From Botryllus schlosseri (taxonomy: Eukaryota), in contig CM119371.1 in assembly GCA_051294905.1 (NCBI GenBank), positions 11,100,001 through 11,164,000 on the forward strand: 64,000 nt of DNA. Reading direction: 5' to 3'. Below, piece after piece: positions 1-64,000 of this stretch (positions within the stretch are counted from its first letter, which is position 1; the number at the start of each line of letters is the position of its first letter). The position numbers and the translations under genes are program-made. Under the pieces are notes generated by a model, which saw nothing but the letters and a program-made list of their open reading frames with translations, made no database searches and was not told the DNA's origin.

Positions 1-599
1 TAATCTGAGATCGATGTCAGGTATGAAATGTCTTAATATACTTCAAGAGTGCTGGGATAATAATACCTTATATTCGTGGCCAATCAGTAGAAAAACCGAT
101 TTACGAATTACCAAAAGATGAGCTAGGGAAACAAACTGAATATATGGAGCAGTGTTTATCAACCTTTGTGACGGTCTGCACTTGTGTGAATGAAAAGAAA
201 TCACAGTGTGAATGACGAAGGTGGTGCTAATGGTGCGAATGAAAAATCTGGTTGAGTGCGAATGAAAATTGTGAATGATTGTTAATTTCTCTGCCGTGGA
301 ATAATTCAAATACACCTAATAGTAAGGGCAGTGTACCTGTTGTAGTTGAGACGCAAAAACTTGTTCAACTCACGACGAACCACTAATCGTAGCTCTCACA
401 AGCCGTAGTGAATTAATATTTTGGCACTATAAATATTACGTAACGAAAAGCCTGGTTTGTAAGCTGGTGTAGTGGCAGATATACAGTATATCAGTCCGTC
501 TGAGCCTGCTACTGGCTGAAAAAATGTCGTTAAATTGACTTTCTGCTTTCTTTTGCTAAACAATCATAATATTTTCGTACCATCAATACAGGCTCACAT

Positions 600-2260
600 T
601 TGTAAGCTACTGTACCGCGAATTTGTACAATTCAAGGTTTATTAAAGTATGGACCACAAAGGGTATTATTTTGGGTCGATACGGTGCCAAAGCTATCTGT
701 TAATGTGTATATAACATTTGGTGAATTTATTGCAAAAAATCCGGGGATACTTTTCACATATCGAAGGCCACTGTGTTGGGTACTGTAGCCACTTAGCGAG
801 ACACGCACGAAAGATGGCTTTATCATGAGAATTCATGACAAGATTTGCCCGACCGGTTTTTCTGGAAAACATGGTCGAAGACAGCTGGATGAACGACTGT
901 AGGGTTGTGCAACATCCAAGGTCAGGCCTATGACACTCATTCATTTCGAAGCCAAACCCTTCTGCGTCGGGGCACATGAAGACGTCAAGTTTTGGCCAAA
1001 AACCGCTGATAAAATGCGGAGTCAAAACATAAGCAGCGACAAAACGTTGACCAAAAATGACATATGCTGGATGGCCAAACCTTTCGATATGGATATGCTA
1101 CGTTGTCGGCACGGAATAGTCCTTGAAATCTGAGAAGACAGTAGTACAATTGTCACACGCAGAAGAATTTAATTCAAGCTAATTTGAAATCGCGTGCGTC
1201 TAACATATTTTGTAGAGCTTTATTGGGTAGAATTGTGGTGCGCGCGTTCTGTATGTCATACATTCCCGTAAAATCGTAGCATACTACTGTAATAATAAAA
1301 CGAAGTCCTTTTTGTGGGTGAGGCTCGGGTCGCGAGTTGCCACAAAAACTCAGATTTTGGTGGTACTCTGAAAAGCTGCTTCACCGTTATTTAGCTGTTA
1401 TGAATTCTCAAGTTAGATTAAGCTAAAGAGCAGAACGCACAGTATCGTGAGTTTATTTGCTCTTCTCATATTCTCGCGAGACAGAAAATGAGAAATCGAA
1501 AAAAACAAACCAGTCGGAGCAACGTATCGTAAGGTAGCGAGCTCTAATGTGCCTACTCTCCTTGGTCGTTTTGAAACTTATTTTCCAAGACATAAGGCAA
1601 TAGCCTCAACACAAACATGTGGTTTTTCACCCTTTCGACGTACTGGAGCCTCCGGGACCTTTGTGTCAGCTTTAAAAAAGTATTTCTACCAGCAGGCATT
1701 TTTACCTCGCCAAAATACGCTGTATTTGTTATAGAAAGGCAGAACACATTTTAAAATCTGGCCATCCAAGCACTAGCAGTAATTTTTGTTCAAAACCCAA
1801 CAACTTGGTTGGCTGACAAGGGTTTTAGTGAAATATTTGAAATCAAAACGAGCAAAAAAAGTTTCCTCAAGAATGAGATAGTTGATTGCTTCTGCTACAT
1901 AGTAGTCAAGTTGTTGGACATCTGAACAAAACGATGTTAAGTATCTTTATCTTCATTTTGCATAACAATTTTCGGTTAGTTTGTGCGAATGAAATTTATT
2001 TTACAAAAAAAGTGCGAATGGTGATCACAATTACAACAGTCATGGATGATCTTATTTGACAATTTATTTGACAATTGATATCAAAATTTTGGCCTCCTTA
2101 CTAGATTGGCTCAAGCGAACTCTTTAGCCTGATTACATGGGTACATGATTTAGTAAAACGATCCATGTCAGCATTGTTATGCAGGGAAACAAATAGTTGT
2201 CTGGCAGTGGTGTCAAACATATTTCCAGTTGACGCATTTTGAATGTTTCAACTGAAGTAA
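600..2260 (-). pseudogene. LGR-like GPCR pseudogene A, hinge + 7TM remnant
   Basis: Minus frame at ~2230-2150 reads ICLTPLPDNYLFPCITMLTWIVLL, resembling the glycoprotein-hormone-receptor hinge C-x-P-x-P-D-x-F-x-P-C leading into TM1. AWMARF*NVFCLS (~1770-1735) resembles TM3. Weaker TM6/TM7-like stretches at ~1090-860. Many stops and frameshifts. Confidence 0.55.
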
Positions 2261-2789
2261 GATTAAAGAATATTGATAAATATATATGGGAATAGGAATA
2301 CTTCTGCTTATAATACTACTTGAAATGACAAATAAAGCAGTATAACTATTACGTTTTTCTTATGTTTTAAAATAAATCATTCTATCTTGGACTCTATTTT
2401 AGCTCTTACCGTCCAACCGTTGCTAGGTGGTAAATAAATTACTCGTTTGCGAGACATCGGGTAGTAATAGATTCTTGCAAGGGACCCTGCACGCGTGTTC
2501 AAATCAATTTTCTGATATGACTTTTAAACATATGATCAATATGTGTGATGTCTGCCTCTCCAACCAAAGATTTCTAAAAAAATATTGTCGGTGTACCGTA
2601 CTGTGAGTGAAACACCAAATAAGGAAGGTTGGGGAAGGAGTGTCCCGATATCAAATTCCTGTGGGTTTTGATGTAAATACCTTCAACCATTGAGAGTATT
2701 TATTACTGTTTAGTTCTTTATTCGCGTCAATTTGCCCCCACAAACGACCCCAGATGTCATTATACCCCAGTTTAAGAAACTCAGATCTA

Positions 2790-3170
2790 AAAGCATGAAA
2801 CAAACAAAAAATAACTGGTAACATGAAGAAAGTTTAGCATTGCAACCTTCTATGTCGGGGTCAAATATTCGTATTTATGTGAGATGCCTCCACTACCGTG
2901 AGGGTGTTTACAAAAATCGAACCGGTAACAGCATTTGTAATATGTGTTTTTGTCGGGATCACATCGTCAGAAGATGCATATAAATTTCAAGATAGCTTTT
3001 TTCATGACGTACCACGAGCGTTAGACATTGCGTGAGTTGTACTCGATTGCATCGTTACTCCTCCGTTAGACCCTGTGGTTGTGGCTGAAAAACATTTTGT
3101 TCGTTTTGTTACGATCGGAGATATTTTGGTTTGTACTTCAGAAGCTGCAGAAGTTATCTATCAAGTTGAA
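2790..3170 (-). pseudogene. Ser/Thr-rich segment of pseudogene A ectodomain
   Basis: Reads ITSAASEVQTKISPIVTKRTKCFSATTTGSNGGVTMQSSTTHAMSNARGTS*...DDVIPTKTHITNAVTGS; paralogous DNA at 27516-27790. Confidence 0.45.
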
Positions 3171-4092
3171 ATATATTAATATTAATCCAGATAAATCGAC
3201 CACATAGACAGTTTGCGCCAGCAAAATATCTATCAATCTGCAAAATGGTAAAATGGTGAAGGCAAATTATTAAATTGATGCCACAACGCGAAAGTGCTAC
3301 AGTTTAACCACGCAACAGTAATTTCCATTTTACGCGCACGTGATGAGACCTACCTATGGAAAGCTGCGCTTTTCCCATTCACCACTCACACACGAGTTGA
3401 ATATATTTATCGGAAAGTTTCACAATATCACGTATACAACCTACAAAAAATTAATTAACCTATTTTATTTCTGACGCCTGGGGTGTGCGAACGCATACCG
3501 AGATTACCCTAGAAGCGGTGAACAATTCTGCATCTAAATGAAACTGGTCGGAATCAATAACCTAGAATATATTTAGTGGTTCCAAATTAGAATAGAATTA
3601 TAGCTACTTATTGCAGTATATTTTTTCCGAATCAGATTCGGATAGGAATTATACTGAATTCACAAAAAGTTGGAAATTGAATTGAATTGAAAAAGGACAC
3701 AACAATAATCAAGTTCAATTCACATCAAAAAGTAGGTCGTTCTCATCAGCATATAAATGGTCTAAATGCCATTGTATTCTGTGCATCTCTTCTCCATTCG
3801 GCAGTGATAGCATAAGTCTGACAGCGGCTAAGCAATATTATCTTATTGCAGTCGTTTGAAAAATCAAAATATCGTGGTCAGTTTTTAAGCTTTGCGCTTT
3901 CCCCATGTAATTGTGTAATCAGAAAATATCCCTGTGAACCAATGGTCCCAAAAACTCGGCCTACGGGCTCCATGCCTAGCGCAATATCATTTTTTGCGGC
4001 CCGCGTGGGTATTTTATATTTTGAAGTTTTCGACAATATATTCCCTGTCACAAATCTTCTTTAAATTGGCGAACTTGAAATACGCTCTAGAA

Positions 4093-5189
4093 CAGGGGTG
4101 GCAAACTACGGCCCGCGGGCCGCATGCGGCCCGCAACACCGTTCTGTGCGGCCCGCGAGAGTCTAAAGAAACTTTTAAAAAATATTGATAAAATGCGTAC
4201 TAAAAATCGAATTAATGCAGGGACTTGATTAACTATTTCTTAGCATATTTCACCATGATAATTCTAAGACAGTGGTTCTCAAACTGGTGGGCAGACCCCC
4301 CTTGGGGCGTGAAAGCATCTGAAGGGGCGCGAAGCTGAGCGCAACTGAAAAAAATTTCGCGCTCCGCGCGATTTACATCTAATTCAATGTTATTGCTCTG
4401 TATTTAGTCTGAATTACATATCTAAAAATCTCTCATCCACAGTCGTAACCTTCCATGCCATCAAACTACCCGTTAGGTTTGCTAGCATCCTGGTTGCGTT
4501 TTGTGATATGACGATAAGGGGGCGCGAAATCTTTCACGGTCATAAGGGGGGAGGGGATGCGTGTCTTAAAAAGTTTGAGAATCACTTAATATCACAGCGG
4601 GATAGCTGCAACGAGATTGACATAATTTGGATCACGATTGGGATTTCAGATTGGACACTCTATTTTTAATTATTTCAGTGTTGTGTTTATAAAAAACGAT
4701 TCGGGCGTGTCTTAGGTAGCTTCGTTTGTATGCGTAGGATTGGGTATTTATATTTTATCTACACATAGTAGAAGCCTGTTTGAAGCTAACCTGGTTATGA
4801 TGCTGTCAGCATTGTGAGTCCTGGAACTGAACCAAAAGTGGAATTAGTAAATCTATGAACAGATCGCTGCTCACAGATTTAAATTTCAATCCTATTATAA
4901 GAATCGGGCCAACCGACTTTCATCTCTATAGTTTTGGCAAATTGGTTATTTAGGTTCGCCAGCCTATGAAATCTCGCGACTATATGTTTCTGACGCGTGT
5001 ACGATATCATCAAAGCAATGTTTGACTTGTTTTAAATAAGCACTTGCGTATATTATCTCCATGTCCTCACTATATAATCAAATATCAATATCGCGTTTTC
5101 GTTTATAATCCCAATTCTATATGGTGCGGCCCGCGAATGAATTCAGATGTTGAATGCGGCCCGCGAGCTCAAAAGTTTGCCCACCCCTG
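4093..5189. mobile_element. hAT (Charlie/Buster-like) MITE carrying a nested MITE at ~4270-4587
   Basis: TIRs CAGGGGTGGCAAACT...AGTTTGCCCACCCCTG, GGCCCGC subterminal motifs, perfect 8-bp TSD CTCTAGAA. Confidence 0.9.
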
Positions 5190-5834
5190 CTCTAGAACTA
5201 TTCCAAAAACCTAAAACTATATTCATTAAACTTCACTATCACATTACTTTCAAAAGTTACCATGCAGTGAAAGATCAGCTGTTACCTTACTTGTTTACGG
5301 TGATAGAACATGACCTGTTGGTGATTCGTGACTGAAAATTGTGATTTGATCTTGTACGCGATCGTGTGTAGAATTATTCTAACTCAGACCGAATGGGTGA
5401 TAAAATGAAATTTAGTCGAGTTGAGTCGGGTCACACGTTATAATCAGAGAAGGACTAGGGACTTGGTACAACCACGGATAGATGACGTAATAAAACTGTA
5501 TTGGGAACATATTAATCATTATGTATGAGTTCGAAGGCAATTAAATCTAACACTGATTTAATTTGACATTGGTAATTACATGATTATAATATTTATTCAC
5601 AGTAAAACTGATAATTACACACATAATCCGGGGAGCAACCTGCCCTCAAAGGAATATTTTAAGATTTCAGTAAAAAACGTAAAATTAATATTCCCATTCA
5701 ATATATGAATAGGTCAAATTACAGAATTGCAGCAGATGAATAGCTGGCCAAGGTTGCAGAGCAGAAGTGGAGGTGATGAAAAACGAATAATCGAAATTAG
5801 AGATTATGCTGTGATTTACCGCACAAGTGCAATT

Positions 5835-6045
5835 TTAGTACAGTGGTGCATTCAAGGCCTTCCGAAGAATATGAACAGTGCCCAATAACGTGATCTTTTG
5901 AATCATGTCAAATCGAACATTACCCGGAATCTGTTGGATATGTCCCATGAGCTTTCTGCTTACCACGCCTGTAGCGCCAATGACTATCGGTAGAGTGTTT
6001 ATTTTGTGTTCAGTCGCATGTCTCTCAAAATCTGGTTTCTTGAAT
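5835..6045 (-). mobile_element. 3' fragment of an RLE-type (R4/Dong-like) non-LTR retrotransposon ORF
   Basis: Minus frame FKKPDFERHATEHKINTLPIVIGATGVVSRKLMGHIQQIPGNVRFDMIQKITLLGTVHILRKALNAPLY* has the PIVIGAxG...IQKxxLLGTxHILRK pattern typical of these C-termini. Absent from the ORF track. Confidence 0.75.
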
Positions 6046-6087
6046 AAGGAGGATTAATCCTCCTAGAAATGAGGACGCATGGGAATC

Positions 6088-6330
6088 CTACTTGAGCATG
6101 CCTGATTCATAAGACATTTTGCCAGCCCACCTTGATCCCCACATATGTATGTATTTCCCAAAGTTGGACCATAATTGTTCGCAACATCGTCGCAAAAAGT
6201 TCCGTTCTGTAGACATGATGCAGTATCCGGACAGATTTCTACCACCATCTTGCTCAAATCAAGACAGCATCCTTGACTTGACCTACAATAAAATATAGGC
6301 CATATTTTTGCAGCCAAAGCGAAATAACCT
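6088..6330 (-). pseudogene. Cys-rich coding segment of pseudogene A
   Basis: CRSSQGCCLDLSKMVVEICPDTASCLQNGTFCDD...TYICGDQGGL aligns with 28739-29025 with the Cys pattern conserved; homology stops just before the R4-like fragment. Confidence 0.6.
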
Positions 6331-6795
6331 CGATATAATTATTTACAGGACAAATCAAAGTACTATATGAAAGAATCGAGAAAAAAAGCTGATAAACTGT
6401 TAGTACAACTTCATATATCTCTTGCGAAATATATATTATACTCTAAACCAGTGGTTCCAAACCTTTTTTTAGACACACACACACCCTTATGATAGTGAAA
6501 AATTTCGCGACGCCTTTATTGTCATATTACAAAATCCAACCGGGATGCTAGCAACCCCAACTGATTGTTTGATGGCGTGGAAGGTTATAACATGTCATCG
6601 CCCATCTGGTACATGTACCATGGGCCAGGGTTACCATATTTTCGTGGGCCAAATTCCGGAAGATCTTTAGCGCGTCCTAGCTGGTTTCAAGATGAGGCTT
6701 GAACAGTGAACAAAGATGACGTCACACTGACAATGCTTTGCCTATAGATTATATGCAGGAGTGGATTTTTAAACATAGTGAATTATCTAGACGAC

Positions 6796-8007
6796 CAGTG
6801 GTTCTCAACGTCTTTTGTACCGATCCGCAAGTTATATTGAGATTTTATCCCTTATTTCCTAGATGCAAGATGTTGAAGGCATGTACATTAGTAGAATAAA
6901 TAAAACATCAGGTTTTGAACTGAAGCACAACTCCGTGAGGTAAGATTAGACCCGCAAACTTGTTCGATTTGACTTAAAGTTCAAGCTGTCTCCGGTGACA
7001 TGCGAGCGACTCGCTAAGTACGAGATGACTCAACAGCCGCAGAAGGAAATTTATGCGGCTGTGGACAGTTAATTCAATTAGTGTGTGTTGACTGCCGTCG
7101 ACATTAAAATTGAATTTACGAATTGACTCACGAATTTTGGAGATATTTTGATTAAATTTGATTTTTTTTCGCGCCGTGCGCGATTCAATCCGACTTAATC
7201 TTTCAATTTTAATGTAGTCGTAGCGCCCTTTCCAATCTGAGCCTCACAGTACAGATGCGAACAGTCGAGGAAAATGATGCATTCCATACAGAAATACCAA
7301 CTTGGAATCGTACGCTCTTCATGAAAGAAATTTGTTTCTGGCACGTTTGGGAAATACCAATATCTTTCCACTATACCGACAATCCTGAATGGAGGTGAAG
7401 AAATAACAACACGTAACAAATTGACTACAATAACAATTGGCCCACCCAAAGATTCATTATCATTTATAACTTTCCCTAAATTTTCGAAAACACTCCCTCC
7501 ATCACATCTACCGATGAATATGATCACATTGGCTGAGAAAGGATAAATATTTGTAAGTAATATGAGAAACTAGGAATATTAATGACGAATTTCGCTCGTG
7601 AAAATGAGACGCTTTGCGCGAACATAACCGATCCCAGTAACTATTCAGAACATGAGTACTTATGTAGTCATTTCGATGCGTTTTAGTAAGACGATATCAA
7701 AAGGTAGATTAGTCACCATTAATGGACATGGACACTGAACATTTCAACAGGGGTATTTTGCGTCCAGTTAGTTCATTACGACTGTGTCCTGGAAAGCGGC
7801 CGTAGGCTATATAAGTAATCCTAATGTAGCCGTGAATAGCAAAAAGGTTGACCACCCCTTCTCTAGTACTTACTTACTTACATACTTGTAAAAAACGGCT
7901 GTACACATTACATTTGGGGTTGATTTCAATTTTTAAGTTCAGCCGGTCCGCCACATATCTTTTGAAATTGTGCCGGTCCGCGAGGGGAAAAAGGTTGAGA
8001 ACCACTG
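6796..8007. mobile_element. hAT Charlie-like MITE with a nested element (~7000-7860) of the 40827 family
   Basis: CAGTGGTTCTCAAC...GGTTGAGAACCACTG; ATCTAGAC flanks both sides (3 extra nt on the left). Confidence 0.75.
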
Positions 8008-8489
8008 ATCTAGACTATTCGCCATCTCGAATTTCACCTCTAGTGATTGCTAGGGTCGGTATTCTTATACGGTCTGCAACAGACTTCTTCACGGGACGGA
8101 CAAAATTGTCCGACCTGTCGCCCGCGTGTTTGACATCCCTTCTTTACTGTTAGGTCGGTGCAGATCTGTAGTTGTGTGTTGTGGTCAGGACTGAAAGAAC
8201 ACTTTAAGGCCAACTCCCGTCCCACAAAACACTGCTCTGCGGCCCACAATAGGGTGATCGATGCGACTTCCGATGGTTGGCTTACTATATGCATCTGGTT
8301 TCTATGTGCTGTGGCTGTTAAATTTTGTGCGTGAATTCTGTCAATAGTATTTCTTCTTCCATATATCACTACAATATTTTTTATCCTCTATCAGCCCACG
8401 TGATCAAATTTGCGCTAGCGCTGGTGGAGATGATGACTTATAAAATGCAGGAAACATAATTGTACATCGCCGAGTCATGTTCAAGTCAC

Positions 8490-9388
8490 CAGTGTTGGGA
8501 TCAAGTCACTACCTTCGAGTCACGAGTCATTTCGAGTCATTGCACATTTTGACTCGAGTCAAGTCAAGTCAATCGATTTTCAAAGGTGACTCGAGTCAAG
8601 TCAAGTCAATCGATTTTTAGAGGTGACTCGAGTCAATTCGAGTCAAGTCAAGTCAAGTCACGAGTCAAGTCACAATTCAAGCCAAGTTGCCTTTTTCAAG
8701 TATGGGGCATGATAACGTCATTGCATTTTGCTAGCTGTCTGAAATACAGATTGGGTGGTCATTGATTTTGAACTGATGAACGAATATAGAGTTAAATATA
8801 CACGTAAGAAGGCGCTGTATCGCTCACATATACGTAGAACTGCTTAACCACAGTTTATAGTTACTAGCCAAAATAGAGAATGGATGCGAATTGGAAGCAA
8901 TACATTACCCATTTGCAAATCGATATGATATAATTCGACTCAGCGCCAATGGTTGAGGACAATAAAACTATATTCGAATTCAATTTCAATACAACAAGAA
9001 GTTTGGTTAAGGTAAAAACAGACATTAATTACTTCACTTTACGACAACGTAAGCTGTAAGCTTCGATCACTTCGTTTGCGATCAATTTATTTGTGAGGGA
9101 ACAATGGAGGCTCAGTAAAACGCACGATCATTAAGTGATTGGTCGCTCTCACGGTTACACCAGCGTTTCGCGAACAATCCGAACATATGCAAGATTCAGT
9201 GATTTTCATCGACATCGATTACTTGATGACTTGAAATTGACTCGTGAATTTTGCTCCGAGTCACGAGTCAATCCATATTTCGGATACGCCGAGTCAAGTC
9301 AAGTCAAGTCATTTTAGCAAAGTGACTCGAGTCAAGTCAAGTCATTCGAAAAAGGTGACTACTCATGACTCGAGTCATCCTAACACTG
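8490..9388. mobile_element. hAT MITE with GAGTC/AAGTC subterminal arrays
   Basis: TIR CAGTGTTGGGAT...ATCCTAACACTG, perfect TSD CAAGTCAC; family copies at 51357, 62225 and reversed at 15277. Confidence 0.9.
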
Positions 9389-10209
9389 CAAGTCACACAA
9401 TTGATACTATTCATGAGTCGAAATGCCGGTCCGAACCAGCACGTTATCACCCGGGGGTTTCCAACTTTTTATATAATTAGCACTATATGTAAATAGATCG
9501 CTTTGTTATTTCACTGTCGTTTAAATTTGAGGTCATGTCAGACTTTACGCACATTCAGGCTAGACCGCCGAATATTATATTTTCATTGGGTCTATGTTTT
9601 CATGCTATTGATTTTGTTGAAGTCGCCCGCACTGAGTTTTGCTACAGTGCCTTGGATACGGATCAATTCGAGTATCTCATACCCTAATAATTTGAAGGAA
9701 CTTGTTCATAGATGCAATTTTTTAGTGCAACTTTGTGAAAAATAAATGCAACTTTATACTGCAACTTTTTTGAAAAATAAATGTTCCTTTCCACGGATTT
9801 GACTGCAACAAAAACTTGCCCTACTGATTACTAAACAAATGGTCAGCATCTTAGCTCGGCATGGCCTATGTTTGAAGCTGATTAAGTTCAACATCTTCGC
9901 GATCTCGAGAAAAGAGTATTATCAGAAAGTGGTATCGTTGCTGACTAAAGCATCCAAACGGCCTTACCGACACTAGGAACGTTCGGATCTATCAACATTG
10001 TGATTACTATTGATCTTATTACAGTAAATGTTGGTTATTTTCATTTTTTGTGTAGGTATTGCGATGATAGGGTTACCCATACGAACATCAATACCTGAGA
10101 CACTAAGTCGCGCGAAACGCGCAGTAGAAGAATTTGAGCATATTTCCGCATTTTCTCCCGGACGCAGTTTACTAGGTGAAATCTCAAAAATGTCTATGGC
10201 AACCCTACC

Positions 10210-11985
10210 ACAGCCGAAGCTGATCAAGCTACAAATCGTCCATTTGGATATCGAATGAAGGTCTCGGACCCCGTCTATATAATGACTTCATAGATGTAGC
10301 CTCACAGAAATCGATAGCAACATGACTCGGCAGACGATAAGATCTATTAACGGATGAGATTTTCCGTGATCTAATGTAGATCGAACAGTATGCTATACGA
10401 ACATCTTATATCCGATATCATATATCGTGTGTTTTCACGCAATATCAGACACACATTGAACATTGACTCCAACAACAGTGCACATTTTAGGCATTTGTAC
10501 CCATTCCGATTATGCAATTCGGCGTAATCACTAGATTATTTCATTTAATGAAGTCACTGCGGTCTAGTTTCGTCGTGGCTATTAATACATCCTAATCTAT
10601 GCAGAATCAAATTTAGAAATTATTTCTTGATTTTCAGCATGATCTCACCCGCCTGATGGTGAACGATAGGTTAGAGATGGGATGTTTTGCACTCCAGTGT
10701 GACATCGTACTTTGTTGAATGGAATGTCACAATCCTCAAACACAACCGTATCGGACATGTCTGCACTCCGCCAAAATGTTTTCATCAAAACAAGATATAC
10801 TCCGAGTAGATGATGTCTAGAAAAGAAGTGCCGCAATGTTTTGCGTTACAACGTATCGTCAGTCAGCTGACATTCAATTGATTTTGCATGATACCATCTC
10901 AGTCCTTGGGAATCAATTCCATTCCAAATTATTTTGTTTCAGTGATGATAGGGTTACAATATTTAAGAATCGGGAAAGGAGATCAATTTTACGAAATCAA
11001 ATAACTTTGTTGATAAAAACTCAGCCGATTTCGCTATTTTTGCTGAAAAATTTGGTGGGTTGACTAAAAACAAGTCGACACAGTGGTCGAACCACGAATT
11101 TCCAAATTAGCGTCGTTTATGCCCATTTTCACTCGAATCTATCCATTATCATATCTCTAAAAGCTGTGAAAGAGACGAAATCTCAAAAAGGAGGACATAT
11201 TAGGTGTCCTTGGCGGACATTTTCAAAATCCTGAAAAAAGGAGGACGTATGGTAACCCTAAGTGACGAGGGTTGCAGATCAATAATATTGGATGAAATGT
11301 GCAATTTCCGTCTATATGCATAGGTCATAGTCATTAGCTTCATTAACCAACGCCAAAGGCGTCTATTTTGTAATCAGAGATAACCGTATTTGATGAGGTT
11401 GCAATGCGATAAGGCCGACTTAGCATAACGTGGCTCGGAAAAGATATATCTTGGTGATATATATTAAATCGTACGTCAAAATTGATGTACCATAACACCG
11501 AGCGAAACGCAGGAAATTAATTCCAAGTTTGATAACATTATATACAAATCCACGTAACTGATGCTTCATTTTCAGAGTCTACGATTTTAAGACTCTTCTT
11601 GTTGGTTTGCGGATTGGAATTTACGATAAACCATATGTAACGCAGGAACGCGACTGCGGTCCAAAATTATTATTTTTCATATGGTACAGATTAGCATAAT
11701 GTTCATTAACTTTATTTTCATATGTATACGCATTGCAACACTCTTTCAGCCTTCAATAATATAACAACAATGCAGTGGATGAGTCCATGCTGCATTTGAG
11801 AATTACAAAGAGACCTGCCAGTGAACGATTTTCCGAGTTATTTACTCAATTTTAAAGATAGAAAGAAGGATATATGTCTAAGTTTCTGGAGAAATTGCCA
11901 AAGTATGGATGTATGGAAAACAAATTCCATACTATACTACCAAATTCGAATACAACACGCGACTTGCATATTTCCATATTTCATA
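10210..11985 (-). pseudogene. Decayed ectodomain (LRR-like) region of pseudogene A
   Basis: Collinear with 32300-33870. Shared peptides FWRSADM...TGVxNIxSxxYxSPSxG and LRR-like ENRSLAGL; many stops. Confidence 0.4.
10949..11260. mobile_element. hAT Blackjack-like MITE
   Basis: TAGGGTTACAATA...TATGGTAACCCTA; TSD AGTGATGA/AGTGACGA. Confidence 0.8.
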
Positions 11986-11989
11986 CCCA

Positions 11990-12130
11990 GGAGAAACGAG
12001 TGGCGCAGTTGGTTAAACAGTGCAGTCACGGCACCTATGGACGTGGGTTCGATTCCCTGTTCTGATCAACTTCTACGTGTCGAAGGTTTCTCTGGGCTCC
12101 CCACGAACGACCTCACTACTACAGTAGTGC
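11990..12130 (+). mobile_element. tRNA-derived SINE (3' extent uncertain)
   Basis: Pol III A box TGGCGCAGTTGG (12001) and B box GGTTCGATTCC (12046); no canonical cloverleaf; interrupts the duplicated segment. Confidence 0.7.
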
Positions 12131-12639
12131 AGTGAACAGCCAAGACTGAAAGTGAACCGTGCTGCAAGTCGGCAGCAGAGACCACGATTTGGACGCATCG
12201 GAGCGAGAGAAAATGAAGAATGACTGCGAGATAGATTGAAAGACGTTCCCAAAAATACAATAGCCTAAAAACATTTGTTTGATATTCATGGTGTTTCGAC
12301 TACATTGCACGTTTTAGACCAGACCGATATTCTTTATGTTTGAATTCCATATTTACCGACTTGTGGCACGGCCCACCTATAGACTTTTTATAAGACACCG
12401 CGGATCACTTGGTGAAGAGGAGCGTGAAGATAAACTTTCAGCACTTAGGTAGCGATTCTGAAGTAGACCTCAGTCGGACTCGTACCCAAAACCCATCGTT
12501 GTTGCAGCTGCAGCTCACCACGGATTTTGAGGTATTTTGGAATAGAGGGATTTCGGTGCAGCCCTCGAGCGATCTGAAGTGTCGAATCCGGCCCGCGACG
12601 TCAGTTGCGTTTAACACCCCTGTACTAGACCTCGGTCTT

Positions 12640-14330
12640 CATCACTGTTTCAAATACTATGATAATTCCTGCTCATATTACCTCTCACAGTTGCTGAATG
12701 TACACTGAACACTTGTAGAGTGAAACGGGACTAGACATTTCCGAGTTATCAATATCGTTGGGAGATGTGCCAATTGTAATCAGCAACATCAAGTTTATAT
12801 TTGGGAATAGACAGATACTTTAAGAGTACGCTTTACAGTCCATACTCCTCATTGCCGTGGTGCTTCAAGACCTTTAAATATGCTGTAGTAAATTCCTACC
12901 GATAAAAACGTTTCCACAACCTGAAGATAACAAACGGCATGTATAGCAAAGCGTCACATAGGCCCGGTAATTCTGTAATGACTGGGACAACCGGTCAGTT
13001 ATCATCAGAAATGAAACATAAATCACCGCACATCGCTTGCCATTTACGTTGTACTTTCTATAAGTCATGACAACGTCACTAAAGGAATGCATCATTGCCA
13101 GCTCATCTGGCTTCGACCAGTTCTGTAGCACCGACTCACGAAGTTGTATGATGTCATCGCACAGGTTAACGTTACTGGTTACTGTCAACAAATTTCTGTA
13201 AAATAACAGGTAAAAAAATTGGATGTTTCTAGTGGATGAATCAAATGAGCAATTTGAATCCGACCACCGTCGTTGAGAAGATAACGATAATTTGAAGTAA
13301 TGAACGATTTTATTAAAACCGGACTATAATAAAATGGTAGCGGTCGGTGGAAATCATAATCACTTGTAAATCATAATATTCCGAACGACAAATGATAATA
13401 GTACATACGTGTATGTAGTCACCACCGATTCAGAGGCTTATACTTACTAGTTATCGAATAGAAACTCGTGATTTGTTGTCCATCGATTTGACCCATACCT
13501 AAATACGAGCTGACGCTACGGCAGTTGGAAGTTTGAGATGATCTACGAACTCTCTCAAGCCATGCTCGCGCCTAGTTTGAAGTAAATGTTTGCAGGAAGT
13601 CCGATATTCATTGATATATTTATCCGAATAAATGTTACTGCCGGTAGAATAGCATAAATATTCCAGGTTCACATCACTTTACCAGGAAAAGTTCCTTCAG
13701 ACCTCTCTACAGTAAAATTACGCGCGACTTTCTTACAGTTATACTAATATCAACTCAGCCTTTTTGGCATATGTATTGATAATACCAGCAGAACCGTTGC
13801 TCTCCACGTATAGTAAGGTTACATAGCGCTCAATATATAAGGGCTTAACATTGAAACTATATTATATAAATGTATAGTTCGGTTAATGTAGAAGAAAGTT
13901 CGGTTAATTCGATCACACCTAATCAATGATTTCCTAATCCGACACGATAGCGCAATTGTATAGCGTTCAGCTTGGTAATCGATACGTCGTTGCTTGAACT
14001 CCCCTGCCGAGTATGACGAAGATCTGATCTAATAACTGGTGTACGCGGCTTCCCGTCGGACTCATAACAGATTGGGATTGCATGGATGAAAAATACTGTT
14101 GCAGACTCTATGACAGACCTGGGCATTTTGCGGCCCGCGGGCCGCGATGCGACTCTGAGAGGTCCGCAAATATCCCTAGGAATTCAGCCTATAAATCATT
14201 TATTAATGTTAATGCCTGGACAAGAACTACTGTATAAACTCATCTGAAAATGCGTTCACCTCGAAGTTTAGTTTATTTATGTAGCGTGATTGCGTAACCA
14301 ACGTGCGTCGTGCGAGTAATCCAGGCCCTG
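12640..14330 (-). pseudogene. LGR-like GPCR pseudogene, 7TM remnant
   Basis: LQVIMISTDRYHFIIVRF (DRY at 13337-13345), TM4-like SLLQIIVIFSTTVVGFKLLI*, TM6-like LLYMPFVIFRLW; paralog at 33900-35330. Confidence 0.6.
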
Positions 14331-14649
14331 TGTTATAGTTGATAACGTAATATGTATTTTCCTTTCAGTTTCGCTTCAATGCTGGTACGACTCCAAGACA
14401 CACATCAACAAAATGACCGTCTGAAAAGAAATATTTCACTGTACAAACTCATTTTAATTGCTGATTTCCAATAGTCTGCTGATACAAACCGATGTTTCAT
14501 TACAGATAATAGATAAGGTAATTAAGTTGAAGAAGTAAGGTCAAGCACCGTGACTTCGAAATGATTGTAAAAATCAATTTTATCCTGTGATATACGATAT
14601 GCAAAACCCCTATTCAATATTAACTTTAAGATGAGCTGCTAGATAGAAA

Positions 14650-15118
14650 CGCCATGCTACACGTTATCATTGTTATCATGTTGATTAGAAATCTTTTTTA
14701 AATTTTGTTGCCAATATTTGTTGCGATCATATACCCAAAGGTGTCGCCGAAAGCGATATTTGTTATCATTACATTCGCCACCTCATATCATTGTGAAAAT
14801 GGATTTTCGGCATTAGTTGATAACAAATAGAAGGCGCGGATTTTCAAGACACGACCACACGTAGGCCTATTTCAAGAAATGCAGCTGCAGAATTCACTCT
14901 GAAGCAATTAATTTTCATCCAATTTTTATATAAATTTTATGATGTTATTTTAAAGAAAAGTCGTTTTGTTTCTGTTTATCACAAGTCCAGGCTTAATATT
15001 TGCACTAGACAGATGACTGTTGTACGATAATTGAACTATTAACTGAAACTTCGGGGGTCCAAGAGGGCTCGTGACAGTCAGCAAGAGGTCCGCGAAGACA
15101 AAAAGGTTGAGAACCACT
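14650..15118 (+). mobile_element. hAT Charlie/Buster remnant with transposase dimerization-domain fragment
   Basis: 14732-14830 reads YPKVSPKAIFVIITFATSYHCENGFSALVDNK (PFxTxYxCExGFS motif); ends AAGGTTGAGAACCACT. Confidence 0.7.
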
Positions 15119-15276
15119 AATATACGCATAGCACCACAATTTTGTCTTCAATAATATAGAACCATATACAGGGCGGCATTTAATAGTTGAATATGAACAG
15201 AAACCTGCCAATGAACGATTTTCCGACCTCTGAACTCGATTTGACGAATTTAGAAAAAAAAAGGATATATGTAAGG

Positions 15277-15980
15277 TATCGTGACTTGACTCGAGTCAGA
15301 CTCGAGTCACCTTTTTCGCATGACTTGACTTGACTCGAGTCAATTTGCCAAAATGACTTGACTTGACTTGACTCGGCGTATCAGAAATGTGGATTGACTC
15401 GTGACTCGGAGCAAAATTCACGAGTCAATTTCAAGTCATCAAGTAATCGGTGTCGATAAAAATCACTGTATCTTGGATATGTTCGGATTGTTCGCGAAAC
15501 GCTTGTGTAACCCGTGAGACTAAGAGCGACCAATCATTCAATGAGCGTGCATTTCACCGAGCTTCGATTGTTCTCTCACAAATAGATTGACTGCATACGA
15601 AGTGATCGAAGCTAGAAGCTTACGTTGTCGTAACTCTAGTGGTAAAGTAATAGAATAGCAAAATGTCTATTTCTGTTCTGTTCTGTTCTCATCTTACCTT
15701 AACCAAACCGAGTGTTTTATTAAAATTGAAGTCGAATATAGTTTATATAGTCCTTAACCATTGGCGCAGGCTCGAATGGTATCATATCTATTTGTAAATG
15801 GGTAACGTATTGCCTTATCAATTCGTTTTCCTATTCTCTCTTTTGGCTGGTAACTATAAACTGAGGTTATGCAACTACGTAGTTTAACAGTTCTACGTAT
15901 ATGTGAGCGATAAAGCGGCTTCTTGCGTGTATATTTAACTCTATATTCGTTCATCGGTTCGGAATCAATGACCAATGACC
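15277..15980 (-). mobile_element. Partial reversed copy of the GAGTC-array hAT MITE
   Basis: Reverse complement of ~8750-9370; truncated where the hATm foldback begins. Confidence 0.8.
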
Positions 15981-16161
15981 ACTAGGGTTGTCCAAAATTT
16001 GGAAAATCTCAAAAAGTCTCCGTGATTGTGTCTCATTCTATAGATTATTGATAAAAAACAACAATTAGCCTGAAAGAAGCTTACAGGAAAGCCGTTAAGA
16101 TTTCGGTCAAAGCGTTTGAAAGTAGCTGCTCAAGAATGGGCGTGCCACTGACCATAGAACG

Positions 16162-16588
16162 CAGAGATGAGCGGATTTGAAATTTCTATGTCCTAATCCA
16201 ATCCAAATCCGAACCTTCAAATCCAAATCCTAATCCTAATCCATAACTTTTACATATTAAAGTCCATGTCCAATCCTAATCCGATTCCAATTGGAAATTC
16301 AGAAAAAATACTAATTTATGCAATGGAGGGATTCGAAAATTTTCTTTCACAACCAACGATTTACCTGATTCAAGATAACTTAGTGACCTTAAGTACATTA
16401 ATAACTGATCTGAATAAAGTTTGTCGCCATTCGCCACACGACATTTCAATCTCCTAGAAAATAGGTCAATCCAATCCAAATCCTAATCCGTTCTGAAAAA
16501 AATGTCTAAGCCAAATCCAATCCAAATCCGACAAAATTTCACAAATCCTGTTTTTTCAAAACCTAATCCTAATCCATGCTCATCTCTG
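16162..16588. mobile_element. hAT MITE with AATCC/AATCCT arrays
   Basis: TIR CAGAGATGAGC...GCTCATCTCTG, perfect TSD ATAGAACG. Confidence 0.9.
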
Positions 16589-17053
16589 ATAGAACGGCGA
16601 GAAGACTAGTAATCAAATAACCACGCCTCTTGATTGACTAATCGGCTATGCTTCAATGACCACGGCAGCAGCAGCTTGCTGATCAGGTGTTCAAGAAGTC
16701 TGCTACCGGCGGGGATTCTGAGTGCGCATTGTTAGTAGTTTGGCAGGTGATGATTTAAGATTAATTCAGGACATGTTTAGGTACGAAATACATGATGAAC
16801 AAACAACACCTGCTTCACGGAAGATTTTACAGCATGACTGCTTCATTGTGAAGGAAACGGCTGAAGCCTACATGTCGTGTTTTCATCGAGAGAAAGCAAA
16901 CGCGCTTATGCAAGTGTTGAGGGAATTCACCGTTTCAGTACGGATCCACCATCAGTGAATACAAATATATAAACCTTAACAATGGCAATATACTTTGTGT
17001 GATCTTATTGGATCCAAGTTGTTGTATATAGTGGAGTATTGAAGGTTCTATAG

Positions 17054-17897
17054 CAGGGGTTGGCAAACTACGGCCCGCGGGCCGCATGCGGCCCGCAACA
17101 CCGTTTTGTGCGGCCCGCGAGAGTCTAAAGAAACTTATTAAAAATACTGATAAAATGCGTACTAAATATCGAATTAATTCAGGGACTAATTAAACTTTTT
17201 CTTAGTATATTTCACCATGATAATTCTAAGGTAGTGGTTCTCAAACTGGCGGGCGTACCACCCCCCCTTGAGGGCGTGAAGGCATCTGAATGGGGGGAGG
17301 GGGGGCGAAGCCAAGCACGACTGAAAAAAATTTTCGCGCTCCGCGCAATTCACAGCCACTTCCTCATTATCGCTCTGTATTTAGTCTGAATTTCATATCT
17401 AAAAATCTCTCATCCACAGTAGTAACCTTCCATGTCATCGAATTATCCGTTAGGTTTCCTAGCATCCTGGTTGCGTTTTCACATGACGATAAGGGGCCGC
17501 GAAATCTTTCACCATCGCAAGGGGGCGTGTCTTAAAAAGTATGAGAACCACTGTTCTAAGGTAAATACTACCAATATTAGTTTTATGTTTAATTTCTGAC
17601 GCGACCATCTCAAGGCCGCCAGAATCGAGACAACCGACTTTCATCTCTATAGTTTGGACGAATTGGTCATTGAGGTTGACCAGCCTATGAAATCTCGCCA
17701 CTGTTTCTGACGCGTGTATGCTATCATCAAAGCAATGTTTGGCTGGTTTTGAATAAGCATATCTATTATCTCCGTGTCCTCACTATCAAATACCAATATT
17801 GCATTTTGGTTTATAATCCCAATTTTATATAGTGCGGCCCGCGAATGGATTGAGATGTTGAATGCGGCCCGCGAGCTCAAAAGTTTGCCCACCCCTG
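17054..17897. mobile_element. hAT Charlie-like MITE (4093 family) with nested MITE 17232-17553
   Basis: Outer TSD TTCTATAG; inner TSD TTCTAAGG. Confidence 0.9.
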
Positions 17898-19699
17898 TTC
17901 TATAGGGATCGACTGAATCGGCCGGTTATGCTTGGCAGTTATCTTACAGCAAATTGAATTCACTTATAAGAGTTGTCAAAGTCCTTAACGATGCTGCAGA
18001 AAAGAGGTTTAAGGTAAGCACAGGCTATGCTGGATATGATATCCAAACTATGCTGGATACTATATGCAGCATAGTCTGTGCTTTTCTTTACACCTCTTTT
18101 TTGTGGGATCAATAACGACTTTAACATACCATATCCAGCACAGCCTGTGCGAGTGTGCGTACATTACCACCTTTTTTCTGCGTTATCATTAAGGACTTTA
18201 ACAACGCCTACAAGTGCATTCAATTTGTTGTAATCATCTGATAAGGGCCAAGCATAACCGGCTGATTCCACCGATCCCTAGGGCATTCAAAACGTCACCT
18301 ATATATGCTACAGCTTCAGCCCAATAAGATCACACAACGTATAGTGTCATTGTTAAGCTTTATATATTTATATTCACTGATGGTGGATCCGTACTGAAAC
18401 GGTGAATTCGCTCAACACTTGCATAAGCGCCTTTGCTTTCTCTCGATGAAGACACGACATGTAGGCTTCAGCCGTTTCCTTCACAATGAAACAGTCATGC
18501 TGTAAAAGCTTCTGTGAAGCAGGTGTTGTTTTTTCATCATGTATTTCGTACCTCAACATGTCCTGAATTAATCTTGAATCATCACCTGCCAAACTAGTAA
18601 CAATGCGCACTCAGAATCCCCGCCGGTAGCAGACTTCTTGAACACCTGATCAGCAAGCTGCTGCTGCCGTGGTCATTGAAGCATAGCAGATTTACCAATC
18701 AAGAGGCGTGGTTATTTGATTACTAGTCTTCTCGCCATTCTATGGTCAGTGGCACGCCCATTCTTGAGCAGCTACTTTCAAACGCTTTGACCGAAATCTT
18801 AACGGCTTTCCTGTAAGCTTCTTTCAGGCTAATTGTTGTTTTTGTAGGTCAAAATGTTCCGTGTTTTAGGTAAAAAAATAGCCTTACTTATGATTATATA
18901 GGCGAAGGGAGGTGGTGGAATAGCAAAACGAGGCGGATTAGCGAGTTACAGACCCGACAGAAAATCTATAATTATGCGAATCTCAGATTTTCGCAGCACA
19001 AACAGCTCTACCAGTAAATCTGATGGAGTGGGCTGAGAAAGGATGAACAATTAATAGCACTATATGCCAATACCAATTATACAGAAACAATCCAATACTG
19101 AATTTGAATTTTTTTCGCCCAATAACAAGTAAACGCTGACCCCAATAACATTAGAACCTGTTTTTCTAGTAGTCCTGAGAGGGCACTGACTAAGTACTGT
19201 TGATATTAATCTGTTTTTCAACCAGCTTGGTCATAATCGGCATTTTTTTAATTCTTTGATATACGTCCGGCCTCGATTTCACGTTTTTCACTGTGTGAAG
19301 TAACCATCGGAAAGTTGATTATCAATAATAAAATAATTCATTTTAGTACTCATAAAACGACGATGGATGTGTGATTGCAGTGGAGTAAGTCAAAGTAAAG
19401 CCGCCTGAGTTCCCATTAATAAAGTTTTTATTTCAATTATTGATTTCCGTATAATATGTTTTCCTTCATGGTGTTGTCAGTAGCACAATTCGGCAACGGC
19501 TCGTCTGCTAAGGAGTACGCACTATCCGGTGGACACGAATTTATGTCATCCGTCACGTCAGCGAATGAACACGCAGCGTTTTTGCGTTCAATTGCCTCAT
19601 CATCTTTCACTTCCGCGTAAGTTGCATGTTCTTCGTATAGTGCATTTTGTCTGCTTTCTTGGATTATTTGGTGTTGGCTTTTTTTTCTGAAAATCCGGC

Positions 19700-21560
19700 G
19701 AAGATACTTGAATCATACATTCATTTGACATTTTCACGTTGTTATGAAGTTCAATTATCATATCAGAATCATTCATTAACTGCACTTCTCAATATCGTAT
19801 GTATAAATCAAAGCTTCTTAGAGAATACCATTCATGTCGTATCACATCCATACGCGCAATTTAATAGTAGCTCGGCCTCAGCAGTCAAAGAGAATTTGAA
19901 TTTGGTATACAAAAATCATTGGTACCGATTTTTAGTGTAGCATGGACGTTGTTTTCCTGAGGATATATAGGGATTTGTGTGGTGTTAAAGGATTCCAATT
20001 TATCAACTTTCGAGACCCACCGATGCAAATATATGAGATAGAAGATATGTAATGAAACAGATACTAAAATATCAATTCCTGCAAATTATACTTACTTTTT
20101 ATATACCATGACAGCTGCCGCTAACAAAATAGTCGCAACAAGAACACATGGAACTATAACTCCTGGACTAAGCGGCGATGCGTCAAGATCTGAAAAAATT
20201 CAATGATTAGCCTTCGTGTCGTTTGGCATAGGATACTGCAGCTGCATCAGGCTAGTACCTGCTGAGTCATGGAAATACGGACACTCATACCCAAATTTTC
20301 TTCATATAATAAAATACCAAATGTATCAATAAAGTTATGTGATTACGAGTAATACCAAGTGATTTGACCAGATATTAGTTGATATATAATAGCGAAGTTG
20401 AAACAATTCGTTACAGTCGAATACTATATAACATTTGGTCTCATATGAATGACTTTTTTCTCCATCAATTAGGGTGCTTAAAGATTTACTAAGCACCCTA
20501 AAAGTCGGCGCCGCTATGGGAAATTTAACGATCCTCATAAATTTTCCCGAGTCTGCGCGCACTCAACAACTCATTATACGCGATCCCTCGGACTAGAGTG
20601 TGTAACGACTAAAAAAGGGCCATAACTTCCGCTTTTTTTTGTGCGCGCCACACTCTTTTCTGTGCATGCGCGCAGACTTTGTAAGCAGTGCGCCAACGCG
20701 CAGGCGAGCATTGCCTAAAAGTGGACTGTAGCTACCAAAAGAGAAATTTCGGAAATCAGAGTAAAAGCCGGATGTACGAACTATGGGCAGCTGTATGAAA
20801 AATGAAACAATAAGTTATCAAACCAGCAAATGAATCATGAATATATTTGTTTGTTAGTCAGCGAGGTCTATTGCTGAGTCCAAGTCGCGAACACATACAG
20901 TAAAGCGCATAAAAGATAAGCGCTTAGGCTACTGCACCACGACGAAGTATCATGGCTTTAATTGAAAAACTGTCATGCATGATATCATTCATTGATTGTG
21001 TCTGTCAGAAATTTCTCGAATCATTTGTATGAGTTGTTGGTGTGTTGACCTCTAGAGAACGTCGGAAATTGACTCTGGAAACCCCTGGTTCTCCGCGGAA
21101 CAGTAGTTAAAATAATACGTAACACATACTACCATTGAACGCGGTTATTCTTGCTCCCGTTGTTGATATTCCGGCAGAAGCTGGAATATAATCTCAGATC
21201 AATATCAGATGACATGCCTTAACTTTCCTCAAGAGGGGAGGAGTAATAATACCTCATAGTAGTAGTCAATCAGTCGAAATTGCGATTTACAAATTACAAG
21301 AAGATGAGTTATAAAAACAAGCTGTATATATAGAGTGATATTACAGTGGTCACGGATGATCTTATTTGAAAACCAATATCCAAGTTTTAGGCGCTTTACT
21401 AGATTGGCTCAAGCGAAAGTTTCGGCCTGAATACATGGAAACATGAATTTGTTAAACGATGCATGTTAGCATATTTTTGCAGGAAAGCATAGGTGTTAGG
21501 CAGTGGTGTCAAACTAATTTCCAATTATTTTCACAGCTACACGGAGTATGCTTTCCATCT
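19700..21560 (-). pseudogene. LGR-like GPCR pseudogene B, hinge + 7TM remnant
   Basis: TPLPNTY/SCKNMLTCIV hinge (~21510-21450; DNA homologous to 2030-2230), ANLV (TM1-like), LVLLVIT...WYFIIY (TM3-like, ~20360-20305), VLA*CSCSIL (TM4-like) and further hydrophobic runs; interrupted by small TEs. Confidence 0.5.
20875..20946 (-). mobile_element. Degenerate tRNA-derived SINE head
   Basis: Minus strand TGGTGCAGTAG (A box-like) and GTTCGCGAC (B box-like). Confidence 0.35.
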
Positions 21561-22320
21561 ATGCCATATTAAGTTGTTTCCCATGAAGTTAGATGACAGT
21601 CACTAGATCACGGGTTCCCAAACTGGAGTCCACTGACCTCTAGGGTCTCCATTAGAAAGCATTTTGGGGTCCGTGATATCCTTGATGGATTTTAGGGAAA
21701 ATGATAAGCACATATATGTCATGTATCATAAACTGTACCGATCCGGTATGCTTAATGTTGCTGCCTATATTGTGTTAATTTAATTTAAAATAAAATCATA
21801 TTACGTAATAGAAAGCATGCGGTTTAGTTCTGGAAAGACAACCACAGCCCACTATTTTAATCTGATTACGTTGAAAAAGTATCTCGTACCACTTTTGGTC
21901 ACTTCTATAAAAATTATATCCCCAAGGGAACCAATTGGCGAAGCTGGACTAAGTCCGAACAGTACGAGGCGCAACTCCCTCTTCTCCTGTCGTGGATATG
22001 TAGTGCGCTGGTCGTCAACCCAACTTGTCTCTGTTTTTATGTTTTCACCACTTTTTTGAAGCTTCTTTATTGTAGTATGTCAATTGTTTTTTCAATTTTT
22101 TGACAATGGTGTATTCTACATTTTGTTCATTCTTCAACATCCACAACAACAACTGCAATTTGCTGTACTAGTACAGTAGTTGAGCAACATAAATATTACA
22201 ATTGTAGACAATATGTTTATTGAGTTTCAGGAGAAATTTTGGCAAAGGTCTGCAGAAAATAATAATTTCTTTAAAGGGGTCTTTGGCAACAAAAAGTTTG
22301 GAAACCACTGCAATAGATTA

Positions 22321-23340
22321 CACTGGTCAACAATATGAAATTTTTTTTTTAGGCAGAACAGCTGAGAGCCGTTTCTGGGGTTTTTGAGGTTGCTGATTAC
22401 GAATATCACATTAGTTTTGTCAGATTAGCTTTCTTTCAGAACATATTTATACCCGTAAAAAAGCCCAAAATTACTGTATTTACCCTTAAATATTTCACTT
22501 GGTAGAAAGAAAATCGTAGTTTTTCCTAATTTATACTGCGCATAAATGACTAACTGACTATGAAGAACCCCAATGTCAGTCTCAGTCCTTCTATCAATAT
22601 TAACATGGCATGATGCGAAATATTTCTTTGTCAAAAAAGCAGTTTTTCAAGCCTAAAAATTGTATTTTTTCAAAACGGAAATTCATCTTCTGTATCAGTT
22701 GGTCATTCTACCAAGATTGAAGAGGAGCATAAACTATAAAATTTGTCCATGAAAGGCTTAACTACAATACTCATATGTGTGTCATTTCTTTTGACAGGTA
22801 AATGGATAATTTTCCACTGAGTCAACAAAGTGGGTATACCTAGTAACCCTATCAAACGAGAAGCTGAAATCTGGTATCTGGTATATTCGAATAGCGATGA
22901 AAGATTCCAATTTCACATTAGAAGGAGTGCACAGCATGTAATTTCTCCTAAGATGTAGTAAATGAAACTTTCTAGCTGATCACAAAGCACCCAACTACAT
23001 ACAGTTGGTCCGAAAATTCGTATCTGCATATCGAAAACTTGTAATAAACATGAGCATAAAAGTTCACGTCCTGTTCAGTCATCTTGATATATTTCCCGAT
23101 CATCATCAAGTAGCCGTCGGCGAGTGGACGGGGCGTCGACGAAGTGGGCGGGCAAACAGAAGCCAATAATCTTGATTGGTTGAAGCCCGTAATAATAAGC
23201 TGCTGATTGGCTGAAAGACCGCTTGGTGAACACTGCTGGTAACGATTTTTGTGTGCTATTGTGCCGTCGTTTCTGTTGGTGGCATTGCAGACATGATATA
23301 TTGCCTTTTTTAATGTTGTCATCGAGAGTCCATAGTACAA
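22321..23340. mobile_element. Degraded DNA transposon with CACTGG terminus (Chapaev-like?)
   Basis: Begins CACTGGTCAACAAT; a similar terminus CACTGGGCAACAAT is at ~35764. Other end not established. Confidence 0.3.
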
Positions 23341-24789
23341 CATTGCAAAGTTTTATCTACCTGCAGAATGTGTATAACAGTGTTGCTATGTATTGCACAT
23401 GTCCTCTCGCTAGTTGAGATACGAATAAACAAGATGCATGCATCTTGGTACCTTCGAGCTTCCCAAAACTTACTGGCAAGCCGTACTTGTTATGTCTAAG
23501 TCGACGTATCACCAATAACCGAACGCATATTACACTTTTTATTCACGATTGAATGAAGGTATTAACAAAAGATTATTAAAATAGTACGCTGCAGGATCAG
23601 TGTTGCATTGTCAGGCGCAAGTAGCAGATTACAGGATTTGATTAGGGTTGACTTCCTGCTGTCTCTAACTGTCTTCCTATGCTCTTCCACAGCTTGAAGC
23701 AGACTGTCTCTCTGTTGTTCGTTGTCAGTCAAGATTGCAGCTTGGCTTTACACCTCGTTCTGCGGCGTCATTAACGACTTTGACAGAACTGATGTAGCAG
23801 CTCATCCTGGTGTAGGAATCTGATAAGTTCCAAACATCAACCGGTCGAGTACCGCGATCGTGAGCCACGCCCCAGAGCATTCAAAAAGATCAAATATGTA
23901 CCACGACTGACCAAAGTAGTGTCCTTGTTGATCTGTAAAGTTGCACTCAACGAGGCCGGGCCCCTCCTGAAACTTGGAAGTACGCTCTACCTGCAGGAGC
24001 GTCTTTGCCATATTTGCTCGGGTTTCAATGCTTTCACTCGACGAAAACAAGGCATATACAGCGGTTTCCTCCACGATATACCAGTAATACTTCAAAAGCT
24101 TTTGTAAAGCAGCTTTGGAGACTTGTTTATCATGTTCATTGTAACTCAACATGTCCTGGGTGAATCTCAAGTCATTGCCGGCTGCATCACGATCGATGCT
24201 GGAATCAACCCAGGGAAGTAGGCTATATAAAAGTCAATTAAAAAAATTGAAGCGATGCTGTAGTTCCACTTCTTCAGATTCGTAAAGTCACTTATAAGCC
24301 CACATGAACATCTTCTGAGCATACAGAATTGTGCCCATCCATCTTGCATGATGTGTTGCAGCTGGTTTGTGATAATGTAGGCCTATATCTTCACCTGTAC
24401 CGATAAGAGCAAGAGCATTAGTCACATATTGTCTGTAGTCATCCCGTGTGAAGAAATCTTTTGTATTCAGTAGTAGCTTGAAGTTATTAACTGTTATTGC
24501 TGCTCGTTCTTTAAAACATATAGGAATAGTCAGAGTATTGAATTGCTGTTTTCTGTCAAGACTGCTCATGCTCTTCTTAAGAAGCGCATACAATGTGATC
24601 ACGCCATCTTTCGTGCAGGTTTTGAAGTGATCACACCACATCTGATTTCTGCATTGTCGCAATGCTCGCCATTTCACCCTGTCATTACATCATCCAGCAC
24701 CACATTACATTAGTAGGGGTTGACTGAGCACAATGCTCTTTCTGATGCAGAAAGTATCTCATTACTCTCGTATAGTAGGTAATCTCGAG

Positions 24790-26955
24790 CAGAGTTGGAT
24801 CTATTGTAATTTGTAATTGTAATTGAATGTAATTAATTACATTTTTCAATGTAATTGTAATTGAAGCATTTTTATTTTGTGTAATTGTAATTGTAATTGT
24901 AATTTGACAAAAATTTTGCTCAATTACAATTTCAATTACATTAAATTGCTATTGAGACCGGACAAGCACAACATAAAATAATTGACTTATAATGCATTCT
25001 CTTTAAATGTCGACAAGGAATTTGGTGGATCCATTCGCGGAAGACCTTGACTGCGCCCTTGCGGGCGAAGTTTTTTTTTAATTTTTACCGCTATGCTGGC
25101 CTCGGCTGCCATTGTATACAATTCTTAGATTACTAACCAACGGATGGATTCGCAACACGTGACTCGCGATTGAATACGCCGAGAAGCCAACTGCTGAGCC
25201 GGCTAAATGCAGCAGAATTGATAGTCCCATAGCTGGCGATCCAAGCGTCGAAATTTGATATGTATGGTCCGAATCGAAAGCTAGTGTCGCAGTGATTCCG
25301 CAATAAAAGTATATTTCCAGGCAATGGTACCATCCCAAAATAGTCGTGAAAGTCTGGGAATCGGCATTGTTCTCAACAATAGCTGGGCGTAATTGGTAAT
25401 TGTTGTGGTCATGCTGCTGCAGCGCTCTCACTTTTCAGAACAGTCGGCCTTAAACGGCTATTTTGGAGCAGTTACATTGCCCTGACGAGATTTTATTTTG
25501 TATTTTCGGAATTAGTACATCAATAGATTACGATAAAGACCAGATGCATCAAATTTGGACGCATGGATCGCCAGCTGTAGGACTACAAAGTTTGCTGCTT
25601 TTAGCCGGCTCTGCAGTACGTTTGTCGGTGCATTCATTCGCGACTCACATTTTGCGCATCTATCTATAGATAACTAACCTACGGATAGAAGGGCAAGACG
25701 AGAGTCACGGTCGAGTGATGCGACAACGGCAGATTTGTTGTCGCTTCATAGCATGAAACAGGAGCGTAATTGCTAATCCCATAGATGACGACCCGAGCGC
25801 TCAAATTAAATAAAGTTGATCTTATTTGAAAGCTACAGTCGCGCTGATTCTGATAATATACATTAAATTTTCATCAACGCAATGGAACCACCCCGAAATA
25901 GCCTTCAAAATATGAAAATCGGCATTGTTCTAAAACAATTGCAACGGCGCAGCACAATGACCATAACAACGGTCCGTGCGTGGTTGCGATTGTTTAGAAC
26001 AATGCCGATTTTCATATTTTGAAGGCTATTTCGGGGTGGTTCCATTGCCTTGATGAAAATTTAATGTATATTATCAGAATCAGCGCGACTGTAGCTTTCA
26101 AATAAGATCAACTTTATTTAATTTGAGCGCTCGGTTCGTCATCTATGGGATTAGCAATTACGCTTCCGTTTCATGCTATGAAGCGACAACAAATCTGCCG
26201 TTGTCGCATCACACGACCGTGACTCTCGTCTTGCCCATCTATCCGTAGGTTAGTTATCTATAATCTATCCGTGGGTTGGCAATCTACAATACGATTTCAG
26301 ATCACGATGCTGCATCGTTATTTAGTCTGGCTAACTAACCAGACCACTGGATATTATATAACGTCTTATCTGACAAAGCACGGTTTTGTTTTTACTCCTC
26401 ATCCTAATTCCTACGTCCCTCGATAAAAATAATATTATTTCTTTAATTATATGCTATATACGCGAATCCAACACGTGCATATATTATAATACTTTTTCAA
26501 CGACATACTGCACCCTATCCTTAATCCTAACCCATAGGAAATTAGGTAAATAACATTTTACATTTCCAATTACGTGAGCCATAATTACCTAGCATATAAA
26601 ACACGCTTATATTACGTCACAATGACATCTTACATAGCATACTATGTACGCACACGCACATAAACGCATTTATTACTACACAATCTGAACTAGACTTGAA
26701 TTGTTGTTAAATACGACGCTACGGTTGTCAAGGAGCACGGTTGAATTTACGATTATTCAATTACATGTTCAACAGCAGCAATTGTAATTGTAATTGTAAT
26801 GTAATTGAAGCATGCAAGGAGTAATTGTAATTGTAATTGTAATTTGATATTTTTAGCATGTAGTAATTGTAATTGTAATGTAATTGAAACATTCATGAAA
26901 GTAATTGTAATTGTAATTGTAATTGAACTGAAATAATGTAATTGATCCAACTCTG
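24790..26955. mobile_element. hAT MITE with (TGTAAT)n arrays, inserted in the hATm element
   Basis: TIR CAGAGTTGGATC...GATCCAACTCTG, perfect TSD ATCTCGAG. Confidence 0.9.
25125..26286. mobile_element. Foldback MITE (TAGAT-ACTAACC termini) with a younger relative nested at ~25667-26260
   Basis: Inner ~600-bp near-perfect palindrome centred ~25965; outer imperfect palindrome with similar termini; related copy at ~31217-31690. Confidence 0.75.
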
Positions 26956-27515
26956 ATCTCGAGCCACAGATGTAATCGCAAGTATATCCGACCAAGTACG
27001 GTGCTGCTCAGATTTAGATCTTGTTCTTCGCTGCGGCATGTGTACAATCTTTCGCCGTTTCGCCTCTGCCATGCCTCCAATATTGTTGCTCCAAATCATA
27101 AACTACTGCTATCGATTCTCAAGGAACACGTGTTACGGTACTACTAATGACTCATCAACCCACAACGCGCGCTTGTACAGAACCACACCCCCTACTAACA
27201 TACTCGACCTCAGCAACGCAGACTTTCAATTTAGTAATGCGAAGCACCCGAATCAGAGTCAGCTGTTTCAGTAATCATTGAAACTTAGCCGATTACCCAA
27301 TCAAGAACCGTGCTTTTGTGATTGCCAGCCTTTTCTCAACTCTGCCGTCGGTGGCCCGCCTACTCTTTACCAACGACTTTCAAACGCATTTAGACAAATC
27401 TTACCGACTTTCTTGCGGCTTCTTACAGGCCCATTATTGTCTTTTAACAATATTCTACAGAATAAGCTATGGATACGCAGTATTCCTAACATTTTCCAAA
27501 TTTTGAACAACCCTA

Positions 27516-27790
27516 GTGTTTATACAAAATGGAACCGGCAACAATATTTGTAATACTTGTTTTTGTCGGGATCATATCGTCAAAAGATGAATGTGAACTT
27601 GCAAAAATGTTATGACTTACCAGCAGTGCTAGAAATTCCGTGACTTGTACTCGATAGCATCGATACTCCTTTGGACTGTGTTGTGGACTGTGTTGTGGCT
27701 GAAAAAAGTTTGCATGTTTGTTCAGAGACATCTTGGATTGTACTTTAGCGGCATCCAATGTAAAGATAACAAGTACCTATTAAATTGAAG
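27516..27790 (-). pseudogene. Ser/Thr-rich segment of pseudogene B
   Basis: Homologous to 2900-3170 (DDMIPTKTSITNIVAGS vs DDVIPTKTHITNAVTGS); frameshifted. Confidence 0.45.
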
Positions 27791-27828
27791 TATTTGAAGA
27801 AAATCCAGAGCAATCGATCAAGAATAGT

Positions 27829-28232
27829 GGTGCTTCTTCGATATACCCCCGAGATCAAACATATGAAAATTTATAAATGGAAAAATAAATTCTTTTTTCG
27901 TGTTGGGTACGGAATATTAGGGTTGGAGGCGTCCGAAACCCCCATCCCTAATATCCGTCATCCTCCAAGCCTAATATCCCCCACTCAAAACCCTAATATC
28001 CCTGCCACACAACCCTAATATCTCCCGCTTACAACCCTAATATCCCTCCCCCAAAACCCTAATATCTCCCACCCACAACCCTAATATTAGGATGCCATAA
28101 CCAAAACCGTAACCCACTTCCAACCCTAACTTTCAGCACCCACAAAACCAATTCCATCTCAATCCCAGCATGGAAAAGAATCTATTTTTCCGTTTATATA
28201 TTTTGATCTTGGGGTTATATCGAAGAAGCGCC
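27829..28232. mobile_element. GG-terminated MITE with internal AACCCTAATAT minisatellite
   Basis: TIR GGTGCTTCTTCGATATACCCC / GGGGTTATATCGAAGAAGCGCC; TSD AGAATAGT/AGAATAAT. Superfamily (Merlin or MULE) uncertain. Confidence 0.75.
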
Positions 28233-28539
28233 AGAATAATTTGCTGGAGTAGTTGCCAACCAAAACATTTCAAGATTAGAACATAACTTTATTTATAGCT
28301 GCACACTTTCTTTTCCAAATTGGAGATTAAAAGAAGGATTACTGAGTTCAAGAAAAGTTGAAAAATGAATTAAATTACGACTTGAAAAATAACAGAACAA
28401 AGATCAAGTTTTATTCATATCAAATCAGGGCTGGATATACTTTGAAAGTCACATTTCCGCATAGCCTGTCGATCATTACTGACAATACCAGCGAAAGTCG
28501 TCTAGCTCGATGTAGATCGCCTTCAAGTCAGATTTTTCT

Positions 28540-29110
28540 CAATCAATCTTCCATAAATTTCCCATTACTGAGATTCAAGGTATTTGAACACTTCAGTTCA
28601 CTCTCTTATTTACCTAGGGGTTGATTTGGGCCCCGTGTAATGCAGGACTATCACTTTCTTTACATGTGTAACATCCTGATCCAGAAATTCATTAAATTCG
28701 AAAGTACAATTCAGTGACACGTGATAGTAAAATAGAGCTTAGCAAACCCCAAAGTCGCAATTACATGACGGATTTATTTCAATGCTTGGAATAAGTTTAA
28801 AGCAATTTTTCTGAAAATAACATGTCGAATATCCCTGATTTAGATTACGTTCCAGTAGCCCACCTTGACTTACACATTCGTATGTTACAACCAAACGTTG
28901 ATCATTAGGTATCTGAATATCGTTGCAAAAAGTGCTGTTTAATAGACATGAAGTAAGATTCTGGCAGATTTCTTGCACGTCTTTCTTCGGCCCATCACAG
29001 CATCCTTGAACAGATCTACAAGAAAATAAACTTCACACGGTTATTCATATTATTCTGATGTAGTCAAGACGAGCCACATTTTGCAGACCACCCGAAATAA
29101 CATTTATACG
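28540..29110 (-). pseudogene. Cys-rich + LRRCT-like segment of pseudogene B
   Basis: CRSVQGCC...EICQNLTSCLLNSTFCND...TYECVSQGGL...INPSCNCDF, then across frameshifts YTCKESDSPALHGAQI...ESELKC, resembling the LRR C-terminal cap NPxxCxC...C..P..L.G......L.C. Confidence 0.6.
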
Positions 29111-29208
29111 AAACATTATTTAGGTTGCATAATAAAGAACGAAATGGAAGATTCGAAGCAAGACAAAATAAACTTTCAGTACGACTTTTTACGTCCCTCG
29201 TGTAATAT

Positions 29209-32121
29209 CAGGGTTGCCATCGAGATAGACCCAAAATAAGGACAGTCGAAAAATTAGATTAGCATGAAAAAACTCTTTTGGACGTACTTTATCTTTATAT
29301 GAACCGTGATATATCACATTCCATACTTTTCGCCAGAAACAATCTGCTTGTTAATTAGAAAGTGCTTCATGGATCTCACGAGAGCTCAGGTCTAGGTTTA
29401 CGCAGGGCAGGAACAGCCCTTCGTCAGCCCCAGCATTTTGTCAGCCCCCCCCCCCCCCCCCGAAAAAAAAAAAAAAAAAAAAAAAACGTTAGTTTGAAAC
29501 GTTGGTTTTAATTCTCTCTCATAATCGTCACGAAAAACGTTTTTACGCCTGCTCATTTTAACTAATCAGATTTAGCCTTATTAGTAGCTGAAAGTATGTG
29601 CGCAAATGCAATATAATTTAGAAAAATGTAATAATGAATAATAGCTTCACTACTTTTTAACCAATGTGTCGCCTGCACTGCGCCTTTTTTCACTACGCAA
29701 TAAATGCTGCCTTCCCCACAGCTTGAGCTCATTCTGCTGTAGATCAAACAGCAGGAACCTGGTACTGCTGTTAACTGCTAAAATGACGTCCGCCGTGGCA
29801 CTGGCGTAGCAGCATGTGCTGCCGCCCCTGGCTCTCGCTTAAAATGCCGCCCGCCCCCCTAAGCCGACCGCAGCCGATATCGACATTGATTCATGTTGAA
29901 GCAATCTTCTCAATAAAAATAATTACAAATATTATGCCGCGTCTCAGCCCCACCGTCTCAGGGTTATTAGGGCCAAAAATAATATTGCCAAAAAATAGCG
30001 AACGAATGTAGGCTATTGTGCAAATAGAAAATCAATAACCGCCTCAAAACTTAACTTTTTGGGCTTTCGCCGAAGCAAAAGCAGCGATAATATCCTCAAA
30101 TTCAAGTCTTTGAACGTAGTCTCTTTCTATAGACAGAATGAATAGAGCTGATAGCCGATCATAATTCATAGTAGAACGTAAATAAGACTTAATCAGTTTG
30201 AGCTTTAAGAAGCTACTCTCACAGCACGCAATTGAAACACTAATGGTCTGATGAAGTTCAGACACGAGCATAAATATGGTGTCGAATAAGTAGCTTTGCA
30301 TTGCATATGTTTCTGCATGTTTTTGTCAATTGTTTGTTGCGATTGTAGTGTCATTGCAAGCTCTTTCCATTTTTCTATGCATTCTTTGTGAATTTGGAAA
30401 TTCTCATGCTCACATATGCGTGGATTTAAATGCCAAAAATGATCGAAACATTTTGCGCTAAATAAAGCAGAGCCAGTAAAATGGAACATCTTACAGCAAT
30501 AACAATACAATCCAGATTGCTTTTTCGAATATAATATCCAAATTCTCAAAATTGTGTCACCGTTTTTGAGTATTTTATAGAACCATTCTTTAGAAACACT
30601 TCTTCGCTAGTGCTGTCGCCAACTTTAATTATTCTGCTCCTGGAAGCAAATGGCCCATCCTTATTTTGATACCTTTCTGGTCCTGCTTTGACTAGCTCAA
30701 CTCTCAAATGGTGATCTATAACTTCAGGCCATCGGCCACATCATTGGGCAGATTGTTGACTACTGTAACTGCTTCTTCGTTGTTTTCGCCTTCGTCTACT
30801 TGTGTAACAGGCAATGCATAATTGATATCATTGGTAGGCCTATTACTCTTGGTAGACCCTGTCTCTCGCGTTTCTGCAGATAAGCTCATATTTTCAATAT
30901 CTTCCTGATTTTCATTTGAACCGTTCTCTGGCAACGTTAAAGAAACATTTGCGCCAGAAGAGGTTACAAATTTTAGCATAGCTCCCTCGTGCTTTTTTTT
31001 ATTTTTGCTTGTCTTGCTTTCTTCTTCTTTCTAGAAAAGCTCCACTCGCTTTGACACGTTTGATTTTCGAGTCTTAATTCACACTTGGATAAATCAAAGC
31101 ACAATCTGTCAATGTGACAAATATTACCAACTTAAACAGCCTAGGAACTGTCCTAGTAAACTGGTTTACCTTCGCAGCTATCTCGGTCTGCTGCACCAAA
31201 TCGTAACCCAGAGTATAGATCACTAACCTACGGATAGATGCGCAACTTAGTTGTTACACTTGAATACCCAGACAACCCTACTGCTGAGCTAGCTAAAAGC
31301 AGCATATTTGGTCAATGGTCATGGTTATCCTATAGTTGGTCATGCCCTCCGAGCAGTCAAATTTAACTATACTGATCCTAATCGAAATCTATTGTTGCCC
31401 TGATTCCGGAAATACAATTTAAATGCTGGCATTGTTCCGAATAATCGCTCGATATAATTTCCATTATCATGGTCAATTGGTCATTGAGTTGCGGCGCTCC
31501 GATTGTTTGGATCAATCGACCTTGACGGCTATTTCGGAATGGTTACATTGTCAAGTTAATATATTTATTCGTGTTTTCGGAATCAGCGCGACACTAGCTT
31601 TCGATTGAGACCAGTTGCACTAAATTTTAGCTCACGGGACGCCAGCTAAAGGACTACCAATTAGGCTGCTTTTAGTCGGCTGTGTACACTGTGCACTGTG
31701 CAGCAATGCAGCCTCATTTTGCAGCCCCCTTGGAGCCTGCCGCCCCTGGCGCAGAGCCAGAATTGCCAAGTGGCTGCTACGCCACTGCGTCGTGGTAACT
31801 TGGCACAGACGAAACCACTCACGGCCCGCGCTATCACACCACTTAGAAGTCTAATCTTATGGTGTGTAGGTACGTCACGAGAGTTCCTTTCCTTTATGAT
31901 GTCATAAAATTTCGACACAAAAGTATAATTTATGAATATTATGCCGCACAAAATACCAGAGGAAAACGATCGAAGTTCTGTGGTGGTTGAAAATATGACA
32001 AAATAAGGACTCAAGTCGAAAATAAGGACATTTCTTAGAAATAAGGACAGTTGAGTTTTCTAAGACGTGGCCCTTCAAGATAAGGAAAAATCTTAGAAAT
32101 AAGGACGGTATGGCAACCCTG
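29209..32121. mobile_element. hAT Blackjack-like non-autonomous element hosting a second hAT
   Basis: TIR CAGGGTTGCCAT...ATGGCAACCCTG, AATAAGGAC subterminal repeats; only AATAT is duplicated at the flanks. Confidence 0.75.
29799..31787 (-). mobile_element. Internally deleted hAT transposon (ZMYM1-like transposase remnants 30044-31070)
   Basis: TIR CA(C/G)TGGCGTAGCAGC; TSD CGCCGTGG/CGTCGTGG. TTF-type zinc finger WILYS...LYCYCCKMF...HEN..IHKEC..KW is joined to the dimerization motif SIACCESSFLKLKLIKSYLRSTM..DRLSAL.ILSIE; the catalytic core is missing. Confidence 0.9.
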
Positions 32122-33900
32122 AATATATATCCTCCGGCAAACGGAAATGTGCATCAGCTGTGTAGTGAGTCTGGAATATGTGTTGATCGGTTGTTTCCAT
32201 CACGTTCTGTGGTGCTGGGAATCAATCTAGACAGCGTCATCTACACCTTGGCTACATGAGTGATGAAGGTTTGTTCACCGCGTCATCGCCATACGGTACA
32301 TGAAGTCATAGGCAAAGTGGGTCAAGCTATGAATCGTCAACTTTGATGTCACATAAAGATCTCGAACCCGGTGTCAATAGATGTCGCCTCATACAAATCA
32401 ATAGCGACAACTTGTCATACAAGAAGATCTTTGGACGGAAGAGATTTTAGGTAAGCTAATAAAGATCAATCCGAGTATGAACATCTCTCTCAACCAATGT
32501 CATATCGCTTGCGTTTTCAGGCAATATCAGTCACACATAGAATAGTGACACTAACAGCGAAGGGCGTTAAAAGCATTTGTAACCTTTCTGATCATGAAAT
32601 GCTGCGTAATCTCCACATTATTCCATTAAATGAAGTCACCTTGGTCTATGTAGGTATGCGACAAAATGGGCTCTATTCTGAGGTATGTGAGAAAGACCGC
32701 ATCGTCGTGGATATTATTACATGTAATATATACAGAATCAAATTCAGACAATGTTCATAGATTTCCAACATAATCTCACCCGTCTGATGGTGAATGATAA
32801 ATTACAGATGTGATGTTTAGCACTCCTGTTAAACATATTATTTCTTTATATGGATTTTTACATACTTCCATCTCACCAGTAGAGAACATGTCTGCACTCC
32901 GCCAAAAGTTTATATCAGATAGTAGAAGATGTCTAGAAAAGGAAGGTTTTGAGTTACGACGTATCGTCGGTCATTACATATCGGTCATTAAGTAAAAATA
33001 TTATTATTAGGCTACTCTGTCTTAGCGACCGAATCGCCGATTTCAAAGGTCACTAAAATTCTCCGGATCTTGCTTTCAATGTCTTTAATTATAAACAATT
33101 CAATTAAACGGCCCTTGGAGATCAATTACTTTCGAAATTATTATGTATCAGTGATGTCGATTACAGATTATAGAGATAGCGGATTTAAAATCCAATTCCC
33201 CCGCCTATATACATGTCTCATGCTCATTAGCTTCATTGACCAAAACCAGAGGTACCCAATTTTAATCAGAGATAAACATATTTATTAGAGTTACAATGCG
33301 GGTTGAAGGCCCACTTGGTGTCACTCGACTTCGAAGAGCTATAAATCTTGGTGACTTATCATAAATCGTATGTCAAAATCGATATACCACCGAGCAAGGC
33401 ACAGGAAATGAATTCCAAGTTTATTAACATGATATAAATATTCAAATAACTGCTTAATTTTCAGAGTCTATGATTTTAAGACTCCTCTTGGTGATTTGCG
33501 GATTCAAATTTACGATAAACAGTATGTAACGAAGGAACGTGACAGGGTGGAATATTGTTCTCTTTTATATTATACATTAAGGCATAATGATCATTGATAT
33601 TATTTCCATTCATATACGCATTGCACCACAATTTTTGTCTTTAAAAATATCACAACCATGCAGGGGTGAGTCTAAGCCGCATTTGATAGTCAAACTGAGA
33701 CCTGCCAATGACCGATTCTCTCAAATATCTACTCGATTTGAAAATAGAAAGAAGGACATATTTCAAGTTTCTAGGGCAATTGCCAAAGTATAAAGGTGTG
33801 GAAAAAGGATTCCATACTATGTTGCAAAATTTTCATACGATACCATACTTGCATATTTCCATATTTTAAATCGAAATTTTGCTCCATGGCATAGCTTTCA
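32122..33900 (-). pseudogene. Decayed ectodomain (LRR-like) region of pseudogene B
   Basis: Collinear with 10210-11985; LRR-like NCPRNLKYVLLS and ENRSLAGLS. Confidence 0.4.
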
Positions 33901-35330
33901 TACTATACCCTAGTTTTTCATCACTGTTTCAATTACTATGGTAATTATTACTCGAATATCCCTGATATTCACTGAATGGTTACATTATAGCGGGTATATG
34001 GTCCACCTGACTTTCGTACATAACTATCTATAATGCTTCTGCGAATGTACACCGTATAATTTTACGTACAGCCAGAAGCAACTATGCATTTCGGAGCTAT
34101 AAATATTGTTCTGAGGTGTCTCGATTATACTCCGCCTCACCAAGTTTCGATGTCGGAGTAGATAGAAGCTTTTACACACTACACTTTACAGTCCATTCAC
34201 TCCATACCCTTGGTGTTTCGATACCTTTGAATATGCTATACTCAATTCGTACTGATAAAATCAGTTTTTCACCCTGTAGATAACAATAGGGCATCCATAG
34301 CTAAGCTTTACGTACGCGGGTCGCGGATAACCGGTGAGTTATCTGCAGAGATGCAATTAAAGTCACAGTAGATCTTAAGTCATTTCTGTGACACTTTCTA
34401 TTAGTCACTGCGACGTCGCTAATCGAATGCATCATCATGTTACATACAATGGCAGGATAGCTATGACTTATACTTTTTATGATATCATTATTGCGACTCC
34501 GGGGCGTGACTTATATCTATATTCAGCACGTCATCGCTCGCTGCACATATAATATTCGGTAAAAGATAAGTTCTCTTCTTTTTCTCATTGTAACCTGTAT
34601 TTCCCACTGGAATGGTGCTGTGAAATAACATTCTTAGACAGTGGGCAGATTCACCCGACTTCCATAAGTTCGATAGCATAGTCTCAAGAGATTCTAGGAC
34701 ATCATCGTACTCATTAACCTGATAACTGTCAACCACTTTTTGTAACATAACCGGCACAAAAAGTGGTCGTTTGTTGTGAATCCGTCAGATAAATAAGTTG
34801 AATCTCACCAATGTTCCTAAAATGATATAGGTGATTTGAAGCAATGAACGATTTTTTTTAAAACCGGACTATAATAAAACGGTAGCGTTCGGTGAAAATC
34901 ATTATCACCTAAAAATCATAATCTCCCAAACGACAACTTATATTACTTGCTACGTTTAACTAATAGGTTGTTTATTCTGCAATGTATTTCAATGCTGCCG
35001 CTAGTTATCATCGATTCAGAGGCTGATACTTACTAGTCATCATATCCAAAGAATATTGATTTCCTGTCAATCGAATCTATTTATTAATGTTATTGCGTTG
35101 ACAAAAACTACTGTACAAATATATATAAACTGATCCAGAAATGGGTTTACTTTGAAGTCTAGTTTACTTATGTACCGTGATTACGTTACGGACGCACGTC
35201 GTCCGAGTAGTCCAGGTTCAAAATGTAGCTAATATAGCAAAGTTTGCTGTAACAAATATAGTTGCAAGTCACTGTATCCATGTTGAATTTAAAATCTTGT
35301 TTGTTGCCAGGTTTGAGCTTTAAACTTTCA
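33900..35330 (-). pseudogene. LGR-like GPCR pseudogene C, 7TM remnant
   Basis: In order: NKILNSTWIQ*LATIFVTANFAIL (TM1), IYICTVVFVNAIT (TM2), LNVASNIS...VIMIFTERYRFII (ERY at 34882-34890), LLQITYIILGTLVRFNLFI* (TM4), LWMPYCY (TM6). Confidence 0.65.
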
Positions 35331-36187
35331 CGTCATTCGTTCCCAAATCCTAATTCGTAGAATAATGCAATTAATGCATGAGATTAGCGGCAAATCTCAT
35401 TCATGAACGATGTTATGTCAAGCAATGAACGAGGCGACTGAAGCACTACAATTCTGCAAGATTTGGGGCAATAAATATATTTTTGCTGGATTCATTCGTG
35501 AACGAGTCTTTTTTAGCTTATGGTGGTCTCCGTGTTTAAGGAATATAATTTAGGTCGGCACTATGAAATAAAATCATGTAGTGGATACATATAGTCCTAC
35601 TCGGCTGATTCGACCCTGCTAGTGAAACTAGCAAAACAGCAACGCTATTTTATCAACAGACAGCTATTGACGCGGCCTAATATTAACGCATCCACTTATT
35701 GACATGTGTTAACAGTGTAGTTCACTGATTCCAATTTAGGAAGATGCACGCTGCAGAACATATCACTGGGCAACAATTCCGAACGAATATTTTGTTGACT
35801 TCAATTTTGCACTTGATATACGCTAATTTTGGTATGCTGATTCCGAAAATGCCGCTGGTTTTCTTCTGTCACGTCAAGTTTTTTCTCTACGACAGATGCT
35901 CAAAATATGCAAATTTTTACGCATTTAGCCATATTACTTCTCCACACCATATAGACATCCACATTTTTATCATATGATAAGTTATATAGCCAAGGGGTCA
36001 ATTCAAATTATTGAAAACAAGGTACTGATATCCATATAGGCCATTGCATTCGCCCATTTCTGGTTAGAGGATGCAATCATCCGAGGATATTTCAGACACA
36101 TTTTCTGCAGACAAATAAAGACAAATGAACATTACATTTACTATCAGCTATTGGTCCAATGCCCCATTCAGTTTATCCAGTGTAACT

Positions 36188-36878
36188 TAGGGTTGCCATA
36201 CGTCCGGAATTTCCCGTCTGGGCAAATGTGCCAACCTTTAATTAGTATTCAGCTCATCAAATTTTGAGCTGGGCCACGACACATTTTTAAATTGGAAATG
36301 GATTCGCGACCATAAAAGGTTGGAAACCATTGGCTGTGCGGTGTTTAGATAGCTCAGTGGTGAAGTGCACACCCGCGGTAGGCTGATAAATAATTTTATC
36401 GGCGTGACATGAGCATGACCTAACGATGTTCAATAACGCCTCTTGCATTTTCGAAGTCATCATCCTACACCAGCTCTATTCTATTGCTGACTCTGATTAT
36501 GTGGGCGGAGAGAGGATTAAAATTATACAGTAATATATGGAAGAACCAATATCATTGACACAATTCATTCAAATCATTCAACGACCAGATGCATACAGTA
36601 AACCCCAAGAAGTTGCATCGAATACCCTACGATGGGCCCAAGAGCAGTGTATATTTTAACGGGATGGGGCTGAAAATATGTGGCTTCGGCCCAGGTTACA
36701 ACATACAATACACAACCGCATACTCCTGAACGGGATCACGACCACCTCTAGTCGATAGACAAAGCGTTGCTGGTGTGACGTCATATTGATTGACAATGTG
36801 CTCATACCTCATTTTGAAATCCGCTAGTGGGCGCTGAAGACCGTCCGGAATTTGTGAAACAAATATATGGTAACCCTA
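36188..36878. mobile_element. hAT Blackjack-like MITE, degraded
   Basis: TAGGGTTGCCATA...TATGGTAACCCTA; no clear TSD. Confidence 0.6.
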
Positions 36879-37080
36879 TCGTAGACTATAAGCGTGACTT
36901 AAATAAATTGGATCTATTAGCACCTATTACGAACGATAGTTTTGAACAACGATATGCTATGCTCTAGGAACTTGGTAATTGAATTCTAATGCTAAACGAT
37001 GACCCGCGCATTTGGCTATGGTACAACCAAGATGCAGCTTATTCAACTCTAATTTGTGCGGATTCGAATTTATGTAGTAC

Positions 37081-37412
37081 TAGGGTTACCATATTTTGGA
37101 AATCTGAAAGGAGTTCACTTTATCAAAATTATCAGACTTACAATACTGGAGTAAAATCCGGAACAATGCTAAATTGTTTCCGACTTCGTGGTTGGTTAAC
37201 AAAAAACGAATAAAAGTCAACTCTCCAGTTCAGCTCCCGCAATAGCCGCCGGAGCGTTACTTCAGTGCTGACTTACTCTATCTCAGTTCAATTTAACTGT
37301 ATTTTCAACCGGAATTCTCAATGAAGAGGACAAATTCTCAAAAAAGAGAACATTTGAGCGTCCTCCTAGGACACCTTCAAAAAAATCAAAAAAAAAGAGG
37401 ACGTATGGTAAC
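37081..37412. mobile_element. Blackjack-like MITE (10949 family) whose right TIR was hit by the 37413 element
   Basis: TAGGGTTACCATA...GGACGTATGGTAAC, then the insertion. Confidence 0.7.
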
Positions 37413-37793
37413 CAGACATGGGGTAATCGCGATTAGTAATCGTAATCGATTACGACGATCACAGCATTTTCAAGTAATCGTAATCGCAATCGATTACATT
37501 CGAAAAAAATCCAAAGTAATCGTAATCGTAATGGACAACTTCACATATCTAATTGATTTCTTTGTAAAAGAATGATTACTTTTTATTTGTACAATTAATA
37601 TGACATAACCGAACATTCGTGGTCAAGGAAGAGATATTCTACCAGGTTATTGATAGCGCAAACGGTTGATTTTCAAACGCCACTGCTCATTATTACGTCA
37701 GAAGTATTAACTTTGCTCGTCCTTGCGTAAGAAGTATCTACACGTAGTAAATATATATTCGATGTACATTGTTGTGTGATTGTTAGAACAGTA

Positions 37794-39660
37794 TTTGAAG
37801 AGACTCTTTGGGGTACAGAACTTTAATATACATTTTATTAATATATTCACAGTAAAATATATTAAAACCCGAAGCTTTTCGAGCTGACACTTTTCAATGG
37901 CAATCGTCAGCAAATGGAGAATTTCAAAAACATGCATCTAGCTACATTGGATACAACCAATTATGACGTCATAGAAACAAACATCATGTAATACAGGCAA
38001 ACCGTGAGCGCATCTAGTGGCCAATTTTTAGATTCACTAAAAATTCCTTCTGCTGGCACAAGCGCGGTCGGTGGATTTTAATATAAGTCGATTCCAGTGC
38101 AGACAGATGGAAATTAGTGCCGCCTCTACCTAATATAGAAAATCTTTCATCGCGATAGTTTTTAGCGCAAGTTGCATTCTCAGCCAAATGCTTGCCGATG
38201 GCAGAGTTCATAGCCATGGCCTCATTACGTTCTAGTAATCGCAGATCAGTTACGTCTGCGTCTTCGCGAGAGTCCAATGTGCGTGATCTAATAACGCTCG
38301 GAACATGTTGTTTGATGCGTTCCTGCAAGCGCTGAGTAGTTCTTCCCACGTACCGACAATCACAGTGGCACTTGAAATCATAGACTATATTGCTTTGCTG
38401 AGAAGCAGGAAGAACATCTTTGCGCGTTGCAGGAAGCAATTGTTTGGTGGTAACACACAACATTAGATTTTACGTTATCGTAACAGCGATTTACAGCAGA
38501 AATCAATTGCTTTTCAAACCGGAAAGAGATGGGGCCCAGCCACGGTAAATGTATATATACATTTTCCTCAGACCGTATGTTCGTGTTTTGTGATTTGTTG
38601 GGATTGAAATTACTGAGTTTTCTGTCCACAGAACTCTTGATGATGTGTTCGGGGTACCCGTTATCGATTAGAATTTTGCGGATATATTCTAGCTCCGCGT
38701 TTAATTTTGCATCTGAACAAATCATCAAGACTCTGTGCACCAACGTGCCAATCAAATTTAGTTTACGGCGATTCGGGCTAAAAGAATTCCAGCGTATATA
38801 ATGCCCTGTAAGCGTTGGCTTACGGTAAACCGAAGTGACAAAACTAATACCCCGTTTTTCCACTAGAACGTCTAAGAATGGTAACGAGTTAGCACGCTCT
38901 TTTTCAAATGTGAATTTTAAAGACGAGTGTACAGAATTCAAGTTATCAAAGAAGTCATCGAACTCCGTCTCATTTTGACAGATAACGAAGGTGTCGTCGG
39001 CATAGCGACGGTACATGAATGGAGGCTTGGTTTCATCTGCCGCGAAAAGTCTGTTTTCATGGAATCCCACAAATATATTGGCTAAAATCGGGCCAAGAGG
39101 GCTACCCATAGCTACACCGTCGGTTTGCATGTAGATGGTATCGTTAAAACTAAACTCAACAGAGCAAGTAGCCGTATTAAGAAGTTCAACGAACACTTTA
39201 CGCGAGAAGGAAGGTGGTGCTAAATCACCACCACCATATAGCACGTCCGCACAGATATCAATGGTCTCCTTCAGCGGCACGTTCGTGAAGAGGCTAACGA
39301 TATCATAAGAACCGAGAAACATATTCGAGTTTGGAGGGTCGGTGGTTTTCATCTCGTGCGCGAATGTGAACGAATCAGCGACGCAATGCGAATCATACGT
39401 GGAACGCACTGGTTCCAAAATACCGATTAGCCACTTCGCGAGCTTGTACTGCGCCGATCCAATCATAGAAAGAATTGGTCGAACGGGCACGTTGGTTTTA
39501 TGAGTTTTTGGCAGTCCGTACATACGCGGCCTCTGTGCCCCGACCAGTCTGATGGAGGCGTAGACCTCAAGTGTTATGGAGCCGTTTTTCTTGAGGCTGA
39601 ATAGTCGGCACTGTATCCGTCTTTCGATCTTCGCGATGTTATCGAATTCAGCAGCGGGAC
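37794..39660 (-). mobile_element. 5'-truncated Penelope-like retroelement (RT + GIY-YIG endonuclease), one frameshift near 38460
   Basis: YGLPKTHK...RPI, DIVSLFTNVP, QTDGVAMGSPLGP..ANIFV, RYADD, LPFLDV, VYRKPT; then IVYDFKC.C...YVGRTTQRLQERIKQH...SAIGKHL...C...LES.YI....P.L. CAGTA is repeated at both junctions. Confidence 0.95.
37866..37915 (-). ncRNA. Minimal hammerhead ribozyme-like motif in the Penelope 3' region (possibly degenerate)
   Basis: Minus strand CTGACGA-TTGCCATTGAAAAGTGTCAGCTC-GAAAAGCTTC: CUGAnGA and GAAA cores with palindromic AAGCTT; stems I and II imperfect. Confidence 0.55.
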
Positions 39661-40561
39661 CAGTAAGCCATGTGTGCCAGTGTAAGCCATGCTGTATATC
39701 AGGCTATCAATACACTCCAGACGCCACTACCACGCAGCAATATAATAATCACCACTCTGCCTAGTTTCAAATAGTAACTTATGTATTGATGTTTGGTTAT
39801 GCTTATAGTTAAAAGCAGTTTGACCGTTGCTGCTTGTCGAGCAGTAGGCCTATCTATGTAGTATACGTATGTATTGTACGATGTACGTACACCGGACAAA
39901 GATTTGAAGTTTTGTAGCAGTCAAATAAATCATTACGATGGTTCAAATCAACAGCTGCGTTTATGTATCATAACCAAGCCGTTCTTTGCCATTTCTCGTA
40001 ACGGCATAACGGCAGCTTGCAGTATCTGTATTTAGTGGAAGGTAGAATTTTAAGTTCACTTTATCTTATTCTCATATGACTACTTGAAACGGGCGACAAT
40101 CCTTATTTCACAATTCTTCACTCGACATTTATACCTGTCGCCATAGTTATCCGCTTATACACCATGTTAGCGTGGGTTGTAGGTACAATCAGGACCAAAA
40201 CAGCAATTCGTCCCCCACTCCAAACGTTGGTATCGGTAAGGTTGTAACCAAGTGACAATGTTCCGAGTCACAAGTCAATCTCACTTTTATAGTTTTGACT
40301 CGAGTCAAGTCGAGTCATTTTCAATTCACCCCCGAGTAAAGTCCGAGTCCAAGTCAGCTGGTATAGGGTCCAGTACGAGTCATATTTTTTTACTCGAGTA
40401 CGAGTCCAAGTCGTTATGTTCGCAGATCAGTTTTCTGATCAATCCGGTTCAGCCCACTTTTTTTTTAACTCTGCTCGAGTGATATAGAATCGCTCGAATT
40501 CATAATATAGTAATTTTCATCAGTTTTCACAGTTTACGGCCCTATTTCCAAGTATCTAGAC

Positions 40562-41947
40562 CAGTGGTTCCCAACCTTTTTCCACCCACGTACCATTTCG
40601 AGGTTTTATGCAGTGCTCGCGTACCACCTACATCCATCATTTATGACGTCATAATCACATGTTTGACCTATGCGAGGTGTAATAACAAATTATATTAAAC
40701 TAGGCATTATCAACAAGGGTTGATGATGAGATGCATGGAATTGTTTTTTTACCACCAGTCACAAGAAGAAGAACAACAACAACATAATGAAATAAAAACA
40801 AACAACATAAGTTCATTTGTTTAATGCAGGGGTGGCCAACCTTTTTGCTATTCACAGCCGCATTTCGAGTAGCCTACGGCCGCATTCCAGGACATAGTTC
40901 GTGATGAACAAACTGGATGACAAATACCCATTTTAAACTGTCCATGTCCGTTTTCGGTGAGCTCCAGACTAACATGTTTATTCATATCGGCGTATACATA
41001 CCGAAATTACGAGTGCTCATGTTATGAATGGATATTTTGGTGTCGTCATGGTCGCGCGAGGCGCGAAAAATTTTTAGATTCACGAATGAATTTTGTAATT
41101 AATATTCGTAGTTTCACAAATTACTATCACATATTTATTATTTCTCAGCCAATGCGATCAGATTCTCCGGTAAAGTTGATGGACGGTGTGTTTTCGAAAA
41201 TTTAGGGCATTAGTTATGAATGATGATGTATCTTCGGGTGGACCAAATGTAATAAGTCACTTTGTTGAATACTGCTATTTCCTGACCTCCCATCAGGATT
41301 GGGGGTGTATTGGAAAGATATTGAAATCGCCCAAACGCACCATAGAAACAAATTTCTTTCGTGAGAAGAACACGATTCCATATTGGTATTTTTATATGGG
41401 GTGCATCACTTTTCGTTGCTGTTCACATCTGTACTGTGGTTCTCAGGTTGCAAAGGGCACTACTACATTAATATCGAAAAAATGAAGTCACGTTGAATCG
41501 CGCCCATAGCGCGAAGAAAATTTCAAAATTAATTAAAATCTCCTAAAAATTTGGGAGTAAATTCGTAAATTCAATTTTCATGTCGACGGCCGCCAACACA
41601 TACAAATTGAAATACGTGTCCACGGCCCCACAAATTTCCTTCTACTGCCGCAGGTTGGTCACCCCTGGTTTAATGCTATGGCTGCATTTGTTTATGTTCC
41701 ACTAGCTGGTCGATGCGTGGCATACGTTTGCTCACAGCGCATCGAAAGTCATGCATGAGCGCAACAAGTCGGTTTCGTTTCTTCGACGTACCTTACCACG
41801 ACGATGACGGCGGCTTCAGAAAACTCAAAATCAACCCCAACTTAACTAATAACTCCCTTCGGTCGGAAAAAACAATCTACTCGCGTACCACCTGGAAGAC
41901 CTTCGCGTACCACTAGTGGTACGCGTACCACAGGTTGGGAACCACTG
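40562..41947. mobile_element. hAT Charlie-like MITE with nested MITE 40827-41667
   Basis: Outer TSD ATCTAGAC; inner TIR CAGGGGTGGCCAACC with TSD GTTTAATG. Confidence 0.9.
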
Positions 41948-42504
41948 ATCTAGACTGATAGACTAAATACAAATAATGTGGTAACCAGACATTGGGTAAT
42001 CGCTATTAGTAATCGTAATCGATGACGACGATTACAGAATTTTCAAGTAATCGCAATCGATTACATTCGAAAAAAATCCGAGGTAATCGTAATCGTAATC
42101 TACTACTTCCCATATCTAATTGATTTTTTTTTGTGAAAGAACGATTACTTTTTGTTTGCACAAGGACAATGACGTAAACTGAATATTCTTGAACAAGAAT
42201 GAGATAATATAGCACGTTAGCGATAGCACAAACATCTGTTTTCAAACGCCACTGACCCATTATTACGTCGTCTGCTCGTGATTGCGTAAGAATTACCCAC
42301 ACGTAGTAAACAGACATGCGATGGACATTGTAGTGTGATTGTAAGAACCCCCCCCCCCCCGTGGTGTATATCAGGTTTCAATACTCTACAGAGGCCACTA
42401 CCTCGCAGCAGATATTGATCACCACTCTGCGTATAGTTTCAAATAGTAACTTATGTATTGATGTTTGGTTGTGCTTCGTTAAACGCAGTTTACCGTTGCT
42501 GCTA

Positions 42505-44702
42505 CATGATGAACAATCAGCAGCTGCTTCACAAAAACGACTAAAGCATGACCGCTTTATTGTGAAGGGAACCGCCGTAGCCTATATGCCTTGTTTTCTA
42601 CGAGAGAAAGAATAGGCGCTTATGCATGTAGCGACGAATTCCTAGTTTCAGAAAGGATATACCATTATTTAATACAAATATAAAGCTTAACAATGACACT
42701 ATAATTTGAGTGATCTTATGGGGCTCAGGTTGTAGTACATAGTTGAAGTTTTGAAAGCTCTAACGATCGGCTGAATCAGCAGGTTATGCTTGGCACTTGA
42801 AAGATGCTTGCATCAAAATGTATTCACGTGCAAGTGTTGTCAAAGTCCTTGATGATGACGCAGAAAAAAGGTGTAAAAGTAAGCACATACTATGCTGGAC
42901 ATGATATGTCAAAGTCCTTAATAATCGCGCACAAAAGGTGTGTAAAGGTAAGCACAGACAATGCTGCATAGTACATAGCATCCAGCATAGTTTGTACATC
43001 ATATCAAGCATAGTCTGTGCTTGCATTTAAACCTCGTTTCTGCGGCATCATTAGGGACTTTGAAAACACTTGCACGTGAATTCAATTTGCTGTAAACATC
43101 TGATAAGTGCCAAGCCTGACCGTCTGATTCAGCCGATCCCTAGAGCATTCAAATTATGTACTACAACCTGAGCCCAATAACATCACACAAATTATAGTGT
43201 CATTGTTAAGCTCTATCTTTGTATTCAATGATGATATAGCCTTTCTGAAAGTAGAAATCCGTCGCTATTTGCATAAGGGCCTATGCTTTCCCTCGTTGAA
43301 AACAAGGCATATAGGCTACGGCGGTTTCCTTCACAATAAAGCGGTCATGCTTTAGACGTTTTTGTGAAGCAGCAGTTGTTTGTTCATCATAAAGTTCGTA
43401 CCTCAACATACCCTGAATCAATCCTAAATCAATATCTGTCAACCTAGATACAATGCGCTTTCAGAATCGCCGCCGGTAGCAGACTCCTTGATCACCTACA
43501 CAGCAAGCTGCTGCTGTCGTGGTCATTGAAGCATAGCAGATTAGCCAATCAAGAGCCGTGGTTTCGTGATTGCTAGTCTTCTCGCCGTTCTATGGTCGGT
43601 GGCACGCCCATTCTTCGGCAGCTACTTTCAAACAGACTTGGACAACTAGAAAATTTTCAGCTTTTCTGAATTAGATTAGAATTAGAATTAGAGCTCCACA
43701 GTTTTTTTCAAACTAGATTAGAATTAGAGCTGCACAGTTTTTCCAAATTAGATTAGAATTAGAATTAGAGCTACACAGCTTTTTCAAATTAGATTAGAAT
43801 TAGAATTAGAGCTACTAAGCCTTTTCCAGATTAGATTAGAATTAGAATTAGAGCTATACTTAGTTCGCAAAAACTTGGAAATTGAATGAAATTGTATATG
43901 GGAAATGAATACAGCAAAATGCAGTTCACATCAAATCACAGAGCGTGGTGCAAAAGGCCGTGAGGCGATAGGCGCCACATAGTTTTGTTTAATAAACAAC
44001 AACAATAGTGCATTCCCATAAACATGAGAATGGTTAACTTCTGTACACCAAGCTTGGCTCGAATTTTACTATACTTTAATAAAATATTATTCTTTTGTGG
44101 TAACCATGGGCATCGCCCATGTTAGTCAGAATGGCAAAGTACTAACGTAAAGTTTTAGAAACTAGAATGCTGTTCGCAGACTACAAGCAACTCTAGCAAG
44201 CTTTATTCATCATAATATCTATTATGACTGCACGGTGTAAGTAATGCGATGGCGGCTTGGCACTGGATTTCCCTGCGCAAGCGGGATATTCTTTTTAACT
44301 CACTGCAATAGTGCAATATGCCTCGGACAAAGAGGCATTTTCAGGAAAACAATAATTAGATTAGAACTAGAACTAGAGAATACGGACATTTGACAAATTA
44401 GATTAGAATTAGAATTGGAGCATACGAACATTTCACGAATTAGATAAGAATTAGAATTAGAGCATGGAAGCATTTCACAAATTAGATTAGAATTGGATTA
44501 CTGGCATTTCGCTCTAATTTAGTGAAATTAGACAACTAGAATTATCTAGTTGTCCAAGTCTGCTTTCAAACGCTTTGCACGAAATCTTAACGGCCTTTCT
44601 GTGAGCTACTTTCAGGCTCAGTGTCGTTTTTTATCAATAATCTATAGAATAAGACATTACAACGGAGGATTCGTAAGATTTTCCAAATTATGGACAACCC
44701 TA
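42505..44702. mobile_element. hATm-derived foldback element, copy 2
   Basis: Arms ~42505-42900 and ~43010-43390 are inverted; the right arm continues to TIR ATTTTCCAAATTATGGACAACCCTA; homologous to 15983-18843. Confidence 0.8.
43633..44562. mobile_element. hAT MITE with ATTAG/AATTAG arrays
   Basis: TIR CAGACTTGGACAACTAGA...TCTAGTTGTCCAAGTCTG, perfect TSD CTTTCAAA. Confidence 0.9.
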
Positions 44703-44899
44703 TACTATGCATGTTTTTTTTTCCTTGGGGGGAAGAGGTATGCATTTCAAACCCAGCTATCTTCTGGATCAGCGGTCACCAACCGTTTTGAAACAAAAAG
44801 CTACTTCTTGTGTAGTGTGTACTGATTATTGCGACAACCGACGGGTTACCACTTACTCCCACCGTTTATCCGTGTTCAGTCGGATTTCTTCACTTAGAG

Positions 44900-47084
44900 C
44901 AGGGGTGGGCAAACTACGGCCCGCGGGCCGCATGCGTCCCGCAACACCGTTTTGTGCGGCCCGCGAAAGCCTCAACAAACGTTGTAAAAAAATTGAGAAA
45001 ATGCGTACAAAAATCAAATTACTGTAGGGAATTGATTAAACTTTTTCTCAATATATTTCAACATGGTGATAATAAGTTATATTCTTACCAGGACCGTAAC
45101 TGCCGCACCCCAAAACCTCCAATGGGAGGCCAAAATTATTTCGTGAATATACTTGAATCATAAAGTATTTTTTATAAATTTATGCAACTTTTAAAAAAAA
45201 CTTCGCGCTGTACGCGATTTACTGTTGTCGAATAACTTGATTATTGGATACTCTTCCCCCAACAAAAATACGCATGATTTATCGAAATGGGCACTTCGGC
45301 GTCGGCCATTACCACGCCACGACGCACCAAGACGTATGAAGTCATAGGCCATGTAATATGCGACTCCGAGAAGTGTGCCAGAACGATCGCAGCTAGACGA
45401 CCTTGGCAAAAAAGGACTGCCCTTGTTCTGACCGACAACTTCGAGATATATAGGGCCACGCATGATTTATCGAAATGGGCACTTCGGCGTCGGCCATTAC
45501 CACGCCACGACGCACCAAGACATATGAAGTTATAGGCCATGTAATATGCGACTCCGAGAAGTGTGCCAGAACGATCGCAGCTAGACGACCTTGGCAAAAA
45601 AGGACTGCCCTTGTTCTGACCGACAACTTCGAGATATATAGGGCCACGCATGATTTATCGAAATGGGCACTTCGGCGTCGGCCATTACCACGCCACGACG
45701 CACCAAGATATATGAAGTTATAGGCCATGTAATATGCGACTCCGAGAAGTGTGCCAGAACGATCCCAGCAAGACGACCTTGGCAAAAAAGGACTGCCCTT
45801 GTTCTGACCGACAACTTCGAGATGTATAGGGCCTATGTTCAATTGTTCATGGGCGCCTAAATGGCTGGCGCCGAATGTTCCTGTCCTGGCGATCTGATCA
45901 CAAGACAAATGTAATGTCGAGGTAAAGGTAACATTATTTGCCTGTAAAGAAATACCAATTTGAAAACGTATATTACGTATTTTAGTTTAGTACGTTTGGG
46001 CGATTTCAATATCTTTTGACACAGCAGATAGGAGGTCACGAAATAGCATCATGTAACGAAGTCATTATACCAACGTGTAATGTTTATTTATTATTTAGGG
46101 TTCCTACCTTTTCCAACACACCTCACATAGCTCTACCGGTAAATCTGATTACGTGGGCAGAGAGAGGATAAAAATGATAGCAATATATATGCAATTCTCG
46201 ATTATATCATAAATTATAGCAATTTTATAGCAATATAGCAATTTTTCGCACTTCGCGCATTAAGACGAAGCAAGCACTAAAAGGATACTCAATGTACATG
46301 ATAAGTAGGGGCAAACAGCGTATAGCAGAAGTTCTGTTTATCACCTTATGTGGGGGTTCAAGACCAACGTTTTGGGGGGCCTAGTGCTGTTACGACCCTG
46401 ATGCTTATCATAGTATTTTTTTAAATCCATTGATGGCGCGATAGTCCGACCTTGAGGCCCATGTATTTTTGCAAGGTTGGAATTGCTCACAGAAAGTGAA
46501 ATGACTTAATTCGGACCACGACTGTGATTTTAGATTGGCAACACGAGCAAGTTTATTACTTTCAGTTCTGTACTTGGAAAAACCGCTTCGCGAGTGTGTT
46601 ATATAGATTGGTTATTTGTATGTGGAGAAGTATTTATATTTATAATATTTATATTTTGTGAGAAGCGTATTTAAAGGTAACATGAGGGTTGTGATGCTGT
46701 CAGCATTGTGTGTCCTGGAGTTGAACCAAAAGTACAATGAGCATAGCATATCTATGAACAGATCGCTGCGAGCAGACTCAATTTTACATCTAGTTAAGAA
46801 TCGGGACAACCGACTTTCATTTCTAAGTTGGACCATGAGGACAACCAGCTTATAAACTCTCGCCAATGTTTCTAACGCGTATACGCTATCATCAAATCGA
46901 TGTCTGGTTTCTTTTGAACATACAAATACATATATAATATTTCCATGTCATCGGTCACTATATAGCCTAATCATATTACAATATTGGATTTGGGCTTATA
47001 CTATCCCAATTTTATATTGTGCGGCCCGCGAATGGATTCAAATGTTGAATGCGGCCCGCGAGCTAAAAAGTTTGCCCACCCCTG
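44900..47084. mobile_element. hAT Charlie-like MITE (4093 family) with nested element 45089-46400
   Basis: Perfect TSD ACTTAGAG; inner TIR CAGGACCGTAAC/GTTACGACCCTG, TSD ATTCTTAC/ATGCTTAT. Confidence 0.85.
45271..45833. repeat. Tandem repeat, 188-bp unit x3
   Basis: Units start at 45271, 45459 and 45647 and are near-identical; they explain the repeated short ORFs. Confidence 0.95.
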
Positions 47085-48899
47085 ACTTAGAGTAAAACAA
47101 CCAGATCACTGGGCCGGGTTTCCGCCCCCAAGAACAAAAAACGCTCACTCGCCGGGACTCACACCAGTTCCTCCGGGCTCAGTTGGGTGCTATAAATCAT
47201 CCACTATAAAGTTGGGCAATTGGTATATTATGACGTAATAAGCAAATGACGCATGATGTATCAAGAGAGTGGATATCTCATTAAGCCTTTTCATCGCAAT
47301 CCTTGTATTGTCTTCCAATATATCATTTAAGATTATAGTCCTAAGAAGCAAACCAAATGTAATCGTGAGTAATCGTAATTACTTTTCCAATGTAGGCCTA
47401 ATCGTAATCGTAATCGACTACTTCCTGATTTTGCTGTAATCGTAATCGCGTGATTCCGAAGTTATCGTAATCGCAATCGATTACATTCATGAAGTAATCA
47501 ACCCATGTCTGGTGGTAACTTTACTATTCTTCGACGTTACATGGAATGTCTGTCTTGGTCGATCTAGTCTCGAGTCATATATGACTTGGTTCGAGTCATG
47601 CAAAATGACTCGAGTACAAGTCGAGTCAATACAAAAAATGACTCGAGTCAAGTCTAGTCACCAAAAAATCGCGACTCGAGTAGAGTCATGACTCGAGTCA
47701 TTACAACCCTGGTTATTGGGGCCCCATAGGGTGCTCAGTTTTCAAGTTGATGACTGAATTTCGTCAATATTATTGGTAATTCCATTACATCGCCATTCAT
47801 TCAGATTTACCGGTAGAGCTGGGGGCAAGTAATTCATAATTACAGCATCTGGTATGTTGTTACAATTTCATTATTGTATGTTGTTAGTTCGTGTAAACCC
47901 CTGTCTTTTATAAAATCAAAAGTTAGTGTAGTCGTCCAAACGTAGCAGTCTAAAGGAAAAACTTTCGTAAGACGCACACACAAATTGTCATGTATTCATT
48001 CCTCTGTGAGTGCCCCGGGTGGCATTTGCATTGTTGGGGCTCAGATTGGAAGGACCGGACTATTCGTCACGCCCACAGAGCGCAGCTGCTGACAATGGAC
48101 ACATAGCCAACGTTTTGGCCAAGGTCATTCTTTGGTAGCACACTTTGAGGAGTAGCATGTTGTCGTTTGATGTGTCGTGGCAGGGTAATGACCGCCACCG
48201 AAATGCCCATTCTTATAAATTATGCATGCTTTTTTTAGGGGGAGAGGTATGCATTTCAAAATCAAGCTATTTAGAGACATTAAATCCAGAAGATCGCAGA
48301 AAATTTTCAAGTTAATTAACTCTCTTGAAAATATGTTGATTTACGAAATACGTTTAAGTATCCTTAGAGCTCGCTCCCGGTCCTATTGGGGAGTTTGGAA
48401 TGTGGCAGTTACGGACCTTGCAAGAATGCAAATCGTTGGGTGCGACGAAAAGTCCTGCATAAAGGTGGGCGATGGGTGCATTATGGCGTAACAAGCAAAT
48501 GACGTATGATTTATAAAGAAAGTGGTTATCTCATTAGACCTTTTCATCGCAAGCCTTATTTATATTGTCTTCCAATATATCTTCTGAAATTAGTTCTAAG
48601 AAGCAAAACAAATGTATTCGTGAGTAATCGTGATTACTTTTGAAAAGTAATCGTAATCGTAATCGACTACTTCCTGATTTGACTGTAATCTTAATCGTAA
48701 TCGCGGGATTCACAAGTAATCGTAATCGCAATCGATTACATTCGTGAAGTAATCACCCCATGTCTGATAGTAACCAACACTACATTGTATGAATTACTAA
48801 TGTTACTCATTTCTTGGTATATTTCGAGGAAATTTACAGGTTACAAACTTACTCTTGCACGTTCGAATATTTTTCTCCCCTACATAACACAGTCCATAC

Positions 48900-50040
48900 A
48901 CATATGAGTTTGACACTGGCTCGTGTGAACGCCAACATTTTTGAAAGGTTCTGTGTGAACGCGAACGTCAGCCTCATGTCGTCACGTAGCGTCATATTGC
49001 TAATTCCAGCCGTACATTACAGTGAAGGGATAATGTTCACGATATATAGCGACGACTCGGGCCACAAAATGCCACAATGCTGAAGTACATACTGACTTTT
49101 TTAACGTCGCCAAGTGTATCAATTGAAGCAGTGGAATGATATAATAATCCCATCAAATCAATATCTTGCCAACAACTTCGATGAGGAATTGCAAGCAATA
49201 TTCCCTCTAAGCTGCGCACGTGCGCAAATGCGCAGTGCTGAAACGGTCTCTGCGCACAAAAAATCCGAAGCGATGACTTTTTTAAGTCGTTGCGCAATGT
49301 TCTCCAAGGGACCGCGTAAGTGCGCAGACTAGTAAAAAATTTGAGGGAACATTGCCAGGGGAAAATAGTGTCTTCGCTGAAGTCTGAAAACGAGGTACAA
49401 GTGCGGCCCATAAAGGTAAATATTGCGCTCTGTGAAGAAATGATAATTTGCAAAGACGTGCGCCTCACGAAAGACTCTCTTTCAGTATGGGCTCGTACGC
49501 ATGAGCGATACCGATATCATTTCAATAGCGCAATCTTTGCTGGGAATGTTCAAAGTCATAAATAATAATGGGCTATATAGCTGGAAGTTAATCTGCGAGA
49601 AACTAACGAATAGTCTTCTCCGCGTGGCATGAACATTGCGTAAAATTTAGCATAATACTGTACAATTACATGCCGTGAATGTTCGAAGTCATTACTTCCA
49701 TCAGGCAAATCTGTTCACGTATGATGAGATAGGATAATGCAAGTACAAGCACCATTATTGTTGAAAAAATCCATCCCCTAGCAAACGTTGATCTGTAAAT
49801 GCTGCAACTGTGCACTGTAGGGCGTTGAATTACATCAGCTTCTTAGCAGCACAAATTATGATTTTATTCTAATCGTTTGAACGGGAATCTTTTGTCGATA
49901 AGGTCATACGCGGATATTGTTCTTGGTTCAGTCAGACTTGAATATTTGTATCATTATATCTGACTGGTGGTCATGATAGTAATGAGTGCATTGCTGGTAT
50001 TAAGAAGTCACATCAGTGTTTTAACGCAATAGGCCTACAT
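48900..50040 (-). pseudogene. LGR-like GPCR pseudogene, TM4-TM6 remnant
   Basis: ARGWIFSTIMVLVLALSYLIIREQICLMEV (~49780-49690) resembles LGR TM4-ECL2 GWIF......S.Y....ICLPM; then LYSPLLFMTLN (TM5-like) and ESFVRRTSLQIII (TM6-like). Small MITE at 49196-49354. Confidence 0.55.
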
Positions 50041-50850
50041 CATGGGTGGCCATTGGCCAATCTGCAGCCGTAAGGAATTTTGGTCGGCAATGGACAGGGA
50101 ATGCAATTAGTGTGTGTTGGCGGTCGTCGACATGCAATTTGAATTTACGAATTGACTTCCGATTTCTTGAGATATTTTACCTGATCTTGAAATTTTCTTC
50201 GCGCTGCGGGCGATTCAATGTGATTTCATTTTTGTATTTAAATACATTGTAGTTCCCTCTCAAATCAACGCCCACAGGACAGATTCTAATAGCAGAGGAA
50301 AATGATGCGCCTCATATTGAAATACAAACACACATTCCTACCTCCTAAGTCCTAACTATACCAGCAATCCTGATGGGAGGTCAAGGAATAACGGCATGCA
50401 ACAAAGTGACTAATAACAATTGGCCCATGAACCCGAAGACCTATCATCATTTATACCTTTGCCTCAGATTTTAGAAAACACCCTCTCCAGCAACTTTAGC
50501 AGTGAAGCTGATTACATGGGCTAAGAAAGGATAACAGTTTAATAGTAATATATCAAACTACTAATATTAATGACGAAACTAATTAACGAAAGTGACTAAA
50601 TTTTCGCGCTTTGCGCGACTATGAGCAGACCCGTAACATGACCACGCAGTCACCACTCGCGACTTTGGTGGATATAGTAAGCCTATATCATTTAATAGTT
50701 TAGTCCTCAGGTCACCGGAAATGGCCATAGACACTTTAACATGGGTATTTGGCGTCCAGTTAGTAAATTACCAGTATGCCTGGGAATGCGGCCGTAGGCT
50801 ACAACAGTGGTCGAAATGCGGCCGTGAATGGGAAAAAGGTAAGGTTGGCC
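50040..50850. mobile_element. Degraded reversed copy of the 40827-family hAT MITE
   Basis: Collinear with ~7040-7860 and reverse of 40827-41667. Confidence 0.7.
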
Positions 50851-51356
50851 TACATCGATCGCATGTATTGATTTGAAGTGCGTTCTCGTGCGTGCTCTAG
50901 TAATCTATAGCAGTGCTCGTCAACCGGGGTTGTCGTACACCCCAGGGTGTACCAGAATTTTCAAAGGGTGTACCACTCGGATGGGGTGTACAGGGGTGTA
51001 CCAGATCCACATTATGATGAACCGATGATAACGATGACTATAGCTATCACAAAAATACGCCAGTTTATGCTTCAAAACAGAATGACTGGATGTGTAATAT
51101 CGTACAATGTGATGTCATAAGCAAATGCTTCTAATCATTCAACCTTTGGCAATGGACTTATTACTTCCTTTTCGAGTAGAGCAGGGTGGAGTTAGCATGT
51201 GTTCAGCTTGCGATATCTGCCTGATGATTCTCGAGGAAACCACCGCTAAATCTCGGACATTTTGAATTTGTGCTTCCTGCGGCCAGCTTATGAATAGCGC
51301 AGAATACATGCTTACGCAGCCACGGGGTCGACTTTGCGATCCACTGCGTTAGATGG

Positions 51357-52763
51357 CAGTGTTGGGATCAAGTCACTACCTTCGAGTCACGAGTCATCTC
51401 GAGTCATTGCACATTTTGACTCGAGTCAAGTCAAGTCAATCGATTTTCAAAGGTGACTCGAGTCAAATCAAGTCACTCGTTTTTTGGAGGTGACTCGAGT
51501 CAAGTCAAGTCAAGTCAAGTCAAGTCACGAGTCAAGTCACAATTCAAGTCAAATTGAATTTTCGAAGTATGAGTGATCATTCAAATTCATTATATTTTAC
51601 TGGCTATGTTAAAGAGATCAATTGGTCATTTATCTTGAATCCAATAACGAATATAAAGTTAAAGATACATGCAAAAATGCGTTGTATCACTCACGCACAC
51701 GTAGAACTGCTAATAAAATACGTAAGTAACTGTATAGCTACATCAGGGGTGTCAAACGTACGACCCGCCAAATGATTTCATTGGGCCCGCGAATAAATTC
51801 TGAGTATATGGTGAAAATTGCGTGATTTTATCCAACACATTTCTCGAATTTGCAGTAAGAAATACCACTAATAAATATTCCTTCAAGAGAGCAAATTTCG
51901 AGTATGTTCATAGGCCACATTATAACAACCCGACAGCGGAGTTGTGATTGTAGTTATCGTCAGGAGAAAATCGCTGACATTGACACCCATTCCGAGAATG
52001 CGAAAAAGTGCATATACTGACTACTGAGTTTAGGGTTAGTAATATTTAGGAATCATTTGACTGGTGCGGCCCGCGAGTGATCTGTATATTTGAATTCGAC
52101 CCGCGACGTCAGTTGAGTTTGACAACTCTGAGCGACATGCTATACATTCTGTTATTATCAGCAAAAATAAAGGATCGAATACGGGGCCTCGAGAAGATGA
52201 AAGAAATTGATATCGTACAATACACTAGCCATCTATACACATCGTTGAGGATATAAATACATAAAATATATTTGTTAGATTTAATCATACACATCGTTGA
52301 GAATATACATACATAAAATATATTTGTTAGATTTAATCATACAAGAGGGTTGGTAAAGGTGAGCGCCGTGCGATGTAAGGACAGAGCCGTCCAATAAACA
52401 GCGATACGTTGCTATTAAATTAATCTGCTATTACGACAAGGCAAGCTGTGATCATTTCGTATGCGGTCAGTGTATGTGTGATGTAACAATGCAGGATCAG
52501 CGAAACGTACAATCAGTGAATGACTGGTTGCTCTCACAAGTTACAATGGCATATCGTGAATAAAATGAACATGCACAGAATACATTGATTTAGTCGACAC
52601 CGTTTACTTGATGACTTGAAATTGACTCGTAAATTTTGCTCCGAGTCACGAGTCAATCCACATTTTTGAAGCGCCGAGTCAAGTCAAGTCAAGTCATTTT
52701 TGTAAAGTGACTCGAGTCAAGTCAAGTCATTCGAAGAAGTTGACTCGAGTCATCCCAACACTG
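51357..52763. mobile_element. GAGTC-array hAT MITE with nested Charlie-like MITE 51744-52130
   Basis: Perfect TSD TTAGATGG; inner TSD AGCTACAT/AGCGACAT; 52-bp tandem duplication at 52235-52342. Confidence 0.9.
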
Positions 52764-53824
52764 TTAGATGGTGGTCCAGTAACCTCGAGCCCTTATTCGT
52801 ATTTATCATTTACTATACGTTGCAGCCTTGCTCAAATGTCCATCCTTATTTCGGCTAGGCCAGGGGTGCTCAACCTGCGGACGTACGGCCTCATTCAGCC
52901 GCATAACCATAATTTTGCGATCTTCTACACATATTTAAATTAGCGTGTGTTTACGGCCGTCATTATGCAACCAATTGTTGTTGGTTCTAGACTCGGCTCT
53001 GCCATGTTTCTATGTGTCGGAGGTTTATCTAGCTAGGCTCCTCGTCGCCGACCCCCGGTTAACGTAGCGTCTTGAAAAGCCCAGAAGAAGAGTTAACCGA
53101 GCTTCAAAGTCAGCAGCAGAGTCCTGAAAGTGGACGCACGTTACCGAGAGAGAATGAAGAATGGGAGTGCGCGTGCAAGCGAAAGTCGTCCTCATTACCC
53201 AAAGCAAAAATACTACAGGAAATGCACGGTCGTGGCGCACAAATTCTAAACAGGCGATTATCACCACTGTCATTGATGTGTAATGAAATAATATTAATAA
53301 CAATACAAACAGTCCTGGTGGAAGGCCAAGAAATAATAACATGCAACTAAGTGATTAATAAGAACCGCAAGATGCATCATCATTAATATTGTACCCAATA
53401 TTTTCGAAAACACCCTCCATCAGCTCTACGGGTTAATCTGATCACGTGAGCTGAGAATGAATAAATTTTTGACAATAATATGTGAAACTACCAACATTTT
53501 CGATGAAATCCATTCAAGGGGCAAAATTTTGGCGCTCTGCGTGACTACACACGTAATCCTAGTGTCTTTTCTTGACATTTATACTCGCGATTTTGGTACA
53601 TAAATTATATATTGTAAGCCTGCTGGGATGTTTTGCTTCTACAATAAGAAAATTTGCGCATTGCATATCTCAAGAAATAAGTGAAGGCACAGAACACCAC
53701 AAGGGCTCTCCGCGGTGTTAAGTTCCTAGTATCAAATTTCATATGAACATTTGTCGTCCATGCGCCATGGCGAATCCCCGCTGGAATTCGGACGTAGGCT
53801 ACTGTATATTCTATAGTATGTCAC

Positions 53825-56701
53825 CATAGTGTCCTATATGGTGTCGACACAAGCAAATCTCACGGTTCAATGAAATTGTATCACGTCACAATTTCCATTT
53901 GGCTACAGGCAATTTAACGGTCATTTTTGACCGGCTTGCCGAGCATTAAATTTGATGAATCGGGTATCAATCGAAAGCTGACTCTGCACTGATTACGAAA
54001 ATATAAATTTTATTCCACTCATGGCCCTGGAACCCCCACAATCAGCCCCAAATTATTCATTGTTAAATAGATTGGCAGTGTGACGCAACAATGCTGTCTG
54101 GCGAAACGAGAGACTAGCTCAAGAGCAAGGATGCGGCCGAGCGACGAGAGTGGGATCAGCTGACGTCGCGGCAATAGGAATGAGCAATCGCGTCGCAGAG
54201 AAACGCTTCGCTGTTGATACTTTTTCTATGCGCTTCGGTAGAAGCGAGCACGCCTTATCAGCCTTTCCTTGACTTTTAAGGGTAGAACTGGGTCCACAGA
54301 ATGTTTTTGGTCCCTACCAATTTTCGCGCATTATCCTTCAGCTGATAGAGATATTTAGGCTACGTCTAAATAGTCTACATTGGATATGTGATGTCACATT
54401 ATTATGATATCGATTGCCTTAGCCCGCAAGTTGCATAGGGCTCCAGAGACGCGTGGCGCTGTTGATACTTTCTATAGGCGCTTCGCTAAAAGCGAGCACA
54501 CACCAGCCTTTCCTTGACTTGTAAGGGTAGAACTGGGTCCACAGAATGTTTTTGGTCCCTACCAATTTTCGCGCATTATCCTTCAGCTGATAGAGATATT
54601 TAGGCTACGTCTAAATAGTCTACATTGGATATGTCATATTATTATGATATCGATTGCCTTAGCCCGCTAGTAGCATAGGGCTCCAGAGACGCGTGGCGCT
54701 GTTGATACTTACTATAGGCGCTTCGCTAAAAGCGAGCACACACCAGCCTTTCCTTGACTTGTAAGGGTAGAACTGGGTCCACAGAATGTTTTTGGTCCCT
54801 ACCAATTTTCGCGCAATATCCTTCACCTGATAGAGATATGTAGGCTACGTCTAGTCTACATTGGATATGTCACATTATTATGATATCGATTGCCTTAGCC
54901 CGCTAGTTGCCGTCGACCATGAGCAGCCAGGGATACAGCAATTGGCCATTTAATATATTTCTGGTAACTTTGCAACCACTTAAACACAAATATCTCATTT
55001 ATTTAATGGATAAGGTGTCACCAATAACATAATACCATAAGAGAGGGATGGACATTTTAGTCAACAAAGCGAGGTTTTGCAAGTCTCCAAATACCTCACG
55101 CCATTTACTCTAATAAATCTGGGATGTAAAACATAGCCTACGGCCCGCGGGCAGGATGTGGCCCGCCAGACAACTTCATCCGACCCGCAAAGAAATTCCA
55201 AGTAACTGGAAAAATGTTTGTATTACCCAGTACATTTCAAACAGAAGTTTGAATTTCTAGTAAGAAAAATATAGTTTCAAGTAATAAGATTCACTCAAAA
55301 CAGCAAATTTAGATAATGTAAATATATCATATTGTAGTAATACAACTACAGTGTTGAGTTTTCATTCTAGCCCCATTAGCACCACGTCGGTGACCTTGAC
55401 ACCAAATTCCGAGAAGGCGAAAAAGTGCAAACTCTGTTGGGCCGAATGGACAATGGACATTCAGTTATTCACAGATGCGAAAAAAATAATGCAAATCCGT
55501 TTTACGTATGTTATATTAGGAATATAAATACAGGCTACAGAATGAATATAATTCAAATATCTGTGATACCACTGTATTACTTTTAACGCAAAAGGTCCCC
55601 GGCATTCAAAAAAACTGTTTGGTGATTGAAAAATGATAAACCAAATTCCAACGTCAACGTTTATAGTGATATCAGCTATATTCCAGTGAAAAACAAAGGT
55701 ATGGATTTGGTGGTAACATTTTGGAGTCATTTGGCAGGTCTGGCCCGCAAGCTTTCCAATAACGGATTGAATCCGGACAGCGATCCCAGTTTAATTCGAC
55801 ACTCCTGCTGTTAAACTTTATTCAACAATCAACATTTTACCTGCTGCATTCGCGGACCAAGTCCTACCCTTACGGATCAAATAAAAGCTTGTAATGTATG
55901 CCCATGCTCAATGCTCATTGCTCACACTTGACCATAAAATCGACTATAGAAAGTATCGACACTAGGGCTGTTCAAAAATAACTTTTTTTACCCGATTCAA
56001 GCCGGTCACCTCTTAAATCGTCAGGTTGCAGTAGAAAACCTTGCTCACCAAATTTCACTCGATTCCAACCAGTAAAGGCCTCCGCAGATCCAATTAAAAT
56101 TTTTAATTTATTATGGAAAATTAAAAAAAAAATTTCCAAATTTTTCTGCCAACCCCATGAAATTGTTGAGCTGTCTTCAAAGACGTTGCAAAACAAATTT
56201 GAGTCAATTCCGACCAGTAGAAGCGGAGTTATGTGAGTTTTTCGATGATATTTCTCGGATTATCCTTGATTGGTGGATAATCTGCGTGGAACGACTATGG
56301 AAAAAGTATCAACAGCGCAGCGTTTCTCTGCGACGCGATTGCTCATTCCTATTACCGCGACGTCAGCTGATCCCACTCTCGCCGCTCGGCCGCATCCTTG
56401 CTCTTGAGCTAGTCTCTCGTTTCGCCAGGCAGCATTGTTGCGTCACACTGCCAATCTATTTAACAATGAATAATTTGGGGCTGATGGTGGGGGTTCCAGG
56501 GCCATGAGTGGAATAAAATTTATATTTTCGTAATCAGTGCAGAGTCAGCTTTCGATTGATACCCGATTCATCAAATTTAATGCTCGGCAAGCCGGTCAAA
56601 AATGCCCGTTAAATTGCCTGTAGCCAAATGGAAATTGTGACGTGATACAATTTCATTGAACCGTGAGATTTGCTTGTGTCGACACCATATAGGACACTAT
56701 G
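53825..56701. mobile_element. Non-autonomous foldback element with ~400-bp TIRs and 7-bp TSD (P-superfamily/Galileo-like)
   Basis: 53825-~54228 is the near-perfect reverse complement of ~56297-56701; termini CATAG...CTATG; TSD ATGTCAC. Confidence 0.85.
54209..54910. repeat. Tandem repeat, ~240-248-bp unit x ~2.9
   Basis: Units start at 54209, 54457 and 54697. Confidence 0.95.
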
Positions 56702-57275
56702 ATGTCACCATGTACACGGATTTTCTGTGACGTCACACAGGGTCGAACAAAATTACGATTCGCCGTCAGTACCTGCGCATACATGCGTCCATTTGTGTCG
56801 CTACAAGTGTTGTGGCTAGCTGCTTGTCTGTGTGGCCAACGTCGATGGAATACTCCCTAATTCTGCTTAACACTGTTTGTATACTGACCGCTTTTAATAA
56901 TGTCAAAACGAGTGGGTAGTTTATCATCCCCTCACCAAGCCAAATTGACAAAGAAGTGCGATTCGTTTAACATGGAATGGTTGCACAGCCAATGTAGATG
57001 ATAGGTATGATGCAAAAAGCGTATATCGCGAGGGGGGTCTGGGTGGCGCAGCCCCCCAGAAGTTTGTGCTATCCCCCTATGGGTGGCCTGGTTGCGCACT
57101 GTTGTCCAAGGGTCTGCGCAGTGAGTTGGCGTGTTTGCGCAGACTCGTGAAAAATTAGAGGGAACATTGGTTATAAGCCCGTGATACTTCACCGAAATTT
57201 TGTGACACGTGAACTGTTCCACTACCGGTCCTGCGCGAATACCAGATTTTTATGGAGAAACATAAATCAAACATC

Positions 57276-60200
57276 TAGTAAGGGCATTTTATGAAATATT
57301 TCACAAATCTGTGAACTATATTGTTACCAAGCAATTTTTTCACCAATATGTCTGTCAAGGTCTCTTATAACATGTGGTAAAATGTTGAAGTTCAACTCTT
57401 GTGGGAAACCCAGAAAAAAAGCTGTTAAGTTTGACAACTTTGAAAAAATAAAAAAATATAAAATAAATTTGAAAAAAAATATTTTTATTGGCTACAAGTA
57501 ACCAAGGATGGGTTTAATGATGGTTTTTCAATTGATTGTTAAAATTTACATTTTACTACAGGCTGTTTTGTGGAAATATATGTAAAAGTATGGCACTGAG
57601 GGCATAGTTATCTAGTCATAAGTACACCGTTCAGTAATTCGATACCGAACGATTCAACAAATTCTGTATACTGTAATACTGGGTAACACACACATATACC
57701 AGTTCAGTAATTCCTTAAATACAGTTCTAAGACATGCAGCAAGGTCTAAAACGGTATTTTCTGTATCATTCCGTTCTATAACTTGGACGGAAATAAAAAC
57801 GCCAACGATCTTGAGTTTCAACATTCCAACTGGAATGGCTGGATTAAGAGAATCAATGGTAATGATGCAAAACAGCGCGCACAGATCGAGTTCCTTCCAG
57901 TTATTGAAGAAGACCCTGATGACCTCAAAACCTTCTTCGCCAGTCCTAAAGAGTGCACACAGCGCGTTGGGGTAGCTATGGTGACCGTCGATCTTCCGAT
58001 TCGACTGAAGGCTATATATATAATGAAGCAGACAAATTTACCAGTCATTCAAAGGTTGAGTGGTTTTCACCTATTGAATTCTTATCTTGGACCGATTGGT
58101 GACAACATGGAATATTCTGGGCTACTAGATGTGATCCAGTTGATCTATGCTGGAAGCACAACAACCATCCACATCATGGATGGAGGATGTTTTGACAAGG
58201 CAGTCCCTCCTCACCTCCTCGTCGATGCAGCAATCTATCAACATACCATAGAAATTGCCTTTACTGAGGGTAAGCGTGGTGTGATGAAGTCCTTCAAGGA
58301 AAAGGTGGGGAAATGGGAGCCAGACACTGTGACCCAGTATTGTGAGTATTTGAGCGAAGGTTTGAAGAAACGTTCAATCGATTCGCAAAAGAGGAAGAAC
58401 ACCTGCACTCTAGGTGGAGTACCAAAACATGGTAGCTATGCCCAATGTCTTTATCTGAACCGAATGACTCGCAGACCACAATGGGAATCTGTACTGCGTT
58501 GTTACCAAGATGCTTCACAGCTGCAGGCCATCATCAGCGGTTCTCAAACTTTTTTCGGCACGCCCCTTGATAAAAAAAATTTCACCCCCCTCTTATCGTC
58601 ATATCGAAAAGTATTAAAAAGAGCAACCAATGTTTGCAACCCGAATGCATTGTTTGGTGGCGCGGGAGGTATTTATGGCTGTTGAGACACTTCTCAAATA
58701 TGTAGTTGCAGTTGAATAATTTATTAAACATAACCATGTGCAATGACAACATGTAGCACATAGATATGTTAGCGATTTTGGTGCCTAACCCCTTCTATTA
58801 CCCCACTAAATCTTAGCTCGAACGGACCTGACCACAACCTAAATCAAAATCCAATGGCAGCAACACGCATTTACCAGTTTCACTTCATTCAGGGACATCT
58901 TCTGATGATTGCAAGGTTCGGTATCCCTCAAAATCTAGCATCAGTGTGTGGATGGTACGGCGGAATTATGACAATTCAAATTGAAAGGCCTAATTAGGAT
59001 TATTTCCATTGTTGAAACTGGAGGTTTCAGCACAAATTAAACTCATTCCGAGTTCAAGAAAATTATTTCTCTCAGGCGGCTTCGCGCCTTTCTTCAGATG
59101 CTTCCACGACCCCCACCCCCAGTTTTAGAACGTCTGCCGCGCACGGGAACCACATTGGTGAACCCGCAGAGGAAAAATGGGCAACAGCTTTTCTGGCCAC
59201 AGATGTTGGGTGGCCACTCTCAGTCATCTGTCAGTTGTCAACCGGCGAATGGATGAGGACGTCAGCAGACATGTACCCCTTCACAGAGAGCTTACCAAGA
59301 CACAGATTAAGCGAGATGCAGGGGCCATTGAACTTGTCCTAAAATGGTTTGAAGAAATGAAGCCATTCGTCAGTTATGGATAAAAGGGGTTGCTCAATGC
59401 TCATGTATTTCTCAACTGGATTCACAAGTATACGGTTGATGACGTAGTCGAAATACTGAGGGAGCAGCTGAATTTAGGATGGCCATTGGCCATGCAGATC
59501 AACCTGGATGGAAAGTCAGTGACGCCGACCATGGTTGTCATGTCATGTCATTCGATATCACCGAACAGAATTATAAAAAAAAGCGGATTTAACATGGCTT
59601 CAACTAGAAACTGAGCAGTATCAACACAATGACTTGGAGTCGGACTCGAGCAATAATACCATGGCTCGGACTCAACCCTCTGCTCGCTGACTTGGACTCG
59701 GACTTGACTCGGTGGTGAATTGAAAATGAATCGACTTGACTCGAGTCAAAACTATAAAATTGAGATTGAATTATGACTAGGAGCCTTATGAGTTGGTTAC
59801 AACCCTGGGTAAAAGCCCTGTCATCGCAAAGAAAATGTCCTAAGGTTTACGAGTAAAACATTCTCATTGACTCATTGAAGTTTGCTTTCATAATGTCATT
59901 GTGGTCTTTGATGGTTACAGCAGTTCACCAACACATACAACATGTTCTAGACCTAGAGGAAGACAGCGACAGGAGTGATAAAACCGGAGACACTACCTCT
60001 GACAGAAGGTGCAGCTTCATAACGTTCACTCCGCGAGTACCTGCAGACCTGCGATTTTATTCGTTTACAGAACTTGTCTCCGAACCCCAGCGATTACTGA
60101 TGGACAATAGGCGTGCATAGATATTAATCTGATGAGCTATTTCAGTTCAGAAGCTATAGTTGTCATAAAGATTGCAACAACGGATTATACAGCTGCAAGA

Positions 60201-60848
60201 AGAATGAGGTCACGTGCATTTTAAGTCTGTGGAGTATGTAAAGACCCTATAATGCAATAATTGCAGTTACGATGATGTTGAGTCCGAAGAAGGCATAGGC
60301 GATGCCTGTTGAAATGTCTGATATTGTGCATGTGAAATAGGCTACCTCTTCAGTGAATATAGCTATGCGAAATAAAGTTGATTTTGTGCATGAATATAAA
60401 AGTGGGTGTGGCGTTTTTCACAAAGCAGAGCCTGTAGTGAATTATAAATGTTAACAATCAATTGAGAATCACGGAAAACCATTATTAAACACGTCCTAAG
60501 TTACTTATGGGCGATAAATTTTATTTATTTTATTTATTTATTTATTTTTTAATTCGTTAAATTCACAAATCAGAGCCTGCAGTGAATTATAAGTGTTAAC
60601 AATCAATTGAGAATCATGGAAAACCATTATTAAACACGTCAGAAGTTACTTATGGGCGATAAATTTTTTTAAATTCTTTTTAAATTTTTTTTAAATCCGT
60701 CAAATTTAACAGCTTTTTTGGGGGGTTTCCCACAAGAGTTGAACTTCAACATTTTAACACATGTTATTACACACCTAAACAAACATATTGGTGAAGAAAT
60801 TGTTTGGTAACAATATAGTTCATAGATTTTCACAAGTTTCCCTTACTA
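57276..60848 (+). mobile_element. Academ-like DNA transposon with decayed transposase (57783-~60270)
   Basis: Long TIRs TAGTAAGGG...CCCTTACTA, 3-bp TSD ATC. Motifs WNGW...FLPVI..DP, TVDLP...KA, RLSGFHLL.SYLG.IG..M..SGL, H.EL...I.RD, VVFDGY and a Cys-rich tail. Nested MITEs at 58535-59136 and ~59620-59807; ~145-bp duplication in the right TIR. Confidence 0.85.
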
Positions 60849-61699
60849 ATCCCAGAAAACTGCACGAGGATATGGTGATTTAATTCCAGGATATAAAAAG
60901 TTTCCGAACATGATATGATTGAGAAGCTGACTATATTGTGGTGTAGTACAATTTTCAGTTCATCTCAAAATTCAATATCTCGTAACAAGTCGTTCTGGAT
61001 AAAGGATTAAATTGAATAGAAAGACTCTCATTTGATTCAGGTTAAGTTTTCCGTCGTTGCCCGCTCATATTTGATAAAAAGTGCTTTCATCATAATATAA
61101 CGAGGATTATTATTACTACTATTATGTATGCAAAACATTTTAGTGACGCTTATCGCCATTTGTGGCCTTTTTCATCATGACATTGGTATTGTAACAGTTC
61201 AGTTTCAATCACTTCGTTTCTTTGTATCTTCATTCGCTTGCAAGCGCTTCGATGGTTCACTTTCATTCATCAGTCACAGACTCTCTCACATCAACCCATC
61301 AAACTGGTCTCTGGTGCCGACTTCGTACAGCGTGGCTTACTGTGTGTCTGGGCTTTTGAATACACTGTTAGTACAGCGCGATCAGCGATGAGGAATATAA
61401 CGAGGATGATAATAATATTAATAGCCTACACCAGCTTCATCTGTCTCAATATTATCTATAGTAATTGCAGAACAACTGTCGTTCTATGATTTATAGGCGT
61501 GGTGAAGGAGGGTGTCGGGGGTGCTGGTAATTTATTCGTGTTCCAGGGAATGGGGGTAAGGTAAGGAGGCGATCAGATAAAATTAGCAAACAATCAAACG
61601 CAATATGTGAGACTTTTAACCTGAGACAGAAATATGGTTTAAAATAAAGTCACTTTAGGTGGGCTGCCATGAATATTATACTTGCTCTATCACTTCGAA

Positions 61700-64000
61700 T
61701 TCTGTTACGGAAAATATTTGGAAAATGTCGCCCGATTCATACCCGGCCAATTACACTGGTGTATACTGCGGTCATAATGTTACATTTTAGCAAGGAATCT
61801 GCATATCGCTTCACGTCGCATTCCAGTCAAATGCATGACTTTTACTGTATCAAGGAGAGCAGAAGAGTTTAATGAAGAAGTACTTCTACTTTTGAAAGTA
61901 CTTAAGTAGGTTATTTTCAGTCAGTCTTGGAAATCGCTACAGATGTGTTTTAGAGGACTAGCAATTTATACCATTAGTTCCATATCAAATTGAGGATCAA
62001 TACCGAGTACATCAACCAGCTCTGAAGAAAATCGCAATGGCATTTTTCTTCATATTCGCTATCGTTCGCACCAGAATAATGAAAGTAGCTGCAGAGTTGA
62101 TGAGAAGGATCGTAGACAAATAAACAAAAGAATATCAACCTGTAGGATATCGAAACCAAGACATATAGATGTCAAGAAGACAAACATGGTAGAGCGGAGA
62201 GGTGCAGCAGAAATAGTAAGATACCAGTGTTGGGATCAAGTCATTACCTTCGAGTCACGAGTCATTTCGAGTCATTGCACATTTTGACTCGAGTCAAGTC
62301 AAGTCAATCGGTTTTCGAAGGTGACTCGAGTCAAGTCAAGTCACTCGATTTTTGGAGGTGACTCGAGTCAAGTCGAGTCAAGTCAAGTCAAGTCACGAGT
62401 CAAGTCAAAATTCAAGTCAAGTTGCCTTTTCGTAGTATGAGACATGATTACGTCATTACATTTTGCTAGCTGTCTGAAATACAGATTGAGTGGTCATTGA
62501 TTTTGAACCGATGAACGAATATCGAGTTGAATATACACCCAAAAAGGCGCTGTATCGCTCACATATATGTAGTCTCAGTTTATAGTTACCGACAGAAATA
62601 GAGAATAGAGAAACGAATTGATAAGATGCAATACATTACCCATTTACATATTGATATGATACAATTCGAGCCTGCGCCAATGGTTGAGGAGTATATAAGC
62701 TATATTCGAATTCAAAATCAATAAAACAAGAGGTTTGGTTAAGGTAGATAATTTTCTATTATATGAATTTACTACTAGTTTACGACAACAATAAGCTGTA
62801 AGGTTCGATCACTTCGTTGTGGTCAATTTATTTGTAAGAGAACAATGGAGGCTCAGTGAAAAGCACGATCATTGAATGATTGGTCGCTGTCACGGGTTAC
62901 ACCATTGTTTTGCGAACAGTCCGAACATATGCAAGATACAGCGATTTTTATCGACACCGATTAATTGATGACTTGAAATTGACTCGTGAATTTTGCTCCG
63001 AGTCACGAGTCAATCCACATTTCTGATACGCCGAGTCAAGTCACGTCAAGTCATTTTAGCAAAGTGACTCGAGTCAAGTCAAGTCATGCGAAAAAGGTGA
63101 CTCGAGTCATCCCAACACTGTAAGATACATAAACAGAAAACATCGTGATTCCGTAATCAAAATCAATTCTCAAAACAGGGCACGTGTAAAAGCAAATATA
63201 TCACAAATCATATTTCATATTGACGTAATTTCATAGCAGTGAAGTGATATTCCGGGATAAATGAAATATTTCAGTACCAAATTTATCGCCCAACGCAGTG
63301 CTCGTGTCTATAACAATATAATCGAAATACAGTCGAAGTGCCGAATATGACTCAAACTCTAACATAAATGAAAAGGCATGTCACATATCATCGCTGCGAG
63401 AAACGAAATCGCTTGGGCCAACCTTTTAACATATCCTAGTCCAGGGTTTGTGATCAGCACCCAGCTGAAACTCGTAATCTCTATCGTTATTTGACCGAAA
63501 CTGCATTTTCACGATTCAGCTTCTAAATACCCGACCGAAAAACATGAAAATTGCAACTATAAAACATAAAAATGAATGAAAGTCACATCAATTGAACGTG
63601 CGACTCGTCTATACGCTTTACAGTCTTTGGTGAATGTATAACAACACATCATTCGCATTGGATATCGATTTTCGCTTTTCGTCACCGCGAACATCGCGCG
63701 ATGGGGAAAAATATTGGTTTGAAATGACTAAAAATCACATCGCTGTCTCGGGCGCAGTCTCAGATCGGTGTCGGCGAATACCCTGCCACTCCAATAGGTT
63801 TAACATAAATTGCAGGACGGAACCATGTAGTGAATTCATCATGAAACCATATTTTTATGCGTTCTCGTGTAGCGAAATGACGAAACAAATCAGTTGGATA
63901 TTGATCCAATCATCTCTCAGACGCATATGCCAACAGATTATCGCACTTACGGTATTGTACAGCGCGCACCCCCCAAAATGTTTTATATTAATCGTAGGTG
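61700..64000 (-). pseudogene. GPCR-like multi-pass membrane protein pseudogene remnant (split by MITE)
   Basis: A mostly open frame across the MITE's empty site gives SFLCFIVAIFMFFG...ITMFSVYVSYYFCCTSPLYHVCLL...G*YSFVYLSTILLINSAATFIIL (TM5/6/7-like; compare LPINSAxNP). Confidence 0.4.
62225..63120. mobile_element. GAGTC-array hAT MITE, complete copy
   Basis: TIR CAGTGTTGGGAT...ATCCCAACACTG, perfect TSD TAAGATAC. Confidence 0.92.

Follow-up and report, generated by a model that had tools for sequence, protein, structure and literature searches.

Is the inverted duplication of a transposon end at positions 15983-18843 a dedicated silencer of the family from which it is built, comparable to Mu killer of maize, or is it one member of a transposon family in its own right? 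The analysed DNA (the window) is the entire stretch of 64 000 nucleotides from Botryllus schlosseri (assembly GCA_051294905.1, contig CM119371.1, positions 11,100,001 to 11,164,000). The window is repeat-rich, with about 40% G+C, and contains spliced genes. The initial annotation described the duplication, denoted E1 hereafter, as two arms, each combining the 5' end of a hATm-like element with a fragment of its transposase gene, and proposed that transcription through this structure would produce double-stranded RNA directed against the transposase.

The anatomy of E1 is, for the most part, as described. Self-comparison places a genuine inverted duplication at the position that had been given for it: with the MITEs removed, the segment 16054-18843 is 86.9% identical to its own reverse complement over 1528 columns, and the identity reaches 96.6% for the outer arm pair (16054-16170 and 18727-18843) and 93.9% for the pair 16589-17030 and 18302-18743. 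The arms do face each other across a short spacer, an 89-bp loop (Table 1). The inverted pair is real, but neither arm is complete and uninterrupted, because arm A is broken by three MITEs and the 71 bp at the outer end of arm B are missing. An X4 DNA contig covers 18816-19113, across the shortened end of arm B, with zero differences, so that the truncation is real in the X4 sample, although this support is not independent because X4 may be the assembly's own sample. At 771 bp for arm A without the MITEs, 89 bp for the loop and at least 714 bp for arm B, E1 exceeds the 800-bp limit for MITEs used in the cited part of PMC6004678, and a complete foldback element would be ~1.65 kb long. Self-comparison of MITE-free E1 detected no direct repeats except for a unit of ~70 bp at the centre; with arms that lack internal tandem repeats, this is not a Foldback (FB) element in the strict sense. 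The 844-bp MITE in arm A has relatives at 4086-5194 and 44895-47084; it was considered as the sole cause of the divergence between the inner parts of the arms and rejected in that role, since the divergent letters of arm A are already present in the two copies of the target duplication of this MITE.

Table 1. Coordinates of the foldback copies, nested insertions and neighbouring features (positions in the window)
Feature	Position	Strand	Description
Arm A of E1	15983..18040	+	771 bp without MITEs; TAGGGTT terminus intact; 5' subterminal region and transposase fragment
5' terminus and subterminal region of arm A	15983..16738	+	~320 bp without MITE; 73% identity to 27515-27192
hAT-type MITE in arm A	16162..16588		427 bp; perfect 8-bp target duplication ATAGAACG; missing from arm B; later insertion
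Decayed transposase fragment of arm A	16743..18034	+	P0001 residues ~587-740; interrupted by MITE; identity 44% (107 residues) and 52% (31 residues)
hAT-type MITE in arm A	17054..17897		844 bp; perfect 8-bp target duplication TTCTATAG; later insertion
MITE inside the MITE at 17054-17897	17232..17553		322 bp; perfect 8-bp target duplication TTCTAAGG
Asymmetric loop	18041..18129		89 bp; non-parental apex; same centre in E2
Arm B of E1	18130..18843	-	714 bp; free of MITEs; outer 71 bp including the terminus missing
Last two predicted exons of a gene for a single-pass membrane protein	19437..20189	-	exons 20189-20096 and 19686-19437; points toward arm B
Sister hATm-like pseudo-element	23634..27515	-	internally deleted; in an intron of a host gene; insertions at ~24800-26957
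E2, second foldback copy	42503..44702	-	79.7% identity to E1 over 1286 columns; opposite orientation
hAT-type MITE in E2	43633..44562		930 bp; 8-bp target duplication CTTTCAAA

The two components of the arms can be recognized by comparison with another element in the window, the sister pseudo-element at 23634-27515. The first ~320 bp of the arm match 27515-27192 at 231 of 316 positions (73%), with a score of 247 compared with 38 for the best of 100 shuffles, and this homology stops ~90 bp upstream of the start codon of the sister element at 27099; the remainder of the arm matches the region encoding the C-terminal part of the sister transposase (312 of 444 positions, 70%). The proposed fusion of a hATm-like 5' end to the C-terminal part of the transposase is thus borne out, and the peptides quoted in its favour (DDLRLIQDM..ETA and KVLNDAAEK) correspond in alignment to residues 587-740 of P0001, a full-length transposase of 775 residues that was retrieved with the C-terminal frame of the sister element (62% identity; one match among 344 candidates) and has 6758 relatives at E <=0.001. 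The terminus TAGGGTT, found at 15983, 44702 and 27515, shares six of the seven letters of the hATm consensus TAGGGTG as it is given in the cited part of Zhang et al. 2018 (PMC6004678). Neither the frames of the pseudo-element nor P0001 produced a significant match in Pfam, and there were 0 Rfam matches within 15000-28000. The structural model of P0001 (mean pLDDT 89), for which 80 of the 151 fetched proteins were aligned, has 12 structure matches at E <=0.001; Hermes is the best of these (E 1.2e-07), and all 11 among the matches listed are Hermes. The residues D396, C425, H428 and E729 (P0001 numbering) are invariant in the 80-sequence alignment. Judging from the predicted fold, P0001, a relative of the arm transposase, is a hAT-type DDE transposase. 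The affiliation of the foldback family with the hATm group is likely, given the terminus, the fold and motifs that we take to be those of hATm transposases.

A close intact parent or a mobilizing transposase was not found among the proteins compared, the best of which showed 39-44% amino acid identity. The comparison of the arm A frame with longer proteins scored 0 of 19 candidates, which is weak evidence, and among the 151 fetched transposases, two match arm B and one matches an arm of the second copy, at 39-40% identity at best. A degenerate pattern of the terminus matched neither metagenome contigs nor viral contigs (0 matches in each set). The related, longer pseudo-element that was pointed out as a neighbour of the duplication does exist, but it is itself internally deleted (residues ~110-436 were not found) and is 70-76% identical to the arms; of the 1554 21-mers of E1, none matches it perfectly and 10 match it with up to two mismatches. 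The sister element is, therefore, neither the parent of the foldback nor a likely target of silencing. A paralogous segment at 2904-3141 is without the sister element, the 3' terminus and target duplication of which were not found in the window; a match in inverted orientation between its 5' region and 23112-23216 has a score of 38, compared with 37 for the best shuffle.

E1 is not the only copy of the foldback in the window. The second copy, E2, which was absent from the initial account, runs in the opposite direction, and its alignment with E1 begins at the first terminal letter and extends across the centre; its terminus is intact at 44702, and the other arm is cut at 42503, where the abutting sequence recurs beside a LINE at 39687-39834. 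Each of the two copies is short of one end, so that neither combines both termini with a target-site duplication. All four arms have in common the frame-breaking lesions relative to the sister element. The centres of the two copies are asymmetric in the same manner and identical at 170 of 202 positions. In E1, the apex of the loop is non-parental and consists of short templated repeats, and a part of the arm end is present in the loop for a third time, in inverted orientation (~62 bp, 18066-18128). The sequences flanking the termini of E1 and E2 are unrelated, the nested MITEs differ, and both copies lie outside the segmental duplication of the window; the possibility that E2 is a part of that duplication was rejected on the grounds of orientation, position and flanks. 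The same asymmetric centre in such different surroundings is explained by a single foldback event and the later dispersal of its product.

The extent of this dispersal is apparent from sequencing runs. Four of the 24 listed runs (X4, X15, X21 and X23) were mapped to 17906-20400 at 80% likeness; the depth reported here is summed contig depth, which is not a copy number and to which related non-foldback elements contribute at this likeness. With three bins excluded (18830-19081, the location of the junction and of a further repeat), the 11 arm bins had a depth of 236-4447 times the median of the 16 flank bins in X4 and 78-2084 times that median in X15, a run the kind of which is not on record. 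At position 18061, within the non-parental apex, the X4 depth was 20,493 compared with a flank median of 39. In addition, 53 X4 and 44 X15 contigs with loose ends at 18843 continue into the terminus missing from E1, and 12 X4 contigs run through an E2-like centre. The foldback is a dispersed, abundant, multicopy and non-autonomous family, as are the 2RT copies of Galileo. The presence of the second copy in the window, together with the very high DNA depth at both the arms and the apex, is incompatible with the notion of a single silencer locus.

The arms of one copy resemble each other more than they resemble the arms of the other copy. Among the 382 four-arm columns, 36 are informative; grouping by copy is seen in 34 of these, grouping by side in 2 and crosswise grouping in none (p about 1e-8 for by-copy versus by-side grouping against 50:50), so that the arms evolve in concert. 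The arms of different copies are 18-22% divergent along their entire length. The arms of E1 differ at 17 of 489 outer sites versus 46 of 211 inner sites (Fisher p 2e-13); the corresponding differences for E2 (22 of 186 and 30 of 203) do not form a significant gradient. Because the centre has one origin, the arms have been homogenized after the split of the lineages. The letters of the family as a whole were compared at the seven sites listed within the aligned part of arm B, out of many more. At 18667 and 18748, the best-sampled sites where both arms of E1 differ from E2, the E2 letter accounts for 42-87% of the family depth, and at 18714 for 21-24%; at the sites private to arm B (18576, 18693 and 18737), the other letter accounts for 97-100% of the depth, and site 18597 belongs to neither class. 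The letters common to both arms of E1 thus look like traits of a lineage rather than local changes, which suggests that homogenization took place in mobile lineages and not at E1 alone. Arm-to-arm conversion would be the process that accounts for this pattern, as it appears in four arms.

Does RNA from the foldback indicate silencing? RNA reads map to both strands of the arms in two RNA runs, at a depth of about 8 and 26, compared with 5 and 4 for a host exon (~2-6-fold). Four X23 reads cross the apex of a foldback, with a loose end that has 5 mismatches in 30 to the apex of E2, and nine X21 reads come from other copies because they run into the terminus that E1 lacks. Only 4 of 120 and 7 of 311 mapped reads are at least 95% alike to the reference; because these are so few and allelic difference is also high, the reads cannot be assigned to E1. 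The native sequence of E1 is predicted to fold with 630 pairs across the centre, the longest perfect stems being about 106 and 90 bp. There was no excess of A>G or T>C in RNA over DNA, which is a weak test of double-strand editing. The gene for the membrane protein ends ~450-590 bp from arm B, with an AATAAA at 19427-19432, just past the stop codon, and RNA reads extending down to ~19250-19330. Read-through into arm B was not detected: in both RNA runs, the depth is zero at 18914-18997 and 19082-19249, in a shallow test with a depth of 3-6 in the last exon, for which 6% and 3% of the runs were read and which involves other individuals that may lack E1. Arm B contains an inverted CCAAT motif that is also found in E2 and the sister element. 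RNA from a non-foldback sister transposase comes from one strand, which is the sense strand if the host exon is taken as the guide, with 60 and 34 loose ends in X21 and 9 and 8 in X23 that have 3 and 1 mismatches in 30 to the pseudo-element; that transposase family is too diverged to be the target of silencing or to test for it. Taken together, these data provide no evidence that E1 is a dedicated silencer, and hairpin RNA is probably made incidentally from some of the copies. The resemblance to Mu killer, accordingly, extends to the anatomy (an inverted 5' end with a part of the transposase) and to the predicted hairpin, but not to the implied history of silencing. Above all, the check suggested in the initial annotation turns out negative: the activity did not cease with the origin of the foldback, because the foldback itself was later amplified and diversified into lineages ~20% apart.

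By far the most probable interpretation, in our view, is that E1 is a decayed insertion of an abundant, non-autonomous foldback family that derives from a hATm element, has two 5' ends and was mobilized in trans after its origin. The homology between the arms and the sister element shows that an internal deletion initially brought the 5' end next to the final fifth of the transposase gene. Repair of a break near codon 740 could then have occurred by folding back or by copying of the 5' half, a mechanism to which the templated apex points; the outcome is an element with a complex apex and two 5' ends, which has lost the 3' end and would be ~1.65 kb long. Transposase supplied in trans would have moved this two-ended element many times, giving rise to the lineages that are now ~20% apart, and arm-to-arm conversion or repair may have maintained the similarity of the two arms within a lineage, with the outer two thirds of E1 as the most recent case. 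After the insertion of E1, three MITEs entered arm A and the end of arm B was lost, which makes E1 immobile as a unit. There are at least two lineages ~20% apart that split after the centre had formed, and therefore, mobilization continued after the origin of the foldback. That an element with two 5' ends was mobilized in trans is suggested by the abundance of the family and by homology that is bounded by the terminus.

The alternatives differ from this scenario either in the function that they ascribe to the foldback or in its history. A mobile, distributed killer would have the same origin and an added function, transcripts from many copies yielding the double-stranded and small RNAs that curbed the parent subfamily or drove it to extinction. 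The killer-like anatomy, the strong predicted hairpin, the arm RNA from both strands in two runs with four apex-like X23 reads and, as weak evidence, the failure to find a close intact parent all fit such a function. However, the family kept amplifying, with ~20% divergence accumulated after the foldback had formed, the arm RNA exceeds that of one host exon only ~2-6-fold against a DNA excess of hundreds to thousands, the weak test for editing was negative, and RNA of a sister transposase was seen, from a single strand (60 and 9 reads), in a family too diverged to be the target; we consider this alternative unlikely. The same low probability is attached to its most elaborate form, in which a killer-type hairpin turned into a transposon, that is, reached hundreds or thousands of copies through the very transposase to which it is complementary, had its arms matched by conversion and, as a self-limiting, genome-wide source of double-stranded RNA, ended the parent subfamily in an animal germ line. 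The locus-specific analogue of Mu killer that was initially proposed, with E1 transcribed from the host gene or from its own ends and silencing the neighbouring hATm family, draws on the orientation of the host gene, which ends close to arm B and points at it, on the inverted CCAAT motif of arm B and on the similarity of the outer arms of E1, which differ at only 17 of 489 sites. This idea is very improbable considering the zero RNA depth between the gene and arm B, even if the exon depth is shallow and the individuals are others, the lack of perfect 21-mer matches to the neighbour, the status of E1 as one among many copies and the 1.3 kb of MITEs that break arm A.

The remaining alternatives concern the relationship between the copies. 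Separate local foldbacks, formed independently from a deleted but non-palindromic element, would also yield arms that are similar within a copy, and the segmental duplication in the window could, in principle, have produced one copy from the other, in which case neither conversion nor transposition would be needed. The complex, asymmetric centre common to E1 and E2 is not expected from separate events, the apex is found at high depth in DNA, and the opposite orientation of the two copies, their position outside the duplicated blocks and their lack of any common flank speak against duplication, so that the chance of either history is slimmer still. Finally, an assembly artefact might be suspected because none of the listed contigs spans the whole of E1; given arms that are 3.5-22% apart and carry different insertions, an independent copy with the same centre and a contig that crosses the arm B junction without a difference, the probability of an artefact is negligible.

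Compared with known systems, the family that emerges as the preferred interpretation appears to work like the extended-arm copies of Galileo and to resemble Mu killer in structure. In the 2RT copies of Galileo from Drosophila mojavensis, as presented in the cited part of Marzo et al. 2013 (PMC3573991), the arms are extended by end-to-end copying of internal sequence (TIR1-F1-F1-TIR2), the arms within a copy are 98-100% alike, several subfamilies exist, and recombination and conversion are proposed. Like those copies, the present family is non-autonomous, has recruited internal sequence into long arms and contains no intact transposase. Unlike Galileo, which belongs to the P superfamily and has internally repetitive TIRs, it has a hAT-type parent and no tandem arrays, its arms contain transposase codons, and the element consists of the arms and a loop of 89 bp. 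Mu killer and Ac killer of maize are described, in the cited parts of the sources, as single loci that produce double-stranded RNA and siRNA and cause heritable silencing of a nearly identical active element (Wang et al., bioRxiv 10.1101/2020.01.07.897926; PMC13635294; the work of Slotkin is referred to through citation). The foldback shares with these killers the inverted transposon 5' end with a part of the transposase, and Ac is also a hAT element, whereas the maize killers occupy single loci and include an N-terminal piece of the gene, in contrast to a dispersed, old, high-copy family with a C-terminal piece, in an animal-type genome in which a close active target was not found. A literature search returned no direct precedent, either for a hAT or hATm family that is palindromic and has left ends on both sides or for endo-siRNA derived from a foldback in animals; this search extended to sources other than Repbase, where a precedent for such a family is possible, and an earlier description of such endo-siRNA is possible as well.

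The hATm group itself provides a context for two like ends. The likeness to this group includes the TAGGGT terminus, a transposase relative with a Hermes-like fold and the occurrence of long symmetric ends: because some hATm TIRs are 417-575 bp long according to the cited part of Zhang et al. 2018 (PMC6004678), like ends may suit these elements. The arms of the foldback differ in that they include coding sequence, and the hATm MITE featured in that source is a short element. In contrast, Hermes, the best structural match of P0001, has unlike left and right ends, and its complex with two left ends is reported, in the cited part of Lannes et al. 2023 (PMC10368747), to be antiparallel and unfit for transposition, so that a hAT element with two 5' ends would not be expected by default. 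The foldback can be viewed as an example of a known process, arm extension combined with homogenization, in the little-studied hATm group. The common apex makes it possible to separate arm-to-arm conversion from common origin, and a full set of copies could give the rates of conversion along the arm. If it were true that the amplified hairpin ended the parent, silencing by single-locus killers in maize would be linked to the life cycle of a transposon family in animals. Hermes uses unlike ends; the foldback family, in contrast, seems to have been dispersed with a like end on either side, an indication that elements with 5' ends on both sides can be moved by a hATm transposase.

The foldback copy of the hATm-like element (E1) is housed in a copy of a MITE family of ~910 bp (15968-15982, left of E1), and the rest of this MITE copy is missing; other copies of the family lie at 8488-9400 and 62223-63132. 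Immediately left of the E1 terminus there is a 7-letter duplication, possibly a footprint that an earlier excision left behind. On the opposite flank, the bin 18914-18997 is almost uncovered in X15, a run of unrecorded kind (depth 0.45), and in X4, a DNA run perhaps from the assembly's own sample, has a depth of 9.7, that of a single junction contig. With this low contig cover, the region adjoining arm B may be polymorphic, the contig gap in itself being no proof. The predicted gene that points toward arm B encodes a cytoplasmic tail containing a tyrosine, and its last exon is covered by RNA reads in both RNA runs.

Features of the window surrounding E1 (coordinates in nucleotides)
Feature	Position	Strand or orientation	Description
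Segmental duplication	1-14325 and 21189-35216	direct	67-78% identity
Two predicted exons	20189-20096 and 19686-19437	-	joined in frame; predicted transmembrane segment and cytoplasmic tail
Palindromic element, second of adjoining pair	25121-25664		within hATm pseudo-element; self-comparison
Palindromic element, first of adjoining pair	25665-26262		within hATm pseudo-element; self-comparison
Classical hAT transposase remnant	30044-31030	-	Dimer_Tnp_hAT, E 0.00045, below cut-off
Non-LTR reverse transcriptase frame	38014-39703	-	441 residues; RVT_1, E 5e-08
Tandem array	45270-45833		3 units of 188 bp, 97-99% identical
Element with long inverted arms	53819-56707		arms 411 bp at 98%
Element with long inverted arms	57305-60829		arms about 270 bp at 77-88%

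Both blocks of the segmental duplication contain a cysteine-rich exon (6090-6296 and 28823-29029), and the minus-strand gene to which this exon belongs has no match in Pfam. Elements with long arms are frequent in the window, and one of these (53819-56707) encloses a ~240-bp tandem array; the array of 188-bp units sits within a relative of a MITE that interrupts arm A of E1. Compared in 70-column blocks, the arms of the first palindrome in the hATm pseudo-element are 96-100% alike and those of the second about 70-84%; related sequence is also present at 31210-31684.

Reads aligned at 18065-18099, in the loop of E1, reveal RNA of a non-foldback hATm-like transposase that resembles the pseudo-element closely, the corresponding stretch being 23706-23790. 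This RNA comes from one strand and is found in both RNA runs; the sister hATm-like family may still be expressed.
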